A program made the translations under genes and the position numbers. Below the pieces are notes generated by a model. That model made no database searches and was not told where the DNA came from. It saw nothing but the letters and a program-made list of their open reading frames with translations. Positions 1-64,000 of a stretch of DNA of 64,000 nt are shown here, one piece after another. This DNA comes from Kiritimatiellia bacterium. GTDB lineage: Bacteria; Verrucomicrobiota; Kiritimatiellia; CAIQIC01; Lenti-01. Within the stretch, counting starts at the first letter, position 1, and each line of letters starts with the position of its first letter. The stretch covers positions 12,628 to 76,627 of the forward strand of contig JAFXQI010000027.1 in NCBI GenBank assembly GCA_017527155.1. The letters are read 5' to 3'.

Positions 1-2878
1 GGAGGAACTTGCCGGCCTGGCCCGCGGGGATGTCGAGGGTGCCGACCCAGAAGTTGTTGGGGCCGTCGTCGGGGCGGCATTCCCAGTTCAGGTCCACGCT
101 CTGCCAGGCGGTCCAGGTGTCGCCCGCGCCGAAGCGGTAGAAGAGCTTGCCGGCGTTCATGTCGAGCGGGTTGTCGCCGGAGGCGTCGGAACCCTGGTAG
201 TTGCCGACGCGCAGGTACATCGTCCAGCCTTCCTTCGGGGTGACCGGGAAGCGCATGCTGTAGTCGGCGAAGGGCTCGTGGTTGGTCGGGCAGTGCCAGC
301 AGACGCCGGTGACGCCCGTGACGTTGCCGGTGATCTTGGTTTCGTAGGCGTTGCCGCCGTTGGCCTGGATCTTGTCGGTGCCGCCGTTGGTGGCTTCGAG
401 CTTGTAGATCAGGTACTTGCCGCCGGGGAGGTCGGAGATGGCGTGGGTGAAGTTGACGGTGTCGCCGGAGGCGGTGCCCTTGGCGAGGGTCACGTGCGTC
501 CATTCGCTGGTGGTGCTGCCGGTGATGGACTTGGTCACGAAGGCGTAGTCCATCGTGACGGAGAGGGCGCTGACATCGGCGCCGTCGTCGGGCTTCATCG
601 TCGCGGTGATGGTGACGCTGCCGCCGTCATCCGGCTCGACGGGGTTCGCCGCGACGGTCTGGAACTTGGCGCCGATGCTCGCCGGGGGCTCGCTGATGGT
701 CAGCTGGTAGTTGGCGCCGTTCCGGCTGTCGAAGATTTCGTTGCCGTCCTCGTCGCGGGCGCAGAGGAAGTAGTGGAGCGTGCCGCTGCTGGTGATGGCG
801 CTGGCGGGGATTTCCGCGTGCCACCAGTTGCCGGCCTGGGAGGTCCAGTCGGGGTTGATTGCCATCATCACGCTGGAACCCTTCTCGGAGGAAGGCCAGT
901 CGCCGCCGATGGTCGGGTTCAGGTAGTAGAAGACCTCGATTTCCTTGACCGTGTCCGCGGGACCGGCTTCGGTGTTGATGTAGATGGTGTCGTCGGTGGT
1001 CGCGCTCTCGGTCGGCCAGCCGTAGGTGCCGGCCATCCACATGCCGGAGGAGCCGCCGCCGGAACCGCCGACATCGGCGCTGTTGTCCACGAAGTTGCAG
1101 ATGTAGACCTTGCTGCCCTTGCCGTCCAGCGAGACGTGGATGTTGCCGTCGGCGCCGGAAGTGACGGAATCGCCCGTGCCGTTTTCCTTGAATTCGGTGT
1201 TGGGGCGTCCGGTGTTGATCCAGGCATCCTGGGCGCCGTCGGCGGTGTTCAGGACCACCAGGGCGGTTTCGTCGTCGTACCATTTGGTGAAGGCGTACAG
1301 GCCCTGCCCGCCGCTGTAGTAGCGCTGTTCGAAGCCGCCGCGGCGGAGGGCGCGGCACTTGTTGCGCAGGCCGTTCAGCCAGGCGATGTGGTAGTACAGG
1401 CCGCGTTCCTTGGCCCAGTCGGCGAACATGTCGCCGCCGGCGTTGCCGGGCTGGAAGCCGCGGTCGAACATGCATTCGCGCTGCCAGTCGCTGTCATCCG
1501 CGTTGGAGTCGTCCCAGCTGCGGTTGGAGCCGTTGCCGTGGCCGCCCTGGTCGAACATGTGCTCGGTGCCGTAGTAGAGGAGCGGGACGGGGGGCGCCAG
1601 GTAGAGGAAGGTCATGGCCGGGGCCATGATGCGCTTGGCGTTGGCGGCGTTGTTCGGCGCATAGGCCTGCGCGAAGCGGTTGACGTCGTGGTTGTCCAGG
1701 AAGGCGATGACGTTGTCCTTGCCCTGTCCGTACTGCTGGAGGCGGTACATTTCCTCGCCCAGCTGGTAGGTGCTGTAGCCGTTGCCGAACGCGTTGTTCA
1801 TCGCCTGCATCAGCGGGAAGAGGAGGGCGGAGTTGAAGCCGTAACCGTCGGAGCACCAGCTGGCCAGGGCGCCGGTGTCGTAGCTGAAGAGTTCGCCGAA
1901 CATCAGGAAGTTCTTCTTGCCGCGCCAGGCCGCGTGGTCGCGCATCGCCTGCGCCCAGTTGCGGCACCAGTCGTACGGGATGTGCTTGATGGCGTCCACG
2001 CGGAAGCCGTCGCAGTCCGTCGCGTCGATCAGGTTCTTGAAAGCCTTGTAGAGGATGTCGGAGGTCGTCGGGTCTTCCTGCTTCAGGTCGTCCGTGCCCT
2101 TGAACTGGCCGATCTTGTTCTCGGGGTCCTGGTCCCAGTTGTTGATCGTGCCCTGGACGTGGAAGCGGTCGAGGTTGTCGAACGGCACGCAGTGCTTGTT
2201 GTTGTTGTCCCACCAGTGCTTGCCGGAATCGTCCCAGTGGAACTGCTTGTCCTCCTCCTTCGTGCCCCAGCCGTTCTTGTCGCACATGTGGTTCGGGGCG
2301 ACGTCGAGGATGACCGCGATGTTGGCCGCGTGCAGGGCGTCGATCAGGTCCTTGAGGTCCTGGAAGGTGCCCATCGCGGGGTCGCAGCGGAAGAAGTTGT
2401 CAACGTGGTACTGGTGGTACGGAGTCCAGCGGTTGTCCGTGACGGACTGGTCGTTCTGCTGGACGCCGCTGATCCAGACGGCGGTCACGCCCATGCCCTG
2501 GAGGTAGGGGATCTGGTACTGGAGGCCCTTCCAGCTGCCGCCGTGGTGGTAGTTGCGGTTGAAGGGGTACTGGCGGTTGAGGCCGTCGCCCGTGTACTCG
2601 CAGTCCCAGGCCGGCCGGTAGCTCTTGACGCGGATGTTGCCGTCGGTCGCGAAGCGGTCGGTGAACAGCTGGTAGATGTTGCGGTCGCGCCACTGCTCGG
2701 GGGAGGGGGTGTAGGGGTAGGAGTTGTCGCCCTTCGTGTCGCGAGAAACCAGCGCGTAGTCGTCGACGACCCCGCCGGCACCGTACCAAGACGGATCGAA
2801 TTCTTCGTTTGCAAACGCCGCTCCGGCGAGCATGGCCAGCCCGCAGACGGCGATCCCGATGGCTTTCATGTGTTTCAT
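1..2878 (-). CDS. Secreted alpha-amylase family glycoside hydrolase (GH13) with C-terminal beta-sandwich/CBM-like extensions. The 3' end lies beyond the window start.
   Basis: Manual translation of the minus strand from ATG 2876-2878 (AGGAG SD upstream) gives MKHMKAIGIAVCGLAMLAGAAFA signal peptide. GH13 motifs follow: GFRVDAIKHI, FLDNHDVNRF, YYGTEHMFDQGG. The reading frame stays open to position 1. Confidence 0.85.
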   Translation of the reverse strand, partial: MKHMKAIGIAVCGLAMLAGAAFANEEFDPSWYGAGGVVDDYALVSRDTKGDNSYPYTPSPEQWRDRNIYQLFTDRFATDGNIRVKSYRPAWDCEYTGDGLNRQYPFNRNYHHGGSWKGLQYQIPYLQGMGVTAVWISGVQQNDQSVTDNRWTPYHQYHVDNFFRCDPAMGTFQDLKDLIDALHAANIAVILDVAPNHMCDKNGWGTKEEDKQFHWDDSGKHWWDNNNKHCVPFDNLDRFHVQGTINNWDQDPENKIGQFKGTDDLKQEDPTTSDILYKAFKNLIDATDCDGFRVDAIKHIPYDWCRNWAQAMRDHAAWRGKKNFLMFGELFSYDTGALASWCSDGYGFNSALLFPLMQAMNNAFGNGYSTYQLGEEMYRLQQYGQGKDNVIAFLDNHDVNRFAQAYAPNNAANAKRIMAPAMTFLYLAPPVPLLYYGTEHMFDQGGHGNGSNRSWDDSNADDSDWQRECMFDRGFQPGNAGGDMFADWAKERGLYYHIAWLNGLRNKCRALRRGGFEQRYYSGGQGLYAFTKWYDDETALVVLNTADGAQDAWINTGRPNTEFKENGTGDSVTSGADGNIHVSLDGKGSKVYICNFVDNSADVGGSGGGSSGMWMAGTYGWPTESATTDDTIYINTEAGPADTVKEIEVFYYLNPTIGGDWPSSEKGSSVMMAINPDWTSQAGNWWHAEIPASAITSSGTLHYFLCARDEDGNEIFDSRNGANYQLTISEPPASIGAKFQTVAANPVEPDDGGSVTITATMKPDDGADVSALSVTMDYAFVTKSITGSTTSEWTHVTLAKGTASGDTVNFTHAISDLPGGKYLIYKLEATNGGTDKIQANGGNAYETKITGNVTGVTGVCWHCPTNHEPFADYSMRFPVTPKEGWTMYLRVGNYQGSDASGDNPLDMNAGKLFYRFGAGDTWTAWQSVDLNWECRPDDGPNNFWVGTLDIPAGQAGKFL

Positions 2879-2984
2879 GGCAACTCCTGGATACAGTTCC
2901 TCTGTTTGGGGGCATCCTACCCCCTCCCCCCACCCCATTGCAAGCCCCGATTCCGCCCGTTCCAGACGCGGCCGCCAAGGGAGG

Positions 2985-4035
2985 CGGTCCAGGGTCGGGG
3001 GATGCCGCCCGTGGTAGGGCGAGCACTCCGTGCGAGCCGCCGGGTCGCTTGCCCCGGCTCGCTCGGAGAGCTCGCCCTACCCTCGCGGGAAACCAACCCC
3101 GGCGGTGTGCTGCCAAGTGGTTTTCATGGGCGTTTGCGTGGTGGAAAAAGGAGAAAATGTCATGTATTTTCCGTAATCTCAAATGATGTTCGGCAGGAAG
3201 GCAAAAAGGGGGCCAGGCGAACCGTTTGGCGCGGCCACCGACGGCGGCGGGGTTAGGTCGGGGGATGTGGTGTTCTCCGCCCGCCCGCGGTGGTGTGGTA
3301 GGGCGAGCACTCCGTGCGAGCCGCCGGACCGCCTGCCCCGGCTCGCTCGGAGAGCTCGCCCTACCCTCGCGGGCAACCAACCCCGGCGGCGTGTTGCCGG
3401 GTGGTTTTCATGGGCGTTTGCGTGGTGGAAAACGGAGATAATGTCATGTCTTTTCCGTAATCTCAAATGATGGTCGGCAGGAAGGCACAAGGAGGGCCAG
3501 GCGAACCGTTCGGCGCGGTCGCCGACGGCGGCGGGGTTAGGTCGGGGGATGCGGTCTTCCCCGCCCGCCCGCGGTGGTGGGGCGAGCACTCCGTGCGAGC
3601 CGCCGGGTCGCTTGCCCCGGCTCGCTCGGAGAGCTCGCCCTACCCTCGCGGGCGACCAACCACGGCGGCGTGTTGCCGGGTGGTTTTCATGGGCGTTTGC
3701 GTTGTGGAAAACGGAGAAAATGTCAGGTCTTTTCCGTAATCTCAAATGATGGTCGGCAGGAAGGCAAAAAGGAGGGCCAGGCGAACCGTTCGGCGCGGTC
3801 GCCGGCGGCGGCGGGGTTAGGTCGGGGGATGCGGTCTTCCCCGCCCGCCCGTGGTGGTGTGGTAGGGCGAGCACTCCGTGCGAGCCGCCGCGCCGCCTGC
3901 CCCGGCTCGCTCGGAGAGCTCGCCCTACCCTAGCGGGCGACCAACTACGGAGGGGTGTTGCAGGGTGGTTTTCATGGGCGGTTGTATGGTGGAAAATGGA
4001 GAAAATGTCATGTATTTTCCGTAATCTCACGTGAT
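2985..4035. repeat. Tandem array of about 3.7 copies of a ~284-bp unit. Each unit carries a ~70-bp imperfect-palindrome hairpin element, a TTTTCCGTAATCTCA motif and an SD + 9-codon micro-ORF (MSCIFRNLK).
   Basis: GTAGGGCGAGCACTCCGTGCGAGCCGCC...CGGCTCGCTCGGAGAGCTCGCCCTACC recurs at ~3013, 3296, 3580 and 3858. AAAGGAGAAAATGTCATGTATTTTCCGTAATCTCAAATGATG recurs in every unit. Confidence 0.85.
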
Positions 4036-4084
4036 GGATCGGCAGGGGGGCACCAGGCGAAAAACGGGACCGCGGGGAGGCGGG

Positions 4085-5011
4085 TCAGGGGAGGGCGGCG
4101 AGGACGGTGGGGAGGGCGAGGTCGGAGAGGTCGCCGGAGGGGGGGCGGAGGAGGGTCGGGGGGATGCGGCCGCGGGGGGACCAGGTGGCAGGTTCGGTGG
4201 GACCGAAGAGGGCCACGACCGGGATGCCGACGGCGGCGGCGAGGTGGGTGATGCCGCTGTCGTTGCCGATGTGGAGGGAACAGGTGGCGAGCGCGGGGGC
4301 GAGATCGGTCAGGGGGAGGGAGTCCAGGCGGGGGATGTCGGGGAGGGCGGCGTCAAGGGCGGGGCGGAGGGGGGCGTCGGCTTCGCCCAGGACGAGGACC
4401 ACTTCGCGGCCGCGGGAACGGAGGGTTTTTATGAGGTCGATGTAGCGGTCGAGGGGCCAGTTCTTTTTGGGGGAGCCGCTGCCGGGATGGATGGTGACGG
4501 GTTTGCCTTGGATGCCGAGGGCGCGGAGGCGGGCGGCGGCGCGGTCGAGGGTTCCTTTTGGGAAGTCGAGGGCGGGGGCGAGGCCGGTTTCGTAGAGGGC
4601 GAGCGCCATCAGGGGCTCGAGGAGGAAGTCGACGGCGTGGCCGCGCTTGATGAGGGGGGAGCCGGACAGGACTTGTTTGGCGCCGGCCATGTGGAGGTTG
4701 CTGCGGATCTGGCCTTCGGGGTCGTGGAGGTAGTTGAGGATGAGGTCGAAGGATTGGATGGCCGCTTCCTGCCCGGGGGCGAAGTCGGGGACGGGGACGA
4801 AGAAGCGGACCATTTCGGCGCGGTCGAGGGAGACGACTTTTTTGGCAAGGCCGGCGGCGACGGCTAGGTCGGCGATGTGGGGGTAGCCCCAGATTTCGAT
4901 TTCGGCGTCGGGCCAGCGGGCGAGGAGAGTCTGCAGGACGGGGAGGGTGACGATGAAGTCGCCGATGGCGCCGCCGCGGAGAATCAATATACGGGGGGCG
5001 TGAGGGGTCAT
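4085..5011 (-). CDS. Glycosyltransferase family 9 (ADP-heptose:LPS heptosyltransferase-like)
   Basis: 308-aa ORF with RILILRGGAIGDFIVTLPVLQTL...GNDSGITHLAAAVGIPVVALFGPT, typical of the GT9 heptosyltransferase fold. Confidence 0.85.
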   Translation of the reverse strand: MTPHAPRILILRGGAIGDFIVTLPVLQTLLARWPDAEIEIWGYPHIADLAVAAGLAKKVVSLDRAEMVRFFVPVPDFAPGQEAAIQSFDLILNYLHDPEGQIRSNLHMAGAKQVLSGSPLIKRGHAVDFLLEPLMALALYETGLAPALDFPKGTLDRAAARLRALGIQGKPVTIHPGSGSPKKNWPLDRYIDLIKTLRSRGREVVLVLGEADAPLRPALDAALPDIPRLDSLPLTDLAPALATCSLHIGNDSGITHLAAAVGIPVVALFGPTEPATWSPRGRIPPTLLRPPSGDLSDLALPTVLAALP

Positions 5012-5054
5012 GGGAGTGAAAAGTGAAAAGTGGGAGGAATTCCGCCGGAGGAGA

Positions 5055-5600
5055 TCAGTAGGTCATGACGACGCCGACGAAGAAGGCCACGGCGAGGACG
5101 AGCCAGAAGGCGGTCCAGAGGTGCCAGCGGAGGGGGGTCTTTGTCAGGCGTTCGTGGGTTTTGCGGAAGGTCCAGGGCCAGAGGACCCAGACGGCGCCGA
5201 CGATGACGAGGATGTAGGCGAGGATGGCGACGGCGATGGGCCAGGCGCCGCCGGTCCAGCGGACGGCGTCGAGGATGGGGTCGCCGAGGAGGAGGAGGAG
5301 TCCGCCGAGGGCGCGGACGGCGAGGAGTTCGTCGAGGCCCCACACGATGGCGGCGAAGGTGGCGACGCCGGCGAGGGGGAGGTAGGGTTTGAGGATGTCG
5401 AAGCGTCCGAGGGAGGCGCCGCGCATGATGAGGACGACCCAGACCAGGTCGAGGGCGGTCAGGACCCACGCGGCGGCGCGGCTCCGCGGGAAGGCGGACA
5501 GGGCGCGTTGGGCGGCGGCGGGGGCGAGGAGCATGGGAAGGCCGATCGCGAGGGCGAGGACGGCGGAGATGGCGAGGAGGATGGGGAGGGTCGGGGTCAT
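5055..5600 (-). CDS. Hypothetical polytopic membrane protein
   Basis: 181-aa ORF with ~5 hydrophobic helices, coding-like composition, and a 4-nt gap to the downstream heptosyltransferase. The overlapping + ORF is G/E/D-rich shadow. Confidence 0.5.
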   Translation of the reverse strand: MTPTLPILLAISAVLALAIGLPMLLAPAAAQRALSAFPRSRAAAWVLTALDLVWVVLIMRGASLGRFDILKPYLPLAGVATFAAIVWGLDELLAVRALGGLLLLLGDPILDAVRWTGGAWPIAVAILAYILVIVGAVWVLWPWTFRKTHERLTKTPLRWHLWTAFWLVLAVAFFVGVVMTY

Positions 5601-5654
5601 GGGGGGAATTTCGGGTTGCCGGAGGTTCGGGGGTTCGGGGGGGAGGTGGCGGGG

Positions 5655-6578
5655 TCAGCGGGGGGCGGGTTCGGGGGCGCCGAGGGTGGTGGGGTAGTTG
5701 TGGGAGGGGGGGAGGTTGGGGGCGGTGAGTTTGCCGGGGGCGTCGGGGTCGGGCTCGAAGCGCATGCCGCCGGTGACGGTGACGGCGCCTTCGGGGGAGC
5801 GCACGAGGCGGATGGAGCTGGAGGTGCCGACGTAATACTCGGTTCCGCGGGGTTCGCCGTTGCGGGTGAACATGGCGTGGGAGAAGCGGTCGGGCTGGAA
5901 TTGGTGGAGGACGTGGAAGACGCCCGCGGAGTCGAGTTCGAGGGCGGGCGGGATGAAGCGGATGAGGCTGCCGAGGTCGACGGCGCAGAGGCAGTAGCCG
6001 CTGGCGGGGTCGTCGAGACGGAAGAAGAGGCGGTCGCCGCGGTCGCGGTTGAGGGAGCGCAGGGAGACTTTGCGGCCGGTACCGGCGGTGGGGATGCCGT
6101 AGGTGCGGGTGAGGATTTCGAGGCCGGGGAGGACTTCGAGGGAGAGGCGGCGGCCGGAAAAGCGCATTCCGCCGAAGGCGACTTCGGGCTGGAGCATGTA
6201 GGATTGGCCGCGGACGACGCGGTAGGCCTGGAGGATGTCCACGGTGACGGTGCGGGATTCGCCGTCGGGGACCAGGAGGGGCTCGGCCAGAAGGGGCTTG
6301 CCGCTCGCGCGGACGTAGGAGGAGGGGTCGTCTTCGACGGTGAAGAGGAGCCGGGCGTTGCCGGTGCCGGGCGCGAAGTCGAGGGGGACGCCGGTGTAGT
6401 TGGCGATGGTGACGTCGGCGCGGATGGGTTCCATCAGGAGGGTGCGGTTGTGGGCGAGGGTCCAGTCGAGTTCGATTTGGGCGAGGGCGGGGAGGGGGAG
6501 GAGGAAGAAGAGGAGGGATAGGACGACTAGAGCGGATTCAAAAATAGTGTGGCCGCAAGCCGTTGTCCCACCAGCCAT
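5655..6578 (-). CDS. Hypothetical secreted protein, with the start chosen at an internal Met that gives a signal peptide
   Basis: The ORF 5655..6827 reads through repeat sequence at its 5' end. MAGGTTACGHTIFESALVVLSLLFFLLPLPALAQ begins at 6578 and looks like a signal peptide. Confidence 0.4.
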   Translation of the reverse strand: MAGGTTACGHTIFESALVVLSLLFFLLPLPALAQIELDWTLAHNRTLLMEPIRADVTIANYTGVPLDFAPGTGNARLLFTVEDDPSSYVRASGKPLLAEPLLVPDGESRTVTVDILQAYRVVRGQSYMLQPEVAFGGMRFSGRRLSLEVLPGLEILTRTYGIPTAGTGRKVSLRSLNRDRGDRLFFRLDDPASGYCLCAVDLGSLIRFIPPALELDSAGVFHVLHQFQPDRFSHAMFTRNGEPRGTEYYVGTSSSIRLVRSPEGAVTVTGGMRFEPDPDAPGKLTAPNLPPSHNYPTTLGAPEPAPR

Positions 6579-6740
6579 TTCCCACTGCGGACGCGCAGAA
6601 GCGCGTCCCTCCCCGTGGAGAGCGCAACGGGAGGGTCGCGCTTCCGCGCGACCTTGTGGTGGGAAAACGTCTGGGAAGCTACAGAAAAACTTAAACCGAT
6701 CCAAGACGGGGAGGACGGGGAGGACGGGACGGGGAAAAAG

Positions 6741-6804
6741 TTTTCCAATGGTTGGAAAAAAAGTTTCCAATGGTTGGAAAATTTTTTTCCAATGGTTGGA
6801 AAAC
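6741..6804. repeat. Array of 3 copies of the 19-bp palindrome TTTTCCAATGGTTGGAAAA with ~22-bp period, read as a candidate operator or protein-binding array
   Basis: Direct reading. It is AT-rich in GC-rich DNA. The same palindrome is arrayed at 47.6 kb and 57.4 kb. Confidence 0.7.
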
Positions 6805-6839
6805 TTTGGGGCTTGAAGATTGGTCATGGCGGGGGCGGG

Positions 6840-7580
6840 TCAGCGGCCGACGGCGAGGCGGGAGGCGGCGCGTTCGGGGAGGCCGGCTTCGCGGATCTTG
6901 GCCTGGGCGCCCGCGATGTCGTATTCGACGCGGCGGAGTTCGACGACGTTCGCCGCCATGTCGTAGATGGCGTAGGCGGCGCGCGGGTCGCCGTCGCGCG
7001 GCTGGCCGACGGAACCGACGTTGATGAAGTATTTGCGGCCGGCCACGATCTGCAGGCGGTTGTAGAGGCCGCCGCGGACGATGCCCGCCTTCTCGAACGC
7101 CAGCGGGACGTGGGTGTGGCCGAAGAAGCAGACGGAGCACATCTGGTAGGCGAAGTTGGCCTCGGCTTCGAGTTTGTCGAAGACGTAGCCCCACATCTCG
7201 GGGTTGTCCAGGGTGCCGTGGACCATCATGAAGGTCTCGACGCCGCGGGAGTAGCGGAGGGAGCGGAGCCATCCGCGTTCGGCGTCGTCGAGCTGCCGGC
7301 GGGTCCATTTGACGACGTCGGCGGCGAGGGGATGGAAGCCGGTCAGGGGGTCGTCGTAGGCGCAGTAGTGGTCGTGGTTGCCGCGGACGACGGCGTCGCC
7401 CGCCAGCTCGCGGACCTTCGCCAGGCACCACTTGGGGTCGGCGTTGTAGCCGACGACGTCGCCGACGCACGCGTAGCGCTCGACGCCCTGGGATTCGGCG
7501 TCGGCCAGGACGGCCTCGAGCGCTTCGCGGTTGGCGTGGACGTCGCCCAGGATCGCGTACTTGAGGCCCCGCATCATCAT
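6840..7580 (-). CDS. Calcineurin-like metallophosphoesterase (YfcE/MJ0936 family)
   Basis: MMMRGLKYAILGDVHANREALEAVL...VVRGNHD...FFGHTHVP motifs. Its start overlaps the stop of the upstream gene. Confidence 0.8.
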   Translation of the reverse strand: MMMRGLKYAILGDVHANREALEAVLADAESQGVERYACVGDVVGYNADPKWCLAKVRELAGDAVVRGNHDHYCAYDDPLTGFHPLAADVVKWTRRQLDDAERGWLRSLRYSRGVETFMMVHGTLDNPEMWGYVFDKLEAEANFAYQMCSVCFFGHTHVPLAFEKAGIVRGGLYNRLQIVAGRKYFINVGSVGQPRDGDPRAAYAIYDMAANVVELRRVEYDIAGAQAKIREAGLPERAASRLAVGR

Positions 7581-9577
7581 GGTGCGGGTGCCTCGGGGGC
7601 GGGGGACTCGGGTTCGGCGGCGGCGGGGGGAACGGCTTCGGCCAGGCGTCCGGCGAGGTCGCCGACGGTCGCGGCCGCGGCGTCGAGTTCGGCGGCGCGG
7701 TTGGCGATTTCGTCCGCGAGGGCGGCTACGGCGGCGGGGGTGGCTTCGGGAGAAGCGGCTTTTTCTGGCGTTTCCGCGGATTCGTCCTGTCCGGCGGCTT
7801 CGGCGGGCGCGGATTCCGCTTCCGCGGGGGCCGCGGGGGCTTCTTCCGCCGGCGTTCCGGCCGGGGCCTCGGCGGGCTTGCCGGCCTCGGCCTTGGGCTT
7901 TTCGGCCTGGGCGCGGGGGAGTCCGAGGGTGCCGTTGTAGAAGGCGATGACGCCGCCGTTGGCGACGAGGTTGTCGAGGTGCCGCAGGAGGTCCTGCACT
8001 TCCTTGGACTCGGCGTCGGCGCCGGGACGCAGCCCGTCGCGCAGGCTCTGGCGGGTGGCGCCGGGGTTGGCTTCCAGGAAGGCGACGATCTCCTTCACGA
8101 TGTCCGGCGCGGTGGCCAGGTCCACCGGGGAGGGGGCGATGGCGGTGACGTAGGTTTCGCGGGCGTTGATCTTGAAGAGGTGCATCTTCATGTGCCGGAA
8201 CGCCGGGCGCAGGGCGAGGGAGAGGGTGAAGGGGAAGCGGGTTTCGCGCTGCCACGCCATCGAGACTTCACGGCGGAGCGACGGGTCGTCGAAGCGGCGG
8301 GACACGGCGCCCGGCAGCATGCAGCGGGCGGACTCGCGGAGCATGCCGTTCACGCGGTTGCGCATCCAGTCCTGGGCCTCGGCCTTCGTCATCGCGGGGC
8401 CCTTCGGGGGCTCGGGGGCGGGGGCGGCTTCGGCGGCCGGGGCTTCGGCGGGGGCCGCTTCGGGGGCAGGTTCCGCGGGGGCTTCCGCTTCCGCGGCGGG
8501 CGCGGGGGCGGGAGCCGGGGCGGCGGCGGGTTCGCCTTCGGCGGGCTTGGGCTTGGGGAGGTACTCGGCCTTGAGGCGGTAGACGGTCTTCTTGCGCATG
8601 GACTCTTTCCACTGCTCCACCAGCGCCTCGTCGCGGACGGTCTCGATGTGCGAGAGGTACTCGGACTTGGGCATGTGGGAGAAGCGGGTGGACCAGAGTT
8701 CCTGGAGGCGCTCGTTGTAGCTGTGGTCGTTGGGCGGGCCGAGGAGTTCGCCGCTGAGCTGGCAGCGGGCGACGCAGGTGTAGGTGCCGGAGGGCGGCTC
8801 GACTTCGATTTCCTCGATGTCGAAGAACTTGCCGATGTGCTCGTTGAGCACGTGCGCTTCCGCGTTGGCGCGGGACAGGAACGCCCGGTGGCAGTCCAGG
8901 CATTGCGCGAAGAGTTTGCGCGGCTCGCCTTCCTGTTTCGGGGGCGGGAGTTCGAGCTTCACGAGATAGCGGTCGTCGCCGCCGAGGAAGAGGTTCGCGA
9001 TGTGGATCAGCGGAAACGCGCGGCGGCTCGCCTGGATGTCGCGCGCCACCAGCGCCAGGCGCTCGCGGTCGGGCAGGAACGAGACGTTCACGTCCAGGCG
9101 CGGCAACGGCTCGCGCGGGGGACCGCGGCGGTCGCCGCGGCGGTCGCCTTCGCGGCGGGGGCCGCGTTCGCCGTCGCGGCGCGGAGGACGTTCGCCTTCG
9201 GGCCGGTCCTTGCGGAAGCCGCCGGGGCCGCCGGCGGGAGCGCCGTCGCGCCGCGGACCGCGGTCGCGGAAGCCGCCGCCCTCGCGGCGCGGGCCGCGGT
9301 CGCCGTCACGGCGCTCGCGGTTGCCGCCATCCCTGCGGAACCCGCCCTCGCGGCGGTCCCCGTCGCGGCGGTCTCCGCCCCTGCGGAAGCCGCCGCCCCC
9401 GCCGCGGCGGAAGGGCGGACGCCCGCCACCATCCCCGAACTCCGCGCCCGCGTCCTCGCGGCCGGCGTACGGGTTCTCGGGCGGTTTGCGCGCCCAGTCC
9501 GGCGTGAAATCAAAATCGAGGGCCAGTTCCGGCTTTTCGTCCTTCGGCCCGTTTTCGGGGATGTTTTCGTTTTCCAT
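7577..9577 (-). CDS. Hypothetical protein with an Arg/Gly-rich (RGG-like) disordered N-terminus, a Cys/His-containing central domain and Ala/Pro/Glu-rich linkers
   Basis: Starts MENENIPENGPKDEK at 9577. A conserved-looking core (CLDCHRAF...YTCVARCQ) is in frame. The first ~275 codons of ORF 7577..10402 are shadow sequence. Confidence 0.55.
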   Translation of the reverse strand: MENENIPENGPKDEKPELALDFDFTPDWARKPPENPYAGREDAGAEFGDGGGRPPFRRGGGGGFRRGGDRRDGDRREGGFRRDGGNRERRDGDRGPRREGGGFRDRGPRRDGAPAGGPGGFRKDRPEGERPPRRDGERGPRREGDRRGDRRGPPREPLPRLDVNVSFLPDRERLALVARDIQASRRAFPLIHIANLFLGGDDRYLVKLELPPPKQEGEPRKLFAQCLDCHRAFLSRANAEAHVLNEHIGKFFDIEEIEVEPPSGTYTCVARCQLSGELLGPPNDHSYNERLQELWSTRFSHMPKSEYLSHIETVRDEALVEQWKESMRKKTVYRLKAEYLPKPKPAEGEPAAAPAPAPAPAAEAEAPAEPAPEAAPAEAPAAEAAPAPEPPKGPAMTKAEAQDWMRNRVNGMLRESARCMLPGAVSRRFDDPSLRREVSMAWQRETRFPFTLSLALRPAFRHMKMHLFKINARETYVTAIAPSPVDLATAPDIVKEIVAFLEANPGATRQSLRDGLRPGADAESKEVQDLLRHLDNLVANGGVIAFYNGTLGLPRAQAEKPKAEAGKPAEAPAGTPAEEAPAAPAEAESAPAEAAGQDESAETPEKAASPEATPAAVAALADEIANRAAELDAAAATVGDLAGRLAEAVPPAAAEPESPAPEAPAP

Positions 9578-9871
9578 GTCTGCCTGTTCCGTTTGGACCC
9601 TGCCGGGGGTTGGCCGGCAACGCCTGTGCGGGAGCCGCCGGCGGGCCGCTCCCGTGTTGTGTTTGTACCTCCGAACACCGGTGTCCCCGGCGTTCTCCTT
9701 TTCCATTACCACATTCCCCTTGCGCGCAAAAGTTTTTTCGCACGCACGCGGAAATGGGGTGCGGCCCCGCTCCCGGAGCCCTCCCGGTGCGGCGGCATGC
9801 TTTGCACTTGACGGCGCGGGGGGGGGTCGGGGTAAAACGCGCGCCGCAAGAAAACCCCTTCCAGAAAAGGA

Positions 9872-10522
9872 ATGCACATGAAACACAGCAACTTCCTCGC
9901 CTGCCTGCTGGCCCTCGCGACCGTCGCGGTCGCGCCCTCCGCGTTGGCCGGTGACCACCCCTTGTTCAGCATCGGCCTCGGCGGACAGTACTGGCTCGTC
10001 AAGGATGCCAAGGATGTCCTCGACGAAAACGGCCTGTGGGGCGGGAACATCCTCTTCCGCATCCAGCCCGTCGAATACATCGGAATCGACCTGCGGGCCG
10101 GTGCGTCCGGAGCCTGGGACACCGAATCCTGGCATGGTCCCCGCGGACGCAAGTACGAAGAGACCGCGACGTTCATGTGCTGCCCGGTCGAGGCCGGCCT
10201 GGTCCTGATCATCCCGATCGGCGACCGGTTCCAGATCTACGGCGGAGGCGGGGTCGGCTACTACTATTACGACATCGACATCAAGACCACCTCCCACCGG
10301 CACGGCCACTCCTACCGATCCGAATGGCACGACCACATCGACCTCGAGGACGACGTGGGCTGGTATGCGCTCGGGGGCCTGAAGATTTCCCTGGCGCCCC
10401 ACTTCGCGCTGTTCGGCGAAGCCCGCTACACCGGTACCGAAACCCGCTTCGAGGATGCCGACGACATCAAGATCGATTGCAGCGGCGTTGCCTTCCAGGC
10501 CGGCTTCATGTTCGATTTCTGA
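9872..10522 (+). CDS. Outer-membrane beta-barrel protein (OmpA-like / porin family)
   Basis: Signal peptide MHMKHSNFLACLLALATVAVAPSALA, alternating amphipathic strands, and a C-terminal GFMFDF with terminal Phe. Confidence 0.7.
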   Translation: MHMKHSNFLACLLALATVAVAPSALAGDHPLFSIGLGGQYWLVKDAKDVLDENGLWGGNILFRIQPVEYIGIDLRAGASGAWDTESWHGPRGRKYEETATFMCCPVEAGLVLIIPIGDRFQIYGGGGVGYYYYDIDIKTTSHRHGHSYRSEWHDHIDLEDDVGWYALGGLKISLAPHFALFGEARYTGTETRFEDADDIKIDCSGVAFQAGFMFDF

Positions 10523-10585
10523 GTGACCCGACCATCCGCGCAGGCAACGGCTCCGCCCCCCGGGCGGGGCCGTTTCCGTGCCCCT

Positions 10586-11521
10586 CTACCGTTCCGGCGG
10601 ACGGCGGCGTTCCAGCGTCGAGAGCCAATGCCGGAGCCGGTGTTGCAGATGAAGGACGCGGCCGTCCGGGTTTTCCTCCGCGAGAACACGGAGGATGGCC
10701 GCCTTCGTCGCCTCCGTCCGCTCTTCCGTCGCATGGGCGCTCCACTCATGCGAGATTCCAGAAAAACATGTGTGTTCCCTTCTGTTTTCTGCTCCTGCCC
10801 GCCGTCTCCCTCTCCCCCTCCGAACGGTGACGAGGCGCACGATGCCCAGCTTGGCTTCGACGGTACGGACGAGCGAGGCCAGCGACCGGTTCTCGCGGAG
10901 GATGGCGGCGAGACGGTGGCGGGCGGTGGAGAACGGCGCGGCGAGAGCGGTGGGGAGGGAGCGGTCGGCGGGGATGCCGTCCATCACCCATTCGAGGGGA
11001 ATGCGGTCGTCGAGGGAGAGGAGTTGGCGGAGGCGTTGGGCGGTTTTCTTGTAGCGCATGACCGTGGAATAGGGGACGGCGACGCGGCGGTCGGAGAGCC
11101 ATTGCTTGACGCCGCCGGGGTTCGACCGGATGACGGTCTTGCCGTTGCGGAGGGTGCGGCGGGCGATGGTTCGGTCGAGCGTGGGATCGAGGTCGGCCAG
11201 GCGGGAGCCGAGGCGCAGGCGTGTCTCCAGGGTGCGCGGGTCGGCGGTCCAGAGGTCTTCGAGGTCGGCGGGGGTGGGCGTGCCGCGGAGGGAGGGGGAT
11301 TCGGGGCGCCTTTCGCGGAGGCGGGCCCGGCGGCGGAGTTCGCCGATGGCCCAGGCGCCGATTTCGGTGACGGCAAAGGCGGCGAGGACGGCCGGGGTGA
11401 GGGCGAGGACGACCAGCGGGGCGTTGCGGCCGCCGGCGGCGTTGATGTCGCGGACCGCGCCGCCGATGGCGCCGAGCGCGCGGCCGGTGTTGTCGAGGAC
11501 GTTGGAGAGGTGGGTGTTCAT
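10586..11521 (-). CDS. Hypothetical membrane-anchored protein, paralog of 43094..43942
   Basis: Shared blocks with the 43-kb paralog: SLRGTPTPADLEDLW/SLRGAPTAAELAADCG, RLRLGSRLADLDPTLDR, YSTVMRYKKTAQRLRQLL. Start taken at ATG (MNTHLSNV); the listed ORF start is TTG. Confidence 0.55.
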   Translation of the reverse strand: MNTHLSNVLDNTGRALGAIGGAVRDINAAGGRNAPLVVLALTPAVLAAFAVTEIGAWAIGELRRRARLRERRPESPSLRGTPTPADLEDLWTADPRTLETRLRLGSRLADLDPTLDRTIARRTLRNGKTVIRSNPGGVKQWLSDRRVAVPYSTVMRYKKTAQRLRQLLSLDDRIPLEWVMDGIPADRSLPTALAAPFSTARHRLAAILRENRSLASLVRTVEAKLGIVRLVTVRRGRGRRRAGAENRREHTCFSGISHEWSAHATEERTEATKAAILRVLAEENPDGRVLHLQHRLRHWLSTLERRRPPER

Positions 11522-11641
11522 GGGGGGAAGGATGGAGGAAAACGATGGGGAATGCAAGGAGTTTTCTGGAATCTCTCATGATGGGAAGGGAGGGTGCATT
11601 TTGTGGTGGGGGGGGATGGCGGTTTCTGGTAGAGTCGGGGC

Positions 11642-12166
11642 ATGACGAAGAGAACGGATATCTCGGTACGCAACGCCTCGTTCGCCGACAGCGCGGGCAT
11701 CTTCCGGTGCATCAAGGCCTGGCCCGACGAGCTGGTGCCGCGGTCGATGAGCAACATCCTGCAGAACATCGACCGCTTCCTCGTGGCGGAGCGCGGCGGG
11801 GAGATCGTCGGGACGATCGCGTGGTCGATCCTGCCGGAACTGGACCCGGAGGCGAGCCCGTCGATCGAGATCCAGTCGGTGTCGGTGCGGCGCGACCTGC
11901 AGCGCGAGGGCATCGGCCGGCGGCTGGTGGAGCGGGCGATCCGGCGGGTGTCGAAGTACCGGCCGGGGCAGGTCATCGTGCTGACGTTCGCGCCGGAGTT
12001 CTTCGGGCGGCTCGGCTTCGTCCGCGTGTCGAAGGAAACGCTGATGTACAAGCTCTACAAAGGGTGCATGAACTGCGCGAAGTACTCCTCGCCGTTCACC
12101 TGCCCGGAAATCGCGATGGCGCTCCCCCTCGGCGGCGCCCGCAAGGCGAAGGGGGGCGAGGGATGA
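11642..12166 (+). CDS. GNAT family N-acetyltransferase
   Basis: IVGTIAWSIL...IQSVSVRRDLQREGIGRRLVERA is the acetyl-CoA-binding motif A region. Confidence 0.8.
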   Translation: MTKRTDISVRNASFADSAGIFRCIKAWPDELVPRSMSNILQNIDRFLVAERGGEIVGTIAWSILPELDPEASPSIEIQSVSVRRDLQREGIGRRLVERAIRRVSKYRPGQVIVLTFAPEFFGRLGFVRVSKETLMYKLYKGCMNCAKYSSPFTCPEIAMALPLGGARKAKGGEG

Positions 12167-13395
12167 GGGCGTTCCGGTTTTTCCCTGGCCTGTTGCTGGC
12201 CTCCGCGCTGCTGCTGGCGCCCCCCGCGGCGCGGGCGTGGAGCGGCAAGCACCACTACACGATCAACCGCGCGGCGATCTCGGCGGCGCCGCAGGAGATG
12301 GCGTCGGCGGGCTGGAAGTGGTTCGCCCAGCCGATGGCGTTCCCGGGCATCTACCCCGACCTCTGGAAGGGCGCCGACCCGGAGGAGGGTCCCCGCCACT
12401 ACTTCGAGCCGGACCGTCTCCCCCGCCATTTCGACCTCCAGACCCTGACGCGCGACGAGGCGGCGGAATTGAAACGCTTCCGCCTCTCGGCGGCGGACCT
12501 GGGCGAGGCCCCGTGGGTCATCGCGGACCTCGCGGACCGCATGACGGACGGCATGCGCAAGGGCGACTGGCTGGACGCCGCGCGCGCCGGCGCGACCCTC
12601 GGCCACTACGTCGGGGACATCCACGTCGCCCTGCACTGCACGAAGAACTTCAACGGCCAGGAAACGCGCCAGCACGGCGTGCACACCCGCATCGAGAGCG
12701 ACATGGCCAAGGCGTTCATCCGCCCCGAGGACCTGGAACCGCCGCCCGCCGAGTACCTCCCGGACGTCTTCCATGCGACCCTCTCGTGGATCGCCGACTC
12801 CTACGCGCTGGTTCCCGTATGGCTCGAAGCCGACATCCGCGCGACCGCCGCCGCCGGCGACCGCACCGACACCGAAGACTACTACACCGAACTCTGGGCC
12901 CTGCTCGGCGACTCCGTCAAGGACCGCCAGGCGCAGGCCATCGGCCACCTCGCGTCCATCTGGTACACCGCGTGGGTGGATGCCGGGCGCCCGGCGATCC
13001 CGCGGCGCGACTTCGACGAACTGCCCACCGCGTCGATCTTCTCCGGCGTGGAAATCCCGACCGACGGCGAGGAAGCGGCGAAGCAGACGCGCAAGAAGCC
13101 GCGCGACCCGTCGGCGGAGAAGTACGACCTGATCATCCGCGCGGTGATCGCCGCCATCGCCCTCCTCGTGATGGGCCAGACCCTGGTGCGGAACATCCGC
13201 AAGGGCGGCCGGCGCGGCGGCGGCGGCGGCAACTGGCCCCGCGGCGGCGGGAACGGCGGCGGCAAGCGCAACAACGGCGGCGGTGGCGGCACTCCCTCCG
13301 GCAATTCCGGCAACTCCGGCAACCGCCGCCGCAACAACCACGGCGGCAACCCCTCGGCGGCGCGCGCCGCGGCCCGCACCGCGCGCCGGCCATGA
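12163..13395 (+). CDS. Secreted S1/P1 nuclease / zinc-dependent phospholipase C-like protein with a Gly/Asn/Arg-rich C-terminal tail
   Basis: Signal peptide MRAFRFFPGLLLASALLLAPPAARAWS followed by WSGKHHYTINRAAI...HYVGDIHVALHCT. A 4-bp start/stop overlap on each side suggests an operon with the GNAT gene and tlyA. Confidence 0.6.
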   Translation: MRAFRFFPGLLLASALLLAPPAARAWSGKHHYTINRAAISAAPQEMASAGWKWFAQPMAFPGIYPDLWKGADPEEGPRHYFEPDRLPRHFDLQTLTRDEAAELKRFRLSAADLGEAPWVIADLADRMTDGMRKGDWLDAARAGATLGHYVGDIHVALHCTKNFNGQETRQHGVHTRIESDMAKAFIRPEDLEPPPAEYLPDVFHATLSWIADSYALVPVWLEADIRATAAAGDRTDTEDYYTELWALLGDSVKDRQAQAIGHLASIWYTAWVDAGRPAIPRRDFDELPTASIFSGVEIPTDGEEAAKQTRKKPRDPSAEKYDLIIRAVIAAIALLVMGQTLVRNIRKGGRRGGGGGNWPRGGGNGGGKRNNGGGGGTPSGNSGNSGNRRRNNHGGNPSAARAAARTARRP

Positions 13396-14144
13396 AGAAG
13401 CGCCGCCTGGACGTGCTGGTCGCCGCGCGCGGCCTCGCCGAGAGCCGCGAAAAGGCCCAGCGGCTCATCCTCGCCGGCGAAGTGCTCGTCGACGACGCGC
13501 CCGCCGGCAAGCCCGGCCACGAATATCCCGAGGACTGCGCCATCCGCGTCCGGCATCCCGAACGCTACGTCGGGCGCGGCGGACTCAAGCTCGACGGCGC
13601 CTTCGAGTCGTTCGCGGGGTTCGACCCGACGGGGGTGGTTTGCGCCGACGTCGGCGCCAGCACCGGCGGCTTCACCGACTGCCTCCTCCAGCACGGCGCG
13701 GCCAAGGTGTACGCCATCGACGTCGGCCACGGCCTGTTGCATCCGCGCATCGCCAACGACCCGCGCGTCGTCGTCATGGATGGCGTCAACGCCCGCAACC
13801 TCCAGGCCGCCGACCTGCCCGAAGCCGTCGATTGCGCCGTCACCGACGTCTCGTTCATCTCCCTCAAACTCATCCTTCCCGCCATCGACCGCATCCTGCG
13901 TCCCGGCGGCCAGGTCGTCGCCCTCATCAAGCCCCAGTTCGAAGCCGGACGCGAAGACGTCGGCCGCGGCGGCGTCGTTCGCGACGAAGCCGTCCGAGCC
14001 CGCGTCGTCGAGGAAATCCGCGCTTTCGGGACGGGAGAGGTCGGCTGGGAGTGGCTTGCCTGCCGCGAATCGCCCATCAAGGGGCCCGCGGGCAACGTGG
14101 AGTTCTTGAGCTGGTGGAGGAAGAAGGAGGGGGGGGCCAACTAG
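13392..14144 (+). CDS. tlyA: TlyA family rRNA (cytidine-2'-O)-methyltransferase
   Basis: S4 domain N-terminus (RLDVLVAARGLAESREKAQRLI) plus FtsJ-like MTase (CADVGASTGGFTDCLLQHGAAKVYAIDVGHG). The conserved tlyA-nadK order is kept. Confidence 0.85.
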   Translation: MKKRRLDVLVAARGLAESREKAQRLILAGEVLVDDAPAGKPGHEYPEDCAIRVRHPERYVGRGGLKLDGAFESFAGFDPTGVVCADVGASTGGFTDCLLQHGAAKVYAIDVGHGLLHPRIANDPRVVVMDGVNARNLQAADLPEAVDCAVTDVSFISLKLILPAIDRILRPGGQVVALIKPQFEAGREDVGRGGVVRDEAVRARVVEEIRAFGTGEVGWEWLACRESPIKGPAGNVEFLSWWRKKEGGAN

Positions 14145-14185
14145 ATATCTAGATATCTAGATATCTAGATTTCTAGGTATCTAGG
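14141..14185. repeat. (CTAGATAT)3-CTAGATTTCTAGGTATCTAGG palindromic repeat overlapping the tlyA TAG stop. It places stops in all six frames.
   Basis: Direct reading. CTAG is otherwise rare in this GC-rich DNA. Related TCTAGATATCTAG copies lie at 42013-42050 and 60024-60040, each at a TAG stop. Confidence 0.7.
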
Positions 14186-14219
14186 GGCGGGAAGAGGCCA
14201 TCGAAAAAGGAAAGCCCAC

Positions 14220-15089
14220 ATGATCATCGGAATCCAAGCCAACCTCGGCAAACCCGCCGCCGTCCCCGTGCTCGCGGAGCTCGCGGCCACGGCCAAGCGG
14301 CTCGGCGTGGAGCTGCGAGCCGCCGATCCCGCCGTCGCCAAGCTCGCCCCGGGATGCAAGACCGTCGCCCCGAGCCGCTTCGCGAAGGGCCTCGGCGGAC
14401 TCCTCTCCCTCGGCGGCGACGGCACCGTGCTGGCCGCCGTGCGCGCCCTCGACGGCGCCCCGGTGCCGATCCTCGGCGTCAACCTCGGCCACCTCGGCTT
14501 CCTGGCCGGCATGGGGGCCGGCGAAGCCCCGGCCGCGCTCGAACTGCTCGCCTCCGGCCACTACGAAACCGCCGAATACCCGCTTCTGGAAGCCCGCCTC
14601 CGCCGCGGAAAACCCGCGAAGACCCTCGTACGCGTCCGCGCCCTCAACGACATCGTCGTCGGGTGGGGCGTTTCCCCGCGCGTGACCGAGATCGAACTCG
14701 GCGTCGATGGCCGCGCGGCCACCTCCTACGTCTGCGACGGCCTGATCGTCGCCACGCCGGTCGGCTGCACGGGCCATGCCCTCAGCGCGGGCGGACCGAT
14801 CCTCGACCGTACCCTGCCGGCGGTGGTCGTCGAACCCATCTGCCCCCACACCCTGTCCAACCGTCCGCTGGTGTTGCCGAACGACCGCGTCCTGACTCTC
14901 CGCGTCTGCGGCCGTGCGAAGAAGCTGGTCCTCTCCGTGGACGGCCGCGACCAGGGCTGGGTCGAACCCGGCGACCGGCTGGAAATCCGCAAGGCCCCGT
15001 GCGGGGCCCGGTTCGTGCACCGCCCCGGCACCTGGTTCAACCACCTCTCCATCAAACTCCACTGGAGCGGCTCCAGCATCGAGCCCTGA
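14220..15089 (+). CDS. nadK: NAD(+) kinase
   Basis: GGDGTVLAAVRAL...NDIVV...DGLIVATPVGCTGHALSAGGPI motifs. Confidence 0.9.
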   Translation: MIIGIQANLGKPAAVPVLAELAATAKRLGVELRAADPAVAKLAPGCKTVAPSRFAKGLGGLLSLGGDGTVLAAVRALDGAPVPILGVNLGHLGFLAGMGAGEAPAALELLASGHYETAEYPLLEARLRRGKPAKTLVRVRALNDIVVGWGVSPRVTEIELGVDGRAATSYVCDGLIVATPVGCTGHALSAGGPILDRTLPAVVVEPICPHTLSNRPLVLPNDRVLTLRVCGRAKKLVLSVDGRDQGWVEPGDRLEIRKAPCGARFVHRPGTWFNHLSIKLHWSGSSIEP

Positions 15090-15125
15090 AGGGATGGAGA
15101 AAAGACGCGGGAGGGCGTATCCGGT

Positions 15126-16619
15126 TCAGGGGCCGAGGAGCCGGAGGTTGTTCTGCAGGACGGGGGAGTCGGGGGCGAGGGCGAGGGCGCGCTGCCAGTA
15201 GTCGCGGGCGCGGTCGCGGTCGCCGGCCTGGTAGGCGAGGGAGCCGAGGTTCGTCAGGACGTCGGGTTGGCCGGGCTGGATGTCGAGGCTCGCGCGCCAC
15301 TGCTCCAGCGCGGCCTGGACGTGGCCGCGCCTGGCGAGCAGCATCGCGGCGCGGTTTCGGGGGAGGACGGTCTTGGGATAGAGCTGGACGAGCTGGGCGT
15401 AGCAGGCGAGCGCGCCTTCTTCGTCGCCCGTCAGTTCGAGGGCGTGCGCGAGGTCTTCCAGCGCGGATTCGTCGCCGGGATGGATTTCCAGGGCGCGGCG
15501 GAAGTGGCGGATGGCGCGGGGCCAGTCTTCCTTTTCCGCGGCGCGGATGCCGGCCTGCAGGGCGGCGGTGAGCTGTCCGATGGGGTCGGCCTTGACGACG
15601 GGCGCGAGGAGGTTCTCGACCGGCGCCCAGTCGTCGGTGAGGACGCATTCGCCGTTGCGGGAGGCGAGGTCGGCGAACTGCGCGTCGGTGAAGGGGAGGC
15701 CCTCGAAGGCGGTCCCGGGGCGCATCCACGCGAGGACGTTTTCGAGGTCGAGGGGGGACTCGGCGCCCGCGAAGACGGTGGTGTTGCGGTTGTCGGGATC
15801 GGTGGTGACGGAGACGGCGCCGCGCCAGGGGAAGACGGACGCGAAGGTCTGGGCGACGGCGTTCATGAAGGCGCCGGGACGGAAGGCGTCGATGAGGTTC
15901 ATGACGTACAGGCCGCCGCCTCCGCCGGGCGCGCCGGGCTTGAGGAGGGCTTTGACGTCGGAGATGAATTCGCGGGTCGTCAGCTGGAAGGGGACGGAGT
16001 AGTCGCTCACGGAATCGCAGACGACGAGGTCGAAGGACGGGACGCTGCCGGGGGCTTCCTTGTTGCGGCGGACGGCGTCGGCGACGTAGTTGCGCGCGTC
16101 CATGTGGTGGATCTCGACGGGGGCGTCGGCGGGGAAGCCGAAGGCGTCGATGGCGGCGCGCGTGACGCCGGGGTCGATCTCGACGACGACGATTTCGCTG
16201 CCGGGGCGGGTGCGGGCGAGGTAGTTGGGGAAGACGTAGCCGCCGCCGCCGAGGAGCAGCAGCCGGACGGGCGCGGGGGCAGGGCCGGCGATGCGCGTGA
16301 CGAGGGCGTCGTAGACGCGCATGTAGGGGTACTTGAGGTCGGTGATGTCGTGGAGGTCCACTTCGCTGTGGCGGAGCTTGTCCTGGTAGAAGGCGCGGTG
16401 GTCGGGGTTGCCCGGTTCGGCGGTGACGGTCAGGATCTGGTACTGGGTCTCGGCGTAGTAGATGGCGTCGGGCTCGGACGGGGCGTCGCGCAGGAGCAGC
16501 CTGGAGCCGAGGCGGGCGGAGGGGGTGCCGTCGGGGGCGCACGCGAGCCAGAGCGCCGCCAGGAAGAGCAGCGCCAGCGCGGCGGCCGCCGCCGGCCAGA
16601 GGTCGCGGCGGGCGGTCAT
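15126..16619 (-). CDS. Spermidine/spermine synthase-like aminopropyltransferase domain fused to C-terminal TPR repeats
   Basis: LLLGGGGYVFPNYLAR...VVVEIDPGVTRAA...DLVVCDSVSD is the spermidine synthase fold. TPR repeats make up the last ~150 aa. The start overlaps the stop of the upstream membrane module. Confidence 0.7.
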   Translation of the reverse strand: MTARRDLWPAAAAALALLFLAALWLACAPDGTPSARLGSRLLLRDAPSEPDAIYYAETQYQILTVTAEPGNPDHRAFYQDKLRHSEVDLHDITDLKYPYMRVYDALVTRIAGPAPAPVRLLLLGGGGYVFPNYLARTRPGSEIVVVEIDPGVTRAAIDAFGFPADAPVEIHHMDARNYVADAVRRNKEAPGSVPSFDLVVCDSVSDYSVPFQLTTREFISDVKALLKPGAPGGGGGLYVMNLIDAFRPGAFMNAVAQTFASVFPWRGAVSVTTDPDNRNTTVFAGAESPLDLENVLAWMRPGTAFEGLPFTDAQFADLASRNGECVLTDDWAPVENLLAPVVKADPIGQLTAALQAGIRAAEKEDWPRAIRHFRRALEIHPGDESALEDLAHALELTGDEEGALACYAQLVQLYPKTVLPRNRAAMLLARRGHVQAALEQWRASLDIQPGQPDVLTNLGSLAYQAGDRDRARDYWQRALALAPDSPVLQNNLRLLGP

Positions 16620-17257
16620 CGGGCGCCGGCCTCCGCGCGGCGGGCGGCGAGGGGCGGGACGATGGCGTAGGCGAGGCCGAGGACCGCCATCAGCGCCGCC
16701 ATGCACACGACGATGCGGACGCTGCCGAGGTGCGCCGTCAGGTAGAAGCCCGTCAGGAAGGTCCCGAAGATGCTGCCCACCGCGTTCCAGGCGTAGAGGT
16801 TGCCGATGGCGCGGCCGGTGTTGGAGGGGCAGCGGTCGATGGCCAGCTTGGCCACCATCGGGCTGATCGTGCCGAGGACGATGGTCGGCAGCAGGAACAC
16901 CCACGACATGTGGATCAGGATGCGCAGCGGCCAGTTCAGGGACATCAGCCAGAGCGCGCGGCCCGCCCACGCGTTCAGGGCCAGGATCGCCAGGCACGCG
17001 GCGGCGCAGGCGAAGAACATCTTCGAGATGCGGCGGGGGAGCGGTCCGGGGCGGTCGGCGAGGCGGCCGCCGATGGCATTGCCGATGCTCATGCCGGCGA
17101 GGATGACGCCCATGACGCCCGTCCACGTGTAGAGGGAGGAGCCGAGGAAGCGCGCGATGAGGCGGCTGGCCACCAGCTCGACGGTCATCATGCCGGCGCC
17201 CGTCAGGAAAACGGTGGCGTTGAGTTCGAAGGTGCGGTGGGATGCGGAGGATTTCAT
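16616..17257 (-). CDS. Polytopic membrane protein (MFS-like N-terminal module commonly fused to spermidine synthase domains)
   Basis: 213 aa with 6 hydrophobic helices. There is a 4-bp overlap with the downstream aminopropyltransferase gene. Confidence 0.6.
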   Translation of the reverse strand: MKSSASHRTFELNATVFLTGAGMMTVELVASRLIARFLGSSLYTWTGVMGVILAGMSIGNAIGGRLADRPGPLPRRISKMFFACAAACLAILALNAWAGRALWLMSLNWPLRILIHMSWVFLLPTIVLGTISPMVAKLAIDRCPSNTGRAIGNLYAWNAVGSIFGTFLTGFYLTAHLGSVRIVVCMAALMAVLGLAYAIVPPLAARRAEAGAR

Positions 17258-17370
17258 GGTGGGGGAGTATAGGCGGTCGCGGGGCGCGGCGGAAGCGGAA
17301 AGTGGGGATCGCCGAGGCGAAAGCGGGGAATGGGTTGCGGAAACGGGACGGGGAGTGTATCACGGAGGAC

Positions 17371-18810
17371 ATGGATTCCCCTACCCTTCCAGAAGATGCA
17401 GAAGACACGATCGTGGCGCCGGCGACTCCGCCCGGCGAAGGGGGGATTGCGGTCGTCCGCATTTCCGGTCCGGAGGCGCTCCCCCTGGCGGACCGGCTGT
17501 TCCGCCCCCGTGGCGGTCCCCTGCCCTCCCGGACGCCGGAGAGGACGTTCCGGTTCGGACACGTCCTTTCGGGACCCGGCGGGGCCGTCCTCGACGAGGC
17601 CCTCCTGCTCGTCTTCCGCGCGCCGCGGTCCTACACCGGCGAGGATTCCGTCGAAATCCAGTGCCACGGATCGCCCCGCACCGTGCAGGCCATCGTGCAG
17701 GCCGTCCTCGACGGCGGGGCCCGCATGGCCGAGCCGGGGGAATTCACGAAACGTTCGTTCTTGAACGGCAAAATGGATTTGACCCAGGCCGAAGCCGTCG
17801 GCGACCTCATCCACGCCCGGAGCGAACGCGCCGCGCGCCTGGCCGCCGCCCAGCTCGGCGATGCCCTGGGCCACCGCATCCGCGGACTGTACGACGACCT
17901 GGTCCGCCTTTCCGCCGACACCGAGGCCATGCTGGATTTTCCCGACGACGAGCTGCCGCAGGAAGTGCCCGCCGAACTGCTGGGGCGGCTCCGCGGGACC
18001 ATGGATAGGCTCGAAGCGCTGCTCGCGACGTGGCACGAGGGGCGCGTTCTCCGGGACGGCCTCCGGATCACCATCGCAGGGACGCCGAACACCGGGAAAT
18101 CCACGTTGCTGAATCTGCTCTGCGGGGAAGGCAAAGCAATTGTATCTCCTTATCCCGGAACGACCAGGGACATCATAGAGGTCGAGACGAGCCTCCATGG
18201 GTACCCCATCCGGCTCCAAGATACCGCCGGGTTGCGGGAGGCCCCGGACCCCGTGGAACGGGAAGGCATCCGGCGGGCCCGCGAAGCGGTCGAGGCGGCC
18301 GACCTGCTGGTCTGCCTGGTGGACGCCTCGAAGCCGCTGTCGGAGGAGGAGGTCGCATTCCTTTCGGGACGCGATCCCGCCACGACCCTCTGCCTGGCCA
18401 ACAAGGCGGACCTGGGCGACGGCTCGTCCGGGTTCCGGGTGGGAGGGCACGTTTTCCATGCCGTGTCGCTGGTGGACCCGGAAGCGCGCGAGCCGGTGGT
18501 CGGGATGATCCTGCGGAAGGCGGGGCTGGAACCGGATGACGGGGCCCCCTTCCCCATCCAGAGAGCCGCCGGGACGTCCGCCGAGTCCGGCGAGGTCGCG
18601 GTGTCGGCGCGCCACGGAAAGGCCCTGCGCGAGGCCTTGGAGGAGCTCCGCAAGGCGGAGGGACGGCTGGAAACCGGACGGGAGGAAGACTGGCTGCCGG
18701 CCGCCATGGGACTCCGGGAGGCGGCCGTGCGGATGGCCACCATCCTCGGGCGGCAATGGGACGAAGATACGCTGGACGCGGTGTTCTCGCGGTTCTGCGT
18801 GGGGAAATGA
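17371..18810 (+). CDS. mnmE: tRNA modification GTPase MnmE
   Basis: GIAVVRISG...TIAGTPNTGKSTLLN...DTAGLRE...C-terminal CVGK motif. Confidence 0.9.
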   Translation: MDSPTLPEDAEDTIVAPATPPGEGGIAVVRISGPEALPLADRLFRPRGGPLPSRTPERTFRFGHVLSGPGGAVLDEALLLVFRAPRSYTGEDSVEIQCHGSPRTVQAIVQAVLDGGARMAEPGEFTKRSFLNGKMDLTQAEAVGDLIHARSERAARLAAAQLGDALGHRIRGLYDDLVRLSADTEAMLDFPDDELPQEVPAELLGRLRGTMDRLEALLATWHEGRVLRDGLRITIAGTPNTGKSTLLNLLCGEGKAIVSPYPGTTRDIIEVETSLHGYPIRLQDTAGLREAPDPVEREGIRRAREAVEAADLLVCLVDASKPLSEEEVAFLSGRDPATTLCLANKADLGDGSSGFRVGGHVFHAVSLVDPEAREPVVGMILRKAGLEPDDGAPFPIQRAAGTSAESGEVAVSARHGKALREALEELRKAEGRLETGREEDWLPAAMGLREAAVRMATILGRQWDEDTLDAVFSRFCVGK

Positions 18811-18879
18811 GCGCGGGCGCCCCCTTGTTCCTCCCCCGGACGGCCGAAGCAACCACCCTCTTTGCAAAGGAAGAAACAG

Positions 18880-20826
18880 ATGAATACCCCAGAAAAGAAG
18901 ACCTTCCAGCTGATCGTCATCGGGGCCGGCCATGCGGGCTGCGAGGCGGCGCTGGCGGCGGCGCGGATGGGCGTGGATACGGCGCTGGTGACCATGAAGG
19001 CGGAAAACGCCGCCAAGATGTCGTGCAACCCCTCCATCGGCGGCATCGCGAAGTCCCACATGGTGTTCGAGCTGGACGCCTTGGGCGGGGAGATGGCGAG
19101 GAACACCGACTGCACGGGCATCCAGTTCCGGGTGCTGAACCGCCGCAAGGGGCCCGCCGTGCAGGCCAACCGGGCGCAGTGCGACAAGCCGGCGTATTCC
19201 GCGCGCATGGCGGAGGTGCTGCGGCGGCAGGAGCACCTGGCGGTCGTGGAGGACACCGTGCGGGAAATCCTCGTGGAAAACGGCCGCGCGGCAGGCGTCC
19301 TGGGCATCCGGTCGGGGCGGCTGGAGGCGCGGTGCGTGGTCCTGACGGCGGGGACGTTCCTCAACGGAAAAATCTTCGTCGGCAAGCACGCCGTGGATGC
19401 CGGGCGGCTGGGCGAGCCCGCGGCGCTGGAGCTGAGCGACAAGTTGCGGGATCTGGGGTTCCACGTGGAACGTCTCAAGACCGGCACCCCGCCGCGCCTG
19501 CACAAGGATTCCATCGACTACGCGGCCATGGCCGTGGAGCCAGGCGAGACCGATCCCGTGCCGTTCTTTTCCTGGGAGGGCCGGGAGGGATTGTTCCACG
19601 TGGAACAACCGGGGAATCCATCCGGCGGCGATGACGCCGCGGAACGCGCCGGCGAGTCGATGGTTCCACGTGGAACATCGGGTTCCGCGCTCTTCCCGTG
19701 GGTTCCGGGGAGCGACCCCATTCCCTGCCACCTGACGCACACGAACGCGGGGACGGTCGGCATCATCTCCGCCCACCTCGCGGATTCGGCGCTCTACGGT
19801 GGGCTGATCGACGCCCCGGGCGCGCGGTACTGTCCCTCCATCGAGGACAAGGTGGTGAAGTTTTCCTCCCACACGGACCACCACGTCTTCGTGGAGCCGG
19901 AGGGGCGGTCGGTCTTGGAGGTGTATCCGAACGGGACGTCGAACAGCCTTCCCCTGGAGGTCCAGCTGCGGATGATCCGGTCGATCCGCGGCCTGGAGCG
20001 CGCGGAGTTCCTCGCCCCCGGGTATGCCATCGAGTACGACTACTTCGACCCGACGCAGCTCAAGCCGACGCTGGAGACGAAGCGGGTGGAGGGCCTGTAT
20101 TTCGCCGGACAGGTCAACGGCACGACCGGCTACGAGGAGGCGGCCGCCCAGGGCGTGATGGCCGGCATCAACGCGGCGTTGGCCGTCCTCGGCAAAGGGG
20201 AGCTGGTCTTCGCCCGGCACGAGGCGTACATCGGGGTGATGATCGACGACCTGGTGACGAAGGGGGTCACGGAGCCCTACCGGATGTTCACCTCCCGCGC
20301 GGAGCACCGCCTGCTCCTCCGGCAGGACAACGCGGTGTTCCGCCTGGCCGGTGCCGCGGAGAGGGTGGGGATCGTCCCCGCCGCCCGGTTGCGGACCATC
20401 CGGGAGCGGGAGGGGCAGATCCGCGCCGAGCTCGCCCGGCTGGACCGGGAACGCGCCCCCGACGGGGCGACCCTCGCGCAGTGGCTGCGCCGCCCGGAAA
20501 TCGGATACGATGCGATGCCCGGGCATCGCGGCGACCTGCCGCGGATGGTCCGGGAGCAGGTGGAGTTCGAGACGAAGTACGCGGGCTACATCGAGCGGGA
20601 ACTGCGCAATGTAAAAAAGTCACAACACATTGCGGAACAACAGATTCCAGCCGATTTCGACTACCATTCCATCGCCGCCCTCCGCTACGAGTCCCGGGAA
20701 AAGCTCTCCGCGATCCGCCCCCGCGACCTCGGCCAGGCCTCCCGCGTATCGGGCGTCACCCCCGCCGACATCGCCATCCTCTCGGTATGGCTCAAGCGTC
20801 TCGGTGGAGGGGAACGGACCGAGTAG
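18880..20826 (+). CDS. mnmG: tRNA uridine-5-carboxymethylaminomethyl synthesis enzyme MnmG (GidA). It carries a ~40-codon in-frame insertion with two extra copies of a 14-bp palindrome.
   Basis: [61 protein letters not shown] precedes ATG 18880. Confidence 0.9.
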
Positions 20827-20858
20827 GGCCTGTACCGGAGCGTCCGGCGGTGCCGCCC

Positions 20859-21332
20859 TCAACCCCGCCGGTCCGGGCGGGTCCAGCGGGCAAGGGTCCG
20901 ATCCAGCCAGCGGAGGGTGGAGGGGAGGCGGGCGGCGTCGAGGGCGCAGGTCCAGAGGACGACGACGTTCCAGCCGGCATCGTGCCAGAGCTGTTCGTTG
21001 CGGGCGTCGCGGCGGACGTTGGTGCGGAATTTCGCGTTCCAGAAGGGGCGGTTGGTTTTCGGGGTCGTGGCGGCGGGACATTCGGTTTCGTGAACGAGCT
21101 TGCGGCCATCCCACGTCCAGCCATGGCGGTGCCAGAAGCATCCGCGGACCTCGATGATGGCCCGGGCGCGCGGGATGACGATGTCGGGGTGGCCCGGCAG
21201 GCGGCGGTCGCAGACGCGGTAGCGCCAGCCGGCGTGCCAGAGGTGGTGGCGGACCAGCCGCTCGGGGCGCGTGTCGCGTCCGTGGATGGCGGCCATCATG
21301 CGGGAGCGGACGGCGGGTGGGACGGTATCCAT
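20859..21332 (-). CDS. vsr: Very short patch repair endonuclease
   Basis: RSRMMAAIHGRDTRPERLVR...GHPDIVI...GCFWHRHG...FWNAKFRTNVRRDARNEQLWHDAGWNVVVLWTCAL aligns with E. coli Vsr motifs. Confidence 0.85.
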   Translation of the reverse strand: MDTVPPAVRSRMMAAIHGRDTRPERLVRHHLWHAGWRYRVCDRRLPGHPDIVIPRARAIIEVRGCFWHRHGWTWDGRKLVHETECPAATTPKTNRPFWNAKFRTNVRRDARNEQLWHDAGWNVVVLWTCALDAARLPSTLRWLDRTLARWTRPDRRG

Positions 21333-21390
21333 GGGTGGGGTTTTACGCCGGGCGGGTCCGGGGCGCAATCCCGATTCGCGTTCGCGGGGC

Positions 21391-23145
21391 TCAGGCGAAG
21401 CCGGAGGCGCGGGTGACAGGGCGGGAGATGCAGGTGCGGAGGGAGGGGATGGAGGTCCAGAGGCGGGCGGTGCGGCGGGTGCGGGTGACGGCGGTGTAGA
21501 GGATTTCGCGGGTCAGGAGGGGGCAGGCGGGGTCGGCAGGGAGGACGATCGCGATGTCGTCGTACTCGGAGCCCTGGCTCTTGTGGATGGTGGTCGCCCA
21601 GGCGGATTCGAGGCCGGTCAGGAGCAGGCGGGGCAGGCTGCGGGGGGGGGAGTCGGGGGTGGCGCCGGGAAGCCAGACGAGGTCGGGGTCGGCGGGCAGG
21701 ATGACGCCGAGGTCGCCGTTGTGGACGTCGAGGGACGGGTCGTTGTGCGTGACCATGACGGGCATGGGGGCCGTCGGGGGCAGCCAGGCGCGGATGGCGG
21801 CGTTGGCGCGGTCGACGCCGAAAGGGCCGCGGCGGACGGCGCAGAGGACGCGGTAGGCGTTGATGCGGGACAGGGCGTCGGCCGGGGTGGCGGCGCGGGA
21901 GAGGGCGTCGAAGCCCGCCAGGACAGCGGCGCGGAAGCCGGGCCAGGCGTCGGGGCCGCGGGAGGCGTCGGCGGGATGGGGGGTGCAGGCGAGGGGGGAG
22001 GACGGGGAAGAGGAGGCCTCCGGGAGGAGAGAAAGGGCGGCGGGGGCGTCGCCGGCGTTGACGGCGGCGGCGAAGAGGGCGATGGGGCCGTCGGCGCCGA
22101 ACCGGTGGCTGGTGGCGAGGCGGGTGAGCGGGTAGCGGCCGGAGTCGCAGAGGTCGCGGAGGATGCGTCCGCGTTCGACGGAGGCCAGCTGGTGGGGGTC
22201 GCCGATGAGGAGGAGCCGGGCGGAGGACGGAAGGGCGTCGAGGACGTGGCCGAAGAGGAGGAGGTCGACCATGCTGGCTTCGTCGATGACCAGCCAGTCG
22301 GCGGGAAGCGGGTTGGCGGCGTCATGGCGGCAGCGGCCGGTGACGGGATTCTGGCCGATGAGATGCTGGAGGGTGGTCGGGGAATCGGGCAGGACGACAC
22401 CGGCGGCGGACAGGCTTTCGGCCATGCGGGCGGCGGCTTTGCCGGTCGGGGCGGCCAGGCGGATGCGGAGGGAGGGATCGGAGCGGAGGGCGAGCTGCAC
22501 GGCGCGGGCGAGGACGTGGGTCTTGCCGGTACCGGGGCCGCCGGTCAGGATGGCGAAGGGGTGCGAGAGGATGGTTTGAAGGGCGGCGAGCTGTTCGGGG
22601 AAGAGCGTGGAGCTTCCAGGGGGACAAGGGGCATCGGTTTGCGGTGCGCCGTGCGGGCGGGCCATGGTGTCGAGGCGGTCGCGGATGCGGCGTTCGCAGC
22701 GGTGGTTGCGGCGGGTGTAGAGGCGGTCGCGGTCGAGGATGAAGGGGGCGAAGGCAGGGGTGTCGGGCGGGGCGACGATGGCGGGGAAGGAGAGGAGGGC
22801 CGCGGTCAGGTCGGGAAGGGAAGGAAAGCGGAAGGCGGCGGCGGCGGGGGGCGCGGCGGGGGCAGGGTCGGAATCGGGGAAGGCGGGGGAGGTTTCGGGG
22901 TCGGAGGCGACGTCCTGGCGGAGGAGGTCGTCGTGGGTGAGGCCGGCGATGCGGTCGAGGGGGAGGCAGACGTCGCCGCCGGCGATGGCGCGCACGGCTT
23001 CGGCGCAGATGCGGGCGACGAGGGCAGCGTCGGCGGGATCGGCGGCGGGGCCGGCCATGCGGCGGACGAGGTCGGCGACGGCGGAGGGGAGGGAGGAGGC
23101 GGTGGAGGGGGATGAGGAGGGGGATGAGGAGGGCTTGGGGAACAT
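21391..23145 (-). CDS. recD: Exodeoxyribonuclease V alpha subunit
   Basis: AILTGGPGTGKTHVLARAV, WLVIDEASMVDLL, LLLIGDPHQLASVE, TIHKSQGSEYDDIAIVL are the SF1 helicase motifs of RecD. Confidence 0.85.
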   Translation of the reverse strand: MFPKPSSSPSSSPSTASSLPSAVADLVRRMAGPAADPADAALVARICAEAVRAIAGGDVCLPLDRIAGLTHDDLLRQDVASDPETSPAFPDSDPAPAAPPAAAAFRFPSLPDLTAALLSFPAIVAPPDTPAFAPFILDRDRLYTRRNHRCERRIRDRLDTMARPHGAPQTDAPCPPGSSTLFPEQLAALQTILSHPFAILTGGPGTGKTHVLARAVQLALRSDPSLRIRLAAPTGKAAARMAESLSAAGVVLPDSPTTLQHLIGQNPVTGRCRHDAANPLPADWLVIDEASMVDLLLFGHVLDALPSSARLLLIGDPHQLASVERGRILRDLCDSGRYPLTRLATSHRFGADGPIALFAAAVNAGDAPAALSLLPEASSSPSSPLACTPHPADASRGPDAWPGFRAAVLAGFDALSRAATPADALSRINAYRVLCAVRRGPFGVDRANAAIRAWLPPTAPMPVMVTHNDPSLDVHNGDLGVILPADPDLVWLPGATPDSPPRSLPRLLLTGLESAWATTIHKSQGSEYDDIAIVLPADPACPLLTREILYTAVTRTRRTARLWTSIPSLRTCISRPVTRASGFA

Positions 23146-23333
23146 GATTTAAAACAAGTTTGTCAATGAAACAAAGATTTCAACAAATGGGACTTGCGGA
23201 AAACCGAAAGCCTTCCATTGGATGTACTTTTGTTTGTTGTCTGGTTTGGTCAATTTTATCTTGAAATATTTATGAAAGATTTATTCCTTGAAGAGTTGTT
23301 TTTTGAGTTGTTTCGGGTTGTTTTCCATCGGTT
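23146..23333. other. ~190-bp AT-rich (~30% GC) spacer between recB and recD. It contains TTGACA immediately upstream of the recD ATG.
   Basis: Direct reading: ttaaaacaagtttgtcaatgaaacaaagatttcaacaaatggg... within ~70% GC surroundings. Confidence 0.6.
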
Positions 23334-26300
23334 TCACGGGAGGCCGAGGGCGGTGGCGAGGTCGTCGAGGAGAGGGGCGGAGGGGTGGTCGGTGTAGACG
23401 GCGGTGCGGTGGATGGCGGCGCCGCGGAGGAAGATGTAGCGGATGCCGCCGAAGTGGTCGCTCCAGTCGTATCCGGGGAGGGTGGCGCGGAGGTGGCGGT
23501 GGAGGACGGCGGAATAGATGAGGTACTGGAGGAAGTAGGCGTGGGAGGCCATCTCGTCGCGCAGGCCGGCGGGCGTGAAGGAGGATTCGCGGCGGCCGAG
23601 GGCGTTGGACTTCCAGTCGACGATGTAGTAGCGGCCGGCGTGGCGGAAGAGGAGGTCGAGGTAGCCCATCAGGAAGCCTTTGGGAATGGGGCGGTCCCAA
23701 TGGTCGAGGGTGTGCAGGAAGTGGCGGTGGTCGCTGTCGGCGGATTCGGCGTCCCAATGGGCGTGGAGGATGTCGCGCAGGACGGCGGTGGAGGGGGCGG
23801 CGGCGCGGGTGGAGAAGTCGAATTCCCATTCGCTGGCGCGGTCGGTCCAGGGGATGTCGCGGAGGCGGAAGGCGGGGGCGCCGTCGGGGGGCGCGAGGGG
23901 GAGGTCGAGGGTGGCGCGGACCATCGCGAGGACGGTATCGATGCGGGCGGCGCGCGCGTCGTCGGTGCCGCGCAGGAGGCCGCCGGCGAGGAGGTGTTTG
24001 GCGACGAGGGGGCGGAGGTCGGCGTCGGTAGCGCGGAAGTCGGCGTCTTCGAAGATGTCGTGCCAGCAGTTGCCGATGGCGGTACCGGGAGGGAAGGCGA
24101 AGATGGGGTGCGTGGAAGGGGGCTCGGCGGTGGGCGGGTCGGCGGCGGGGTCGGCGGCGGACGGGGCGGCGTCGTGGTCGCGGGGGTCGGCGGCGGCGGG
24201 GCCGTCGGCGGCCTCGGCGGCGGGGGTGAGGGAGGAGTAGCTGCCGCGGCCGCGGGGCGGCGGGAGGGAGGGGGGCGCGGGCGGGGGGACGAACGGGGCG
24301 GAAGCCGTGGCGGGGAGAGCGGGCGGGGCGTCCGCGCTCCCGACGAGGGCGGGTCGGACGAGGTGGTGGGCACGGGCGCGGTCGAGTAGGGTGGAGAAGG
24401 CGCGGTTGGGGATCTTGGCGCCGTCGGGGGGAGCAAGGACGATGCAACGGTAGGCGGCGCGGGTGAGGCCGACGTAGAGGATGCGCATGTCCTCGGCGAT
24501 GGATTCGCGGTCTTCGGCGGCGGCGGCGTCCGCGGAGGTGCCGATGCGCAGGGTGCCGGCGGCGTCGTGGTAGATGTGCAACGGGGCCCCGGTGTTGCCT
24601 TTTTCGCCTTGCCAGCGCCAGAAGGCGTCGGGCAGGACGGTGACGGGGAATTCGAGGCCCTTGGCGGCGTGGTGGGTGAGGATCTGGACGGCCGCGGAGT
24701 CGGATTCGAGCCGCAGGCAGGCTTCGTCGCCGGCGTCGGGGGCGGCGCGGCGCAGGTACCAGTCGAGGACGGCCGCGGGCTGGGCGGCGGTGGCCCCGGC
24801 ATGGGCGTGGATGAGTTCGGCCAGGTGCAGGATGTTGACGAGGGCGCGTTCGCCGCCGGACGCCGCGGCGATGCGGGGCCGGAAGGCGAGGTCGGCTTCC
24901 ATGCGGGCGAAGGCGGCCAGGAATCCGCGGTCGTGCCAGAGAAGGGTCCACTCGCGGAAGGCGCGGAGGAAGTCGGTCATGGTCGCGGGGGCGCCGGGGT
25001 CGGGGCGGCGGGCGAGGAAGGGATAGCGACTGCGCCCTGCGGGCGAGTGACAAGTGAAAAGTGAAAAGTGAAAAGTGGGCGGTGCGCCCTGCGGGCGGCA
25101 TGCAGGAGGATTTTCCGGGGGGAGGGCGCCGTCGGGGCGGGCGAGGAGGGAGACCTCGGCGGCGGTGAGGCCGAAGAAGGGGGTGAGGAGGGCGGCGCGG
25201 ACGGTCGCGGCGTGGGAGGGATTGGCGAAGGCGGCGAGGAGCAGGCGGAAGGCTTCGGCTTCGGCGGTACGGAAGACGGAATGCTTTTTGTCGAGGACGA
25301 CGGCGGGGATTCCGAGAGCGCGCAGGCGGGCGGCGATGGCGGGGCCCTTGTCCTTGATGCCGGCGCGCACGAGCACGGCGATGTCGCCGGGCGCGAGCGG
25401 GCGGGCGCCGTCTTCGTCGCACAGCTCGGGCCGGGCGGCCAGGAGGGCGGCGATTTCGGCGGCGGTGGCGTCGGTCGCCGCGTCGTCGTCTGGCAGCGTG
25501 GCGAACTGGATGGCGGGCGCGCCGTCGGCGAGGTCGGCCTTGGCGCTGCCGGCGCGGATGGTTCCGGGGTACGGGATGGCGCCGTCGCCGAAGGTCCAGG
25601 CATCGGGACCCGTGCCGCCGGGATCGCGGAAGAGGTCGTTGACGGCGGCGACGAGGCCGGGCGCGGAGCGGTGGTTCTCGCCGAGGGTGTAGCGGCGGTC
25701 GGGCGGGACGGCGGCGGCGGCGGCGCGGTAGGCGTGGATGTCGCCGCCGCGGAAGGCGTAGATGGACTGCTTGGGGTCGCCGATGAAGTAGACGGGCGGG
25801 GAGCCGGGAGCGTCGAGGAAGGCATCGCGGAAGATGGCGTACTGGACGGGGTCGGTGTCCTGGAACTCGTCGACCAGCACCGCCGCGTATTCCTCGCGCA
25901 GGGCCGCCGCGAAGGCGTCGCGCCGCGGCCCGCGCAGGGCGTCGCGCATCCCCAGCAGGATGTCGTCGAAGTCCGGCCGGCGGCGGTCCGGGCGCTCCGC
26001 GTCCCAGAGCGCCTGGAGGTCGAAGGCCACGCGCAGGGCGCACGCGGCGGGCGTGGTGCCGTCGAGGTCCGGGTCGGGTTGGATGCCGGGACGCGAGATG
26101 GTCTTGAGCGCGGAGAGGAGGTCGCCGAAGGCGAATCCGGGCGCGGCCGCTTCCGCGCCGCCCGGGGCGAGGGCGACGTTGCGGCGCCACCAGTCGCGGG
26201 CGGCGGCGGCGAGCTGGGCCTCGCGCACGGCGTCGGGCGGATCGGCGTCGAAGGCGAGGCCGGACTCGAAGGCGTAGCGGTCGAGGGCGCGACTGCAGAA

Positions 26301-26723
26301 GGCATGGATGGTCGAGATCGCGGCGCGGTCGAATTCCGCCAGCGCGGCCTCCACGGCCTGGCGGGCTCGGCGGAGGGTGTCCACGTCCGGCGGCAGGAGC
26401 GAAACGAGGAGGTTCGCCTGGGCGGTCTCGCGTCCGTCGGGGTCGGCCTGGCCGCGGAAGACGTCCTGGAGGGTGCCGAGCAGGCGGCGGAGGCGGTCGC
26501 GGAGTTCGCGCGTCGCGGCTTCGGTGAAGGTCACGACCAGCAGCCGCTCCACGCCGAGCCCCCGCGCCATGAGGAGGCGGGCGTAGAGGTTGCCGATGTT
26601 CCACGTCTTGCCCGTACCCGCCGAGGCCGCGACGAGATGCACGCCGTCGAGCGGAAAGTCGGGGTCCGCGAAGGCTTGCGCGAAGTCCTGGAAGTCCCGG
26701 GGATGGCGGAGGGGCGGGGTCAT
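23334..26723 (-). CDS. recB: Exodeoxyribonuclease V beta subunit (UvrD-like helicase + C-terminal PD-(D/E)xK nuclease). It carries an in-frame ~44-codon insertion of a (GTGAAAA)3 repeat element.
   Basis: LVAASAGTGKTWNIGNLYARLL, VVTFTEAATRELRDR, LVDEFQDTDPVQYAIF, YIVDWKSN nuclease motif. The repeat lies at 25020-25105 in frame. The ORF is continuous over 1,129 codons. Confidence 0.85.
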   Translation of the reverse strand: MTPPLRHPRDFQDFAQAFADPDFPLDGVHLVAASAGTGKTWNIGNLYARLLMARGLGVERLLVVTFTEAATRELRDRLRRLLGTLQDVFRGQADPDGRETAQANLLVSLLPPDVDTLRRARQAVEAALAEFDRAAISTIHAFCSRALDRYAFESGLAFDADPPDAVREAQLAAAARDWWRRNVALAPGGAEAAAPGFAFGDLLSALKTISRPGIQPDPDLDGTTPAACALRVAFDLQALWDAERPDRRRPDFDDILLGMRDALRGPRRDAFAAALREEYAAVLVDEFQDTDPVQYAIFRDAFLDAPGSPPVYFIGDPKQSIYAFRGGDIHAYRAAAAAVPPDRRYTLGENHRSAPGLVAAVNDLFRDPGGTGPDAWTFGDGAIPYPGTIRAGSAKADLADGAPAIQFATLPDDDAATDATAAEIAALLAARPELCDEDGARPLAPGDIAVLVRAGIKDKGPAIAARLRALGIPAVVLDKKHSVFRTAEAEAFRLLLAAFANPSHAATVRAALLTPFFGLTAAEVSLLARPDGALPPENPPACRPQGAPPTFHFSLFTCHSPAGRSRYPFLARRPDPGAPATMTDFLRAFREWTLLWHDRGFLAAFARMEADLAFRPRIAAASGGERALVNILHLAELIHAHAGATAAQPAAVLDWYLRRAAPDAGDEACLRLESDSAAVQILTHHAAKGLEFPVTVLPDAFWRWQGEKGNTGAPLHIYHDAAGTLRIGTSADAAAAEDRESIAEDMRILYVGLTRAAYRCIVLAPPDGAKIPNRAFSTLLDRARAHHLVRPALVGSADAPPALPATASAPFVPPPAPPSLPPPRGRGSYSSLTPAAEAADGPAAADPRDHDAAPSAADPAADPPTAEPPSTHPIFAFPPGTAIGNCWHDIFEDADFRATDADLRPLVAKHLLAGGLLRGTDDARAARIDTVLAMVRATLDLPLAPPDGAPAFRLRDIPWTDRASEWEFDFSTRAAAPSTAVLRDILHAHWDAESADSDHRHFLHTLDHWDRPIPKGFLMGYLDLLFRHAGRYYIVDWKSNALGRRESSFTPAGLRDEMASHAYFLQYLIYSAVLHRHLRATLPGYDWSDHFGGIRYIFLRGAAIHRTAVYTDHPSAPLLDDLATALGLP

Positions 26724-29700
26724 TTCTTCCTCCTGGCGCCGCTCTGGGCCAGATATCCGTCCCAGAAGACATGGGCGGCGGCCGCGAAACGCCCGAGATC
26801 GCCGTCGGTGAGGACGGCGGGGGACGCGGGCCAGAGTGCGATGTCGGCCGCTCGCGTGTCGGGCCGGCCGGGGGCCGGTGGTTCCGCGGTATTGTGCAGT
26901 CGGGGAAACCAGGCGCGGCGGAGAAGGCCCCGGACCTCTTCCGGCGAGGGGAGGGCGGCGGCCTTGGCGATCTGCATGGAAACGGAGGGATGGAACGGAA
27001 TCGCCCCCGGGAAGGGTTCGCAGAGCAGCGCGAGGATGCGGGCGAGGATGGCCGCGGCATCGGCGGGAGGGAGCGGAGGAAGGACTTGGGTGTTCTTCTT
27101 GTCGACGCTGAAAGCGCCGGTTCCGGTGCGGGGCGTTGCGCCGTTGACCGCGATGCTGGCGAGCCGGTAGCCGGCCGCATTGGCCGCCAGATGGCGCACC
27201 CAGTCGGCGGCCTGCCGGAAGGGCTTCTCGATGTGCTTCGTCAGGTTCGGCGCATACCATGCTTCGCCACCGTCCACGGTGTGCCGCCGTACCGCCGCCA
27301 GCCGGCCCGTGATGCGCACCCGGCGCGTGGTTCCGTCGTGCAACAGCACGGGAACGTCCAGATTGACGGGCACGCCGGCTTCCGCGTCGTCCGCGTCCTC
27401 GAGCATGTCGAGGATGAGGTCTTCGCCCGCCACCGGGACCGGACCCGGCGGCCCCTTGTAATCTTTCGCCAGAAGGGGCCGCTCGCAAAATGCCCGGCGG
27501 GTTGGGGTGTCCCACCCTTCCCGGATGGCCTGCGCGGCGGACGCCGGGTCCGGCGACAGCCCGTTCTCCGCGGCGATGCCGCCGCGGCGCTCCGCCTCGG
27601 CCTCGGACATGTCGCGGACGAGCGAGAGATGGACGTCGGAGGCCAGCGAGGGATCCGGTTCGATCGGGTCGTCGGAATCGACGAGGTCGTATCGCGGATC
27701 GGCCACGCCGGCCATCTGTTTCAGGACCGCCTTGGCGGGATCGGCAAACGCCTTCGCCAGCTCGTCCAGCGGAATTTCCGCGCGGTCTTCCGGCAGATAC
27801 GCGAACGCCCCCCCGGCGGCGGGCGCGTCGGCGGCCCCCTCCGCGATGGCGAGCGCGGCGGCGCGGTCGGCCGCGGAGTAGGCGGGAGGGAGGGCCGGGT
27901 CGGTGAAGCGGGCCGGGGAGAAGCCTTGCAGCGGATGGGTGAAGTCGAGGTAGGGCGTCTTGCTCCCCTCCACGGCGAAATGCCCCGCCAGGTAGTCCAT
28001 CAGCGCGCCCGCCAGCGGCGCCGGGGGGACCGCCGCCCCCGAGCGGACGTCGCGGCCGACATGGCTCAGTACCAGCGTTTCGCGCGCGCCGCACACGGCT
28101 TCCAGCAGCGCCAGCGCGTCGTCGTCGCGCGGCGAGGGGTCGGTCCGCTGCGGATGCCGCCCCATCAGGTCGAACGCCGGGCGCGGCTGGAAACGCGGGA
28201 ACCGCCCGTCGGCCAGCCCGCATACCCACGTCAGCCGGCGCGGCGACGGGATTCCCGCCCGCAGCGGCGCGAACAGTACCGCGTCCGGCGTGCGCCGCGG
28301 TCGCGCCCCGGCGGCCTTGGCCAGCTCCGCCACCGCGTCCGCCATCACCCGCCAGCCGTGGCGCGCCGGCTCCCCCGCCATCGCGTCCGCCTCCCGCATC
28401 CGCGCCGCCACCGTCGCCACCGCCTCGCGCAGGGCCGCGACGGACCGGTGGTTCGCGTCCGTCTCCACGAAGAATTCCGCCACCAGCCGCAGCAGCCGGT
28501 CCTGCCACCAATCGGCCGTTCCCGACGCGCCGCACAGCGCGTGCAGGCGTCCCAGCGCCGCGACGTAGCCGCACAGCCGGCCCAGCAGCGACGCGCGCCC
28601 CGCCTCCGCATCGCCCGCCGGCAGCAGTTCACCCAGCGCACCCGCCTCCACCCGGCCGCCGTCCCCCGCGTCCGGACCGCCCAGCGCCGACAGCAGCAGC
28701 CGGTCCAGGCCGCGGCGCCATGTGAAGGCGTAGGGGCCGGGCGGGGGATCCGGCGCCATCGCTTCCGCCGCGTGCGCGTCGTCCAGACCCCACCGGATGT
28801 TCGCCTGCCGCACGAAGTCACGGAGCGTCTGCAGCTCCTCCGCGGCGATCCCGAACGCCGACGCCACCGCCGGCTCCTCCAGCACGTCCAGCACCGCGTC
28901 CGCCTCCATGCGGCCCTCCGCCATCTCCAGCAGCGACAGGAACGATTCCGCGATCGGGTCGTCCGCCGCCCCGCGTCCCAGCAGCGTGCACGGCAGCGCC
29001 GCCTCCGCCTCCGCACCGGCCCCCGAGCCGAATACCGCCTCCGCATGCGGCGCGTACGTCTCCCAGTCCGCGCACAGCACCACCGCATCCCGCGGATGCG
29101 ACCCCGGATGCGCCGCGAACCACGCCAGCAGGCCGTCCCGCACGATCTCCATCTCGCGCCGCGGCGTGCTCGCGCGGTGTACCGCCACCGAGGCGTCCCC
29201 CGCCGGAAGCGGCTTTTCCCGCCCGTCCTCCGCTTTCCTCTCCAGCAACTGCCGCTGCAGGCGCGACAGCACCGTGTCCGCCGCCGCTTCCGGTTCCGGC
29301 AGGTCCTCGTGGCGGCCTTCCAGCCGATCCACCCACTCCGCCAGCAACCCCTGGCATCCCATCGCCAGCGTGCCCAGCAGCGGATGCGCCAGCTGCAGCG
29401 CCTCCTTCATGCCGCCGCCCCCCTCGCGGGCCTCCCGGAGCGCCTTCCGCCAGCGGGGGTCCTCCAGCCAGAACTCCCCGCACGGATTGAACGCGTACGC
29501 CGTCACCGGCAGCACCGCCGCCAGACGGTCGAAGAACGCCACGTACGGCCGCGGCATCGACGAGACCCCGAACACGAACACCGCCCGGTAGCGCGGAATC
29601 CCGTGCGCGAACGCCGCCGACAGGTCCGCCGGCGATCCCTCCAGCCCCTCCACCCGCGCGAACTGCTTCCAGAGCGGCTCCCCGCCCTGCGCCCGCAGAC

Positions 29701-30286
29701 TCCGCCACAGCGCCGCCTGCCAGCGCTCCGCCGCGTCCGGTTCCGCCCCGCCGCCGCGCCCCGACTCCCAGCGCGCCAGCATCTCCGGGCGGTGGACCTG
29801 GTAATCGCCGTAGAGCGAGGCCAGCTTCCCCGCCAGCGCCGAGCGCCGCGCCTCCCGCGCCGCCGCGCCGCCGCTCCCCGCCAGATAGCCCGCCAGCTCC
29901 GGGTACGCCCCCGCCAGCTCCCCCGACGCCTCCAGCGCCGCCAACCGCGCGTCGATGCGCCAGCGCAGCACCTCCATCGAATACGGATGCGACGACGGCC
30001 GCCGCTGCCGCGGATCCTTCCCCTCCAGCGCCGCGTACAGCCAGTCCCCCACGAACGGATGCAGCAGCCGGACGTCCATCCCGGCGAGGATCGCCCGTCC
30101 CCGCCCCGCCCGGTCGAACAGATGGTATTCCTTGAGCCACTCCCCGCGCATCGGATGCCCCACCACGACCGCGACCCGCGCCAGCGGATCCCCCTCCAGC
30201 CGCACCTCCGCATCCCGGTACAGCCGCTCCGCCAGGTCTTCCAGCCGTTGCGACAAGACCCATTCCATGCGCCCTTCCATTGCCAT
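26720..30286 (-). CDS. recC: Exodeoxyribonuclease V gamma subunit
   Basis: ~1,188 aa, immediately upstream of recB with a 4-bp overlap. It is RecC-like throughout (for example YQVHRPEMLARWESG). The exact start is uncertain: Met codons at 30286, 30280 or 30268. Confidence 0.8.
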   Translation of the reverse strand: MAMEGRMEWVLSQRLEDLAERLYRDAEVRLEGDPLARVAVVVGHPMRGEWLKEYHLFDRAGRGRAILAGMDVRLLHPFVGDWLYAALEGKDPRQRRPSSHPYSMEVLRWRIDARLAALEASGELAGAYPELAGYLAGSGGAAAREARRSALAGKLASLYGDYQVHRPEMLARWESGRGGGAEPDAAERWQAALWRSLRAQGGEPLWKQFARVEGLEGSPADLSAAFAHGIPRYRAVFVFGVSSMPRPYVAFFDRLAAVLPVTAYAFNPCGEFWLEDPRWRKALREAREGGGGMKEALQLAHPLLGTLAMGCQGLLAEWVDRLEGRHEDLPEPEAAADTVLSRLQRQLLERKAEDGREKPLPAGDASVAVHRASTPRREMEIVRDGLLAWFAAHPGSHPRDAVVLCADWETYAPHAEAVFGSGAGAEAEAALPCTLLGRGAADDPIAESFLSLLEMAEGRMEADAVLDVLEEPAVASAFGIAAEELQTLRDFVRQANIRWGLDDAHAAEAMAPDPPPGPYAFTWRRGLDRLLLSALGGPDAGDGGRVEAGALGELLPAGDAEAGRASLLGRLCGYVAALGRLHALCGASGTADWWQDRLLRLVAEFFVETDANHRSVAALREAVATVAARMREADAMAGEPARHGWRVMADAVAELAKAAGARPRRTPDAVLFAPLRAGIPSPRRLTWVCGLADGRFPRFQPRPAFDLMGRHPQRTDPSPRDDDALALLEAVCGARETLVLSHVGRDVRSGAAVPPAPLAGALMDYLAGHFAVEGSKTPYLDFTHPLQGFSPARFTDPALPPAYSAADRAAALAIAEGAADAPAAGGAFAYLPEDRAEIPLDELAKAFADPAKAVLKQMAGVADPRYDLVDSDDPIEPDPSLASDVHLSLVRDMSEAEAERRGGIAAENGLSPDPASAAQAIREGWDTPTRRAFCERPLLAKDYKGPPGPVPVAGEDLILDMLEDADDAEAGVPVNLDVPVLLHDGTTRRVRITGRLAAVRRHTVDGGEAWYAPNLTKHIEKPFRQAADWVRHLAANAAGYRLASIAVNGATPRTGTGAFSVDKKNTQVLPPLPPADAAAILARILALLCEPFPGAIPFHPSVSMQIAKAAALPSPEEVRGLLRRAWFPRLHNTAEPPAPGRPDTRAADIALWPASPAVLTDGDLGRFAAAAHVFWDGYLAQSGARRKK

Positions 30287-30550
30287 CGCCTCGCTCACCT
30301 TCCCGACCCTACCACGCCCCGCCCCCCCGCCGCAAGCCACCAGACGGGCCCGCCGGAAGGATTTGCGTTCATGGGCGGCTCACTGCACGGAAAGAAGGGG
30401 AAATCAAAGGGTTTTCCTTGATATCGCGTTTGGTTTGAACCGGAAGCCGGAGCTCAGCGGAAAACGGGAATGCCGGAAATTCCGTCCCATCCGGAACCTC
30501 CGGCCCATCCGGCCGGTGCCCCCCCTCCTCCTCCTCCCGCCCGTTCCCCT

Positions 30551-31645
30551 TCAACGGCACCGCCGCAGCATCAGCAGGCCGAGGGCGAGGAAGCAGAGGG
30601 CGGGGAGCCATCCGGCCAGGGCCGGGGAGATGATCTGGCGCTTGCCCCAGGTGAGGAAGACGCCCATCATCACGTAGTAGCCGAAGAAGATGAGGAGCGC
30701 CGAGAGGATGCCCACCCCCATCCCGCGGCGGCCGGTCTGCATCCCGAAAGGAATGCCCACCAGGATGACGATCAGGCACAGCCACGGCGCCGCCAGCCGG
30801 TAGTTCCAGTCCACCCACAGGCGCGCGCGCGTCGCCTCGGAGATGTCCGGATGCCCCTGGATGAAGGCCCGGATGTCGGAGGCGGAGCTCTCGTTGTTCT
30901 CGATGTCCTTGGTCTCGTTGAGGAAGTCGTCCGGCGTCTCGGTCAGCATCGTCATGTCCATGGCGGGGCGCTTCTCGGCGGCGCCGACGGGGTCGTTGAG
31001 CGCGGTGTAGCGGTGGATGTCGAGCCGCTCGAACCACCAGTGGCCGTTGATCCAGCGGGCGCGGTCGGCGTCGATGCGGTACTCGTCCGAGCCGTCCGGC
31101 CGCTGCTGCGTGAGGCTCACGCCGCGCATCTCGTGGGCGTTCTCCGGGCGGATGTCGAAGGTGTTGATGCGCCAGACCCGGCGGGCGGCGGTGTTCTTGT
31201 AGGCGACGGGGACGAGGCACGCCTTCTCGCCGTCATCCTGGCGGTTGCGGAACTGGCGGGCCCAGCGGGCGGCGCGCGGGTTGAAGCGTTCGTTGACGGC
31301 GAGCAGGACGAGGGAGCAGCCCAGGCCGAGCGCGAGGTAGGGGCGGGCGAGCTGCCAGAGGCTCAGGCCGCAGGCGCGCATGGCGGTGATTTCGGAGTTC
31401 TTGCCGAGCTTCCACAGCGCGTAGAGCAGCGCCAGCAGCAGGGAGACCGGCAGCATGAAGGGGAGGTACGTCGGGACGAACGCGGCGTAGTAGAGCAGGA
31501 CGGACCCGATGGGCGTCCCGGCCTCCATGAACGACACGAAGTGGTCGAACAGGTCCACCAGCACGGCAATGGCACTGAACCCGAAGAGGATGTACAGCCA
31601 AGGCCGTACCAGGTTGGCGAGCAGGTAGCGGGGGATCAGCTTCAT
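30551..31645 (-). CDS. LptF/LptG family lipopolysaccharide export permease
   Basis: MKLIPRYLLANLVRPWLYILFGFSAIAVLVDLFD... 6 TM helices plus a periplasmic beta-jellyroll, the YjgP/YjgQ architecture. Confidence 0.8.
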   Translation of the reverse strand: MKLIPRYLLANLVRPWLYILFGFSAIAVLVDLFDHFVSFMEAGTPIGSVLLYYAAFVPTYLPFMLPVSLLLALLYALWKLGKNSEITAMRACGLSLWQLARPYLALGLGCSLVLLAVNERFNPRAARWARQFRNRQDDGEKACLVPVAYKNTAARRVWRINTFDIRPENAHEMRGVSLTQQRPDGSDEYRIDADRARWINGHWWFERLDIHRYTALNDPVGAAEKRPAMDMTMLTETPDDFLNETKDIENNESSASDIRAFIQGHPDISEATRARLWVDWNYRLAAPWLCLIVILVGIPFGMQTGRRGMGVGILSALLIFFGYYVMMGVFLTWGKRQIISPALAGWLPALCFLALGLLMLRRCR

Positions 31646-31697
31646 GAAGCCGGAACGGGCGCGCCGGCGGGAGTGTCCCCGCGCGGCCCCGACGGAA

Positions 31698-31961
31698 TCA
31701 CTGCGCGAACTTCTTGAGCTTCAGGTTCTCGACGTCGTACTGCGTCGGGTCGAGCCAGACGAAGCCGGTCTGGCCGCATTTTTCGCACGTCGGCCGGTCC
31801 TCGTCGCGGTTCTCGCAGCGCGGGCAGAGGTACTTCTCCAGCCGGCTCGTGTGCTGGCCGATGGGGCGCTTGCCCAGGACGCCGCCCTTCTCCAGCAGGA
31901 GGATGGTGGCGATGATGACGACGGCAAGGGCGATGAATCCGAGTGTCTTTTTCGTGTTCAT
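31698..31961 (-). CDS. Small membrane-anchored zinc-ribbon protein (CxxC...CxxC)
   Basis: MNTKKTLGFIALAVVIIATILLLEKGG...CPRCENRDEDRPTCEKCGQTGFVW. The upstream 75 codons of the listed ORF look non-coding. Confidence 0.45.
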   Translation of the reverse strand: MNTKKTLGFIALAVVIIATILLLEKGGVLGKRPIGQHTSRLEKYLCPRCENRDEDRPTCEKCGQTGFVWLDPTQYDVENLKLKKFAQ

Positions 31962-32164
31962 GAAGTTGATTCCAAAGGGTTCACCCAACTGATATCGGTT
32001 CGCCGCCGGAAAGTCAATGCGGCATTTCGGCCTCGGCGGACGCCGCGCCGCCATCCCGCGGCACGGAGCGGAGGACGGAAGCCGCGACGGCGGAAAAGGG
32101 GGAGGGGATTCATGGGGGAATGAATGACGGAAAACGGCTGGAAATCCAATGTTTTTCCGTAATC

Positions 32165-32232
32165 TCACGTCTGGCAGGGCGTGCACTCCGTGCGAGCCGA
32201 ACAGGGCCGGAGCGGCTCGCTCGGAGAGCTCG
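32165..32232. repeat. Solitary copy of the imperfect-palindrome hairpin element (GCGTGCACTCCGTGCGAGCCG...CGGCTCGCTCGGAGAGCTCGCC), 12 bp after a TTTTCCGTAATCTCA motif
   Basis: Same family as the units of the 3-4 kb tandem array and the 47.4/49.3 kb copies (reverse orientation). Confidence 0.7.
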
Positions 32233-32301
32233 CCCCACCCGACAACGGAAACGCCCGCCGGGAAACCGGCGGGCGGGTTGCGCGTTGGGTTGTTGCGCGG
32301 C

Positions 32302-35049
32302 TTACTTGCCGAGGGCGGCCTGGGCGGCGGCGAGGCGCGCGATCGGCACGCGGTACGGCGAGCAGCTGACGTAGTTCAGGCCCACCTTGCAGCAGAACTT
32401 GACGGAAGCGGGATCGCCGCCGTGTTCGCCGCAGATGCCGCACTTGAGGTTCGGGCGCGTGGCGCGGCCCTTCTTGACCGCCATCTCCACCAGCTGGCCG
32501 ACGCCCACCGTGTCCAGCGACTGCGTCGGGTCGAACGGCAGGATCTTCTTCGCCAGGTAGTCCGGCAGGAAGCTCCCGGCGTCGTCGCGGCTGTAGCCGA
32601 ACGTCATCTGGGTCAGGTCGTTGGTGCCGAACGAGAAGAATTCGGCCGTCTCGGCGATCGCGTCCGCCGTCAGCGCGGCGCGCGGGATCTCGATCATGGT
32701 GCCGATCTTGTAGGCGACGGTGGTCTTCTTGGCCTTGAAGACTTCGTCGGCGACGCGGCGGACGATCTCGGCGCAGTAGTCGAGTTCGGTCTTGGCGCCC
32801 ACGAGCGGGATCATGATCTCGGGCTCGACCTTGATCTTCTTCTTGGCGACGTTGCACGCGGCCTCGAGGATCGCGCGGGCCTGCATCTCGCAGAGCTCGG
32901 GGTAGGTGATCGCCAGGCGGCAGCCGCGGTGCCCGAGCATGGGGTTGGCTTCGTGGATCTGCTTGACGCGCGCGGCGACGGCTTCGACGGGGATGCCGAG
33001 GCGCTTGGCCATCTCGGCCTGCGTGGCGGCGTCCTGCGGGGCGAACTCGTGCAGCGGCGGGTCGATGAGGCGGATCGTGACGCCGTAGCCGTCCATGGCC
33101 TTGAAGATGCCTTCGAAGTCGGCCCGCTGGAGCGGGAGGAGCTTCTTGAGGGCGGCTTGGCGCGCGGCGAGGTCCTTGGCGAGGATGAATTCGCGGATGG
33201 ACCAGATGCGGTCGCCTTCGAAGAACATGTGCTCGGTCCGGCACAGGCCCACGCCCTTGGCGCCGAACGCGCGGGCGGCGAGGGCGTCCTTGGGGGAGTC
33301 GGCGTTGGTGCGCACGTAGATCTTCATGTACTTGTCGGACCAGTCGCTGATCTGCTTGTACATCTTGTAGATGGGGTGCCCGAGCGCGGCCTTCTTGCCG
33401 TTGACGACGCCGTTGACGACCGGGGAGGCCTCGGTGGGGATCTGCCCGAGGTACACGGTGCCGGTGGAGCCGTTGAGGCTGATCCAGTCGCCGGCCTTCA
33501 GGACGGTGGAGCCGACGGTGAGGGTCTTCTTGGCGTAGTCGATGACCATCTCGCTGGCGCCGGTGATGCAGCACTTGCCCCAGCCGCGCGCGACGACGGC
33601 CGCGTGGGAGGTCATGCCGCCGGTGGTGGTCAGGATGCCCTGCGCGGCCCACATGCCGCCGACGTCCTCGGGGGAGGTTTCGTGGCGGACGACGATGAGC
33701 TTGGCGTCCTTGTTTTCCTTGATGATCTTCTCGGCCTCGCCGGCGTCGAAGACGATCTGCCCGACGCCCGCGCCGGGGCCGGCGGGGAGGCCCTTGGTGA
33801 GGACCTTGGCCTTCTTCTCGGCCGCGATGTCGAAGATCGGGAACAGCAGCTGGTTGAGGTCGTCGCCGGTGACGGTGCAGAGGGCTTCCTCGGGCTTGAG
33901 GAGCTTCTTCTGGGCCTTGCCGGTGTAGACGTCCTTGCCGGTGGCCATCTCGACGGCCCAGCGGATGCCCGCGATGCCGGTGCGCTTGGCGTTGCGGGTC
34001 TGGAGCATGTAGAGCTTGCCTTCCTGGACGGTGAACTCGACGTCCTGCGGATACTTGTAGTGGGCCTCGAGCTGCTTCATGATCTTGATGAGCTGCTTGT
34101 GGGCGGCGGCCCAGATCTTGTTCTTCTCGTTGGGCATCTCGTCGATGTGCTTGGGCGTGCGGATGCCGGCCACGACGTCCTCGCCCTGGGCGTTGATGAG
34201 GTACTCGCCCATGGGGGTTTCGTCGCCGGTGGAGCCGTTGCGGGTGAAGGCGACGCCGGTGCCGGAGGTTTCGCCCATGTTGCCGAAGACCATCGTGCAG
34301 ACGTTCACGGCGGTGCCGAGCAGGCCGGTGATCTTGTTGATCTGGCGGTACTTCTGCGCGCGGTCGCTGTCCCAGGAACCGAACACCGCGTTGATGGCGG
34401 CGAGCAGCTGGTCCTTCGGGTCCTGCGGGAAGGGTTTCTTGACCTTCTGGAGGTAGACCTTCTTGTAGATTTCGCAGAGTTCCTTGAGCTGCTCGGCGGT
34501 GAGGTCGGTGTCCTGCTTCGCGCCGTACTTCTTCTTGAGGGCGGTCATCGCGACTTCGAAATCCTCGTGCGTGATGCCGGTGGTCGGGCCCATGACCACG
34601 TCGCCGAACATGTCGATGAAGCGGCGGTAGCAGTCCCAGCCGGTGCGTTCGTTGCCGGTGGACTCGATGAAGCCGAGGACGGACTTGTCGTTGAGGCCGA
34701 GGTTCAGGACGGTGTCCAACATGCCGGGCATGGAGATGGCGGCGCCGGAGCGTACGGAGACGAGGAGGGGATTCTTGGCGTCGCCGAGCTTCTTGCCCAT
34801 GCGGGATTCGAGGAGCTTGAGCTGCTTCCAGACCTGGTCGAGCATGCCGACGGGGTACTGGCCGTTCTTGGAGTAGTAGGCGCAGGCCTCGGTGGAGATG
34901 GTGAAGCCGGGGGGCACGGGCAGGTCGGCCTTGGCCATTTCGGCGAGGTTGGCGCCCTTGCCGCCGAGGATGGCCTTCATGGAGGCGTCGCCTTCGGTGT
35001 TGGCCTTGCCGCAGCCGTAGAAGTACACGTATTGTTTCTTGGTAGCCAT
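32302..35049 (-). CDS. ppdK: Pyruvate, phosphate dikinase
   Basis: MATKKQYVYFYGCGKANTEGDASMKAILGGKGANLAEM, catalytic His region GGMTSHAAVVARGWGKCCITG, C-terminal PEP-utilising domain. Confidence 0.9.
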   Translation of the reverse strand: MATKKQYVYFYGCGKANTEGDASMKAILGGKGANLAEMAKADLPVPPGFTISTEACAYYSKNGQYPVGMLDQVWKQLKLLESRMGKKLGDAKNPLLVSVRSGAAISMPGMLDTVLNLGLNDKSVLGFIESTGNERTGWDCYRRFIDMFGDVVMGPTTGITHEDFEVAMTALKKKYGAKQDTDLTAEQLKELCEIYKKVYLQKVKKPFPQDPKDQLLAAINAVFGSWDSDRAQKYRQINKITGLLGTAVNVCTMVFGNMGETSGTGVAFTRNGSTGDETPMGEYLINAQGEDVVAGIRTPKHIDEMPNEKNKIWAAAHKQLIKIMKQLEAHYKYPQDVEFTVQEGKLYMLQTRNAKRTGIAGIRWAVEMATGKDVYTGKAQKKLLKPEEALCTVTGDDLNQLLFPIFDIAAEKKAKVLTKGLPAGPGAGVGQIVFDAGEAEKIIKENKDAKLIVVRHETSPEDVGGMWAAQGILTTTGGMTSHAAVVARGWGKCCITGASEMVIDYAKKTLTVGSTVLKAGDWISLNGSTGTVYLGQIPTEASPVVNGVVNGKKAALGHPIYKMYKQISDWSDKYMKIYVRTNADSPKDALAARAFGAKGVGLCRTEHMFFEGDRIWSIREFILAKDLAARQAALKKLLPLQRADFEGIFKAMDGYGVTIRLIDPPLHEFAPQDAATQAEMAKRLGIPVEAVAARVKQIHEANPMLGHRGCRLAITYPELCEMQARAILEAACNVAKKKIKVEPEIMIPLVGAKTELDYCAEIVRRVADEVFKAKKTTVAYKIGTMIEIPRAALTADAIAETAEFFSFGTNDLTQMTFGYSRDDAGSFLPDYLAKKILPFDPTQSLDTVGVGQLVEMAVKKGRATRPNLKCGICGEHGGDPASVKFCCKVGLNYVSCSPYRVPIARLAAAQAALGK

Positions 35050-35235
35050 GTTGGTTTTGTTCTCCGTTGATGCCCTTCCGGGCGTTGCTTTTTTAAATCG
35101 GTATGGCGGTTTTCCCCCGCGCGCGCGGGCGCAGGAAAATTGCATCCATCATCATCCCTTCGGGCCGGATTGTCAAGGACAACGGCGCCGCGCGGACGTT
35201 TTCCAACCATTAGGCCGGAAAACGTCCTGCCGCGG

Positions 35236-36048
35236 TCAGGCGGCGGCGGGGCGGGGGCCCTTCTCGCGGAGGACGGCGCGGTAGAAGGCCCCCATGGTGA
35301 TCGACTGGTAGGGGATCAGCCAGAAGAGGAGGAGGCCGAACGTCAGGATGGCCAGCAGCCACCAGCCGATGAAGCTCAGGCCCAGGCCGAACGCCCGCCA
35401 CTTGTTGCCGTCCATCAGGCGGCGGCTTTCGTCGATCGCTTCCATCACCGCCATCTGCGGGTTCTCGATCACGAGGTACGGCGCAAGCATGTAGGAAAAG
35501 GCCTTGATGATGCCCGGGATGACCAGCAGCAGCGACCACAGGAAGGTGAACAACCCCATCATGAAAAGGCACCCGAAGGCGCGCCCGAACTGGTTGAAGC
35601 CGATGAACGCGTCGCCGACCGACAGCTGCCGGTGGTCGGCCGCCCGCAGGGCCATGTTCGCGAACCCGTAATTCTGGAGGCACGTGAACGCGATCGCGGC
35701 CACGATGCCGAGGAAGGGGATCAGGTTCACGCATCCCGACAGGATGGCCCACAGGATCCACCCGCCGAGGAAGGTCCAGTAGTTGCCCTTGGGACCGGTC
35801 CGGGCGCAGGTCTTGAGTTCGGCGAAGGTGGCGCGGGCGCCGGCCGGCACGAACACCTCGGGGACGGGCGGCGGCTGGCCCCCGGCGGCGTACGACGGGG
35901 CGGCGGCGGACAGCGGCTGCCACTCGGACATGCCGTCGTGCCAGACGAGCGTGTCGGGACGGATGGTCCCGTCGGCGATCTTCGCGCGGAAAACTTCCTC
36001 GGATACCGGCCCCTGGGCCGCGTTGTCTTGCTGGTAATACCATTCCAT
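35236..36048 (-). CDS. Membrane protein with an N-terminal DUF4339 (GYF-like) domain
   Basis: MEWYYQQDNAAQGPVSEEVFRAKIADGTIRPDTLVWHDGMSEWQPL followed by 4-5 TM helices. Confidence 0.6.
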   Translation of the reverse strand: MEWYYQQDNAAQGPVSEEVFRAKIADGTIRPDTLVWHDGMSEWQPLSAAAPSYAAGGQPPPVPEVFVPAGARATFAELKTCARTGPKGNYWTFLGGWILWAILSGCVNLIPFLGIVAAIAFTCLQNYGFANMALRAADHRQLSVGDAFIGFNQFGRAFGCLFMMGLFTFLWSLLLVIPGIIKAFSYMLAPYLVIENPQMAVMEAIDESRRLMDGNKWRAFGLGLSFIGWWLLAILTFGLLLFWLIPYQSITMGAFYRAVLREKGPRPAAA

Positions 36049-36252
36049 GGCGTTCCTCCTGGTCGCCCCGCATCAAAACAATCCCTTCCCCGGAATGCAA
36101 GCGCGTTTTCGCTCCGCCCCCCGGCACGGCCCAAGGAAGGTCCGGAGGCGGGACGGGCGGGACGGAAGTTCCGACGGCAATCGATTGCACTCGAAAAAAG
36201 GAAAGGCGCGGCCGCAAAGGCCGCGCCCCGGGGGAAGAACCCCGCCGCGCGC

Positions 36253-37347
36253 TCAGCTCAGGCGGATGGGCATGAGGACGTAGACGAAGCTGACGGTGGA
36301 GCGGATGACGCCGGGGGAGGTGTCGTCGATGAGGTCGAGGTAGACTTCGTCGGTCGTCAGGTTCTTCAAGGGGTCCATCAGGAAGGCCGGGTTGAAGGAG
36401 ATGGTGACGTCCTTGCCGGAGTACTTGACGGCCATGCGTTCGCGGGCTTCGCCGATGTCGGGGGCCGTGGCGAGGATTTCGAGCTGGTCGGCGCCGAAGG
36501 TGAGCTTGACGCCGCTCACCGCGTCGCTGACGAGCTGGGAGGTGCGCCGGATCGCCGTCAGGAAGCTGTCGCGGTCGAGGGTGACGCGCTCGCCGCTGGC
36601 CTGGGGGACGACCTGGCGGAAGTTGGGATAGACGCCTTCGACGAGTTTGCTGGTGACGAGGATGCTGCCGTATTCGAAGGCCGCCAGCTTGGGCGTGGCG
36701 GAGATGCGGATTTCGCCTTCGCTGCCCAGGGTGCGGAGGAGTTCGTCGACGGTCTTGAGCGGGACGATGAGGTCGGCTTCGTCGCTCTCGGGGATGGCGA
36801 GTTCCTGCTCGACGAGGGCCAGGCGGCGGCTGTCGGTGGCGACGGCGCTCAGCCGTCCGCCCTTGAAGCTCAGCAGGACGCCGTTGAGCAGGGTGCGGTT
36901 GGCGTCGGTGCTGGCGGCGTAGCTGGTCAGGCGGAGCATGTTCTTGAAGACGCCCTGGTCGAGGGTGAAGGTCTTGGCGCCGTCGAGGGCGACCTGCGCG
37001 GGGTAGTCCTCGGCCCCGAGGCCGTTGATCTTGAAGTCGCTGCTGCCGGAGTGGATGGAGGCGACGTTCTCGGGGCTGATGTCGAGTTCGGCGGTGTCGA
37101 CGGGCAGTTCGCGCACGACGCCGAAGATGCGCTTGGGCGGCAGGGTGGTGGTGCCGGGTTCGGCGACTTCGGCCTCGATGGCGGTCTTGACGGTGAGGCT
37201 GGTGTCGGTGCCGGTCAGTTCGAGGTGGCCGTCCGCCGCGCGGAAGAGTACGTTGGACAGCACGGGCAGGGGGTTGCGGGTGTTGATCACCGACTGGACC
37301 TGCTGCAGGGCCGTGATGAAGGCGTCCTTGTTGACTTTGATTTTCAT
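36253..37347 (-). CDS. dnaN: DNA polymerase III beta sliding clamp
   Basis: [21 protein letters not shown]... 364 aa with three-domain clamp similarity. It lies directly downstream of dnaA. Confidence 0.9.
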
Positions 37348-37611
37348 GTGCCGTCTCCGGTTGGGATACTGTTGGTTTTCAAAAAGAGTTTTTGATTTCT
37401 CTTATTCTTATGTCCTGTTCACGCTGTGCATATCATCACAACGCCTTGTTTTCAAGGGGCTTTTGCGGTCCCGCGGCTGTTCGCAACAGGCCCCCTCCCC
37501 CCTGTGCGGAATGTGCGCAACCCGGCGTTGTCCACAGGGCGGGGAGGTTTTCGACAGGTTGTGCACCGCCGGTGCACGCGGTTGTCGACAGGGTTGCCGG
37601 GCGCGCGCGCA
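37348..37611. promoter_or_regulatory. Candidate oriC in the dnaA-dnaN intergenic region: an AT-rich unwinding element plus a cluster of high-GC-type DnaA boxes
   Basis: The AT-rich stretch is 37350-37440 (ttggttttcaaaaagagtttttgatttctcttattcttatg). TTGTCCACA, TTTTCGACA, TTGTGCACC and TTGTCGACA fall within 37525-37600. Confidence 0.55.
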
Positions 37612-39009
37612 TCAGTTGGGGGCCGCGACGGTGCCGAGGCGCTGCTCGAGGGAGAGGATGGTCTGGCGCAGGGCGGCGTCGGTCTTCATCTTCTGGCCGA
37701 TGAGGCGGTGGGCGTGCAGGACGGTGGCGTGGTTGCGGCCGAAGGCGTTGCCGATGGCCGGCAGCGACTGGCCCGTCATCTCGCGGCACAGGTACATCGC
37801 CACCTGGCGCGGGAAGGCGATGTTCTGCGGCCGCTGCTTGCTCGTCATGTCGCCGAGGCGGATGTCGTAGTGCTCGGCGACGAGCCGCTGGATGCCCTCG
37901 ATGGTGAGCGCCGTCTGGTTCTCCTGCTCCAGCGTGTCGCGCAGGAGGTACTCGAGGGTTTCCTGCGTGAGCGCCTTCTTGGTGAGCGAGAGGTACGAGG
38001 TCACGCGCAGCAGCGACCCCTCCAGCTTGCGGATGTTCGAGCGGATGTGCTCGGCGATGAAGAAGAGCGCGTCGTCCGGCACCTGCAAATCCATCTGTTC
38101 GCGCTTGCGGCGGAGGATCGCCACGCGCGTTTCGAGGTTGGCCATCTCCATCTCGGTGACGAGGCCCCACTCGAAGCGCGAGACGAGGCGCTTCTGGAGG
38201 TTCGCGATTTCGCTCACCGGCCGGTCGCTCGTCAGGACGATCTGCTTCTGGTTCTCGTAGAGGGTGTTGAAGGTGTGGAAGAACTCCTCCTGGATGCCCT
38301 CCTTGCCGGCGAGGAAATGGATGTCGTCGATCAGCAGCATGTCGATCCCGCGGTACTTCTTGCGGAAGTCCGCGATGGCGTGCTGCTGGATGGCCTGGAT
38401 GTACTCGTTGGTGAACTTCTCGCTGGAGATGTAGCAAACGGTCCCCTTCTTCCCCTTGAGCACCGCGTCGCCCATCGCCTGGATGAGGTGCGTCTTGCCC
38501 AGCCCCGTCCCGCCGTGGATGAAGAGCGGATTGTACGCCCTGCCCGGCGCCTCCACCACCGCCAGCGCCGCCGCGTGCGCGAACGTGTTCGACGGCCCCA
38601 CCACGAAGTTCTCGAACGTGTTCTTCGGGTTCAGCGGACTCCCCACGTTGCAGCTGCGGACCGCGGCCTTGCGCGAGGGGGACTTCGCCGGCGCGGCCGG
38701 CGGCACCCCGCCCTGGAGCCGCTCCTCCGGCATCTCCCGCAGCTGGCGCGAGGCGTCGACCGCGAAGTGGATCGCCGGATTCTCGCACCCCGCCGCCGAG
38801 AGCGCCTTGCGGATGTGGGGCATGAAATTCTCCACCAGCCAATCCTGGTAGAAATCATTGGGCACGGTGAGCGTCAGCTGGCTCTCCCCGAGGTCGTCCC
38901 CGGCGGCGTCGATGACGCCGATCCAGCGCTCGTATATGTCCGGCGACAGCACTTCCGCGAGGAACTCCCGCGCCTTCTTCCAATATTCAATTGCCTGTTT
39001 CTCTTGCAC
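37612..39009 (-). CDS. dnaA: Chromosomal replication initiator DnaA. Start called at GTG 39009; an alternative GTG is at 39072.
   Basis: Domain I ([13 protein letters not shown]), AAA+ Walker A ([10 protein letters not shown]), and the domain IV DNA-binding helix ([16 protein letters not shown]). Confidence 0.9.
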
Positions 39010-39099
39010 GACACAAACCCTGTTACCCGGCGGGCGACGCACGCAACTATCGCACGAAACCCCGCGCGGCACAAACCAAATGGTGACCGGACGCCGATG

Positions 39100-39586
39100 A
39101 CTCCCGCCGTCCGCCGTTCCGTCGCCCCGGAAAAGTTATCAACAGGTTGTTCACACTGCCCATCCTTTCCTTGGCTCCGAAAACGGCCCCGACGATAACG
39201 GCCGACCGCCCCCTTGGCAAGCCCGGGCCGCATCCCGATGGCAAAAACCGAAACGCCACAACATCCAGCGATGCCAAACTGGCACACCCACAACATCCTG
39301 TATCTTGAAAAAACTTCCCGCAAACCGCTTGACAGCACCGCTTCCCCACCTAACTGCTTGATAACAGCCCCCGATAGACCGCGGCTTCCCCGTTTTCCGG
39401 CCCTTTTCCGGCAAGTAATCCACAACGGCCTCCGCTCCGCCGTTCCAACTCCTTGTCCCGTCCGCGCATCCGTCCACGCCGCTTTCCGCCCGCGTTTTTG
39501 GACTTGCAAAACCCGCCCCCCGCGCGCACCTTCCCGCGTGGCGCGACGGTGCGCCTCCAACCACAACGTCCAACAGGGAGAACAAG
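39100..39586. promoter_or_regulatory. Divergent promoter region between dnaA and the rubrerythrin gene, with scattered DnaA-box-like 9-mers
   Basis: TTATCAACA (39135), TTGTTCACA (39146) and TAATCCACA (39414). This could be a second origin cluster or DnaA autoregulation sites. Confidence 0.4.
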
Positions 39587-40138
39587 ATGAAAATGTACGT
39601 TTGCAGCGTCTGCGGATACGTCCACTACGGCGACGAGCCCCCGGCCAACTGCCCCCAGTGCAAGGCCCCCGCCTCGAAGTTCCAGGAACAGACCCCCGGC
39701 GAAGGCAAGCTCGTGTTCGCCGACGAACACCGCGTCGGCGTCGCCAAGGGCCTCGACGAGCGCGTCGTCCAGGGCCTCAAGGAGAACTTCAACGGCGAGT
39801 GCTGCGAAGTCGGCATGTACCTGGCCATGAGCCGCCAGGCCGACCGCGACGGCTATCCCGAAGTCGCCGAGGCCTTCAAGCGCTACGCCTGGGAAGAAGC
39901 CGAGCACGCCGCCAAGTTCTGCGAACTCCTCGGCGAACTCCTCGCCCCCTGCACCAAGACGAACCTGACCATGCGCGTCGCCGCCGAACACGGCGCCACC
40001 GCCGGCAAGCTCAAGCTCGCCAAGCTGGCCAAGGAACTCGGCTACGACGCCGTCCACGACACCGTCCACGAGATGGCCAAGGACGAAGCCCGCCACGGCA
40101 AGGGCTTCGAAGGCCTCCTCGCCCGCCACTTCAAGTAA
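39587..40138 (+). CDS. Reverse rubrerythrin (N-terminal rubredoxin-like CxxC...CxxC, C-terminal diiron four-helix bundle)
   Basis: [28 protein letters not shown] then ferritin-like E...EXXH motifs ([18 protein letters not shown]). AGGGAG SD upstream. Confidence 0.9.
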
Positions 40139-40310
40139 GGCGGCCCCCAATCAGGCCTCCGCGCGCGCGGGACCCCGGTCCCGCGCGTTTTTGCACCCCG
40201 CACCCCGCGGCGGCAATCGATGGCAACCGTCTTTCCCCGAGCGGATTTTCTTTCGCCGCGGCCCGGTTTGTGGCAGGATGGTTCCCCACCAACCCAAAGG
40301 AGACCGTCCC

Positions 40311-41129
40311 ATGATCCATCCCACCGCCATCATCGAAAAAGGCGCCCAGCTCGGCACCAACTGCGAAATCGGCCCCTTCGCCTACGTCGCGGCCAAGGCC
40401 CGCCTCGGCGACGGCTGCCGCCTCGGCCCCCACGCCTGCGTCCTCGACTACGCCACCCTCGGCGCCCGCTGCGTCCTCCACGCCGGGGCCGTCGTCGGCG
40501 ACCTCCCCCAGGACCTCTCCTACGGCGGCTGGGCCTCCTACCTCGAAGTCGGCGACGACTGCACCTTCCGCGAAGGCGCGACCGTCCACCGCGGCGCCGG
40601 CGAAGGCACCACCACCCGCCTCGGCCACCACGTCTACATGATGGCCAACAGCCACTTCGGCCACAACACCCAGATCGGCGACCACGTCATCGCCGCCAAC
40701 TGCGCCCTCATCGCCGGGCACGTCCACGTCGGCGAGCACACCTTCCTCGGCGGCGGATGCGCCATCCACCAGCACGTCCACCTCGGCCGCTACGTCATGA
40801 TTTCCGGCGTCCTCGGCGTCGTCAAGGACGTCCCCTCCTTCTGCAGCACCTCCGTCATGACCCTCGGCGGCGTCATCGCCGGCCTCAACGTCGTGGGCCT
40901 CCGCCGCGGCGGCTTCACCCCCGCCCAGCGCGCCGAGATCAAGAAAGTCTACACCATCGTCTTCCGCAGCGGCCTCAACGTCCACCAGGCCGCCGAGCGC
41001 CTGCGCACCGACATGCCCGATAGCCCCTTCGCCGCCGAATACCTCGCCTTCATCGCCGACAGCGAGCGCGGCCTCGGCTCCGAAGCCCGGCGCCACACCA
41101 CCGCCGTCTCCGCCCCGGCCGATGCCTGA
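40311..41129 (+). CDS. lpxA: Acyl-ACP--UDP-N-acetylglucosamine O-acyltransferase
   Basis: Left-handed beta-helix hexapeptide repeats throughout, MIHPTAIIEKGAQLG, and a C-terminal helical domain. Confidence 0.85.
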   Translation: MIHPTAIIEKGAQLGTNCEIGPFAYVAAKARLGDGCRLGPHACVLDYATLGARCVLHAGAVVGDLPQDLSYGGWASYLEVGDDCTFREGATVHRGAGEGTTTRLGHHVYMMANSHFGHNTQIGDHVIAANCALIAGHVHVGEHTFLGGGCAIHQHVHLGRYVMISGVLGVVKDVPSFCSTSVMTLGGVIAGLNVVGLRRGGFTPAQRAEIKKVYTIVFRSGLNVHQAAERLRTDMPDSPFAAEYLAFIADSERGLGSEARRHTTAVSAPADA

Positions 41130-42012
41130 CGGCGCCCCCAGCCTGCGCGTCGCCCCCGGCGGCTTCCGCGGCTACGAACTCCTCGACTCCGGCGACCGCC
41201 TCAAACTCGAGCGCTTCGGCCCCGTCACCGTCATCCGCGGCGAACCCAAGGCCTGGTGGTCGCCCCGTCTCCCCCGCGCCGACTGGGACCGCGCCGACGC
41301 CATCCACGACGAAGACCGCGGCTGGCGCCTCCGCCCCCGTACCCCGCGCCAGTGGGAGATGGACTGCGAAGGCCTGCGCCTGCTCCTCCGCATCGCCGAC
41401 ACCAGCAAACACCTCGGCGTATTCCCCGAGCAATCCCCCCACTGGCGCGCCATCCGCGCCGCCGGCAAGGCCGCCGCCCGCGGCGGCGGGGAACCGCCGC
41501 GCCTGCTGAACCTCTTCGGCTACACCGGCGCCGCCACCCTCGCCGCCGCCCGGTCCGGATGGCACGCCACCCACGTCGACGCCTCCAAGCCCGCCATCGC
41601 CTGGGGCCGCGAAAACCAGCGCCTGTCCGGCCTCTCCGACGCCCCCATCCGCTGGATCCTCGAAGACGCCGTCAAATACGTCCAGCGCGAAATCCGCCGC
41701 GGCTCCCGCTACGAAGGCATCCTCCTCGACCCGCCCGCCTTCGGCCGCTCCCCCACCGGCAAGGTCTGGAAGGTCGAATACCATCTCGCCGACCTCCTCT
41801 CCCTCTGCCGACAGGCCCTCTCCGACCGCCCCCTCCTCCTCATCCTCACCACCTACAACATCGAAGCCTCCGCCCTCATGCTCAAAAACCTCCTCTCCGA
41901 CACCCTCCACGGCCTCCCCGGCACCATCGAAGCCGGCGAACTCGTCCTCCCCCACGCCTCCTCCCCCGCCCGCCTCCTCCCCCTCTCCATCTACGCGAGG
42001 TGGCAAGCCTAG
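41122..42012 (+). CDS. Class I SAM-dependent RNA methyltransferase (RlmI/RlmK-like)
   Basis: LLNLFGYTGAATLAAARSG...ILLDPPAFGRS is the SAM-binding fold. The ORF overlaps the lpxA stop. Confidence 0.7.
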   Translation: MPDGAPSLRVAPGGFRGYELLDSGDRLKLERFGPVTVIRGEPKAWWSPRLPRADWDRADAIHDEDRGWRLRPRTPRQWEMDCEGLRLLLRIADTSKHLGVFPEQSPHWRAIRAAGKAAARGGGEPPRLLNLFGYTGAATLAAARSGWHATHVDASKPAIAWGRENQRLSGLSDAPIRWILEDAVKYVQREIRRGSRYEGILLDPPAFGRSPTGKVWKVEYHLADLLSLCRQALSDRPLLLILTTYNIEASALMLKNLLSDTLHGLPGTIEAGELVLPHASSPARLLPLSIYARWQA

Positions 42013-42050
42013 CCCTTCTAGAAATCTAGAGTCTCTAGATATCTAGTTCC
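42013..42050. repeat. TCTAGAAATCTAGAGTCTCTAGATATCTAG palindromic CTAG cluster directly after a TAG stop
   Basis: Direct reading. Same family as 14141-14185 and 60024-60040. Confidence 0.65.
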
Positions 42051-42061
42051 CCCTCCAAGCC

Positions 42062-43006
42062 ATGCCCGCCAACCCCCAAACTCTCCTCCGCGACCTCGGC
42101 GAAAACGCCCTCCTCCGCCGCATCCTCCCCCTCCTCCCTCCCGGCCGCCACGTCGCCGTCGGCCCCGGCGACGACTGCGCCGTCGTCCGCCTCCCCGGCT
42201 CCCCGACCGACCTCCTCTACACCACCGACGCCGTCATCGAGCGCCGCCACTTCCCCGCCTGGCGCGATTGCGCCCCCTCCGGCGTCACCCCCGCGATGAT
42301 CGGCCGCAAGGCCCTCGCCCGCACCCTCTCCGACATCGCCGCCATGGGAGGCACCCCCCTGCACGCCCTCGTCGACCTCGTCGCGCCCGCCGACCTCCCC
42401 GTCCCCTTCGCCCTCGGCCTCTTCCGCGGAATGCGCACCCTCGCCCACCAACACGCCGTCGGCATCATCGGCGGCGACACCGCCGAAGGCCCCGCCCTCG
42501 AACTCCACCTCACCGCCGTCGGCACCGTCCCCCGCCGCCGCGCCATCCTCCGCTCCGGCGCCCGCCCCGGCGATATCCTGTACGTCACCGGCCGCCTCGG
42601 CGCCTCCTGGCGCCCCGGCAACAAAAAACACTACACCTTCCTCCCCCGCCTCGCCGAAGGCCGCTTCCTGCTCCCCTGGGCCACCTCCATGATGGACCTC
42701 TCCGACGGCCTTTCCACCGACCTCCCCCGCCTTCTCGACGCCTCCCGTGCCGGCGCCGCCCTCGACTTCGAGTCCATCCCCCTCTCCCCTGCCGCCCGCC
42801 GCACCCCCGACCCACTCGCCTCCGCCCTCGCCGACGGCGAAGACTTCGAACTCCTCTTCACCATCCCCGAGAAGAAGCAGCCCGCCTTCGCCCGCGCCTG
42901 GCGCGCCGCCTTCCCCCGCCTCCCCGCCACCCCCATCGGCCGCATCCTCGCCGATCCGGCCGCCCGCCCCCTCCCTCCCGGCGGTTGGCAGCACTTCCGT
43001 TCCTGA
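42062..43006 (+). CDS. thiL: Thiamine-monophosphate kinase
   Basis: AIR-synthase-related fold: VGPGDDCAVV, GIIGGDTAEGP, LDFESIPL. Confidence 0.8.
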   Translation: MPANPQTLLRDLGENALLRRILPLLPPGRHVAVGPGDDCAVVRLPGSPTDLLYTTDAVIERRHFPAWRDCAPSGVTPAMIGRKALARTLSDIAAMGGTPLHALVDLVAPADLPVPFALGLFRGMRTLAHQHAVGIIGGDTAEGPALELHLTAVGTVPRRRAILRSGARPGDILYVTGRLGASWRPGNKKHYTFLPRLAEGRFLLPWATSMMDLSDGLSTDLPRLLDASRAGAALDFESIPLSPAARRTPDPLASALADGEDFELLFTIPEKKQPAFARAWRAAFPRLPATPIGRILADPAARPLPPGGWQHFRS

Positions 43007-43093
43007 CCCCGTGATGCCGGGCTTCAGTCCATCCCATATTTGGCACCACGGTTTTCTTGACAAAACACCCCCATTCCCCCACACTCCCCTCCC

Positions 43094-43942
43094 ATGAAAA
43101 CCATCCTCCGCAACGCCTCCCGCGCCACCCAGCCCGTCTACGACATCGTCTCCGGCCTGTTCACCGGCCCCGGCGCCATCGGCCTCGCCTTCCTCCCCCT
43201 CGTCCTCGGCGTCACCACGACCGCGTTCCTCGGCTTCGTCGCCACCGAAACCGGCCGCGCCATCCTCGACGAAGTCCGCCGCCGCGGCCGCCCCGCGGCC
43301 CCGCGTCCCGCCGCCCCCTCCCTCCGCGGCGCCCCGACCGCCGCCGAACTCGCCGCCGACTGCGGAACATCCCCCCGCACCCTCGCCGTCCGCCTGCGCC
43401 TCGGCTCCCGCCTGGCCGATCTCGAACCCACGCTCGACCGCGGTCTCGAGCGCAAAACCGGCCGCATCCGCGGTCGCGCCCCCGGCATGAAGGGCTACAT
43501 CGCCGCCGCCCGCCTCTCCGTCTCCTACCGCACCCTGATGCGCTACAAACTCCTTGCCAACCGCCTCCGCCAACTCCTTGTCCTCGATCCCCGCCTCCCC
43601 CTCGAATGGCTCCTCCCCGGCACCGTCCCCGACCGCGAGCTCCCCGCCGACCTCCAGTCCCGATACCACGCCGCCCGCCGCCGCCTCGCCCGCCTTCTCC
43701 GCGACCACCGGAACTTCGACCGCCTGCGCAAGCACGTCGATGCCAAGCTCGGCATCCCCGAACTCCTGGCCGTCCGCCGCGCGGAATCGGCGGCCCGCGG
43801 CGACTACGCCGTCACCGCGACTCCCGACCGCATCGACGCGACGCGGCGCGCCTTTGCCCGCTTCCTGTGCGAGCGCGGCCTTCCACGGAAACCCGCCGCC
43901 TGCCGCGGGCCCTTCCCCGCGTGGCTCCTCTCCCGCGGCTAA
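43094..43942 (+). CDS. Hypothetical membrane-anchored protein, paralog of 10586..11521
   Basis: N-terminal TM helices and the conserved blocks shared with the 10.6-kb paralog. Confidence 0.55.
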   Translation: MKTILRNASRATQPVYDIVSGLFTGPGAIGLAFLPLVLGVTTTAFLGFVATETGRAILDEVRRRGRPAAPRPAAPSLRGAPTAAELAADCGTSPRTLAVRLRLGSRLADLEPTLDRGLERKTGRIRGRAPGMKGYIAAARLSVSYRTLMRYKLLANRLRQLLVLDPRLPLEWLLPGTVPDRELPADLQSRYHAARRRLARLLRDHRNFDRLRKHVDAKLGIPELLAVRRAESAARGDYAVTATPDRIDATRRAFARFLCERGLPRKPAACRGPFPAWLLSRG

Positions 43943-44015
43943 ACCATTGCGGGGCCGTCCCCGGCGTGGTACAACCTCCCTGCTCCGCCACTGGGCGGAG
44001 GAAAGGACCCCCAAC

Positions 44016-44321
44016 ATGGCCATGGACTTTTCGGAAACCGCGGACCGCATGGACGTCCGCTACGTCGCGGCCCTCGCGCGCATCTCGCTCGACGGCGCCG
44101 AGGCGGAGGAACTGCAGTCCCAGCTCGACGGCATCCTCGCCTACGTCGGCGAGCTCAAGAAGCTCGACGTCGAGGGCGTGCCCGCGTTCGACGACGCCAG
44201 CGGCGTCGAAGGCGCCTGGCACGAGGACGAACCCGGCGAATGCCTGCCGCACGACGTCGCGATGTCGCTCGCGCCCCTGGAGCGGCACGGGCAGTTCGTG
44301 GTGCCGAAGATCATCGAGTAG
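44016..44321 (+). CDS. gatC: Asp-tRNA(Asn)/Glu-tRNA(Gln) amidotransferase subunit C
   Basis: MAMDFSETADRMDVRYVAALARISLDGAEAEELQSQLDGILAYVGEL. Confidence 0.8.
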   Translation: MAMDFSETADRMDVRYVAALARISLDGAEAEELQSQLDGILAYVGELKKLDVEGVPAFDDASGVEGAWHEDEPGECLPHDVAMSLAPLERHGQFVVPKIIE

Positions 44322-44336
44322 GCGGAGGATTCTGCG

Positions 44337-45854
44337 ATGCGCAAGGACGAATTGATCGAATTGGGCGTGGGGGACGCGCTGGACGCGATGGCGGCGGGCC
44401 GCACGTCGTCGGAGGAACTGACGGCGGCGCTCCTGGAGCGCATGGACGCACTGCAGCCGCAGCTCAACGCCCTGACGTGGTACGACGCGGAGGACGCGCT
44501 CGCCCAGGCCCGCGCGGCGGACGCGGAGCGGGCGGCCGGCGCCGCGGAAACCAAACCGCTGCTCGGCGTGCCGATCGCCATCAAGGACCTCCTGAACGTC
44601 CGTGGCCAGCCCTGCACCGCGGGTTCGAACATCCTCAAGGGCTACACCGCCCCCTACGATGCGACGGTCATCGCCCGCCTGCGCGCGGCCGGCGCGGTGA
44701 TGGTCTCGCGCGCGAACACCGACGAATTCGCGATGGGCGGCAGCACGGAAACCAGCGCCTACGGTCCGTCGAAAAACCCCTGGGACCCGACCCGCATCCC
44801 GGGCGGCAGCAGCGGCGGCAGCGCGGCGGCGGTGGCGGCGCGCCTGGCCCCGGCGGCGCTGGGGTCGGACACGGGGGGGAGCATCCGCCAGCCGGCGTCC
44901 TTCTGCGGCATCACGGGGCTCAAGCCGACCTACGGCCGTGTCTCGCGCTACGGCTGCACGGCCTTCGCGTCGTCCCTCGACCAGGTGGGCCCGATGGCGC
45001 GCACCGTCGAGGACGCCGCCCGCGTCTACGCCGTCATCGCCGGCGCCGACCCCCACGACGCCACGACCCGCGCCGAGCCGCTCGGCGACCCCGTGGGCGC
45101 GGCCCGCGGCGGCGCCGCGTCGCGCTCGCTCAAGGGCGTCCGCATCGGCCTCCCGCGCGAATACTTCTCGAGCGGCACCGACCCCGAAGTCGAATCCCTG
45201 GTGCGCGCCGCCGTCGAAGAGTGCCGCCGCCTCGGCGCCGAGACGGTGGACGTCTCCCTCCCGCACACCCAATACGGCATCGCCTGCTACTACATCCTGG
45301 CCCCGGCCGAAGCCTCCGCGAACCTGGCCCGCTACGAAGGCGTCCGCTACGGCGCCCGCGCCCGCGACGCCGAAGACCTCCTCGCCCTCTACGAACAGAC
45401 CCGCTCCCGCGGCTTCGGCGCCGAAGTCAAGCGCCGCGTCATCCTGGGCACCTACGTCCTCGGCAGCGGTTTCTACGACGCCTACTACGCGCGCGCCCAG
45501 AAAGTCCGCACCCTCGTCCGCCGCGACTTCGAGGCCGCCTTCGCCGGCGGCGGGTGCGACGTCCTGCTGGGCCCCGTCGCGCCGACGCCCGCGTTCCGGC
45601 TCGGCGAGCGCACGGCCGACCCGCTGCAGATGTACCTCGGCGACATCTTCACCGTGAACGTCAACCTCGCCGGCGTCTGCGCCATGAGCGTCCCCTGCGG
45701 CTTCACCGCGGCGGGACTCCCCGTCGGCCTGCACCTCGTCGGCCCCGCCTTCGGCGAAGACCGCCTCCTCTCCGTCGCCGCCGCCTACCAGGCCTCCACC
45801 GACTGGCACCTCCGGCGGCCGCCGGAAGAAACGTTGGATGGTGCGATGGTTTGA
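44337..45854 (+). CDS. gatA: Glutamyl-tRNA(Gln) amidotransferase subunit A
   Basis: Amidase signature GGSSGGSAAAVAA, catalytic Ser-cisSer-Lys region. Confidence 0.9.
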   Translation: MRKDELIELGVGDALDAMAAGRTSSEELTAALLERMDALQPQLNALTWYDAEDALAQARAADAERAAGAAETKPLLGVPIAIKDLLNVRGQPCTAGSNILKGYTAPYDATVIARLRAAGAVMVSRANTDEFAMGGSTETSAYGPSKNPWDPTRIPGGSSGGSAAAVAARLAPAALGSDTGGSIRQPASFCGITGLKPTYGRVSRYGCTAFASSLDQVGPMARTVEDAARVYAVIAGADPHDATTRAEPLGDPVGAARGGAASRSLKGVRIGLPREYFSSGTDPEVESLVRAAVEECRRLGAETVDVSLPHTQYGIACYYILAPAEASANLARYEGVRYGARARDAEDLLALYEQTRSRGFGAEVKRRVILGTYVLGSGFYDAYYARAQKVRTLVRRDFEAAFAGGGCDVLLGPVAPTPAFRLGERTADPLQMYLGDIFTVNVNLAGVCAMSVPCGFTAAGLPVGLHLVGPAFGEDRLLSVAAAYQASTDWHLRRPPEETLDGAMV

Positions 45855-45962
45855 TGGTGCGATGGTTTTCCAGCCCCACAGGCAACCATCCAACCCGCGA
45901 ATCATCCACCCATCCACCCATCAAACTATCAAACTATCAAACCATCCAACCATCCAACCATC
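45855..45962. repeat. gatA-gatB intergenic imperfect palindrome/microsatellite built from CCATC(A/C)AAC(T/C) 9-mers. Its left arm overlaps the gatA 3' end.
   Basis: Left arm tggatggtgcgatggtttgatggtgcgatggtt. Right arm catcaaactatcaaactatcaaaccatccaaccatccaaccatc. Confidence 0.6.
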
Positions 45963-47390
45963 ATGACCTACATCGCCTCCATCGGCCTCGAAGTCCACGT
46001 CCAGCTCAAGACGCGCACCAAGATGTTCTGCTCCTGCCCCGCGCACCGCGAAGACGACCCGCCGAACACCAACGTCTGCCCCGTCTGCCTGGGCCTGCCC
46101 GGCGCCCTGCCGGTACCCAACCGCGAAGCCATCCGCAAGACCGTCAAGACCGGCCTCATGATGGGTTCCACCATCTCCCTGCGCAGCCGCTTCGACCGCA
46201 AGAACTACTTCTATCCCGACATGCCCAAGAACTACCAGATCACCCAGCAGGAGCGCCCCCTCTGCATCGGCGGCGGCCTCGAGATCGAAGTCAACGGCAA
46301 AAAGAAATACATCCGCCTCAACCACATCCACCAGGAAGAAGACGCCGCCAAGATCACCCACCTCGAGCACTCCTCCGAGATCGACTACAACCGCGCTTCC
46401 ACCCCCCTCATGGAGATGGTCACCGAGCCCGACATGTCCACCCCCGACGAAGCCATCGCCTTCCTGACCGCCCTGCGCGAAATGCTCATCTATGCCGGCA
46501 TCAGCGAATGCGACCTCGAGCGCGGCCACATGCGCTGCGACGTCAACTCCTCCATCCGACCCGCCGGAACCGACCGCCTCGGCGTCAAGTGCGAGATCAA
46601 GAACATGAACACCTTCCGCGGCATCCACCGCGCCCTCGAGTACGAACTCCGCCGCCAGCAATCCGTCCTCGAGAGCGGCGGCACCCTCCGCCAGGAAACC
46701 CGCCGCTGGGACGACGAAGCCGGGGCCACCTTCCCCATGCGCTCCAAGGAATACGCCCACGACTACCGCTACTTCAACGAACCCGACCTCCCGCCCGTCG
46801 TCCTCGACCAGGCCACAATCGACCAATGGCGCACCGAGATCCCCGAACTCCCGCGCGCCCGCCGCGCCCGGTTCGTCGCCGACTACGGCCTGCCCGAATA
46901 CGACGCCGGCGTCCTGACCGCCGACCGTGCCATCGCCGACTGGTACGAAGCCGCCGCGCGCGCCTCCAAAAACCCCAAAGCCGTCTCCAACTGGGTCATG
47001 GGCGAACTCCTCCGAGCCCTGGGCGAAAAAGGCCTTTCCATCACCGACGCCAAGATCACGCCCGCCGCCCTGGCCTCCCTCCTCGACCTCCTCGACAAAA
47101 AGACCATCAACGGCCCGGCCGCCAAGGAAGTCTTCCAGATCCTCTTCGACCAGGGCGGCGACCCCGCCGAAATCGTGAAAGCCAAAGGCCTTGCCCAGGT
47201 CAGCGACACCGGCGCCATGGAAACCTTCGCCGAGCAGGCCATCGCCGCCAACCCCAAATCCGTCGACGACTACCGCAGCGGCAAACAAGCCGCCCTCATG
47301 TACCTGGTCGGCCAAGTCATGAAACTCTCCCGCGGCAAAGCCAACCCCCAGCTCGCCGCCGAAATCCTCCGCTCCAAACTCGCCCCGTAA
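45963..47390 (+). CDS. gatB: Aspartyl/glutamyl-tRNA amidotransferase subunit B
   Basis: MTYIASIGLEVHVQLKTRTKMFCSCP, and the C-terminal GatB/YqeY domain. Confidence 0.9.
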   Translation: MTYIASIGLEVHVQLKTRTKMFCSCPAHREDDPPNTNVCPVCLGLPGALPVPNREAIRKTVKTGLMMGSTISLRSRFDRKNYFYPDMPKNYQITQQERPLCIGGGLEIEVNGKKKYIRLNHIHQEEDAAKITHLEHSSEIDYNRASTPLMEMVTEPDMSTPDEAIAFLTALREMLIYAGISECDLERGHMRCDVNSSIRPAGTDRLGVKCEIKNMNTFRGIHRALEYELRRQQSVLESGGTLRQETRRWDDEAGATFPMRSKEYAHDYRYFNEPDLPPVVLDQATIDQWRTEIPELPRARRARFVADYGLPEYDAGVLTADRAIADWYEAAARASKNPKAVSNWVMGELLRALGEKGLSITDAKITPAALASLLDLLDKKTINGPAAKEVFQILFDQGGDPAEIVKAKGLAQVSDTGAMETFAEQAIAANPKSVDDYRSGKQAALMYLVGQVMKLSRGKANPQLAAEILRSKLAP

Positions 47391-47424
47391 GGCGGCTCAA
47401 GAAACAGCGTAGCTTCTGCTTGGT

Positions 47425-47545
47425 CTTCCAGACAGGTGGGGCGAGCTCTCCGAGCGAGCCGTTCCAACCGATTGAGCGGCTCGCACGGAGTGCTCGCCCC
47501 ACCACGGGGCGGCCACCGCTCCAACGCCGTTCGCCGAAGCGGAAT
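47425..47545. repeat. 122-bp repeat containing the imperfect-palindrome hairpin element. It is the left copy of a direct-repeat pair.
   Basis: ~95% identical to 49265-49386: cttccagac-ggtggggcgagctctccgagcgagccgttccaaccg-ttgagcggctcgcacggagtgctcgccccaccacggggcggccaccgctccaacgccgttcg-cgaagcggaa. Confidence 0.8.
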
Positions 47546-47595
47546 CCGCCCCCGTTCCGTGCGCCTCCCCTGACGCATACCCGCCCCGGAAAATT

Positions 47596-47729
47596 TTTTC
47601 CAATCATTGGAAAACCGCCGAAAAATTTTTCCAATCATTGGAAAATTCCGGCCATTTTTTCCAACCATTGGAAAAATGTTTTCCAATCATTGGAAAACTG
47701 GCGTACAATTTTTCCGATCATTGGAAAAC
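47596..47729. repeat. Array of 5 copies of the 19-bp palindrome TTTTCCAATCATTGGAAAA with ~25-30 bp period, immediately upstream of a small ORF
   Basis: Direct reading. Same palindrome as at 6741-6804 and 57410-57513. Confidence 0.75.
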
Positions 47730-47740
47730 GGGAAACGGAC

Positions 47741-48052
47741 ATGGACAACAAGGAAACCGGGCAGGACCGGCCAGAGGGCAACTGGGCCGCGGACATGGGG
47801 GTGGGGTGTCTGCTGGATGTGGCGTTGCTGGTCGGGTTGGTGGTGGTGCTGGACTCGGACCGGGGCGCCCAGGCCATCGTCTACATGCTGTTGCTGGGAG
47901 TGCCGTCGCTGATCGCCCGCTGGCTCCTCCACCGGGCCGGCATCCTGCATCGGACGCTGGGCGGATGGGGCGGACGGCTGCTGGGACCGGGGTTCGTGCT
48001 GCTGGCGGTCGCGCTCGCGCATCTCGCGCCGTTGCCGCTGGAGGAGGACTGA
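47741..48052 (+). CDS. Small hypothetical membrane protein (103 aa)
   Basis: MDNKETGQDRPEGNWAADMGVGCLLDVALLVGLVVVLD... has two hydrophobic helices and starts directly after the palindrome array. It might be a shadow ORF. Confidence 0.35.
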   Translation: MDNKETGQDRPEGNWAADMGVGCLLDVALLVGLVVVLDSDRGAQAIVYMLLLGVPSLIARWLLHRAGILHRTLGGWGGRLLGPGFVLLAVALAHLAPLPLEED

Positions 48053-48132
48053 CCGGGAACCATGCACAACCGCTCCGACGGCAGAAAACAAGACGGCGGG
48101 CCACGGCGGCAACCGCAACGGAAAGGCGGAAC

Positions 48133-49230
48133 ATGAACAGGGATAAAACGCTGGATTGTCTCAGGGGCTTCGCGATGCTGCAGGTCGTGTTCGTCCATGC
48201 CATGTACTGGCTGTACTCCATCAAGCCGACCGTCGCCAGGTCCTTCCTGCTGTTCGAGATGCTGGTGTTCTTCTTCGTGACCGGCGCCGTCAACAGCATG
48301 AAGGAACACCGCTCCTACGGCGAATTCTGCCTCAAGCGCATCAAGGGGCTCATGATCCCCTATTACATCTACGCGGCCATCTGCATGGTGATTGCCGCCG
48401 TCTGCTACCGCAATGCCGGCGAATTCACGCCCGCGCTCGCGTTCCGGATGGTCCTCTCCTGGCTCGTTCCCCTCAACACCCAGATGATTCCCCTGTGGTT
48501 CTACCCCTGGGCCTTGTGGTTCGTTCCCGTCTACCTCCTCGGCATCCTCCTGTTCCCCCCCATCCGGAAAGCCGTCCGGCGGTTTGGATGGATGGCGATC
48601 GCCGCCATGGTCCTGCTTTTCGTCGCGGTGGAAATCGTGCTGCCCCTGGCGGTCCGGAACGTGCCCGGCGAAGGGGGCGGCCTCTACGTCCACCGGCTGT
48701 CCGACATCCTCCAGGAAACGGTCTTCTACTCCGTCTTCATGGCCGCCGGCGCCCTCCATTCCAGACTCAAGCTCCGGGAAAAGCGCGATGGGCTCCTGGC
48801 GCTGGCCATCCTGGTCCTCTCCGTGGCCGGACTGTGGATTTCGAGCTCCGTGTTCGGCCGGACGCTCGACATGCAGGAAAACAAGTTCCCTCCGAACCAC
48901 GTCTTCCTGTTCTACGCCTCCGCCGTCATGACGCTCCTGTATCTGGCGCTCCCGGTGCTGAAAACCCTCTACCGCCTGCTCGTCCGGGCCGTCCCGCCGG
49001 TGGACAAATGGATCGCCCTGTTCTCCGCGAACAGCATGACGGTGTTCCTCTACCAGCCGTTCGCCTTCTGGGGAACCTACCTCCTCCTGCGCCGGTACGG
49101 CCTGCGGAAGACCGCCTGGGAGCCGTATGCCGCCATCCTGCTGCTCTACCTGCTCGTGTGGCTCATCATCCTGCTCGCGAACCTCCTCAAGGCCGCGCGG
49201 AACGCCCTCGCCCGGCGCCTGGCCGGCTAG
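48133..49230 (+). CDS. Acyltransferase family 3 (OafA/OatA-like) integral membrane O-acyltransferase
   Basis: MNRDKTLDCLRGFAMLQVVFVHAMYW, ~10 TM helices, local GC lower (~60%). Confidence 0.7.
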   Translation: MNRDKTLDCLRGFAMLQVVFVHAMYWLYSIKPTVARSFLLFEMLVFFFVTGAVNSMKEHRSYGEFCLKRIKGLMIPYYIYAAICMVIAAVCYRNAGEFTPALAFRMVLSWLVPLNTQMIPLWFYPWALWFVPVYLLGILLFPPIRKAVRRFGWMAIAAMVLLFVAVEIVLPLAVRNVPGEGGGLYVHRLSDILQETVFYSVFMAAGALHSRLKLREKRDGLLALAILVLSVAGLWISSSVFGRTLDMQENKFPPNHVFLFYASAVMTLLYLALPVLKTLYRLLVRAVPPVDKWIALFSANSMTVFLYQPFAFWGTYLLLRRYGLRKTAWEPYAAILLLYLLVWLIILLANLLKAARNALARRLAG

Positions 49231-49264
49231 CGCGGTTCGGGAAATGGCATAGCGCCTGTTTCGC

Positions 49265-49386
49265 CTTCCAGACTTGGTGGGGCGAGCTCTCCGAGCGAGC
49301 CGTTCCAACCGTTTGAGCGGCTCGCACGGAGTGCTCGCCCCACCACGGGGCGGCCACCGCTCCAACGCCGTTCGTCGAAGCGGAAA
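49265..49386. repeat. Right copy of the 122-bp hairpin-element direct repeat
   Basis: See 47425-47545. Confidence 0.8.
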
Positions 49387-49468
49387 ACTCCGGTGCCGCG
49401 AAAAACCGGCGTTCCCGCATCCCGGAATCCCCTTGCCGGACGAATCCCCGCCGTGGTAGAACGCCGCC

Positions 49469-49927
49469 ATGAAAGACGACTTGCTATCGGCCCCCGTGGA
49501 AGGCGGAAGGGAAATCCTTTCGGGCCTGGCCGCCTGGTTGGCGGGACTCACGTGGGGCTACGCCCTCTTGACCGGGGACATGCTCTGGGAGCTGCGAGGG
49601 GGCGAATGGATGGTGGGCTGGCTGGGAGCGGTGTTCCTGCCGCCCGGCATGTCGGGCTGGGGCTGGCTGGCGTTCCCGTTCGAGCTCGTGATGCTGTACG
49701 GGGCGGTCTGGCGGGGATGGAACGCCTGTCTCGTGATCGGCCTGCTGGCGCTGGCGGCGGGGCTCCTCGCGCTCCCCGAATACGGCCCCTGGTACCTCCT
49801 GCGCCTGGTCCTGCCCTTGGTGCTCGTCCTTTTCGGCCTCGCCGTGGAGCGTGGCTGGTTCATCCCGCGCCGCCGTCCCCGTCCGCCCGCGCCGCCGTCC
49901 ACCGAAGAGGCGCCCACGGGCCGATAG
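49469..49927 (+). CDS. Hypothetical membrane protein
   Basis: 152 aa with 4 hydrophobic helices rich in W/G/L. No recognisable family. Confidence 0.4.
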   Translation: MKDDLLSAPVEGGREILSGLAAWLAGLTWGYALLTGDMLWELRGGEWMVGWLGAVFLPPGMSGWGWLAFPFELVMLYGAVWRGWNACLVIGLLALAAGLLALPEYGPWYLLRLVLPLVLVLFGLAVERGWFIPRRRPRPPAPPSTEEAPTGR

Positions 49928-49971
49928 GGCGATTCAGGAAAAAGTGTGGCAGCGGCCCATGTCGTCGCCAC

Positions 49972-50010
49972 CTTTCCCAGTGCGGACGCGCAGAAGCGCG
50001 TCCCTCCCCG
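49972..50010. terminator. GGACGCGC-AGAA-GCGCGTCC perfect hairpin within a 38-bp repeat, between convergent genes. Read as a likely bidirectional terminator.
   Basis: 8-bp GC stem with tetraloop. It has no U-tract, which is common in high-GC genomes. A second copy of the 38-bp repeat sits at 6578-6614. Confidence 0.4.
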
Positions 50011-50078
50011 AGCAGATAGCCCCACCTGCAAAACCGGTATGACCCGCCCTCCGGGAGGGCGGGCCGGTGCGGGATGCC

Positions 50079-50462
50079 TTACGGCAGGACGCGGAAGGAC
50101 TTGACGTCGATCTTCGGCGTCTCGAACATTTCCTTGTCCAGTTCGCCGGAGATTTCGAGGTTGGTTTCGGGCGTCACGGTGATGCCGCGCCATTCGTCGT
50201 CGTCGATTTCGACCATGACCGACCCGGTGGCATCCTGGAACGTGTACTTCTCGTCGCCCAGGCTGGCCACGATCCGGCCTTGCAGGACGACCCAGGAATC
50301 ATCGCGCTGCTTGAGCGCGTCCCGGACCGTCAGGGCGGAATTCCCGGGCCCCGGACCGGCGAACCCGCCGGGATTGGGATTGGCGAACCCGCCGCCCGTC
50401 TGCGCCTGGGCCGTTGCAACGACGGCAACCGCCGCAAAGAGAGCCATCATCGTTTTCTTCAT
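50079..50462 (-). CDS. BOF (YgiW/YdeI) family OB-fold periplasmic protein
   Basis: Signal peptide MKKTMMALFAAVAVVATAQA, then SWVVLQGRIVASLGDEKYTFQDATGSVMVEIDDDEW. Confidence 0.7.
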   Translation of the reverse strand: MKKTMMALFAAVAVVATAQAQTGGGFANPNPGGFAGPGPGNSALTVRDALKQRDDSWVVLQGRIVASLGDEKYTFQDATGSVMVEIDDDEWRGITVTPETNLEISGELDKEMFETPKIDVKSFRVLP

Positions 50463-50595
50463 GTCCGATCTCCTTGTTTTGTTTCGGATACGCCGCAACC
50501 CTAAAGCGACTCACTCCTCCCTGTCCAGATGAAAATGGAGCAGTTGGATCAAACGCCCGCCCTCGGATGGCTTCCTGGGCGCCCCGTCCGCGGCG

Positions 50596-53500
50596 TCACG
50601 TCCTGCGCAGGGTGAGGACGGGGAGAAGGATGGCGGATTCTTCGGTGGCGTCCTTGGCTTTCCAGGCGACGATGAAGCCGACGTGGGCTTCGCGGACGGC
50701 ATAGCCCCGGGCTTCGCGCTTGCGGATTTCGGCCAGGGCGGCCTTGGAGAGGCGGGCCACCCGCACGCCGGTGGCGGACACCAGGTCGCCGTCTTCGTAC
50801 GCCAGCGGGCTGCCGCTGCGGAGGCGGAAGATGTCCTTCTTGCGGTCCTTCGAGAAGTCCAGCCAGACGTCCTTGTGGGAAAGGTGCAGGGTGAGTTCGG
50901 GCGGTTCGGGATAGGGGGTGTCGTCCCGGAGGAAGCGGGCGCCGGGCGTCCGGCACGCCCCGAAGAGGCCGCTGTTGCAGTGGATGTACAGGCGGTTCCG
51001 GGCGCGGGTGATGCCGACGTAGAGCTTGCGCCGGGCGTCGTCGTCCGCCGCCGCTTCGTCCCGCAGCAGCATGTACACGGTGTCGAATTCCCGCCCCTTG
51101 GCCTTGTGGATGGTCGAGACGAAGACGGTCCCCTTGCCGCCGCCGCAGAAGTCTTCCAGCCTGGACTCGAAGGCGAATTCCCGCAAATCGCTCCGGTAGC
51201 GGATCCGCTGGACGCTTTCGAACTGCCGGAAGAACTCGCGGACGGCGTCGATGCAGGCGCTGTCGGCGTAGCGCGAAAGGGTTTCCTCCTTGGCTTCTTC
51301 CCATGCGTCGGCGCCGATGGCGGGCGTCGCGGTCTTCCGGTCGATGCGCCGGAGGAAGTATCGCACTTCGGCCAGGTCGGAGAACCGGAATCCGTCCACC
51401 GACTGGATGAGCCGCGCGGGAATGCCGGCCCGCGCCAGGGCGCCCGCCGCCTGGGCGGCTTCGTCGTTGGTGCGGACGAGGACGCAGGCGGTTTCGCCGC
51501 GCCAGGTGCTTTTCACCTGTTCGACGAGGGGCAGCACCATCTCCGCGGAGGCGTGCCGGACGATTTCCACCTCCCCGGGGTCGTCGCGGACGGCGATGCC
51601 CGGACGGCGCTTCATCCGGTTGCCGATGGTTTGGGCGAAGGCGTTGGCGAATTCGACGATGGCGCGGGCGCTGCGGTGGTTTTCGACCAGCTCGTAGCGG
51701 CCTTCCGGCCCGCCGCCGGCGAGCGCGGCCATGTAGCGGCTGTCGGAGCCGCGGAAGGCGTAGATGTTCTGGTCGTCGTCGCCCACGGCGATCACGCGCA
51801 TTTCCTCGTTGGCCCGCATCAGGGCCCGCACCAGGGCGTACTCGCCGGCGTCCATGTCCTGCGCCTCGTCGATGACCAGCACCGACTTGGCGATGCGGTT
51901 CGGCTCCACCCCGCCGCTTTCGATCAGCCGGACGGCCTCGCCGACCACGTCCCCGGCCTCTTCCAGGTTGCCGACGCGTCCCAGGAGGTCGAAGCTGTAG
52001 GAGTGGAAGGTCTTGATTTCGACGAAGTGGGCGGCGTTGCCGACGAGGTCGAGCAGGCGGCGCTTGAATTCGGTGGCGGCGGCGCGCGAGAAGGTCAGCA
52101 TGAGCAGCTGCTCGTGCTTGACGTCTTCGAGCAGCAGCAGCGAGGCGAGCTTGTGGACCAGGACGCGGGTCTTGCCGCTGCCGGGGCCGGCGGCGACGAC
52201 GATGCGCGCCGACCGCTTGTCGCCGATGATGGCCCGCTGGGTGTCCGAGAGCGCGCCTAAGAGCTGTTGGTGCTTGCGCGGGGTGATGTTCCTGCCGATT
52301 TCCGCCAGGCGATCGCCCTTGAAGTACTTGGCGATGAACTTGCGGAAATCCATCTGGAAGTAGTCCCGCACGTACCGCAGGGCGGCGGCGTAGTCCTTCA
52401 CCATCAGGTTGGCGTATTCGCCGACGATGTGGATCTGCCGGATCTTCTGCTTGTAGAACTCGTCGAGCATCCGGTAGTCCTCGACCTTGTACCGGTTTTT
52501 CATGTCGGCGAGACGGTGGATTTCCATGGCGTTGTAGATGACCAGGAAGCCGCCCTCCAGCTTCATGGCGCCGATTTTCGAGAGGTAGAGCAGCGCGTCC
52601 TCGATTTCGTCGATGCGGAAGGGGCCGCCCTCGGCGAACAGCGCGCGTTCCCGCCGCGCGGAGAGTTTCTCCAGCAGCTCCGTGACCGAGAACTGGATCG
52701 GCACCGCCCCGCCGCCGCCGCCGGAACCGGACGCGGCGCCGGCCGGCGCGTGGAGTTCGTGGACGGCGAAGCGGCAGATTCCGATGCGGCGGGCCTGTTG
52801 CCGGAGCGTCCGCTCCGCATCCAGCGCCGTCACCATGCGGAGCCGCCCCGTAGCGGCGTCTTCCTGCTTGCGGATGATGGATTTGACGGTCAGGAAGTAG
52901 AGGAGCGTGCGGATGTTTTTCACCGAACTGCCGGCGATGCCGCCTTCGAGGGCCCGCTCGTTGAGGGCCTTGAGGGTCAGGTCGGCCTCCTGCCGGGCGA
53001 TCTCGCCGAGCAGGAAGCGCTCGAGCGCGGCGAAGCGTTCCAGGGTCCTGGAGGTGGCGGCCTCCGAGCGGTCGATCCAGGCGGACAGGTCGCGCGAGTC
53101 GGCGAGGATGCCTTCCTGGCGCATGCGGGTGATGGCGCCGATGACGGCGGCCTTGTCCAGCCCGAGGATGTCGGCGAGGTAGTCCACCCGCGAATCGGCT
53201 TCCCCGTCCTGCCGCGCCCCGGCGATCTGCTTGCTCGAAATCAGCGACTTGATGATCCGGATGGCGTCCTGCCGCCCCCCGTCGTCGAACAGGGGCGATT
53301 CCGCGATGCGGCGGCGCGCCTCGTCCATGTTCCGGACCATGATGCCGGTGGCGAAGACGTGCGGGACGTTGTTGCCGCGGCGCACGTAGCCGGCCTCCTC
53401 CAGGGCGGCGACGGCGGTCCGCACGCGGGTCTCGACGTCCGGCACCTCGTCGTTCCAGCCCGCCTGCCGCGCGATTTCGAGGGCGCTGCAGGCCACCTGC

Positions 53501-55452
53501 GGGCGCTGGCGGGTGAGGGTCTTGATGGCGCTCCAGACCTGCTGGATTTCGCTCAGGCTCAGCTTGGTCTGGTTGAGCAGGATGAAGTGCTTGTCCAGGT
53601 CCTGGTCGCTGTAGAGCACGTGGCACTTGGCGGAGGTCTGCGGGTCGCGGCCGGCACGGCCGGCCTCCTGGACGTAGTTTTCGAGCGAGTCGGAGATGTC
53701 GTAGTGCACCACCAGGCCCACGTCCTTCTTGTCCACGCCCATGCCGAAGGCGGACGTGGCGACGATGGCGCGGACTTCGTTGAGGATGAAGGCGTTCTGG
53801 TTCGCGATCTTCTCGGCGGGGTCCATCTTGCCGTTGAACGGCAGCGCGGGGATGCCGTCCCGCGTCAGCTTGTCCGCGAGGTCGCGCGTCCGCTTCGTGC
53901 GCGAGACGTACACGATGGCCGGGCATCCGCCGCCGAGCAGCAGGCTGCGCAGGTGCCGGTACTTCTCCTCCTCGGTGTCCGCGTGGATGACCGAATACTG
54001 CAGGTTTTCCCGGGTGGCGGACGACGCGAAGAGCCGCAGGTCCAGCCCCAGCTTCGCCCGGAAGTAGTCGCGGATGTCGGAGACCACCTTCTGCTTCGCC
54101 GTCGCCGTGAAGCACGAGACGGGAATCGCCGCACCCTCCCCCTTCTTCTCCCGCAGCTTGCGGATGAAGTCGCCGATGTAGAGGTAATCGACGCGGAAAT
54201 CCTGCCCCCACGCGGAAAAACAGTGCGCCTCGTCGATGACGAACCGCACCACGTTGCGCGAGAGCAGCAGCTTCTCGACCGTCTTCGACCGCAGCATTTC
54301 CGGCGAGATGTACAGCAGCGACGCCGATCCGTCCGCCACCCGCCCGATCGCCTCCGCGCGGCTCAGCGGGTCGAGCAGGCCGTTGACGGTGACCGCTTCC
54401 GTGACGCCCCGCGCCGCCAGGTTGTCCACCTGGTCCTTCATCAGCGACTGCAAGGGCGAAATGACCACCGTCAGGCCGTGCACCGCCCGCCCCTGCATGA
54501 GCGCCGGCAGCTGGAAGGTGAGCGACTTGCCGCCGCCCGTCGGGAAAATGGCCAGCAGCGACTCGCCGTCCACCGCCGCCTGCACCGCCCGCTCCTGCAT
54601 GGGCTCGCCGTCGAAGAGGCGGAAGGCGTCGTAGCCGAAGATGCTCCGCAGCCCCTTGTGGATGTCCAGCTTGTCGCGGCAGTACGCGCACCCTTCCCGG
54701 CAGGGCGTGCCGCACAGGGCCTTCAGGACATGCTCCACGCGCGGGAATTGGTGCAGCACCCACGGCGGCGTCGCGGAACTCCCGTCGCCCGTGTTGACCA
54801 GCGCCAGCGCGTAGGCCAGTTCGCGCGGCATGGCGTCCGCGAGCCCCGCCAGGTCCGCGTGGGCGCAGATCCGCCCCGCGAAGGCTTTTTCGACGAGATC
54901 CGCGGCATCCCCACCGCCTGGCGCCATCCCCAGGAAGGCGAAAAACCCGCCGAACTCCTCGAAGGGCGACAGCAGCGCGCGGAAAACCGCCTGCAACTCC
55001 CCCGGCAGCGCCCGGAATGCATTCACCTCGTCGAAGAAAAGGTCCCGCGCCTTCTTCGCGTCGTTGAGCGGATTGTTCAGCTCCTCGGTCTGCAGCTTGT
55101 CGTCCTTCAGCAGCCGGTGGTAGGGCCGTTTCGGGAACAGGAGGGGCGAAAGATACAGCGTGTCGATGGCCGGTTTGCCGCGGATTCCCGGAACGGGACC
55201 CGCCAGGTACTTCAAATCGTGGTGCACGATGTTGTGCCCGCAGAGGAACCCGGCGCCGGCCGTGAACCGCGCGAACTCCGCCGCCGAAGCCGTGTGCAAC
55301 TTCCGGTTCGCCCCCTGGCACGCCCCGTAATCATGGATCCGCCCGTCCGCCACCCCGACTTCGACATCGATGAACGCGACCTCGTCGAACCGCCCGCCGC
55401 CGTCCCCGCCCAACGCCTTGTTGCCCTGCACTTCCATGTCGCACCCGTCCAT
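50596..55452 (-). CDS. ~1,618-aa tri-domain protein: N-terminal DnaQ-like DEDDh 3'-5' exonuclease + RecQ-family helicase core + C-terminal UvrD/Rep-like SF1 helicase
   Basis: Exo motifs FIDVEVGV (I), GHNIVHHDLKYL (II), NPLNDAKKA (III). RecQ motifs LAIFPTGGGKSLTFQLPAL and VIDEAHCFSAWGQDFR. SF1 motifs VVAAGPGSGKTRVL, VIDEAQDM, VENHRSARAIV, TIHKAKGREFDTVYML, LYVGITRARNRL. Confidence 0.8.
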   Translation of the reverse strand: MDGCDMEVQGNKALGGDGGGRFDEVAFIDVEVGVADGRIHDYGACQGANRKLHTASAAEFARFTAGAGFLCGHNIVHHDLKYLAGPVPGIRGKPAIDTLYLSPLLFPKRPYHRLLKDDKLQTEELNNPLNDAKKARDLFFDEVNAFRALPGELQAVFRALLSPFEEFGGFFAFLGMAPGGGDAADLVEKAFAGRICAHADLAGLADAMPRELAYALALVNTGDGSSATPPWVLHQFPRVEHVLKALCGTPCREGCAYCRDKLDIHKGLRSIFGYDAFRLFDGEPMQERAVQAAVDGESLLAIFPTGGGKSLTFQLPALMQGRAVHGLTVVISPLQSLMKDQVDNLAARGVTEAVTVNGLLDPLSRAEAIGRVADGSASLLYISPEMLRSKTVEKLLLSRNVVRFVIDEAHCFSAWGQDFRVDYLYIGDFIRKLREKKGEGAAIPVSCFTATAKQKVVSDIRDYFRAKLGLDLRLFASSATRENLQYSVIHADTEEEKYRHLRSLLLGGGCPAIVYVSRTKRTRDLADKLTRDGIPALPFNGKMDPAEKIANQNAFILNEVRAIVATSAFGMGVDKKDVGLVVHYDISDSLENYVQEAGRAGRDPQTSAKCHVLYSDQDLDKHFILLNQTKLSLSEIQQVWSAIKTLTRQRPQVACSALEIARQAGWNDEVPDVETRVRTAVAALEEAGYVRRGNNVPHVFATGIMVRNMDEARRRIAESPLFDDGGRQDAIRIIKSLISSKQIAGARQDGEADSRVDYLADILGLDKAAVIGAITRMRQEGILADSRDLSAWIDRSEAATSRTLERFAALERFLLGEIARQEADLTLKALNERALEGGIAGSSVKNIRTLLYFLTVKSIIRKQEDAATGRLRMVTALDAERTLRQQARRIGICRFAVHELHAPAGAASGSGGGGGAVPIQFSVTELLEKLSARRERALFAEGGPFRIDEIEDALLYLSKIGAMKLEGGFLVIYNAMEIHRLADMKNRYKVEDYRMLDEFYKQKIRQIHIVGEYANLMVKDYAAALRYVRDYFQMDFRKFIAKYFKGDRLAEIGRNITPRKHQQLLGALSDTQRAIIGDKRSARIVVAAGPGSGKTRVLVHKLASLLLLEDVKHEQLLMLTFSRAAATEFKRRLLDLVGNAAHFVEIKTFHSYSFDLLGRVGNLEEAGDVVGEAVRLIESGGVEPNRIAKSVLVIDEAQDMDAGEYALVRALMRANEEMRVIAVGDDDQNIYAFRGSDSRYMAALAGGGPEGRYELVENHRSARAIVEFANAFAQTIGNRMKRRPGIAVRDDPGEVEIVRHASAEMVLPLVEQVKSTWRGETACVLVRTNDEAAQAAGALARAGIPARLIQSVDGFRFSDLAEVRYFLRRIDRKTATPAIGADAWEEAKEETLSRYADSACIDAVREFFRQFESVQRIRYRSDLREFAFESRLEDFCGGGKGTVFVSTIHKAKGREFDTVYMLLRDEAAADDDARRKLYVGITRARNRLYIHCNSGLFGACRTPGARFLRDDTPYPEPPELTLHLSHKDVWLDFSKDRKKDIFRLRSGSPLAYEDGDLVSATGVRVARLSKAALAEIRKREARGYAVREAHVGFIVAWKAKDATEESAILLPVLTLRRT

Positions 55453-56159
55453 TCGCCCCAAGAAGCTACAAGGAGAGCCCGCCCCCCGTCAACGCCATTT
55501 GCCCCGCTTTCGCCTTGGGGCCAAGTCGACCTCGGAAAGGAGGAATGCCGGAGCGCGGGCGGCCCGCCCGCTTTCCTTTCGCAAATCGACCGCATCCCCT
55601 CACTATCCCCTCCCTTCCGCCCCACTCCCAAGGCCCCATGGTTTTCCATGGTGGTGAGGATGCATGGAATCATGGAGAAAACAAGGGGTTTCCCGTAATT
55701 GCAAATGAGTCTCCCCGGCCTCCGTTTTGTGGTCCGGGCGGCAAGCGGGAGGAAAGAACCGACATGGATGTCTCGAATGCCGCTTCGCGGACACGAATGG
55801 CTTCTACGAGGAAGGGTGGATTGTGTAAGTGAAAGCGGGCGGGCTGGGAGCGCGGGCGTCCCGCCCGCGAAGCTTTTGGAAAGGGGAAAACAAGCGAAAA
55901 GGCCCATGTTTTCCATAATCTCGCATCCAGCGGCGCGGCTGAAAGACCGTACCGCATCTTTTCACTTTTCACTGGTCACTTGTCACTGCGCCCGAAGGGC
56001 GCTACGGCATCCTGCCGCGCCCTTGCGGATGGAGAGCGGGAGGGGAGAAAAAGACAAACAGGACACAGGGGACAAGGTTGCGGGAGGGGAGAGGGAGGGA
56101 TGGGGAAGCGGGCAGGCCGCCCGCGTTCCGATAAAGGGGACTTGAAGGGAAACAGGCCG

Positions 56160-56993
56160 CTACTTCAGGTATTTGCGGGTGCCGACTTCGGAGAGGATGC
56201 GCATTTGCTGGATGGCGATGGCATTGAGTTTCTGCAGGCGCTGGGACTGGGGGAGGCCGTCGTGGATCAGGACGGCATTGATGTTTTCCAGGTTGGATAG
56301 GCAGATGAGCTGGTCGACGGTGGCATGGTCGCGCTGGTTGCCCTTGAGGGAAGGATTCGCTTCCTGCCACTGCCGGTGGGTTTGTCCGAAGAGGGCGACG
56401 TTGAGCACGTCCGCTTCGCTGGCGTAAATGACGCTCGTCTGGGCACGGGAAACGGCGGGCGGCACGAGATTGCGCAGGATGGCGTCGGTGTGGATGCGGT
56501 AGTTGATCTTGGCGAGTTCTCGCTTGGCCGACCAGCCGACGAGTTCCTGCTCCCGGGCTTTGAGGCGCTGGAATTCCCTGACGATGTAGATCTTGAATTC
56601 CGCCGAAATCCACATCGCGAACTCGAAGGCAATGTCTTTGTGCGCGAATGTCCCGCCATAACGCCCGGCCCTCGAAACCAGGCAGGCGGCGTTCGTGCGT
56701 TCCGTGAATTCCTGCACCCCGATCTTGAAGGAGTGGAGGCCAGCCTGGTTTCTAATTGTGGCGAATTCGCCATAATTGAAGGCCGGGTTGTAGATGCGTT
56801 CCCAGATGCCGATGTACTCCAGGGTATTGCGGTTGCGCAACCAGTCCGTGATGAAAAACTCGCCATCCTTCGCCTTGAGCATGTCGGTGAGGCAGATGTA
56901 GTCTTCGTCCCCGACTTTGGCCACGCGGACAAGGGTGCCGCGGATGTCGAGTTCTCCCGAGGTCTTTGGTGGCATGTTCGTGGGCTTTTGCAT
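56160..56993 (-). CDS. KilA-N domain-containing protein (phage/plasmid-type DNA-binding domain)
   Basis: LVRVAKVGDEDYICLTDMLKAKDGEFFITDWLRNRNTLEYIGIWE is the KilA-N fold. The gene is ~56-58% GC against a ~70% background. Confidence 0.8.
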   Translation of the reverse strand: MQKPTNMPPKTSGELDIRGTLVRVAKVGDEDYICLTDMLKAKDGEFFITDWLRNRNTLEYIGIWERIYNPAFNYGEFATIRNQAGLHSFKIGVQEFTERTNAACLVSRAGRYGGTFAHKDIAFEFAMWISAEFKIYIVREFQRLKAREQELVGWSAKRELAKINYRIHTDAILRNLVPPAVSRAQTSVIYASEADVLNVALFGQTHRQWQEANPSLKGNQRDHATVDQLICLSNLENINAVLIHDGLPQSQRLQKLNAIAIQQMRILSEVGTRKYLK

Positions 56994-57268
56994 GATTGGA
57001 ACTTTTCTGGATTCTTGGGGATGGCGTTGGGCGGCATCATGGCATGTTCCGTACTGGGTTCAAGCATAAAAGAGAACGTTTAGACAACAAATCGGGATTG
57101 TACGCAACGGTGCAGGTTCCGCAATGCGGGGAGAGCGCTGCAGGCGGGGAGTGGGCGTGGCTGAAAGCCGCACATCCCGAGTGGGGGATTGCAGTGGGGG
57201 GATTGGAGAGCAAGGGCGGGCCGTCCGCGTTCCGACCAAAAAGGCGAGGCGCCCGCGGGCCGGCGGGG

Positions 57269-57355
57269 TCACTCGTCGGGCATGGCGGCTTCGATGCGGT
57301 TGTCGAAGAGGGTGCAGTCGGCGAAGAAGTCGAGGCGGACTTCGCCGGTGGGGGC
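57269..57355. other. Displaced duplicate of the dnaB 3' end (last ~28 codons + stop), ~85% identical to 60501-60587. Read as an att-like target duplication.
   Basis: tcactcgtcgggcatggcggcttcgatgcggttgtcgaagagggtgcagtcggcgaagaagtcgaggcggacttcgccggtggg versus the dnaB end. The translated fragment PTGEVRLDFFADCTLFDNRIEAAMPDE matches PTGEVRLNFFADYTRFDNRIETASPDE. Confidence 0.75.
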
Positions 57356-57409
57356 GTCGATCCCGGCTTGGGTTTTGCACAATCCGGCAGCCCGGCGGGG
57401 GAGGGCGGG

Positions 57410-57513
57410 TTTTCCAATGATTGGAAAAAATTTTTCCAATGGTTGGAAAAAATGGGACGGATTTTCCAATGGTTGGAAAAAATTTTCGCGCATTTTCCAA
57501 TGATCGGAAAAGT
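57410..57513. repeat. Array of 4 copies of the 19-bp palindrome TTTTCCAAT(G/C)RTYGGAAAA
   Basis: Direct reading. Third array of this family. Confidence 0.75.
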
Positions 57514-58157
57514 TTTTCGGGTCGTTTTTGGGAAACAAAAGGAACAAAGGGGGCAACAAAACAAGGGGTGGACAAGGAATGTCAGACAATCATGACCATT
57601 TCCGGCAATTCATCGAGAAGGCAACTTGGACAACTACAAGAATGTCTCGAATGCCGCTTTGCGGACTTGAATGGCTGGGAGACGGGAGGAATGCCTACAT
57701 GAAAACAAAGAAAACCGCTTGGCGGACAGGAACGCTTGGAGGGCGGATGGGGGGAGACAACTTGGAGACGGAAAGGGGCGGAGCCTTTTTCCCGGGGCGC
57801 GGCTGAAAGCCGCTCCTCCCAACCGCGGGCGGGACGCCCGCGCTCCCAGTGAGCGCGGCTGGAAGCCGCACATCCGGAGGAGGGGGGTGGGAGGGATTTC
57901 AGCCGCAAAGGACACAAAGGGCACAGAGGGGGGGGAGGCGGGAGGGAGGCGGATGGACCGTCGGGGGGAAAAAGGGGGCAGAGCGCGAAACACCCGACCC
58001 TTGGAAAACTCCCGCGCGGGGACGGGATTCGGGCTTGCCAGGCAACGGTTGTTTTGGGTAAAAGAGCGGCGTGTACAGGAAATCCGGAAATGGAGGAAAG
58101 CCCGTGGATTTGAAGGCGAAATGGAATCGGTGGAGGCCGGTCGGGAGCGCGGAAACG

Positions 58158-60032
58158 ATGGCGGCGGGGCTGGCGCTTTGGTTCGCCGCGGTGAGCGTGC
58201 TGTTCGCGACGCCGATGGCCGTCGAGGGAATCGGCGGGACACGGGCGTTGTGGCCGATGGGGGTCGGTGTCGTCACGGGGGGCTTGCTGGGCGGGGCGGG
58301 CATGCTTTTCGCGGCATTCGGCGGAGGGGGGTTCGCGGTGGAGGAGTACGGGCGCAAGCGCGGCGGATGGAGGGTCTTGGCGTGGTGGCTGGCCGGGGCG
58401 CTGCCGGCGTTGGTGCTGGGATGCGCCTGGAACGGGGTTCTGGCGGCGCCCGCGGCGTGGCGCCGGGGGGACCGTCGCGGGACGGCGGCGGCGGCGGCGG
58501 GAGCGGTGTTGCTGGGCGGGGTCGCGCTGGCAACCCGTTTTTCCCGCGATGTGCGGGCGGGCGCGTGGCCGGTGCCGCTGTGGGCGGTAACGGCGCTCAA
58601 CGCGGTCTCGGCGGCCCTGCTGCTGCGGGGGCTGTGGCGTTTGGGCGGCCGCGCGGATTTCCTGCGGCGCACGGCGTGGACGATGGCCGCGCTGGCGGCG
58701 GCGGGGCTGGCGCTCTGGCCGGGATGGCGCGTCGGGCGGCAGGTCCGCCGCGCGGAGGATGCGATGGCGGTGCTTTGGGCGGAGACGGAATGGCCGGGCG
58801 GTCGGGCGATGCCGCCGGTGGCGGAAGCGGACGACCCCGTGGCGGCCCTGGATGCCACCGCGCTGGAGGCCTCGGAGGGCGAATGGCGCCGCTTCGCGGA
58901 GGAGCTTGATGCCGGACGGCGTCCCGGATGCCCGGCTTACCCGCTGGCGGACGCCGAGTGCGCGGCGGCGGAGGCGTGGCTCGCGGCGCATCCGGACGCG
59001 CTGGGGAAGGCGGTGGCGGTGTCGTCTCCCGGCTACCGCTCGTGCCTGCCGGGCGCGGCGGCGCCGGAGGATTACGGTCCCGCAGGCATCGCCTGGCTGG
59101 AACCGCGGCTGGACGGCTGCCTGGACTGGTGCCGCCCGCTCCTGCTCCGGGCGGCGGTGGCGCTGGCGCGGGGCGATACGGCGGCGGCCATGACGGACAT
59201 CCGGCTCGTCCATTCGCTGGCGGAGCGGCTGATGGGCGAGGGGTGCTTCATCGGACAGCTCATGGGGGTTGCCGTGGCGGACATGCTGCCCGCCGTGGCC
59301 GGACAGCGCTTCGACCTCTGGACGGACGGCGAACTGGAGGCGCTCGCGGCTCTCGCCGGCTCGTATGCCGGTGCGGCGGAGCGTTCGTGGCGGCTGGCGG
59401 TCGGAAACGAGGCGGCGTTTTTCGACGGGTGCCTGCGGGTGGTCGAAGCGGACTTCGCCAAAACCGGCATCGTGGACATCGACGGGGAGAAGGCGGAGGG
59501 GATGCGCATGGAGTCGCCTACCGCGCCGCGGCCGTCGCAGGATTTCGTGGCGTTCCGGCACTGGATGGCGACCGAGCGGCTGGCGTACGCCCGCGGGCTG
59601 CTGCGCCTGCATCGGTCCCTCGCGGCGGCGCTGGCGCTTCCGGCGGGGCCGGAGCGGGCGGCCGCGCTCTCCGCGCTCAAGGCCGACGCCGGGGAAACGG
59701 AAAAGCGCCTGCCGCATCTCGCGGCGTTGTGTTTTCCGACCGTGGACGGCTTCGTGAACCTGGGAACGCACGGCGGAAACCACGCGTCGGCCATGCGCGC
59801 CGCGGTGGCGGTGGAGCGCTGGCGGCGGACCCACGGCGGGGCGCTGCCGGAGTCGCTGGAGGTGCTGGTCCCGGACTGGCTGGACGCGGTGCCGTCCGAC
59901 GGGGAACTGGGCGCCCCGATGCATCTCGAAAAAGGGGAGGACGGGCGGAGCTTCGCAATCCGGCGCCCGGAGGGTGCCGGGTGGCGGCAGTTCAAGGGGT
60001 GGTTTCGGGTGGGTGGGGGTCAAGGTCTCTAG
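58158..60032 (+). CDS. Hypothetical membrane protein with a large soluble C-terminal domain. The start is uncertain (GTG 58071 or ATG 58158).
   Basis: N-terminal TM helices (AAGLALWFAAVSVLFATPMAV; WRVLAWWLAGALPALVLGCAWNGVLAAPAAW). Third-position GC codon bias is on the + strand, and the overlapping minus ORF is an Arg-rich shadow. It ends in the CTAG palindrome. Confidence 0.5.
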   Translation: MAAGLALWFAAVSVLFATPMAVEGIGGTRALWPMGVGVVTGGLLGGAGMLFAAFGGGGFAVEEYGRKRGGWRVLAWWLAGALPALVLGCAWNGVLAAPAAWRRGDRRGTAAAAAGAVLLGGVALATRFSRDVRAGAWPVPLWAVTALNAVSAALLLRGLWRLGGRADFLRRTAWTMAALAAAGLALWPGWRVGRQVRRAEDAMAVLWAETEWPGGRAMPPVAEADDPVAALDATALEASEGEWRRFAEELDAGRRPGCPAYPLADAECAAAEAWLAAHPDALGKAVAVSSPGYRSCLPGAAAPEDYGPAGIAWLEPRLDGCLDWCRPLLLRAAVALARGDTAAAMTDIRLVHSLAERLMGEGCFIGQLMGVAVADMLPAVAGQRFDLWTDGELEALAALAGSYAGAAERSWRLAVGNEAAFFDGCLRVVEADFAKTGIVDIDGEKAEGMRMESPTAPRPSQDFVAFRHWMATERLAYARGLLRLHRSLAAALALPAGPERAAALSALKADAGETEKRLPHLAALCFPTVDGFVNLGTHGGNHASAMRAAVAVERWRRTHGGALPESLEVLVPDWLDAVPSDGELGAPMHLEKGEDGRSFAIRRPEGAGWRQFKGWFRVGGGQGL

Positions 60033-60284
60033 ATATCTGGAGCCGGAAAGGGTCTGGCTCCTTTCCCCTGCGTTTCAAGCACTGGGAGGACGGGCGCCCT
60101 CGCCCGTCTTCGTGCATGGGGCGCGCAAAAGGGGCGGCCCGGATGCCAGTTGGAGAAGGCCCAAAGGGAAAGGCAAGGAAAAGAGGCCGGACTCCGAATC
60201 AGGTCCATTTCTCCCGTTATCCAGCCGTTTCCTCGCGGGCGGGAGGCTGGCGCTTTGGCAGGCCGGGCGCCTCCCTTTCGCTTT

Positions 60285-60357
60285 GGACGGGCGGGGGCGC
60301 CCGTCCTCCCAGTTCTGGGGCATCCCTTGCGCTTGGGACGGGCGGGGGCGCCCGTCC
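60285..60357. terminator. Two tandem GC-rich perfect hairpins (GGACGGGCG-GGGG-CGCCCGTCC) between a convergent hypothetical gene and dnaB
   Basis: Hairpins at 60285-60306 and 60336-60357 within ~50-bp tandem direct repeats (cgctttggacgggcgggggcgcccgtcc). Confidence 0.4.
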
Positions 60358-60500
60358 CCCCAGTCCGGGAGGGGCATTTGCAATTACGGGAAAAGCTGGG
60401 GTTTTCTGGGATTTTGGGGCATGGAAGAGGCCATGAAAATGTGCGGCCTGCCGGTGGGGGGTGGATGGGGAAGCGGGCGGGGTGGCCGCGCGCCGGCGGG

Positions 60501-61907
60501 TCACTCGTCGGGGGAGGCGGTTTCGATGCGGTTGTCGAAGCGGGTGTAGTCGGCGAAGAAGTTGAGGCGGACTTCGCCGGTGGGGCCGTTGCGGTGTTTG
60601 GCGACGTCGACGATGGCCAGGGTCAGGTCGTCGCTGTCTTTGCCTTCTTTGTAGTAGCTGGGACGGCGGAGGAGGAAGACGATGTCGGCGTCCTGTTCGA
60701 TGGCGCCGGAGTCGCGCAGGTCGGAGAGTTTGGGGATGGCGTCTTTTCCGCGGCTTTCGGGGGCGCGGGAGAATTGGCTGAGCACCAGGACGGGGACCTG
60801 GAGTTCCTTGGCCATGGCTTTGAGGTTCTGGGAGATGGCAGCGGTTTCCTGCTGGCGGCCGTCGCGGGCGCGAGCGGAGCAGTTCAACAGCTGGAGGTAG
60901 TCGACGACGATGAATTCGATGCCGTATTTGCGCTTGAGGCGGCGGGCGCGGGAGCGGAGTTCTTCGACTTCGAGGCCGGCGGTGTCGTCGACGTAGATGG
61001 GGGCGCGGGAGAGTTCGTCGGCGGCCTGGACGAGCTGGGCGTGGTCGCCGGCGCCGAGGCGTCCGGTGGAAAGGTCCTTGGCGGAGACGTGGGCGCGGCA
61101 GCAGATCATGCGGCGGACGAGGGCTTCGGCGGACATCTCCAGGCTGAAGACGGCGACGGGGCGGACGGGCTGGCGGCGGGCGCCGGTGGCGACGTTTTCG
61201 GCGATGTTGAGGGCAAGGGAGGTTTTGCCCATGGAGGGACGGGCGGCCAGGATGAGGAGGTCGCTCTTTTGCATGCCGAGGAGTTTGGCGTCGATGTCGA
61301 CGAAGCCGGTGGAGATGCCGGTGAGGGACTTTTTTTCGGAAAGGAGGCGCTCGGCTTCGACCATTTCCTGTTTGACGAGGTCGCGCCAGGGTTTTTCGGT
61401 GCCGGCACGGTTTTCGGAGAGGGCGAAGAAGGCGGATTCGGCGCGCTCGAGGACGCCTTCGGCGCCGAGGTCGGCGCGGTAGCAGGATTCGGTGACTTCG
61501 CGGGCGGCGTCGAGGACGCGCCGGAGGAGGTGGTTTTCGAAGACGCGCTTGATGTAGTATTCGGCGTAGGCGACGGAGGTGGCGCGGGAGACGATGGCCA
61601 GGAGGGCGTCTTCGCCGCCGGCGGCTTCGAGGCGCCCGGTCTGGGTGAGGTGTTCGACGAGGGCCGGGATTTCGAGGGGGCGGTGGGCGGCCGCCATCTC
61701 GAGCATGGCTTCGTAGATGGTGCGGTGGCCGCTGAGGTAGAAGGATTCGGGGACGAGTTGGTGGACGCGGCAGAGGTCGAGCATGGTCTCGGGGTCGAGG
61801 AGGACGGCCCCGAGGGCGATGGCCTCGGCTTCTTCGCTGTAGGGCGGGAGCAAAGCGCCGGGACGGGCGGCCGAAGCCTCCCGTCCCGTTGGGTCCGGAA
61901 TGGACAT
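60501..61907 (-). CDS. dnaB: Replicative DNA helicase
   Basis: N-terminal domain PPYSEEAEAIALGAVLLDP, Walker A ARPSMGKTSLALN, IVVDYLQLL, QFSRAPESR. Confidence 0.9.
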   Translation of the reverse strand: MSIPDPTGREASAARPGALLPPYSEEAEAIALGAVLLDPETMLDLCRVHQLVPESFYLSGHRTIYEAMLEMAAAHRPLEIPALVEHLTQTGRLEAAGGEDALLAIVSRATSVAYAEYYIKRVFENHLLRRVLDAAREVTESCYRADLGAEGVLERAESAFFALSENRAGTEKPWRDLVKQEMVEAERLLSEKKSLTGISTGFVDIDAKLLGMQKSDLLILAARPSMGKTSLALNIAENVATGARRQPVRPVAVFSLEMSAEALVRRMICCRAHVSAKDLSTGRLGAGDHAQLVQAADELSRAPIYVDDTAGLEVEELRSRARRLKRKYGIEFIVVDYLQLLNCSARARDGRQQETAAISQNLKAMAKELQVPVLVLSQFSRAPESRGKDAIPKLSDLRDSGAIEQDADIVFLLRRPSYYKEGKDSDDLTLAIVDVAKHRNGPTGEVRLNFFADYTRFDNRIETASPDE

Positions 61908-61940
61908 GGTGATGGGGCTGGCGCGGGGGTGAAGGGCGGG

Positions 61941-62429
61941 TTATTCCGCGGCTTCGGGGGCCGGCTCGGCCTTCTTTTCGGCGACGACCTTGACTTTGAG
62001 GTGGCCGTGGACTTCGGGATGGAGGTGCAGGGTGACTTCGTGGTCGCCGAGGGCCTTGAAGGGTTCGTAGATGACGAGCTGCTTCTTGTCCATCTCGATG
62101 CCCTTGGCGGCAAGGGCGGCGAGGATTTCGGGGGCGCCGACGGAGCCGAAGAGGCGGCCGTCTTCGTTGGCCTTGACGGGGCAGGTGACGGTGACTTTTT
62201 CGAGTTTCTTGAGGAGGGCTTCGGCGGCCTTCTTTTCTTCGGCAAGGCGGGCGGCGGCTTCTTCGCGCTTCTTTTCGATGAGGCGCTTGGTGCCGGGGGT
62301 CATGACGACGGCGGCCTTGCGGGGGAAGAGGTAGTTGCGGGCGTAGCCGGCCTTGACTTTGCAGGCGTCGCCGGAGCGGCCGAGGCCTTCGACATCTTCC
62401 AAGAGAATGACTTCGATGGGTTTGCCCAT
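61941..62429 (-). CDS. rplI: 50S ribosomal protein L9
   Basis: MGKPIEVILLEDVEGLGRSGDACKVKAGYARNYLFPRKAA. Confidence 0.9.
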   Translation of the reverse strand: MGKPIEVILLEDVEGLGRSGDACKVKAGYARNYLFPRKAAVVMTPGTKRLIEKKREEAAARLAEEKKAAEALLKKLEKVTVTCPVKANEDGRLFGSVGAPEILAALAAKGIEMDKKQLVIYEPFKALGDHEVTLHLHPEVHGHLKVKVVAEKKAEPAPEAAE

Positions 62430-62490
62430 GGTGGGTTGTGCTCCTTTCGGGGTGCGTTGTGTGTGTTGGGGGGATGGGTCCGCGCGCGGC

Positions 62491-62733
62491 TCAGGGCAAC
62501 AGGCCCATGACGCGGGCGCGGCGGATGGCGCGCTTGACCTGGCGCTGCTGGTGGGCGTTGGCGCCGGTGATGCGGCCGGGGAGGATCTTGCCGCGCTCGG
62601 TCATGAATTTCTTGAGGAATTCGTAGTCGCGGTAATCGACCTGCTGGTCGGCCTTGAGCATGCGGTTGCGTTTGCGGGAGCGCTCTTCGAGCGGGTCGCG
62701 GGCGGGGCGTTTCTTGCTGCTTTTCTTGATCAT
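62491..62733 (-). CDS. rpsR: 30S ribosomal protein S18
   Basis: [42 protein letters not shown]. Confidence 0.9.
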
Positions 62734-62751
62734 CGTGGTTTTACTCCATGT

Positions 62752-63204
62752 TTAGAAAGGGACGTCTTCTTCGTCGCCGGGTTTCGAGAGGGGCTCTTCG
62801 TAGGCGGGGGCCTGCGGGGGCGGCGGGGCGGAGGCGGCGGGGGCGGGCGCGGGTGCGCCGGCGGCGCCGCGGCGGCCGCCGAGGAACTGGACGCGGTCGG
62901 CACGGACTTTGAGGCGGGAGCGCTTGACGTGGGTCTCGCGGTCTTCCCACTGGTCCATCTGGAGGCGGCCCTCGATGAAGACGGGGGAGCCTTTGGACAG
63001 GTGCTGCTGGCAGTTCTCGGCCTGGCGGTCCCAGACGTCGACGTCGACGTAGACGGTGCGCTCGACGCGCTCGCCGGCCTTGGAGAGGTAGGCCTCGTTG
63101 ACGGCGAGCCGCAGGGTGGAGACGGCGGTGCCGGCGGGGATGCGGCGCAGGTCGGGGTCCTGGGTCAGGTTCCCGATGAGGAAGACTTTATTGAGCGACG
63201 CCAT
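62752..63204 (-). CDS. ssb: Single-stranded DNA-binding protein
   Basis: MASLNKVFLIGNLTQDPDLRR is the OB fold. The tail is Gly/Pro-rich and ends in the acidic DEEDVPF. Confidence 0.9.
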   Translation of the reverse strand: MASLNKVFLIGNLTQDPDLRRIPAGTAVSTLRLAVNEAYLSKAGERVERTVYVDVDVWDRQAENCQQHLSKGSPVFIEGRLQMDQWEDRETHVKRSRLKVRADRVQFLGGRRGAAGAPAPAPAASAPPPPQAPAYEEPLSKPGDEEDVPF

Positions 63205-63514
63205 CTGCGGGTTCCTTGGCGGGTGCGGCGGCAGGGGCGTGCACCACCTGGATGCGGAACACCTGCGGGTTGAGTTTGAGGCGGGCGTGCAGGGGGGCGA
63301 CCTGGGCGCCGTCGAGCTGGAAGGCGAGCAGGACGTAGTGGCCGCCCTGCTGTTTCTTCATTTCGCGGGCGAATTCGCGCTTGCCCAGGCGGGTGGCGCT
63401 GGTCATCTTGCCGCCGAGTTTTTCGATTTCCGCGCGGACGGCCTCGACGGCCTCGTCGCAGTCGGTGTCTTTCAGGGATTCCTGAAAGATGATCATGGCT
63501 TCGTATTTGTTCAC
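63188..63514 (-). CDS. rpsF: 30S ribosomal protein S6
   Basis: MNKYEAMIIFQESLKD...GKREFAREMKKQQGGHYVLLAFQ. The conserved rpsF-ssb-rpsR-rplI order is kept. Confidence 0.85.
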   Translation of the reverse strand: MNKYEAMIIFQESLKDTDCDEAVEAVRAEIEKLGGKMTSATRLGKREFAREMKKQQGGHYVLLAFQLDGAQVAPLHARLKLNPQVFRIQVVHAPAAAPAKEPADGVAQ

Positions 63515-63527
63515 GGTGTTGTTCTCC

Positions 63528-64000
63528 TCATCCGTTGTAGCGGTTCATGGCCGGCTCCACGCCCTCGGCAAGCAGGCAGTCGAGCGCTTCCGCGGCGCGG
63601 TCGGCCGTTTCGGCCAGCGTGCGGAAGGCGCCTGCATCCATACGTTCCAGGACGTGGTCCGTCAAACTTTTTCCTTCTTCCTGTTCGCCGACGCCGACGC
63701 GGATGCGGACGAAGGCGTCCGATCCGGCGCGCTCGATGACCGACTTGAGTCCGTTGTGCCCGCCGGCGCTGCCCTGCGCGCGGATGCGCAGGGTGCCGGC
63801 GGGGATGTGGACGTCGTCGACCACCACGACCAGGTCCTTCGCGGTCAGGCCGCCCTTGCGCATGAGGGAGGGGAGGATGTCCCCGCTGCAGTTCATGTAG
63901 GTGAGCGGTTTGACGAGCAGGACGGTCCCGGCGCCCTCGATGGAGCATTTGGCGGACTGGTAGGACTTGAGGCAGGGGCGGCGGAAGGCCGCGCCGTGCC
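63528..64000 (-). CDS. pth: Peptidyl-tRNA hydrolase. The 5' end lies beyond the window end.
   Basis: GAGTVLLVKPLTYMNCSGDILPSLMRKGG...VVVVDDVHIPAGTLRIRAQGSAGGHNGLKS. The frame stays open upstream of 63896 through to 64000. Confidence 0.8.
   Translation of the reverse strand, partial: HGAAFRRPCLKSYQSAKCSIEGAGTVLLVKPLTYMNCSGDILPSLMRKGGLTAKDLVVVVDDVHIPAGTLRIRAQGSAGGHNGLKSVIERAGSDAFVRIRVGVGEQEEGKSLTDHVLERMDAGAFRTLAETADRAAEALDCLLAEGVEPAMNRYNG

Follow-up and report, generated by a model that had tools for sequence, protein, structure and literature searches.

The question raised by this locus is why a short AT-rich palindrome should recur in tight tandem groups between the genes of a GC-rich bacterial chromosome, and what may keep it there. 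The window, by which we mean the whole 64-kb stretch of DNA that was analysed, has a GC content of ~68% and consists, outside the repeats, of housekeeping chromosomal DNA (dnaB, rplI, rpsR, ssb). Its genes were called with a GC3-seeded codon model, with which the ENA gene calls agree. Contigs identical to the window are present in several gut or rumen-type metagenome assemblies, and the GatB protein that it encodes is identical to that of a 'Kiritimatiellae bacterium' MAG.

Three arrays of a 19-bp palindrome

A search of the window with the pattern TTTTCCAATSATTGGAAAA, allowing up to three mismatches, gave 12 matches, all of which lie within three arrays (Table 1). No isolated copy was found in the 64 kb at this threshold, and 100 dinucleotide-preserving shuffles gave no match to the 19-bp palindrome (expected count 0), bearing out the original prediction that the repeat occurs only as arrays of three, five and four copies. 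The consensus of the 12 copies is wTTTTCCAA-K-S-M-TTGGAAAAw, where two conserved 8-bp arms, TTTTCCAA and TTGGAAAA, flank a centre of 3 nt. The centres in the window are TGG, TCA, CCA and TGA, with constraint on the middle base alone (G or C). The start-to-start periods fall into two discrete classes, 22 or 30–31 bp, and not into the continuous range of 22–30 bp that had been proposed.

Table 1. Positions of the arrays, their units and the companion motif in the window.
Feature	Sequence or composition	Position	Strand	Basis or remark
Array 1	three units, periods 22, 22	6741..6803	.	pattern search
Unit 1.1	TTTTCCAATGGTTGGAAAA	6741..6759	.	pattern search
Unit 1.2	GTTTCCAATGGTTGGAAAA	6763..6781	.	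pattern search
Unit 1.3	TTTTCCAATGGTTGGAAAA	6785..6803	.	pattern search
Array 2	five units, periods 31, 30, 22, 31	47596..47728	.	pattern search
Unit 2.1	TTTTCCAATCATTGGAAAA	47596..47614	.	pattern search
Unit 2.2	TTTTCCAATCATTGGAAAA	47627..47645	.	pattern search
Unit 2.3	TTTTCCAACCATTGGAAAA	47657..47675	.	pattern search
Unit 2.4	TTTTCCAATCATTGGAAAA	47679..47697	.	pattern search
Unit 2.5	TTTTCCGATCATTGGAAAA	47710..47728	.	pattern search
Array 3	four units, periods 22, 30, 31	57410..57511	.	pattern search
Unit 3.1	TTTTCCAATGATTGGAAAA	57410..57428	.	pattern search
Unit 3.2	TTTTCCAATGGTTGGAAAA	57432..57450	.	pattern search
Unit 3.3	TTTTCCAATGGTTGGAAAA	57462..57480	.	pattern search
Unit 3.4	TTTTCCAATGATCGGAAAA	57493..57511	.	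pattern search
Companion motif	TGCACAATCCG	57376..57386	+	23 nt from array 3, pointing toward the array

Array 1 is flanked by two co-directional minus-strand genes, one for a metallophosphoesterase (6840–7580, −) and one for a secreted-looking hypothetical protein (5655–6578, −), and a strain-variable insert of 174 bp separates it from its downstream gene. Array 2 follows gatB (45963–47390, +), that is, the end of gatCAB, and stops 12 nt before the ATG of a 103-residue membrane ORF (47741–48052), behind which comes an Acyl_transf_3 gene; it is part of a ~1.9-kb segment with 110-nt direct repeats at its borders. Array 3 is found to the right of a KilA-N gene (56160–56993, −), in 1.5 kb of low-GC DNA that shows no clear sign of coding. 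A location upstream of hypothetical membrane-protein genes, as initially suggested for all three, is clear for array 2 only, while the suggestion that other repeat-family elements lie next to the arrays is correct for each of them. The flanks of the three window arrays are unrelated to one another and no conserved flank or element body was found around them. The companion motif near array 3 also stands 23–24 nt from the array at loci of rumen MAGs (twice at L050, and at L063, L071 and L091) and is specific to this lineage. As regards a small ORF beside TGCACAATCYG, the downstream peptides were not conserved among the loci compared.

In the rumen lineage to which the window belongs the arrays are intergenic and unstable. 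When orthologous sites in relatives were compared, as had been proposed at the outset, array 1 was present with fewer units in some strains and array 2 was missing altogether from one relative. Array 1 has three units in the window and in L200 and two in strains L201–L203, which lack exactly one 22-bp period (6760–6781, unit 1.2). The same three strains also lack the 174-bp MITE-like insert (6531–6704), a separate element that is the only true insertion polymorphism at array 1. L213, whose GatB is at least 90% identical, lacks the entire segment that bears array 2; in L213 the convergent spacer in front of the BOF gene, which is free of arrays in the window, holds an array of three units. No array was found near gatB in 80 more distant metagenomic gatB relatives, which indicates turnover. 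Intergenic arrays are thus born, grow and are lost rapidly, probably through slippage or unequal exchange of whole periods.

Spacing and symmetry of the unit

The anatomy of the repeat was investigated on a set of 424 units, from loci ascertained on exact pairs with periods of 19–37 bp. At these loci, the spacings between units with up to two mismatches were 20–23 bp (n = 24), 29–33 bp (n = 239) and 42–43 bp (n = 5), and there were no cases at 24–28 or 34–41 bp. The three classes match two, three and four turns of the helix. The period is specific to the genome: it is 31 bp in 19 of 19 cases in RZZM and throughout SKLK, and 32 bp in 21 of 22 cases in CAIVKH and in SCQF, and in the rumen MAGs and the window 22 bp is mixed with 30–31 bp. 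Arrays reach up to seven units. The inner spacers are barely more alike within arrays (identity 0.41) than between arrays (0.33), so it is their length that is conserved and not their sequence. The same spacing of 31–32 bp is seen in pairs created by substitution inside genes (see below) and cannot therefore be a by-product of module duplication; the period is selected rather than inherited through duplication.

The logo of the unit is a 9-1-9 palindrome with A/T-rich flanks. Of the units in this set 99% have G or C at the centre, positions 8 and 10 are mostly complementary and ~77% of the ascertained units match at every one of the 14 specified positions. Where units deviate from the consensus they mostly do so on one side (129 one-sided against 15 two-sided deviations, nine of the latter being compensatory), and the flank extensions G(−1) and C(+1) fail to co-occur. 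Neither base-pair covariation nor extension of a hairpin was seen across the units. This pattern shows that the half-sites are conserved as duplex sequence and not as a hairpin. Lineages have their own 'dialects', which differ in the centre triplet and in a TTTCCAT/ATGGAAA variant. The centre base is constant within the arrays of some genomes, the window included (nine concordant, none discordant), which points to tandem duplication. The polarity of the centre base showed no association with the direction of the genes.

The repeat has the properties expected of a site for a symmetric dimer that binds cooperatively, side by side with its neighbours: the two-fold related half-sites are one turn apart and independently conserved, the units are spaced at integral turns and the length of the spacer, though not its sequence, is kept. 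Pairs located inside genes obey the same spacing rule.

Occurrence across the phylum and inside genes

To define the distribution, one genome per species was scanned for two exact units separated by 2–20 nt. This identified at least 113 loci in ~33 genomes, MAGs of Kiritimatiellota, with many loci each from many genomes. The listed loci, with GC contents of 51–70%, are labelled Kiritimatiellae, Kiritimatiellales, Pontiellaceae, Tichowtungia, Lentisphaerae, Verrucomicrobia or 'uncultured bacterium', and the two classes of the phylum in the NCBI taxonomy, Tichowtungiia (Tichowtungia) and Kiritimatiellia (Pontiellaceae), are both represented. The motif has decayed in the L212 lineage, and there are PVC relatives that are free of it. 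Two viral contigs also bear phased arrays. With at least 113 loci in ~33 genomes the motif is neither strain-specific nor the assembly artefact that would have been suspected had it been missing from other contigs.

Coding and non-coding DNA both carry units, at densities of ~0.2–0.6 per kb, and each of the three reading frames is used. The cultured species Tichowtungia aerotolerans has ~0.5 units per kb. Two 21-kb regions, one from T. aerotolerans and one from a related MAG (L211), are unbiased in this respect since they were picked for mnmE and not for the motif; they contain 11 and 12 units, where ~0.2 were expected. All 23 of these units fall within called genes, as we read the gene tables, and some are identical at orthologous offsets in genes other than mnmE. 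Single isolated units are common in Tichowtungia-type genomes, so that any cooperativity between units would not be obligatory. A generic promoter element found uniformly in hundreds of promoters would, by the original prediction's own account, have counted against it; the motif comes close to this in being generic and genome-wide, but it is not a promoter element.

Of 441 near-perfect units, 46 are deep inside high-scoring genes. In several genomes both single units and pairs 31–32 bp apart are found deep in genuine genes in all three frames, where they are translated as FPxLGK, FQxLE or SNxWK. The alignment of a pair in mnmE (L048) with 1xzp, a homologue of solved structure, is free of gaps, as is that of a pair in thiD (L066) with 7r8y, so these copies were created in place by substitution and not by insertion. 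The encoded peptides are retained in 120 MnmE orthologues (69–100% identical), including that of T. aerotolerans, and variation among them is essentially restricted to the residue that derives from the free centre triplet. When the mnmE DNA of L048, T. aerotolerans (L210) and L211 was compared, the units were at equal offsets in all three and employed the rare codons CCA, CTT and GGA. Considering only those codons that specify the same amino acid in all three sequences, 14 of the 15 with their third base in a unit arm were identical, against 61 of 300 elsewhere (Fisher p = 8e-9). These copies in the genes of other lineages are stable, unlike the intergenic arrays of the lineage of the window.

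The palindrome is thus found phylum-wide and massively over-represented, it is constrained at the level of the DNA and its neighbouring copies follow a helical-turn rule. Its large excess, its presence in coding as well as non-coding DNA, its origin by substitution and its conservation in the clade place it among the genome-wide iterated words, and there is a real chance that it belongs to a new chromatin-like system. No account of the motif came to light when the literature was searched for its sequence, for palindromes or promoters of Kiritimatiellota and for iterated palindromes of PVC bacteria, and a long palindrome that combines phased arrays with conservation throughout a phylum and the overriding of synonymous codon choice appears to be undescribed.

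What may maintain the word

The reading that we favour, although we would give it only an even chance, is that the arrays are phased sites for a putative symmetric dimeric protein, which would bind cooperatively throughout the genome in an architectural role like that of a nucleoid-associated protein. The three arrays in the window would then be local tandem clusters of the phylum-wide word, maintained as duplex DNA. One unit would accommodate one symmetric dimer of the putative sequence-specific DNA-binding protein, with the two half-sites one helical turn apart, and neighbouring dimers would touch on one face of the helix, so that copies would be tolerated just two, three or four turns from one another. 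Cooperative binding would have as its basic unit a dimer of dimers on a pair spaced by 31–32 bp, with longer oligomers on arrays of three to seven units. From the independence of gene context and the copy number, hundreds to thousands per genome, we infer that such sites would have an architectural or genome-marking role rather than control neighbouring genes. In the window's high-GC rumen lineage of Kiritimatiellia the word is confined to intergenic DNA, where it is amplified or lost as whole periods, probably by slippage or unequal recombination. Of the interpretations offered by the original prediction, a symmetric dimer site in helical register is retained, with 'nucleoid-associated' as the best fit; operators, xenogeneic silencing and the termini of mobile elements are not. 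Xenogeneic silencing is not supported, since the motif lies within core housekeeping genes and has been kept throughout the phylum.

Known architectural sites offer a partial parallel. The parS/ParB, matS/MatP, NBS/Noc and SBS/SlmA systems have tens of isolated sites limited to a chromosome domain, which serve an architectural function and are kept by a conserved partner protein. Like the motif described here, parS, matS, NBS and SBS are long, near-invariant palindromes found inside and between genes in wide clades, but they are not known to reach 0.2–0.5 per kb or to form phased arrays.

Three observations keep us from putting the favoured reading above an even chance. No reader protein was found among the neighbours of the arrays: across the array-flanking genes there was no recurrent neighbour, no DNA-binding gene that recurred and no autoregulated transcription factor. 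The copies are also far closer to perfect than a transcription factor or a nucleoid protein would require, a trait that one would sooner associate with driven or copied sequences. Finally, intergenic arrays turn over fast and are not kept in the orthologous spacers of relatives, and this counts against it.

Copies more perfect than binding sites require are the classical signature of molecular drive, and a driven word is the main rival to protein-read sites, although it seems to us a distinctly less probable one. Here the palindrome would be uptake-signal-like (favoured by a receptor for DNA uptake) or HIP1-like (arising from biased methylation or repair) and would accumulate by substitution wherever it is tolerated, the individual sites having no function. 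The density, the presence of copies both between genes and, in every frame, within them, the origin by substitution and the near-perfect copies with lineage dialects all agree with this, and conservation at synonymous sites is expected under drive as well. However, neither uptake nor repair predicts spacings of two, three or four turns only, a genome-specific period of 31 or 32 bp, or arrays of up to seven units. To our knowledge the motif, with 14–16 specified bases, also exceeds the length of the known methyltransferase sites.

The closest parallels to such a word are found in two systems. HIP1 is the highly iterated palindrome GCGATCGC of cyanobacteria (Elhai 2015, PMC4390886). It is likewise clade-wide and hugely over-represented, found in coding and non-coding DNA, made by substitution and replaced by alternates in particular lineages (PMC4390886), but it is GC-rich, has the 8-bp, methyltransferase-sized length of the known HIPs, is tied to orphan methyltransferases and shows neither tandem arrays nor a helical spacing rule, whereas the motif here is longer, AT-rich and found in phased pairs and arrays. 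The USS of Pasteurellaceae and DUS of Neisseriaceae also number hundreds to thousands of near-perfect copies at ~0.2–1 per kb, occur in all reading frames at tolerant positions of proteins and have family-level dialects, AT-rich flanks and intergenic inverted pairs (PMC2817400, PMC1939737). These uptake sequences are, unlike our motif, asymmetric 9–12-mers that are recognised at the cell surface and do not form phased arrays. We know of no report of competence in Kiritimatiellota.

The four remaining explanations each fail at least one direct test. The first of them, which we consider improbable, is a selfish extragenic repeat of the REP/BIME or MITE type, copied by a domesticated RAYT-type transposase, whose arrays would be clusters of insertions. 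In proteobacteria, REP/BIME and REPIN-RAYT elements take the form of imperfect, GC-rich palindromes of ~35 nt. They are species-specific and depend on RAYT transposases for their mobility, their location is strictly extragenic, and some REP/BIME units are bound by nucleoid proteins (IHF, gyrase). Palindromic units in extragenic arrays whose copy number varies between strains are common to both, as are gain and loss between close relatives, and the single centre base throughout the arrays of several genomes would also be consistent with copying. Truly mobile repeats are found nearby, and in co-directional spacers the arrays show a slight bias towards gene 3′ ends, being closer to the upstream stop codon in 42 cases and to the downstream start in 24. 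Other observations speak against this reading, and against the idea that the arrays are the terminal inverted repeats of a MITE or of the non-autonomous mobile element first suggested: flanks and spacers are not conserved, and the in-gene copies are ungapped relative to their homologues, with no change in length. Unlike the species-level REPs, the unit has been kept throughout a phylum whose GC contents span 46–70%, and it arises inside genes without insertion; with 46 of 441 units in genes, and all 23 in the two 21-kb regions, it is not strictly extragenic. Divergent spacers are not depleted of arrays, no transposase family was found among the 138 array-flanking genes, and the phasing would be left unexplained. 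The palindromic elements of Rickettsia are insertions of 100–150 bp that add residues to proteins. They resemble the units here in that a palindromic repeat is translated in frame within protein-coding genes, but our units replace existing codons without any change in length.

Marginally less probable again is the reading that the original prediction put first, in which the arrays are local operators through which a repressor or activator controls the adjacent small or membrane genes. Cooperative regulators of this kind include Lrp, with sites about three turns apart (pap, ilvIH), NrdR, with tandem boxes 31–32 bp apart, and the proteins of lambda-type operators; their sites are degenerate, form arrays of two to six and serve one promoter or a small regulon. 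The likeness is considerable, since here too palindromic dimer sites stand at integral helical turns, most often ~31–32 bp apart. Phased sites lie directly upstream of start codons at many loci, array 2 among them, and several arrays are just upstream of ordinary sigma-70-like −35/−10 pairs (TTGACA/TAnnnT). An array was also kept upstream in four cross-genome pairs of orthologues, against a rough expectation of ~1. In contrast to such operators, though, the sites here are near-perfect and number hundreds to thousands, regardless of promoters, and no coherent regulon emerges: the 138 genes downstream of arrays match 155 Pfam families with no more than three members per family. Spacers in the orientations −−, ++, −+ and +− bear arrays in the ratio 36:36:20:14, which is at the background frequency (129:132:80:44), so that convergent spacers are used as often as expected. 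Copies lie deep within housekeeping genes, and a MITE insertion is tolerated between array 1 and its gene. Look-alikes among regulator sites, namely the Irr ICE box (TTTAGAA-N3-TTCTAAA), the IclR/AllR half-site TGGAAA, the 9-1-9 boxes of Fur/DtxR and the 31–32-bp spacing of Lrp/NrdR, were considered, and none fits a genome-wide word.

A role at the level of RNA, as transcribed hairpins that act as terminators, RNase III or processing sites, or stability elements in UTRs and intercistronic spacers, is very improbable. Arrays often start 0–12 nt past stop codons and fill convergent spacers, the helices that they form when folded are long (z = −3 to −8), and array 2 contains one terminator-like match. 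A single unit is nevertheless a weak hairpin of −5.1 kcal/mol, the complementarity extends through the 'loop' with the centre fixed as G or C, and compensatory changes are not seen. A rule of helical-turn spacing would be meaningless for RNA, and arrays are also found in divergent spacers and within ORFs; for these reasons an intrinsic terminator was rejected. There was no match to a known RNA family of Rfam 15 over the whole window, and no tRNA or tmRNA in it. A CRISPR array, for which we took repeats of 23–55 bp with unique spacers of ~21–72 bp, is likewise rejected, the unit being 17–19 bp, the spacers 3–15 bp and the period 22 or 30–32 bp. Least probable of all is that the units supply −35-like hexamers or UP-like A/T tracts to tandem promoters: array 2 includes TTTCCA-18-TACAAT, and −10-like hexamers are found in the last spacer of L116, L087 and L055, but TAnnnT is not enriched next to genes (2 of 32 gene-proximal spacers, 18 of 402 others) and arrays occupy convergent spacers, at the background rate, and the interior of genes.

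Returning to a word that is read by a protein, a more specific form of that reading is possible but rather less than evenly likely. The palindrome may be an undescribed genome-wide signal, in ~10^2–10^3 copies per genome, whose helically phased pairs or arrays are read by a protein specific to the phylum. Such a protein would mark or fold the chromosome, for instance for self-identification in uptake or defence or for the anchoring of domains or loops. This would constitute a new class of chromatin or 'genome word', distinct from HIP1, USS/DUS, REP and parS, whose signal would be strong enough to override synonymous codon choice. If a dedicated protein does read the word, chromosome organisation or self-recognition would have a major component, so far unseen, in an entire phylum of the PVC group, one that is important in the turnover of polysaccharides in the rumen, in sediments and in marine habitats. 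Alongside HIP1 and the uptake sequences the word would provide a third, mechanistically different example of an oligonucleotide kept in thousands of copies, even against codon preference. Since the word is long and near-invariant and is present in the cultured T. aerotolerans, which has a closed genome, a partner protein could be fished for and the spacing rule tested.

The arrays also have two practical effects. They break assemblies, and ORF callers are misled into running genes on across them.

Possibly mobile or recombining segments around the arrays

Two of the three arrays of the 19-bp palindromic word lie in or beside DNA that differs between strains or close relatives. Beside array 1 (6741-6803, three units) lies a GC-rich insert of 174 bp with nested hairpins, resembling a MITE or REP element. 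By strain comparison it is present in the window and in L200 and absent from L201-L203, strains of the window's species. The ATG at 6578, which gene callers use for the gene at 5655-6578, appears to be supplied by this insert. Array 2 (47596-47728, five units) lies with a 103-aa ORF and an acyltransferase gene in a segment flanked by the two 110-nt repeat copies. This whole segment is absent in a close relative (L213, at least 90% identical in GatB), which suggests a cassette that was acquired or excised when the 110-nt repeats recombined with each other.

The stretch from 55500 to 58500 has a low GC content (0.59 in 56-58 kb) and holds array 3 (57410-57511, four units) together with several 'GCGGCTGAAAGCCGC'-type hairpin repeats. 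The codon-position GC signal is absent over about 1.5 kb of it. It may be what is left of a mobile island, or an RNA locus.

Features near the arrays and other repeats and genes (window positions unless a locus is named)
Feature	Position	Strand	Remarks
284-bp unit, tandem x3.7	3011-4046		between alpha-amylase and GT9 genes
174-bp insert	6531-6704		between array 1 and gene 5655-6578
Partial copy of 174-bp insert	49919-50010		before BOF gene; 81% identity over 97 bp
CTAGATAT x5.5, short tandem repeat	14141-14184		spacer before NAD kinase gene
CAACCATC x10, short tandem repeat	45883-45962		spacer between gatA and gatB
110-nt copies	47435-47544; 49276-49385		98% identical to one another; resemble part of 284-bp unit
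1618-aa protein	50596-55452	minus	DEAD/Helicase_C module fused to UvrD/REP helicase module
KilA-N domain gene	56160-56993	minus	inside low-GC stretch
TGCACAATCYG	57376-57386; L050 1826-1836 and 4923-4933; L063 3779-3789; L071 1705-1715; L091 3071-3081		L-numbers are rumen MAG loci
Cys-rich proteins	L034 1922-2293; L106 3316-3615		53% identical to each other

Motifs and reading frames at the array edges

The conserved motif TGCACAATCYG was found only in the window and in rumen-type MAGs, where a distance of 23-24 nt always separates it from an array end and it is oriented toward the array. No peptide conservation was found in the sequences beyond it. Loci L034 and L106, from different genomes, each encode downstream of an array a member of a family of small Cys-rich proteins (…CWE(Y/F)..CGR…GxCPA…CW…C…), for which there was no Pfam match.

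Stop codons are absent from the units in five of the six frames. In L201-L203, at the equivalent of window 6578-6827, the downstream gene is called through the array (322 aa versus 307 aa), and the window ORF at 5655-6827 (390 aa) is the product of the same gene-caller extension. Annotated start codons adjoining arrays in these genomes are unreliable.

The word in viruses and its decay in a relative

Phased arrays of three units are also present on two IMG/VR viral contigs (L208 3188-3580; L209 10588-10650), and thus the word is common to these hosts and their phages. The L208 array is translated, lying within a 130-aa ORF whose N-terminus resembles that of a 131-aa ORF of L209 (9257-9652; …DFPVVGK..EFSNHWKK..HFQSLEK…).

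In a lower-GC relative, the Kiritimatiellota MAG L212 (GC 0.46), three of the four units within mnmE (10001-11365) have decayed and a single unit remains in 14.7 kb. Some lineages are therefore losing the word, and L212 is a useful contrast genome for phylogenetic profiling of the putative reader protein.

Follow-up and report, generated by a model that had tools for sequence, protein, structure and literature searches.

In chromosomal ParABS systems, ParB dimers read a 16-bp palindrome, parS, via helix-turn-helix domains, bind CTP and slide along the DNA as clamps. Such sites need not be intergenic: B. subtilis reportedly carries a parS inside the coding sequence of spo0J, and further intragenic parS are known. 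A different class of DNA element that is translated with its host gene is formed by the Rickettsia palindromic elements, selfish repeats of ~100-150 bp dispersed over many genes, whose in-frame insertions are translated as surface loops. In P. aeruginosa, parS2 and parS3 (both TGTTCCACGTGGAACA) are experimentally defined ParB sites which show the highest-affinity ParB binding, and any single one suffices for segregation if it is origin-proximal (PMC4368675). The parS listed for P. putida is the same sequence, that of M. xanthus differs from it by one base (PMC7022226), and ParABS homologues were reported in 12 of 12 genomes of one study, including the verrucomicrobium Akkermansia. The small array of palindromes which we describe here, inside the mnmG open-reading frame of a 64 kb stretch of DNA (the window, analysed over its whole length), very probably consists of parS sites of a chromosomal ParABS system.

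Palindromes in mnmG and the loop insert

The 14-mer GTTCCACGTGGAAC occurs in three perfect copies at positions 19458-19471, 19593-19606 and 19663-19676, all within mnmG, exactly as an earlier note on this DNA had counted and placed them. No further match was found in the 64 kb window at up to two mismatches, nor any other 16-bp site in the window even at three mismatches, and three copies were reached in none of 100 shuffles. With a chance expectation of 0.19 in the window and no copies beyond these three, the palindrome is not one that is randomly frequent, an outcome that would have spoken against the earlier note. Extended to 16 bp, copy 2 (19592-19607) is a perfect palindrome, TGTTCCACGTGGAACA, which matches the parS consensus TGTTNCACGTGNAACA at 16 of 16 positions; copy 3 (GGTTCCACGTGGAACA, 19662-19677) matches it at 15 of 16, and copy 1 (GGTTCCACGTGGAACG, 19457-19472), a parS-like site in native MnmG sequence, retains the perfect 14-mer, matches at 14 of 16 and departs from the consensus at the outer positions. 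The first two copies are translated as FHVE, within GFHVER and (L)FHVE(Q) respectively, and the third, shifted by one base, is read as (M)VPRGT; these frames had been correctly assigned, as had the longer flanks shared by copies 2 and 3, which form a 24-nt repeat at 88% identity.

The host gene, mnmG (gidA; 18862-20826, forward strand), is a 654-residue open-reading frame that was identified with phmmer against MnmG/GidA chains of the PDB (2zxh, 3cp2, 3ces and 9hip; E~1e-170). The frame is listed from a TTG at 18862, the ATG at 18880 (MNTPEKK...) being the likelier start by the lengths of its relatives. Against the MnmG of E. coli and of Aquifex the alignment is interrupted from query residue ~243 to ~285, where the structures have 5-6 residues, which confirms an insert of ~38-40 residues; it is encoded at about 19588-19710 on the forward strand and carries sites 2 and 3 together with a hypervariable spacer. 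The earlier note had the size difference from E. coli right, but its absolute counts for the interval between PVFSF and THTN were off (63 versus 23 residues, where we count ~53 versus ~15). Solved structures lack the insert, but its term lineage-specific does not strictly hold, since the insert occurs in all of the 120 best relatives and in more distant groups.

We modelled the window MnmG with AlphaFold from 45 sequences; overall confidence is good (pTM 0.81), but residues 224-279 (19549-19716, forward strand) have pLDDT <50 and are without secondary structure. The insert is predicted to be a disordered surface loop, a position which would explain why the array is tolerated by the host gene. 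The sequence of the site also places few demands on the reading frame. TGTTCCACGTGGAACA, a GGAAC variant, can be read in all three frames of both strands without meeting a stop codon; canonical TGTTTCACGTGAAACA, of the GAAAC type, has a TGA in one frame. Being stop-free in all frames, sites of the GGAAC variant and their spacers can be added or shifted if the overall frame is restored, and the observed site spacings match the rule that any change is allowed under this condition.

Conservation and spread of the sites

Among the 120 best relatives in a protein alignment (63-99% identity; a few are named, for instance as Kiritimatiellae, Opitutae or Verrucomicrobiota MAGs), the insert is present in every one, with a spacer that is hypervariable in both sequence and length. 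FHVE(Q/H) and VPRGT recur in these inserts, some of which replace VPRGT by STWN or by another FHVE; 105 of 121 sequences keep two or more motifs intact, and most of the others are one residue off. The three reading frames of TGTTCCACGTGGAACA give FHVE, VPRGT and (C)STWN, and the peptides which recur here, FHVE(Q/H) included, are passengers translated from one site.

The DNA of related loci gives the same picture. Across 13 of them the insert always holds 2-5 sites, nearly all perfect and in any of the three frames; the possibility, raised in the earlier note against itself, that relatives might have the insert without palindromes was thus not borne out. Ten clade loci (L001, L002 and L081-L088) have 2-4 perfect 14-mers each in the insert, with all three frames used and with spacings of 39-135 bp which are often not multiples of three. 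In these ten loci together the 14-mer occurs 31 times in perfect form and never with one or two mismatches. Every related locus examined keeps the 14-mer of the site 2 homologue intact, L082 and L083 carry an additional perfect 16-mer ~20 bp past the mnmG stop, and no other copy was found in the relatives' flanks, of which up to 22 kb was searched. The sequence is kept regardless of coding context, as parS would be, with 47 perfect 14-mers in 14 loci distributed over three frames and intergenic DNA. Insert length and site copy number differ between lineages.

Codon usage separates the site from the rest of the gene. Only 24 of 291 (8%) invariant, codon-degenerate amino-acid columns use the same codon in all ten mnmG genes. 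Nowhere in mnmG do the ten share three or more consecutive codons except at TTC CAC GTG GAA, which is the site itself. Because the sites are conserved independently of frame, the spacer is hypervariable, the sole run of identical codons coincides with the site and the loop is predicted to be disordered, it is evidently the DNA sequence, not the peptide, that selection maintains. A function for the peptide was considered and rejected: the peptide switches with the frame under a constant DNA sequence, and VPRGT at site 3 uses codons seldom found in the window mnmG (GTT 2/47, CCA 5/34, CGT 3/58 and GGA 6/63), a gene of 68% GC.

Copy 1 has a different history. Its translation GFHVER is confined to the query and the 12 proteins nearest to it (at least 83% identity), the DNA with identical flanks is present in L087 and L088, and relatives at or below 75% identity have 4-7 nucleotide mismatches at this position and encode GFRMER or similar. 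By parsimony the insert sites would be ancestral and copy 1 a recent gain in native coding sequence of the closest relatives. The earlier note had proposed spread from native sequence into the insert; the reverse order fits better, the insert copies occurring in all relatives examined and copy 1 only in the closest.

To describe the wider distribution we searched a library of representatives at 50% identity and took the best 150 MnmG representatives. A parS-frame motif occurs at least once in the MnmG loop of 19 of these 150 and at least twice in 14, and loop length reaches 481 residues against a median of 73. The expanded loops include proteins of 1041 aa with four STWN (P0126) and of 814 aa with FHVE and four STWN (P0155), and others with FHVE and four VPRG (P0140) or five FHVE (P0131). 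The DNA of three expanded-loop representatives (51-54% GC) confirmed 4-5 sites in each, 12 of the 14 being perfect 16-mers and the other two one base different. In a second clade of 119 clusters, with loops of 82-186 residues, all have loop sites (2-3 in 118 clusters, one in the remaining cluster). In Rubritalea (Verrucomicrobiae) a pair of perfect 16-mers stands a short way upstream of mnmG, and the same MnmG loop has one site (DPAFHVEQVPCW) but no large insert; the L096 lineage has an apparently symmetric site variant, TTTCCACGTGGAAA. Across a broad and apparently verrucomicrobial/Kiritimatiellae-like group, this surface loop of MnmG probably holds a translated centromere cassette, and its inserts reach ~480 residues.

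As controls we took 78 mnmG loci from other phyla and scored a canonical parS (up to one mismatch) within ~3 kb of mnmG. Such a site was found in 42 of the 78, mostly 30-200 bp upstream of mnmG and sometimes downstream, and in Burkholderiales inside mnmG, where it encodes AVSRET. A ParB homologue was found in 51 control loci and accompanied parS in 31, and in four of the five loci with exact TGTTCCACGTGGAACA parA-parB lies 1-3.5 kb away. With parS in 42 of 78 loci, and ParB too in 31, the association of parS with mnmG/gidA is general; what is special in the present clade is the placement of the sites, not their link to mnmG.

Origin context and competing readings

The sites in the window are few, form its only cluster and lie ~18 kb from dnaA-dnaN, and are thus clustered and probably origin-proximal, as parS sites are. 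The dnaA gene (37615-39135, reverse strand), our marker of the origin region, has the Pfam domains Bac_DnaA, Bac_DnaA_C and DnaA_N and is adjoined by dnaN (beta clamp; about 36256-37401, reverse strand; DNA_pol3_beta, beta_2 and beta_3); dnaB is at 60504-61940 on the reverse strand. In same-species contigs DnaA is called at 465 aa, and the exact window DnaN protein is present on 23 public contigs. Public assemblies of the same species (e.g. GCA_017541755.1) have the same gene order around dnaA, with no further sites around that gene. Distances between mnmG and dnaA in relatives are 86 bp (L093), 113 bp (L095), ~2.5 kb (L094 and L096), ~3.4 kb (L088) and ~5 kb (L084). DnaA-box matches in the window are weak (six against 2.1 expected, three of the six near dnaA), and GC skew gives no clean origin signature. 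Upstream of mnmG is an mnmE-like frame (17242-18810, forward strand), assigned by synteny with a gene that in relatives has TrmE_N, MnmE_helical and MMR_HSR1 domains, and directly downstream is a recC-recB-recD-vsr block, at the end of which stands the gene of the Vsr mismatch endonuclease.

No ParB or ParA was found in the window by motif regex, tblastn or Pfam on 20 large open-reading frames, or in any clade locus by tblastn with B. subtilis Spo0J and Soj queries; the same search found ParB in the 51 control loci, so the probe works. That no ParB gene is seen nearby would suit a reading in which the palindromes are operators for another dimeric DNA-binder (a transcription factor, or a ParB paralogue like Noc), acting on an internal promoter or on local chromatin, and a conserved perfect palindrome in 2-5 copies suits any such dimer. 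We consider this improbable, and less parsimonious than parS, in that the sequence is exactly a validated parS, its origin-proximal position by dnaA is typical of parS, outgroups have the same sequence beside parAB and the loci share no regulator gene next to mnmG. A full-text literature search with TGTTCCACGTGGAACA returned ParABS papers only. The protein-binding site which the earlier note had listed among its options is well supported in this form, as the sequence equals a validated ParB-binding parS and is conserved at the nucleotide level in every frame.

A second reading would have the palindromes act in the mnmG mRNA, as a long hairpin for translation, stability or RNase III processing. 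The region 19575-19695 does fold at -66.1 kcal/mol (z = -4.5), copy 2 pairing with copy 3, but a predicted hairpin is the automatic by-product of two identical palindromes, and copy numbers of three and five leave copies unpaired. All 47 sites keep the same 14-mer, hence there is no covariation, which argues that the reading is sequence-specific rather than shape-specific; sites also lie outside the transcribed body or ahead of mnmG. An Rfam search gave no match, so that the region shows neither of the marks of a structured cis-regulatory RNA, covariation or a known family, and we regard a role in the mRNA as very unlikely.

A restriction-modification or methylation target cluster, which the earlier note had suggested from the PmlI-type CACGTG core, is scarcely plausible. 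The core is indeed CACGTG and a vsr gene lies downstream of mnmG, but the hexamer is neither enriched nor avoided in the window (10 observed versus 15 +/- 4 expected), the conserved stretch of 14-16 bp extends well past it, and vsr ends the recC-recB-recD block and is missing from the relatives' mnmG neighbourhoods. Pfam searches of 20 large open-reading frames of the window turned up neither a methyltransferase nor a restriction enzyme in the neighbourhood, and the window therefore offers neither a cognate enzyme nearby nor a skewed core frequency. It is hardly to be credited, finally, that the insert is a selfish in-frame palindromic mobile element (of the Rickettsia palindromic element, MITE or REP type) or that its peptide motifs are functional: the insert is in frame, has terminal repeats and is translated on the protein surface, but there are no further copies in the 64 kb or in the relatives' flanks (three copies in one gene, where dispersed repeats such as REP, HIP1, MITE or RPE have many genome copies), MnmG carries it at an unchanged position even in deeply diverged lineages, conservation is confined to the 14-16 bp sites and does not extend to an element body, and the peptide varies with the frame on constant DNA. 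A recombination hotspot, also proposed earlier, seems an unnecessary assumption, even though the length of the insert and the number of sites vary from lineage to lineage.

If the palindromes are parS, as we favour, ParABS biology suggests how they would work. The cognate ParB of the lineage would be the reader of the mnmG sites, its dimers loading at each palindrome, binding CTP, closing as clamps and sliding onto the flanking DNA; the resulting partition complex near the origin would be moved by ParA and would load SMC condensin. Sites and spacers could meanwhile be gained, lost or shifted freely, provided that the overall mnmG frame was kept. It is possible, if rather doubtful, that this loop has become a centromere cassette of its own, dedicated and evolvable, that selection on copy number (2-5) drove its in-frame expansion by 40 to ~480 residues, and that the embedding is itself adaptive. 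Were it adaptive, the centromere might be locked into an indispensable gene beside dnaA/oriC, or ParB loading might be coupled to transcription through the array. Likewise, if TTTCCACGTGGAAA is a true specificity switch in one lineage, ParB-parS co-evolution would be implied.

Comparison with known systems

Several uses follow from such an array. FHVEQ, VPRGT and STWN would be found as protein motifs although they are translations of a DNA site, which calls for caution in motif discovery, domain annotation and protein models trained on sequences of this kind. The site offers a simple origin and centromere marker for uncultured gut and rumen MAGs of this group, for locating the origin, estimating replication rates and checking assemblies. 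Engineering of MnmG might make use of the one loop at which the enzyme accepts inserts as long as ~480 residues, a candidate permissive site. The locus is also a clean natural case of overlapping codes, in which a cis DNA element is invariant in three frames whilst the translated spacer drifts, and the variation in copy number, with one apparently symmetric variant, provides material for studying ParB-parS co-evolution and the encounter of ParB clamps with transcription.

The array is most like parS1-parS4 of P. aeruginosa, with which it shares the identical 16-bp sequence (parS2 and parS3 are TGTTCCACGTGGAACA, parS1 and parS4 differ in the last base) and the organisation as a small redundant cluster, the Pseudomonas sites lying within ~16 kb of oriC. 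The Pseudomonas sites are however scattered over several genes and intergenic regions, not gathered in one in-frame insert, and ParB binding has been demonstrated there, whereas for the mnmG array we infer it. With the parS of B. subtilis spo0J the array shares a site that is embedded in an open-reading frame and translated; sites of that type lie in pre-existing coding sequence, whereas mnmG has a dedicated, hypervariable insert, predicted to be disordered, of 40 to ~480 residues with 2-5 sites in any frame. The origin neighbourhood is of the same gidA-gidB-parA-parB type as in Burkholderiales, Nitrospirales-type MAGs and Rubritalea, but in these the parS are mostly intergenic or elsewhere in native sequence and parAB is adjacent, whilst in the window clade parAB is not adjacent to mnmG and the sites gather in a single loop insert. 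Like the Rickettsia palindromic elements, the array is a DNA-level element tolerated in frame within a conserved protein, with a passenger peptide; unlike them it is restricted to a single locus and does not change position, and its conserved parts are the short, putative protein-binding sites alone. Searches of the literature did not bring up a translated parS array in a dedicated in-frame MnmG insert. Intragenic parS and gidA-linked parS are both already known, and what is new here is the arrangement, a translated parS array in a dedicated insert of MnmG.

Palindromes within mnmG of other lineages

Enlarged MnmG proteins were encountered in other lineages, with lengths of 790-1170 aa (P0126, P0128, P0131, P0140, P0155, P0158, P0164 and P0172). 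The surplus length is a low-complexity insert of up to 481 residues in the same loop that is enlarged in the window's MnmG, and it holds as many as five predicted parS sites; three such giant-insert genes were located at 508-2952 in L093, 8001-11126 in L094 and 1690-4065 in L095. In Rubritalea profundi (L023) we found three sites, at 2873, 2912 and 3737: two are perfect 16-mers lying 90-130 bp 5' of mnmG, and the third, DPAFHVEQVPCW, falls in the same MnmG loop but occurs without the large insert, an arrangement that may represent an intermediate or ancestral state.

The canonical TGTTTCACGTGAAACA also lies within mnmG in Burkholderiales, at about position 4401-4458 in the loci L015, L016, L020, L026, L027, L034, L042, L048, L049, L051, L055 and L078. 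There it forms part of the native coding sequence, ~1.4 kb into the gene, and is translated as AVSRET (in the four loci translated, L016, L020, L027 and L049), with further sites 5' or 3' of mnmG in most of these loci.

dnaA and other genes of the window

In the giant-insert lineages dnaA is often the immediate neighbour of mnmG. Cumulative GC skew across the window (1-64000) reaches its maximum near dnaA, at ~38 kb, the opposite of the minimum expected at an origin, and the DnaA-box matches that flank the gene, at 37528, 39136 and 39416, are all weak.

Immediately 3' of mnmG, a Vsr very-short-patch repair endonuclease gene (20862-21368, minus strand) forms the tail of a recC-recB-recD block (21394-23145, 23334-26720 and 26723-30379, minus strand); no cytosine methyltransferase partner for Vsr was seen within the 64-kb window. 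Elsewhere, a 1630-aa open-reading frame (50599-55488, minus strand) joins DEAD/Helicase_C and UvrD-type helicase domains, both types in a single protein. Five large open-reading frames with high third-position GC (5658-6839, 7580-10585, 10589-11575 and 12885-14156 on the minus strand, 58062-60029 on the plus strand) gave no Pfam match at E <= 1e-5.

Extended symmetry and variant palindromes

Across 47 sites in 14 loci (the window, L001, L002, L023, L081, L082, L084-L088 and L093-L095), the flanking positions +/-3 and +/-4 outside the 16-mer were complementary in 19 and 22 sites respectively, above the ~12 expected by chance, and some sites are perfect 24-bp palindromes, for example CCGA-TGTTCCACGTGGAACA-TCGG in L084.

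A symmetric variant, TTTCCACGTGGAAA, occurs twice in L096 (5955 and 6516) within mnmG (5012-7840, protein P0136), in the same MnmG loop that carries the sites of other lineages, where it is translated as VSTWK. In each copy, both half-sites carry T/A where the usual site has its outer G/C pair, a change which, judged from sequence, may reflect altered ParB specificity. At the protein level, CATWH appears twice in P0122, a possible further variant.

Follow-up and report, generated by a model that had tools for sequence, protein, structure and literature searches.

The window analysed here, a stretch of 64,000 nucleotides from a Kiritimatiellia bacterium, carries on its minus strand a recB gene that contains a short repeat element in frame, and relatives of this element lie elsewhere in the same window. 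The features, in window positions, are as follows.

23334-26723, minus strand: recB (exodeoxyribonuclease V beta subunit), 1129 codons plus stop, the host gene of the element
25032-25097, plus strand being the family strand (AGTGA): hairpin-heptamer-hairpin repeat element, 66 nt, nhmmer E = 1.2e-16 against the family profile
25031-25045, plus strand: hairpin 1, TGCGCCCTGCGGGCG, with a self-complementary CGCCC/GGGCG stem
25046-25078, plus strand: heptamer array of AGTGACA (25046-52), AGTGAAA three times (25053-73) and AGTGG (25074-78), from the sequence and Tandem Repeats Finder
25079-25097, plus strand: linker GCGG (25079-82) and hairpin 2, TGCGCCCTGCGGGCG (25083-97)
55937-56004, minus strand: second family copy, intergenic and near full length, nhmmer E = 5e-18
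5015-5035, plus strand: fragment AGTGAAA AGTGAAA AGTGGG, 2.5 heptamers, without hairpins

The minus-strand open reading frame of recB stays open across the element, its 1129 codons being counted from the first plausible ATG at 26723; in this respect the earlier note on this DNA, which had placed a GTGAAAA-type repeat in frame inside recB, described the sequence correctly. The protein is recognised by TIGR00609 (603 bits against a cut-off of 696, a shortfall in which the element's own share is not separated out) and by the Pfam models UvrD-helicase and UvrD_C, its top match among solved structures is E. coli RecB, and it is identical to MBR3582754.1 from a Kiritimatiellae MAG. The gene is flanked by recC upstream and recD downstream, an order that is conserved, and it is under purifying selection, dN/dS against orthologs being 0.32-0.41 (about 0.35) and equal with or without the element.

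The repeat unit had been given as (GTGAAAA)n over about 130 bp. The heptamer array is real (Tandem Repeats Finder at 25046-25077: period 7, 4.6 copies, 96% matches), its 7-nt units running head to tail as in heptameric tandem repeats of the STRR type, but in the full unit two hairpins enclose four AGTGAnn heptamers, and the element proper measures 66 nt. The two hairpins are an exact 15-nt direct repeat, and the 14-mer GCGCCCTGCGGGCG occurs exactly twice, once on each side of the array; hairpin 1 is palindromic and therefore also an inverted repeat of hairpin 2. These termini, identical 15-nt palindromes, pair together in the minimum-free-energy fold in the manner of the terminal inverted repeats of MITEs, and their stems (CGCCC/GGGCG or GCGCCC/GGGCGC) lie within the 5-13 bp of REP-like stem-loops. 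The recB gene reads the CACT strand, the complement of the AGTGA family strand; across the element its predicted translation reads ...PPACRPQGAPPTFHFSLFTCHSPAGRSRYPF... (residues 539-569), the element proper encoding residues ~543-564, RPQGAPPTFHFSLFTCHSPAGR, and the RecB stretch that spans it includes ...ENPPACRPQGAPPTFHFSLFTCHSPAGR.

The recB element is one full-length copy in a dispersed hairpin-heptamer-hairpin family, in line with the earlier note, which had called the extra DNA a small repeat element whose core recurs elsewhere in the window. In the window, GTGAAAAGTGAAAA matches six times with up to two mismatches, against 0.10 expected and with none of 100 shuffles reaching six, and a scan of metagenome contigs revealed about 40 other copies of the same architecture. 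Across 26 aligned copies the mean column identity is 78%; the family is ~66-67 nt long, and its consensus runs from GCGCCCTGCGGGCGC through four AGTGAnn heptamers and AG(A)TGCGG to TGCGCCCTGCGGGCG. Alleles and copies vary at the two nn positions of the heptamer, and hairpin 2 appears across the family with alternative self-complementary (compensated) stems, namely GCGGCCTTTCGGCCGC, GGCGCGCCTTCGGGCGCGCC and GCGCCCGCTGAGCGGGCG. The recB element is 90-91% identical to non-recB copies on contigs L196, L186 and L209, and its whole 66 nt, both hairpins and the linker included, matches copies on other contigs at 90-96%.

Within this Kiritimatiellae lineage the family is common and mostly intergenic. 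Two further occurrences of the core had been reported in the window, at 55945-55995 and 5017-5042. The former belongs to a near full-length copy at 55937-56004 (GCGCCCTTCGGGCGC, AGTGACA AGTGACC AGTGAAA AGTGAAA, AGATGCGG and the variant hairpin ACGGTCTTTCAGCCG), which sits between two minus-strand genes and has an ortholog in metagenome contig L200, whereas the latter shrinks to the fragment at 5015-5035, located in a 42-nt gap between two minus-strand genes and ending 3 nt before the downstream start codon. The recB copy is the one clear intragenic case that was found. Other long open reading frames across family copies are off-frame artefacts of GC-rich DNA (six-frame analysis; GC richest at codon position 1), and an open reading frame at 1669-2307 of L135, which traverses a copy at its 3' end, was rejected, having no Pfam domain and a tail that appears non-coding.

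A scan of a genome collection with AGTGAMNAGTGAMNAGTGAMNAGTG returned at least 120 matches, with arrays from many unrelated phyla; among the matches listed, which do not include the genome of this organism, these AGTGAnn arrays are frequently intergenic inverted pairs. The window has no Rfam match at the gathering threshold, with chance-level matches alone around the element (E above 5). A peptide query made of concatenated three-frame translations of the element, insensitive enough to miss RecB itself, retrieved seven short domain-less ORFs from a database of 5.8 billion proteins.

Alignment of RecB orthologs bears out an insertion. Relatives whose RecB protein is at least 80% identical carry the element in recB, and it is absent from the nearest sister lineage (65-69% protein identity) and from ~110 more distant RecB proteins; the orthologous site is without it in L004 (P0003) and in 112 of the 115 aligned RecB proteins. 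The conserved segment F517-W596 measures 26-31 aa in 97 of these 115, 46-56 aa in 12 closer relatives, and 77-78 aa in element carriers only. No linker of equal length and unrelated sequence takes the place of the element in proteins that lack it: the linker of the element-free ortholog is 24 codons shorter, and the net insertion relative to the closest of them is 72 nt here and 63-78 nt across alleles. Of the ~44 additional codons relative to E. coli RecB (~44-47 by the present count), all of which the earlier note had ascribed to the element, ~24 do come from it and ~25 from an older loop extension which element-free relatives share.

The element occupies the identical recB site in eight independent assemblies (ENA, JGI, NCBI, Logan), and the empty site of L004 holds nothing like a heptamer or a hairpin. 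Neither a target-site duplication nor a clean empty-site junction was recovered at recB, because remodelling has affected both junctions and DNA identity to the closest element-free ortholog is just 74%. Since the left junction differs between the two carrier clades, independent insertions at one hot spot may have taken place instead of one old insertion with later conversion.

The AGTGA strand of the element has TGA in three of three frames, and the strand read by recB is without a stop in any frame; likewise, in canonical family copies the AGTGA strand stops in all three frames in 23 of 28, and the opposite strand is open in all three in 24 of 28. Seven carrier loci from independent assemblies have anchor-to-anchor lengths of 138, 138, 138, 129, 129, 135 and 144 nt, the empty site 66 nt, and the excess of carrier alleles over the empty site, 63-78 nt in five length classes across the eight assemblies, is always a multiple of three. 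Each of the eight recB alleles has four heptamers plus a partial unit, in frame. Among the 26 aligned copies, column 18, the base between hairpin 1 and the first heptamer, is missing solely in those from recB, which may represent a 1-nt "frame-fixing" deletion. The conservation of frame suggests that the recB element is translated.

Within the species the insert is strikingly variable. In strains 97.2% identical over recB, 35 of 120 nt differ around the element and most other blocks show 0-2 differences per 60 nt, that is, a divergence of 29% around the element (120 nt) versus 2.8% over recB. At least three insert alleles exist within ~97% identity, with radically unlike peptides (FHFSLFTCHSPAG versus RHASRVTRHSG). 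At the DNA level the insert remains near the family consensus, yet it differs sharply between conspecific strains: the window copy shares 91% identity with copies that lie outside recB on other contigs and 70% with the recB copy of L248. Units look homogenised within arrays, with CACTTTT three times in the window, CACTCGT three times in L003 and CACGCGT three times in L248; the alleles of L003, L248 and L007 carry CACTCGT, CACGCGT or CCCTCGT units, and a U-rich tract exists in the alleles of the window, L250 and partly L001 only. Three alleles keep or re-create hairpin potential with different stems (the window; L001, CGCCCGC/GCGGGCG; L248, CTGGGC/GCCCGG), and in the L007 allele the hairpins have decayed.

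In the AlphaFold model of RecB (mean pLDDT 86.7) the insert is predicted to form a low-confidence loop: residues 545-562 fall below 50, and 529-567 are modelled as coil between the helices 521-528 and 568-572. The phmmer alignment with E. coli RecB breaks exactly at this loop, which varies in length across RecB proteins. The amino-acid identity of the window protein is 82% in the insert and 97% elsewhere against L001, 50% and 84%, respectively, against L007, and the identity of the insert peptide between alleles goes down to 41-50%. The peptide is thus probably poorly constrained, a disordered loop of 21-26 residues which would have no required function.

That small palindromic repeats can colonise coding sequences in frame, recB among these sequences, has already been published for REPs and RPEs (PMC3733652, PMC10969869). 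REPs are GTAG- or CGTC-tagged GC-rich stem-loops, multi-copy and mostly intergenic, often near gene 3' ends, some of which provide an upstream gene with its stop codon; others lie wholly within ORFs, as pairs that encode 20-30 aa, and DNA-repair genes are notable among their hosts (recB in Xanthomonas, recD and uvrA in Opitutus terrae; Di Nocera et al. 2013, PMC3733652). The present family resembles them in consisting of short GC-rich stem-loops in many, mostly intergenic copies, and Opitutus terrae is another member of the PVC superphylum. Unlike REPs, it has no conserved tag (of 26 aligned copies, two have GTAG before hairpin 1 and none has a CGTC tag), and its two hairpins are direct copies around a heptamer array, whereas REP dimers are head-to-head. 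The insertion sites differ too, the X. oryzae REP lying in RecB residues 84-126 and the element here in 543-564.

RPEs, as summarised in PMC10969869 from Ogata et al. 2000, are Rickettsia-specific, ~100-150 bp long and share a conserved peptide; the same summary presents them as selfish palindromic repeats that lie in frame in unrelated housekeeping genes, are translated and are thought to be compatible with protein folding. The recB element is likewise a palindromic repeat inserted in frame in a housekeeping gene, but it measures 66 nt, has a Kiritimatiellae host, a peptide that is not conserved and a single clear intragenic copy. Its core is a tandem 7-nt repeat like the cyanobacterial short tandemly repeated repetitive (STRR) sequences and other heptameric repeats (PMC4692102); unlike these, the array is fixed and short (3-5 units) and framed by two conserved hairpins, which makes it a discrete dispersed unit. 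With MITEs and REPINs (PMC3116915) it shares small size, absence of coding, many copies, pairable terminal repeats and a presence that differs between related lineages; it departs from them in that its termini are themselves palindromes and that no parent insertion sequence is known. At the remodelled junctions in recB a target-site duplication could not be defined. New here are the architecture of the family and the strong within-species variability of the insert.

Taken as a whole, the element in recB is very probably an insertion that is both tolerated and translated, comparable to intragenic REPs and to the RPEs of Rickettsia. A single copy would have entered recB in the ancestor of the sub-clade with RecB at least 80% identical. 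It may have survived there because it landed in the only read-through orientation, because its length amounts to whole codons, the missing base after hairpin 1 turning a 67-nt subtype into 66 nt, and because the site, which corresponds to E. coli RecB 634-645, is a surface loop whose length was variable already and which belongs to the helical subdomain in the second helicase lobe. The subsequent turnover would be due most likely to gene conversion with other family copies and to slippage or template switching within the hairpins and heptamers, while selection would purge alleles that break the frame.

Several other readings have been weighed against this one. An origin in place, by expansion of heptamers from recB sequence, could appeal to the over-representation of heptameric simple repeats in bacteria, for which polymerase slippage has been proposed (PMC4692102), and to the loop having been ~25 aa longer before the element appeared; this extremely unlikely scenario is effectively refuted by the family match over all 66 nt and by the L004 empty site. 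Equally, a 7-nt unit, not divisible by three and apparently homogenised within arrays, might toggle recB by slippage as a phase-variable contingency locus; four units are short for frequent slippage, however, and all eight alleles are in frame with no frame-shifting polymorphism in unit number (a count subject to ascertainment bias, being drawn from intact gene calls), so that this too has an exceedingly small probability. An assembly artefact might be suspected in a window from a metagenome-assembled genome, repeats being prone to mis-assembly, and the earlier note had contemplated a frameshifted pseudogene; with the ORF intact, the recC-recB-recD order kept and dN/dS at ~0.35, such explanations have virtually no probability, and the artefact is refuted by the independent assemblies. 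An intein or intron was discarded, 66 nt being far too small and frame conservation arguing for translation.

The variability itself might instead be what selection favours, the element being kept as a source of rapid diversity in an exposed RecB loop, for instance to escape phage inhibitors of RecBCD or to modulate RecC/DNA contacts. The divergence around the element, the at least three unlike alleles and the solved structures of RecBCD in complex with Gam, gp5.9 and Abc2 from phages all suit this idea, but it is very unlikely, for the variation tracks DNA repeat features (whole heptamers, hairpin arms) and not codons, AlphaFold gives the loop no structure, sister lineages manage without the element, and nothing points to a contact between loop and inhibitor. 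A cis-acting role, with hairpins and U-rich heptamers serving as attenuator, terminator or RNA/DNA protein-binding site that modulates RecB/RecD expression, would fit the hairpin potential kept or re-created in three alleles and one terminator-like site on the recB strand (GGGCGCACCGCCC then ACTTTTCACT, that is, GGGCGCACCGCCC-ACUUUUCACU; 0.3 expected in shuffles). This site is weak and allele-specific in the promoter and terminator scan, the U-rich tract is confined to the alleles of the window, L250 and in part L001, the hairpins of L007 are decayed, Rfam offers no match, and template switching at quasi-palindromes can restore hairpins without selection, all of which leaves such a role very little credit. 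There is also a broader proposal: the unit would be an undescribed small-repeat class homogenised genome-wide by gene conversion, its phylum-spanning AGTGAnn core might insulate gene ends or stop translation there in all three frames, and the recB copy would be continually rewritten into a hypervariable, possibly adaptive RecB surface loop. It is regarded as improbable.

To sum up, the insertion in recB, read as tolerated and translated, offers a clean and datable case from beyond Proteobacteria and Rickettsia in which a selfish small repeat has become part of an essential repair protein, under a simple mechanical rule for survival: one strand closed in three frames, the other open in three, and a whole-codon length. 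Such elements can also fragment gene calls and depress scores against curated family models. Along the same line, the locus bears on whether ectopic conversion between dispersed repeats extends into coding sequence and, several in-frame alleles being found in one species, it amounts to a natural experiment on the turnover rate of protein segments derived from repeats.

The repeat that the earlier note placed inside recB is indeed there, and the 1,129-codon frame stays open through it as claimed: the minus-strand ORF begins with an ATG at 26723, comprises 1129 residues and translates the element as PPACRPQGAPPTFHFSLFTCHSPAGRSRYPF. In the window (GC content 68%), the heptamer pattern occurs 6 times against 0.1 expected, the array has a period of 7 and 4.6 copies (Tandem Repeats Finder), and the 14-mer flanking it occurs exactly twice. 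The related features are as follows.

25031-25097, + strand: hairpin-heptamer-hairpin element within recB, reading TGCGCCCTGCGGGCG, AGTGACA, three AGTGAAA units, AGTGG, GCGG, TGCGCCCTGCGGGCG
55937-56004, minus strand: second copy of the family
5015-5035: heptamer fragment, 2.5 units only

The host protein is RecB: it scores 603 bits against TIGR00609, carries the Pfam domains UvrD-helicase and UvrD_C, has E. coli RecB as its best solved-structure match by sequence (E = 5e-111), and its AlphaFold model matches the RecB chains in RecBCD structures. The gene lies between recC (upstream) and recD (downstream), and a Kiritimatiellae MAG encodes an identical protein, MBR3582754.1.

The element is a member of a dispersed repeat family. 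Searching metagenome contigs for GGGCG-N(0,1)-AGTGAMNAGTGAMNAGTGA gave, besides looser matches, one shared architecture in at least ~40 copies among the matches listed, namely GCGCCCTGCGGGCGC, an array of AGTGAnn units (three to five, mostly four), AG(A)TGCGG, AGTGGGCGG or AGTTTGCGG, and a second hairpin, usually TGCGCCCTGCGGGCG. The mean column identity of 26 aligned copies is 78%. Hairpin 2 occurs in several differing self-complementary versions, hence what is conserved is the ability to form a hairpin rather than one sequence; the usual termini can pair with each other and, being palindromic, are direct and inverted repeats simultaneously. Outside recB, copies are mostly intergenic. The family profile detects the recB copy in every carrier ortholog and two copies in the window, the one in recB (E = 1e-16) and that at 55937-56004 (E = 5e-18), so that of the two recurrences of the core previously listed the latter stands, while that at 5015-5035 is merely a fragment. 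An Rfam search returned nothing comparable to the element.

Some metagenome contigs (L179, 3960-7450; L227, 41-2803; L208, 3562-3690) have family copies in clusters or head to tail (hairpin-heptamers-hairpin-heptamers-hairpin), and the longer flanks that these have in common suggest composite repeats of larger size. Many family copies are adjoined by GGCGCGGCAGGATGCCG, a companion motif that is itself dispersed (window 56005-56021, on the minus strand, plus 15 other loci) and is absent from the recB insert; within it, a small GGCA/TGCC stem whose loop contains GGA is reminiscent of CsrA/RsmA binding hairpins. Among the matches listed in a scan of genome contigs (loci L008-L127), tandem AGTGAnn arrays are spread over many phyla (Acidobacteriota, Bacteroidota, Cyanobacteria, Chloroflexota, Planctomycetota and Bacillota among others); every listed array has TGA in all three frames, and listed arrays often form inverted pairs, potentially long intergenic hairpins (e.g. 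L013, L046, L092, L105, L133).

RecB homologs were aligned, 22 at first and later 114, and lengths were counted in 115 proteins. Between the conserved positions F517 and W596 lie 26-31 aa in 97 of the 115 and 46-56 aa in 12 closer relatives; a stretch of 77-78 aa is confined to the window protein and to P0001 (96% identical) and P0002 (80%). The insert is also carried by P0004 (81% identical). In the closest element-free ortholog (locus L004, protein P0003) the anchors are 66 nt apart, compared with 129-144 nt in carriers, in line with the ortholog comparison that had been proposed as a check. The excess over E. coli RecB amounts to ~47 residues (the alignment breaks at 529/588 of the query and 634/645 of E. 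coli) and, given these spacings, consists of two parts, an older extension of ~25 residues and ~24 residues from the element. The earlier note was thus right that the linker is longer, by its estimate ~44 codons, yet only about half of this length is attributable to the repeat. The older growth, shared by the wider clade and predating the element, involves residues ~530-542 and 565-580 (~24980-25130) and reads ALAVGAECPAYPFLARREKPDAPAS in P0003.

The two strands of the family differ in coding capacity. Since a TGA every 7 nt cycles through the three frames, the AGTGA strand is closed in all of them in 23 of 28 canonical copies, and the complementary strand, which is the one read by recB, is open in all three in 24 of 28. 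Genes on the AGTGA strand extend into hairpin 1 at L214 (with its orthologs L136 and L141) and at L186, and the array's initial TGA serves as their stop codon. That of L214 (839 aa; family copy at 4892-4957; hairpin 1 read as ...EDSALRAQ) is a real gene, encoding Flg_new repeats as well as an F5/8 type C domain. The TGGGCGG-linker subtype has a canonical length of 67 nt (L178, L186, L209), the recB copies 66 nt; among the 26 aligned members, only the recB copies lack the base that separates hairpin 1 from the first heptamer. Seven independently assembled carrier loci (ENA, JGI, NCBI, Logan), measured against the empty site, fall into five length classes (+72, 72, 63, 69 and 78 nt), each a multiple of three; an eighth assembly, L002, contains the same gene as L001. 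Outside the loop, recB dN/dS is 0.32-0.41, no different in the element-free comparison. Frame-keeping lengths and dN/dS suggest a functional gene whose insert is probably translated. In recB sense, GGGCGCACCGCCC followed by ACTTTTCACT at 25077-25089 (minus strand) has a weak intrinsic-terminator-like score, the U-rich tail being confined to alleles with AGTGAAA units.

Frame aside, the insert is highly variable. At least three alleles segregate among strains with 97% identical recB: one common to the window and L250; one in L001, with hairpin 1 rebuilt as CGCCCGC-CTCCT-GCGGGCG and two heptamers altered; and one in L248 and L249, 9 nt shorter, with hairpin 1 CTGGGC-AAA-GCCCGG, AGTGACG/CGTGACG units and a AGTTTGCGG linker. 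Of the 120 nt around the element, 35 differ between the window and L248, compared with 0-2 positions in most other 60-nt blocks. Non-recB copies on unrelated contigs match the window copy at 91% identity, the recB copy of L248 at only 70%. The recB copy of L003 and the L186 family copy share 96% identity. Within one array, the two variable bases tend to match among units. Such turnover may have proceeded via ectopic conversion, slippage and quasi-palindrome template switching, the reading frame acting as a filter. Repeated insertion at a hot spot is a possible alternative, which the differing left junction of two carrier clades would fit.

The AlphaFold2 model (115 input sequences; mean pLDDT 86.7, below 50 at residues 545-562) predicts residues 529-567 as coil with confident helices on both sides, a site presumably within RecB domain 2B. 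The insert peptide is poorly conserved, being 82% identical between the window and L001 (97% in the rest of the protein) and 50% between the window and L007 (84%).

Other small repeats are unusually abundant in the window (3011-4046; 6735-6803; 47589-47730; 57410-57511; 14141-14184; 42017-42046; 45883-45962), among them 3.7 copies of a 284-bp tandem repeat, arrays built from the palindrome TTTTCCAATGGTTGGAAAAA, a (CTAGATAT)n repeat and CAACCATC in ten copies. In mnmG (~18880-20823, + strand), a 14-bp perfect palindrome, GTTCCACGTGGAAC, has three exact copies at 19458-19676 (0.01 expected), the last two flanking an in-frame insert of ~57 nt that is translated and divides the Pfam GIDA domain in two; its architecture, two identical palindromes around a core, is that of the recB element, their sequences being unrelated.

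Heptameric repeats are reportedly over-represented in bacterial genomes and little studied (PMC4692102). That small palindromic repeats can insert in frame has been established for the RPEs of Rickettsia (PMC10969869) and for GTAG- and CGTC-tagged REPs, whose hosts are often repair genes, among them Xanthomonas recB (X. oryzae PXO_03906, residues 84-126), Opitutus terrae recD and uvrA; pairs of intragenic REPs encode 20-30 aa, and REPs at times provide stop codons (PMC3733652). The recB element is likewise a small palindromic repeat in frame within a gene. Unlike REPs, its family has GTAG in only 2 of 26 copies and consists of two direct palindromes around a heptamer array. The phenomenon is not new in principle, in-frame insertion of small repeats having been published, and the original interpretation was essentially right; what is worth recording is the architecture of the family, its strand asymmetry in stop codons, and its within-species variability combined with strict conservation of frame.

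Follow-up and report, generated by a model that had tools for sequence, protein, structure and literature searches.

A putative two-motor helicase-nuclease beside a probable dnaB-end insertion hotspot in a rumen Kiritimatiellia bacterium

Results

Domain architecture of the helicase

The window, by which we mean the whole 64,000-nucleotide stretch of Kiritimatiellia DNA analysed here, carries on its minus strand a giant helicase-nuclease open reading frame (50596–55461), a KilA-N gene (56160–56993) and dnaB (60501–61907, assigned by Pfam). A 3.1-kb inserted segment at 57358–60497, recognized from repeats and strain comparison, lies between two copies of the dnaB 3' end. RecC and RecD are also encoded within the same window. 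The helicase frame, identified by ORF calling, Pfam, TIGR00614 and gene callers, encodes 1621 amino acids when counted from a TTG start; the likely true start is the ATG at 55437, which gives 1613 amino acids, as indicated by gene callers and an assembly that is 99.98% identical. The sequence-only reading had described a single frame fusing exonuclease, RecQ and UvrD parts, and the Pfam and NCBIfam calls together with motif conservation show that this architecture is real. In order along the minus strand, the protein comprises a DnaQ/DinG-like 3'-5' exonuclease fold (residues ~26–150; 55012–55386), a helical Cys4 region delimited by conservation (residues ~151–270; 54652–55011), a RecQ-type SF2 motor (residues ~271–615; 53617–54651), a linker with tandem winged helices (residues 621–1070; 52252–53601), a compact UvrD/PcrA-type SF1 motor (residues ~1071–1497; 50971–52251) and a conserved C-terminal domain (residues ~1498–1621; 50599–50970). 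The N-terminal, linker and C-terminal parts matched no specific Pfam or NCBIfam model, and the best Pfam match of the C-terminal domain, delimited by conservation, was not significant (E = 0.31).

The RecQ-type core was identified by Pfam (DEAD and Helicase_C at residues 287–605), NCBIfam and its motifs, namely GxGKS, DEAH, the aromatic loop and motif VI. It scored above the cutoff of the RecQ family model TIGR00614 (257.6 bits vs 219.8) and well below those of the canonical RecQ ortholog models TIGR01389 (296 vs 640 bits) and PRK11057 (227 vs 1015 bits). No RecQ_Zn_bind, RQC or HRDC domain was present among the Pfam hits; the invariant residues C199, C254, C258 and C261 form a putative zinc site on the N-terminal side of the core. 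The SF1 core, only about 425 amino acids long, was recognized by Pfam, NCBIfam, PADLOC and motifs I–VI. Its UvrD-helicase and UvrD_C matches at residues 1074–1496 (115.6 and 84.2 bits, both above the gathering scores) place it at the domain level within the UvrD/PcrA/Rep SF1A group, and it fell short of the equivalog models for UvrD (115 vs 1144 bits), PcrA (128 vs 911 bits), Rep and helicase IV. The complete SF2 and SF1 motif sets were kept in an alignment of 120 homologs, and both motors are expected to run 3'->5'. A closer look at the linker, which the sequence-only reading had advised, revealed several winged-helix-like modules, predicted to fold as generic winged helices, followed by a helical connector.

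The exonuclease domain was more divergent. It was undetected in Pfam and PDB-sequence searches, and a family profile compared with the PolC exonuclease domain gave only E = 0.11. No variation was seen at D82 and D134, conservation of D32 and E34 reaches at least 90%, and the motifs correspond to those of the PolC exonuclease. Judged from this alignment, the four acidic residues of ExoI, ExoII and ExoIII that characterize a DEDDh enzyme of the RNase H-like DnaQ fold (D32, E34, D82 and D134) appear to be in place. The catalytic histidine of the H-x4-D motif is replaced by an invariant asparagine, Asn129 (NNPLNDA). Hence, of the three domains that had each been called motif-complete, the SF2 and SF1 motors deserve that description but the exonuclease does not, since the canonical histidine of a complete DEDDh set is Asn129 throughout. 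The substitution suggests that the domain may be weak or non-catalytic.

Distribution of the helicase family

The best 120 homologs listed were all about 1,580–1,720 amino acids long and 60–98% identical. A query with the N-terminal domain alone returned at least 1,256 clusters defined at 50% identity, and almost all complete proteins among these measured 1,580–1,750 amino acids. The family was present in Bacteroidota, Kiritimatiellia and Proteobacteria, with full-length relatives in Bacteroides, Phocaeicola and Aliarcobacter and with matches over 71–80% of the query on replicons of Rhizobium, Paracoccus, Sulfitobacter and Thiothrix. Existing annotation names its members 'RecQ family ATP-dependent DNA helicase', and a literature search found no publication on an exonuclease-RecQ-UvrD helicase family.

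The helicase was 62–63% identical to Bacteroidales proteins, and the DnaB comparison gave 38%. In other lineages the GC content of the gene was lower than that of its flanks; in the window, the gene has a GC content of 67.7% and a host-like GC3 of 0.92. These values suggest that Bacteroidota were probably the source from which the lineage long ago obtained the gene, and that the gene has since taken on a host-like composition. A phage origin was rejected: the phage search gave no full-length match, and only 12 IMG/VR contigs matched the helicase, about five of them at contig ends.

Genomic context of the helicase and KilA-N genes

The window arrangement recurs in five independent assemblies. 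In two strains at 98–99% identity (L007 and L065), the helicase gene instead sits across the rpsF-dnaB cluster, on its prs side and beside a porin gene, and homology with the window is confined to the gene itself plus 40 nt before its start and 8 nt after its stop. The gene was thus kept in both strain arrangements, with different cassettes next to it. The 40 nt that the window shares with L007 and L065 (55462–55501, minus strand) precede the gene directly. Read by eye, this stretch contains a promoter-like TTGACG...TAGCTT element; a sigma-70 consensus scan of 50000–61000 returned no promoter-like site. Two rearrangements that might relate the strain types were dropped. A simple two-breakpoint inversion did not fit the position of truA vs the porin gene beside prs, nor the SBP and PHP genes beyond the L007 cassettes. 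An inversion via the 113-nt inverted palindrome arrays at 47586–47698 and 57409–57521 did not reproduce the L007/L065 order; a third array lies at 6741–6803.

Helicase positions were non-syntenic among relatives, and in more distant ones the gene stood alone in unrelated neighbourhoods. Among 150 neighbours (two on either side) at about 55 loci, a raw tally found no Pfam or PADLOC family recurring more than three times. The neighbours included HSP70, deformylase, AhpC, glycosyltransferases, a MutY-type NUDIX protein, RecD2 and RecQ, and a few were defence- or TA-like (YafQ/RelB, AAA_14-DUF4143, NERD and Bro-N). An exact-protein look-up of the BOF neighbour gave no match. The location of the helicase next to the dnaB zone is peculiar to the strain arrangement of the window.

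The KilA-N gene encodes 277 amino acids on the minus strand and was characterized by Pfam (E = 1.1e-22), PADLOC, GC content and IMG/VR. Its low GC content (58.8% vs 68.4% for the window) and the 23 IMG/VR contigs that carry relatives 52–70% identical to it agree with its earlier description as phage-type cargo. Residues 14–274 matched positions 6–271 of the 281 in the PADLOC PDC-S22 profile (E = 3.3e-119), so that it resembles this single-gene KilA-N candidate over its full length. PDC systems are themselves predictions, made by 'guilt-by-embedding' (bioRxiv 10.1101/2024.01.29.577857). As a partner of the helicase, a role also envisaged for it, the KilA-N gene was rejected, being absent from L007 and L065 and from the recurrent neighbours.

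Repeats and inserts at the dnaB 3' end

The reported duplicate of the dnaB 3' end was borne out by repeat and strain comparison as a 92-nt direct repeat of 91% identity, both copies on the minus strand. The proximal copy (60498–60589) is the current end of dnaB, of an element type ending ...ETASPDE*. The distal copy (57266–57357) carries three amino-acid changes and ends ...EAAMPDE*. The functional dnaB of both L007 and L008 has this ending, which identifies the distal copy as the displaced native end. It is the only extra dnaB-end copy in the window and lies at the insert boundary. Next to it, the native downstream flank with a terminator-like hairpin (57207–57265, minus strand) resembles the sequence that follows dnaB in L008.

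The insert between the repeats contains an ORF on the plus strand at 58071–60032 of 653 amino acids (624 in other calls), with a GC content of 73.8%, only four homolog clusters and no family match among Pfam, NCBIfam and PADLOC profiles. At the end of the element lies an array of four TTTTCCAATSRTYGGAAAA palindromes (57410–57511), found by repeat search, and this end sequence also occurs in L007 beside the second dnaB-end copy. Neither the insert nor the scanned ORFs of L007 and of the window showed a recombinase domain, the window scan having covered all but 1–4084, 23146–26719 and several mid-size ORFs; to that extent the earlier remark that no integrase is visible holds.

GC-rich hairpins corresponding to the three related junction sequences noted before were located at 56088–56130, 57207–57242 and 60453–60495, with further copies of the type at 55550, 55847 and 57824. 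A strain-variable intergenic stretch (55502–56159) is rich in GCGGGC-N-GCCCGC hairpins. The perfect-stem pattern had four matches against 1.0 expected, all within 55.5–57.9 kb. In Rfam, 47–64 kb matched nothing above threshold, the only returns being miRNA-hairpin noise. The hairpins were also considered as attC sites of an integron-like cassette array; this idea was dropped, as neither IntI nor an R'/R'' consensus was seen.

Every dnaB-end copy begins at one point, about 88 nt before the stop. L007, a 99% relative, has three dnaB-end copies with different cargo; in L009, bamA comes after dnaB; and in L008 a native-type flank follows dnaB directly, which resembles an unoccupied site and bears on the question whether relatives have dnaB free of such a segment. 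The dnaB-end units are small (1.5–4.7 kb) with a palindrome array at one end, and hotspot cargo in relatives was defence- or TA-like (DUF1016 nuclease, AAA_14-DUF4143 and PIN). Direct repeats of a target 3' end with a regenerated gene end, together with empty or differently occupied sites in relatives, are the hallmarks of integrative elements. The serial insertions proposed earlier are thus supported by the common start point, the L007 copies, the L008 flank and the swap of gene ends, and these alignments support the dnaB 3' end as a real insertion hotspot with cargo that varies by strain.

Discussion

The helicase and the insertions were previously taken as one unit, in which the helicase and KilA-N genes, bounded by the dnaB duplicate, ride on an integrative island. 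Our data separate them. The repeats enclose 57358–60497 instead, and the helicase has host-like GC3 and stands elsewhere in L007 and L065. Because of these repeat bounds, the host-like GC3, the L007/L065 position and the heterogeneous contexts of homologs, neither the island-cargo nor the KilA-N-partner reading is supported. In this rumen bacterium the helicase gene is a resident, and the mobile-looking part is the neighbouring dnaB-end insertion. On balance we lean towards two independent things side by side, a stand-alone genome-maintenance helicase and a separate hotspot of serial insertion at dnaB.

The helicase itself is most likely a horizontally spread genome-maintenance helicase-nuclease. 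From the observed domain architecture and family distribution we infer its activities and substrates, which would be those of a chromosomal enzyme acting on branched or 3'-tailed DNA. The winged helices would grip the duplex or branch point, the RecQ motor would unwind 3'->5', and the SF1 motor would translocate on the freed single strand or strip bound proteins from it. Much as in WRN or Firmicute DinG, the N-terminal domain would trim the 3' end or hold it.

Known enzymes share parts of this design. WRN has a similar exonuclease-RecQ arrangement, but the protein described here is bacterial, has asparagine at the catalytic Tyr/His position, lacks the RecQ Zn-binding, RQC and HRDC Pfam domains in favour of a Cys4 cluster upstream of the core, and adds a complete SF1 motor and a C-terminal domain. 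DinG of S. aureus and B. subtilis is likewise a DEDD exonuclease-helicase fusion, yet its motor is XPD-like SF2 and not RecQ, it has no second motor, and it is about 16% identical in sequence. The motifs of canonical RecQ and of UvrD/PcrA/Rep are complete here, but both activities are combined in one polypeptide. RecBCD and AddAB share the concept of two motors and a nuclease acting on DNA ends; they differ in having SF1A and SF1B motors and PD-(D/E)xK nucleases, whereas the present protein joins SF2 and SF1A motors and a DEDD-fold nuclease in a single chain. One architecture of ~1,600 amino acids, combining a WRN/DinG-like exonuclease fold with RecQ and UvrD-type motors, is thus kept across phyla in more than 1,000 clusters at 50% identity. 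The family is abundant in gut and rumen Bacteroidales, and what it does therefore matters for genome stability, or for control of mobile genetic elements (MGEs), in these dominant commensals. It may act in repair, fork rescue, anti-recombination or MGE restriction, and biochemically the protein would be a natural experiment in coupling an SF2 to an SF1 motor.

Non-syntenic positions, horizontal transfer across phyla and some plasmid-borne copies fit an accessory anti-MGE gene equally well. The helicase could accordingly be a single-gene anti-phage or anti-plasmid enzyme, whose motors and exonuclease would engage the ends of foreign DNA, or replication intermediates, for unwinding or degradation, and its position beside the KilA-N gene and the dnaB hotspot would then reflect a defence island. 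The RecQ part best matches DpdF (3e-94) and PsyrT in PADLOC, the SF1 part matches GajB (1e-44), and the gene lies next to the PDC-S22 candidate and a variable hotspot with the defence-like cargo described above. We nevertheless consider this unlikely. The matches to GajB (Gabija), DpdF (Dpd) and PsyrT (PsyrTA) are domain-level hits to generic helicase cores, and the whole protein is covered by none of these models; their partners GajA, dpdA-K and PsyrA were neither present in the window nor recurrent in about 55 loci. Neighbours at these loci were mostly housekeeping genes, and neither KilA-N nor any defence family was recurrent among them. Conservation was at least 60% over 1,600 amino acids in the 120 best homologs. 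Such high conservation is atypical for fast-evolving defence genes. The gene also persists in both strain arrangements while the cassettes beside it vary, and its codon use is host-like. A bolder version is rather doubtful: the helicase could be a hitherto unrecognized effector, immune or anti-MGE, with two motors in a single polypeptide, disseminated horizontally among gut, rumen and environmental bacteria, and, independently of this, small integrase-less cassettes of a new class could occupy the dnaB 3' end, with the 19-nt palindrome array in their conserved arm as a recombinase-binding module.

A role for the helicase in maintaining or transferring mobile replicons, for example through action on intermediates of plasmid or ICE replication or conjugation, with chromosomal copies as remnants, is improbable. 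The Aliarcobacter pACIB copy does adjoin parA/parB, rep and a DnaB-like gene, a Bacteroides finegoldii entry submitted as a plasmid has its copy close to SSB and ParA/ParG genes, and homologs occur on several alpha-proteobacterial megaplasmids or chromids. Most copies, however, lie on long, chromosomal-looking contigs with no plasmid or conjugation genes nearby, and 300 of the 387 plasmid records with any match were typed as non-mobilizable. Least credible by far is a two-gene module on a dnaB-end island with the helicase as effector and KilA-N as DNA-binding sensor or regulator: the two genes lie side by side in the same orientation, both in the window and in five identical assemblies, and a Bro-N protein is encoded at one distant locus, two genes upstream of the helicase, but L007 and L065 keep the helicase without KilA-N, which does not recur as a neighbour in about 55 loci, the GC contents differ (58.8% vs 67.7%), a hairpin-rich spacer of ~700 nt separates the genes so that the helicase may have its own promoter (the element read by eye and absent from the scan), and neither gene is enclosed by direct repeats.

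Returning to the dnaB hotspot, the comparisons support a model of Campbell-type integration, repeated serially, into the 3' end of dnaB. Each insert would bring about 88 nt of dnaB-end homology and a conserved arm with the palindrome array, and insertion would regenerate the dnaB end and push the native end away. In this strain the insert bounded by direct repeats would be 57358–60497, and the KilA-N gene, on the far side of the native end, would be additional variable cargo. The recombinase would be encoded outside the window and act in trans; a RecA-mediated single crossover of circular DNA with dnaB-end homology may equally have produced the structure in place of site-specific recombination. 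SCC elements at rlmH/orfX are tandem integrative elements with target-end repeats, some units of which have no recombinase. SGI1 at trmE (PMC8409611) is another 3'-end element. The dnaB units resemble such elements in their target-end repeats, the regenerated end, tandem arrays with different cargo and units lacking a recombinase, but the target is dnaB and no integrase or Ccr-like gene was seen. A literature search turned up no case in which dnaB served as an att site. The hotspot thus adds a replicative-helicase gene to the known 3'-end integration targets, and it shows cargo turnover at the strain level in an uncultured rumen lineage.

Domain architecture of the giant helicase

In the 1,621-aa ORF (50596–55461, −), Pfam placed DEAD and Helicase_C domains at residues 287–605 and UvrD-helicase, AAA_19 and UvrD_C domains at residues 1074–1496, and NCBIfam assigned the first motor to the RecQ family (TIGR00614, scoring 257.6 where the cutoff is 219.8). 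Neither motor came close to the equivalog cutoffs of RecQ, PcrA, UvrD, Rep or helicase IV. The SF2 and SF1 motif sets were complete and nearly invariant among 120 homologs. The sequence-only reading had described three domains with complete motifs; this stood for the two motors and failed for the "complete DEDDh" exonuclease, where an invariant Asn takes the place of the catalytic His. Residues 1–285 had no match in Pfam or among PDB sequences. An AF2 model of this domain, built with 39 homologs, was confident (pLDDT 84.8), and Foldseek again returned a DnaQ-like exonuclease fold, with weak E-values. ExoI (F-I-D-x-E), ExoII (C-G-H-N-I-x-x-H-D) and ExoIII (N-N-P-L-N-D-A) were recognisable, D82 and D134 being invariant and D32 and E34 conserved at 90% or more. 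Predicted fold, motifs and acidic residues together point to the fold and metal ligands of a DnaQ-like exonuclease, with nuclease activity being putative only. An invariant cluster of cysteines (C199, C254, C258, C261) lies ahead of the RecQ core, and Pfam detected no canonical RecQ Zn-binding, RQC or HRDC domain in the protein. The linker (residues 621–1070) was predicted to contain several winged-helix modules and a helical connector (pLDDT 73), and the last ~125 residues were conserved but matched no family significantly (best Pfam E-value 0.31).

A widespread family of stand-alone genes

The best 120 homologs listed were ~1,580–1,720 aa long and 60–98% identical to the giant protein; those with names came from Bacteroidales or Salinivirgaceae, as "RecQ family ATP-dependent DNA helicase". 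The N-terminal domain, searched against 1.84 billion representatives, retrieved 1,256 clusters at 50% identity (198 with E ≤ 1e-30), whose complete proteins were almost all 1,580–1,750 aa. Annotated full-length relatives occur in Bacteroides finegoldii, Phocaeicola massiliensis and Aliarcobacter cibarius, and matches at 71–80% query coverage on replicons of Rhizobium, Paracoccus, Sulfitobacter, Microvirga, Croceicoccus and Thiothrix. The phage genomes searched held no full-length relative, and matches in IMG/VR (2.9 million contigs) were limited to 12 contigs, about 5 of them at a contig end. No PADLOC model spanned the whole protein, the matches being domain-level (DpdF/PsyrT and GajB), and a literature search found no published description of an exonuclease-RecQ-UvrD-type architecture. 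In architecture the giant helicase is a variant distinct from the known kinds of helicase on which it builds, and databases already list thousands of such proteins under a generic name.

Neighbourhoods in relatives, a check proposed in the sequence-only reading, were unrelated in four looked-up loci at 61–76% identity. We then called ORFs and clustered all neighbours in 80 metagenome loci and 6 further loci. No neighbour family occurred in more than 5 of these 86 loci, and the 150 immediate neighbours yielded no Pfam or PADLOC family more than 3 times. Immediate neighbours were mostly of housekeeping types (glycosyltransferase, HSP70, deformylase, AhpC, TonB, OEP, rhomboid), with a few DNA-repair genes (NUDIX_4, RecD2, RecQ) and a few defence- or TA-like ones (AAA_14/DUF4143, NERD, PDC-S01/S07). 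The helicase is therefore a stand-alone unit, and defence genes did not stand out among its neighbours. A ~184-aa family abuts it in 4/86 loci; one member is a 242-aa ORF that, with a Bro-N protein, lies directly upstream of the homolog in a Salinivirgaceae-type locus (L074, 4257–5983). This family is the only recurrent immediate neighbour and is too rare for partner status.

Probable integration at the dnaB 3' end

The window (68.4% GC) comes from a rumen member of Kiritimatiellia, its DnaB sharing 99% identity with the DnaB proteins of the sheep-rumen MAG RGIG6903 and of RUG11196. Its arrangement is real, and is reproduced in 5 independent assemblies from 5 samples (99.94–99.98% identity over covered parts). 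The gene order is gatA (44337–45854, +), gatB (45963–47390, +), acyltransferase_3 (47638–49230, +), a 152-aa membrane ORF (49469–49927, +), BOF (50079–50498, −), the giant ORF, the KilA-N gene (56160–56993, −), a 653-aa ORF (58071–60032, +), dnaB (60501–61907, −) and rplI (61941–62429, −), then rpsR, ssb and rpsF (−), with rpsR assigned by position and synteny with a comparison locus (L069). As dnaA, recC, recD, mnmE and mnmG are also present, the window is probably near the replication origin. The genes recD, recC and dnaA lie at 21391–30340 and 37612–39072, with recB presumably between recD and recC, and a gene-strand switch at ~39.3 kb suggests oriC. The genome thus has RecBCD besides the giant helicase. 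The window contains no tRNA genes, and the ORFs scanned, which excluded 1–4084, 23146–26719 and several mid-size ORFs, gave no recombinase domain.

The extra dnaB 3' end reported to the right of the KilA-N gene was confirmed at 57266–57357 (91% identical to 60498–60589) and is the sole such copy in the window. In a close relative, L007, three co-oriented copies follow dnaB with different cargo between them. All copies start at the same point within dnaB, and the window duplicate and the second L007 copy share an upstream arm with an array of the palindrome TTTTCCAATSRTYGGAAAA (91.6% over 239 nt). The duplicate encodes the C-terminus ...IEAAMPDE*, as does functional dnaB in L007 and in another relative, L008; functional dnaB of the window ends in ...IETASPDE*. 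Sequence after dnaB in L008 resembles that after the window duplicate and is followed by a PIN gene; bamA follows dnaB in a 70% relative. The fixed copy start, varied cargo, native gene end on the duplicate and L008 flank bear out the proposed insertion hotspot, and read as the signature of Campbell-type integration that would regenerate the gene end.

The two repeats enclose a unit at 57358–60497. Its cargo, the near-orphan 653-aa ORF (73.8% GC overall, 72–77% locally), had no family match and only four homolog clusters among 5.8 billion proteins, two of them in other contexts away from dnaB. Its translated N-terminus looked hydrophobic by eye. The GC-rich hairpins noticed earlier are real and concentrated in 55.5–60.5 kb. 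A 74-aa "gene" called in identical assemblies (57269–57493, −) is probably a pseudo-ORF, in which the frame of the relic DnaB C-terminus runs on across the palindrome array. The L007 cassettes (11460–17779) carry a DUF1016/YhcG PDDEXK nuclease, a zinc-ribbon and bPH protein and further ORFs in one unit, an AAA_14-DUF4143 ATPase in the next, and also an ORF of 395 aa that faintly matched RnlA-toxin-N; this cargo is of typical small defence- or TA-like genes.

Along its whole length the KilA-N gene matched PDC-S22, an untested candidate in PADLOC; it had relatives (52–70% identical) on 23 viral contigs and was missing from L007 and a further relative, L065. This gene is phage-related cargo that varies between strains and lies beyond the native dnaB end, which supports the earlier reading of it as phage or plasmid cargo. 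As a recurrent partner of the helicase it was rejected on the comparison of strains and of family loci.

A probable resident helicase gene

In L007 (~99%) and L065 (~98%) the order is prs(−), porin(+), helicase(+). Both place the helicase at the opposite side of the prs-L25-pth-rpsF-ssb-rpsR-rplI-dnaB block, in divergent orientation to it. Against the window, L065 is homologous only over 55501–50588, from 40 nt upstream of the start to 8 nt past the stop. Those 40 nt include a promoter-like element read by eye (TTGACG...TAGCTT), and a promoter scan found none. In L065 a palindrome array directly follows the helicase, and the BOF, 152-aa and acyltransferase genes are missing. Helicase GC (67.7%) and GC3 (0.92) are host-like, the protein shares 62–63% identity with Bacteroidales proteins against a mere 38% for DnaB, and in other lineages helicase GC lags flank GC. 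Composition, similarity and strain placement indicate horizontal acquisition long ago, followed by amelioration. One assembly, L070, is identical to the window through the KilA-N gene and the first 1,237 helicase codons; from L070 position 15245 onward (window 51749, residue ~1237) its 3' part is divergent, with a 1625-aa product and a different downstream gene. Recombination between alleles or a chimera made in metagenome assembly would account for the L070 helicase.

The helicase had been proposed as island-borne defence cargo, and this proposal was not supported: the repeats bound another segment, its GC is host-like and it lies elsewhere in L007 and L065. It is best supported as a resident gene whose family, with an exonuclease-RecQ-winged-helix-SF1 architecture, is widespread and uncharacterised, and most likely, in our cautious estimate, acts in genome maintenance. 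Single-gene defence, which the domain-level PADLOC matches would suit and the inconspicuous surroundings would not, is rather doubtful. Service in the maintenance of mobile elements is less probable still.

Palindrome arrays and other repeats

The 19-nt palindrome forms arrays of 3–5 copies at 22- or 31-nt spacing, in the window at 6741–6803, 47596–47728 and 57410–57511, and elsewhere ~100 nt past the L065 helicase stop and at L007 15961–16073 (24 strand-hits observed, 0.01 expected). One of these arrays makes up the conserved arm in the dnaB-end inserts, and the rest sit between genes at unrelated places. The palindrome may be a protein-binding module (for a recombinase or regulator) or a MITE-like repeat. 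Two copies of a 110-nt element (47435–47544 and 49276–49385; 98% identical), each containing an inverted repeat of ~30 nt, flank the palindrome array there and the acyltransferase_3 gene. L065 lacks BOF, the acyltransferase and what lies between them, so this segment may be another small insertion.
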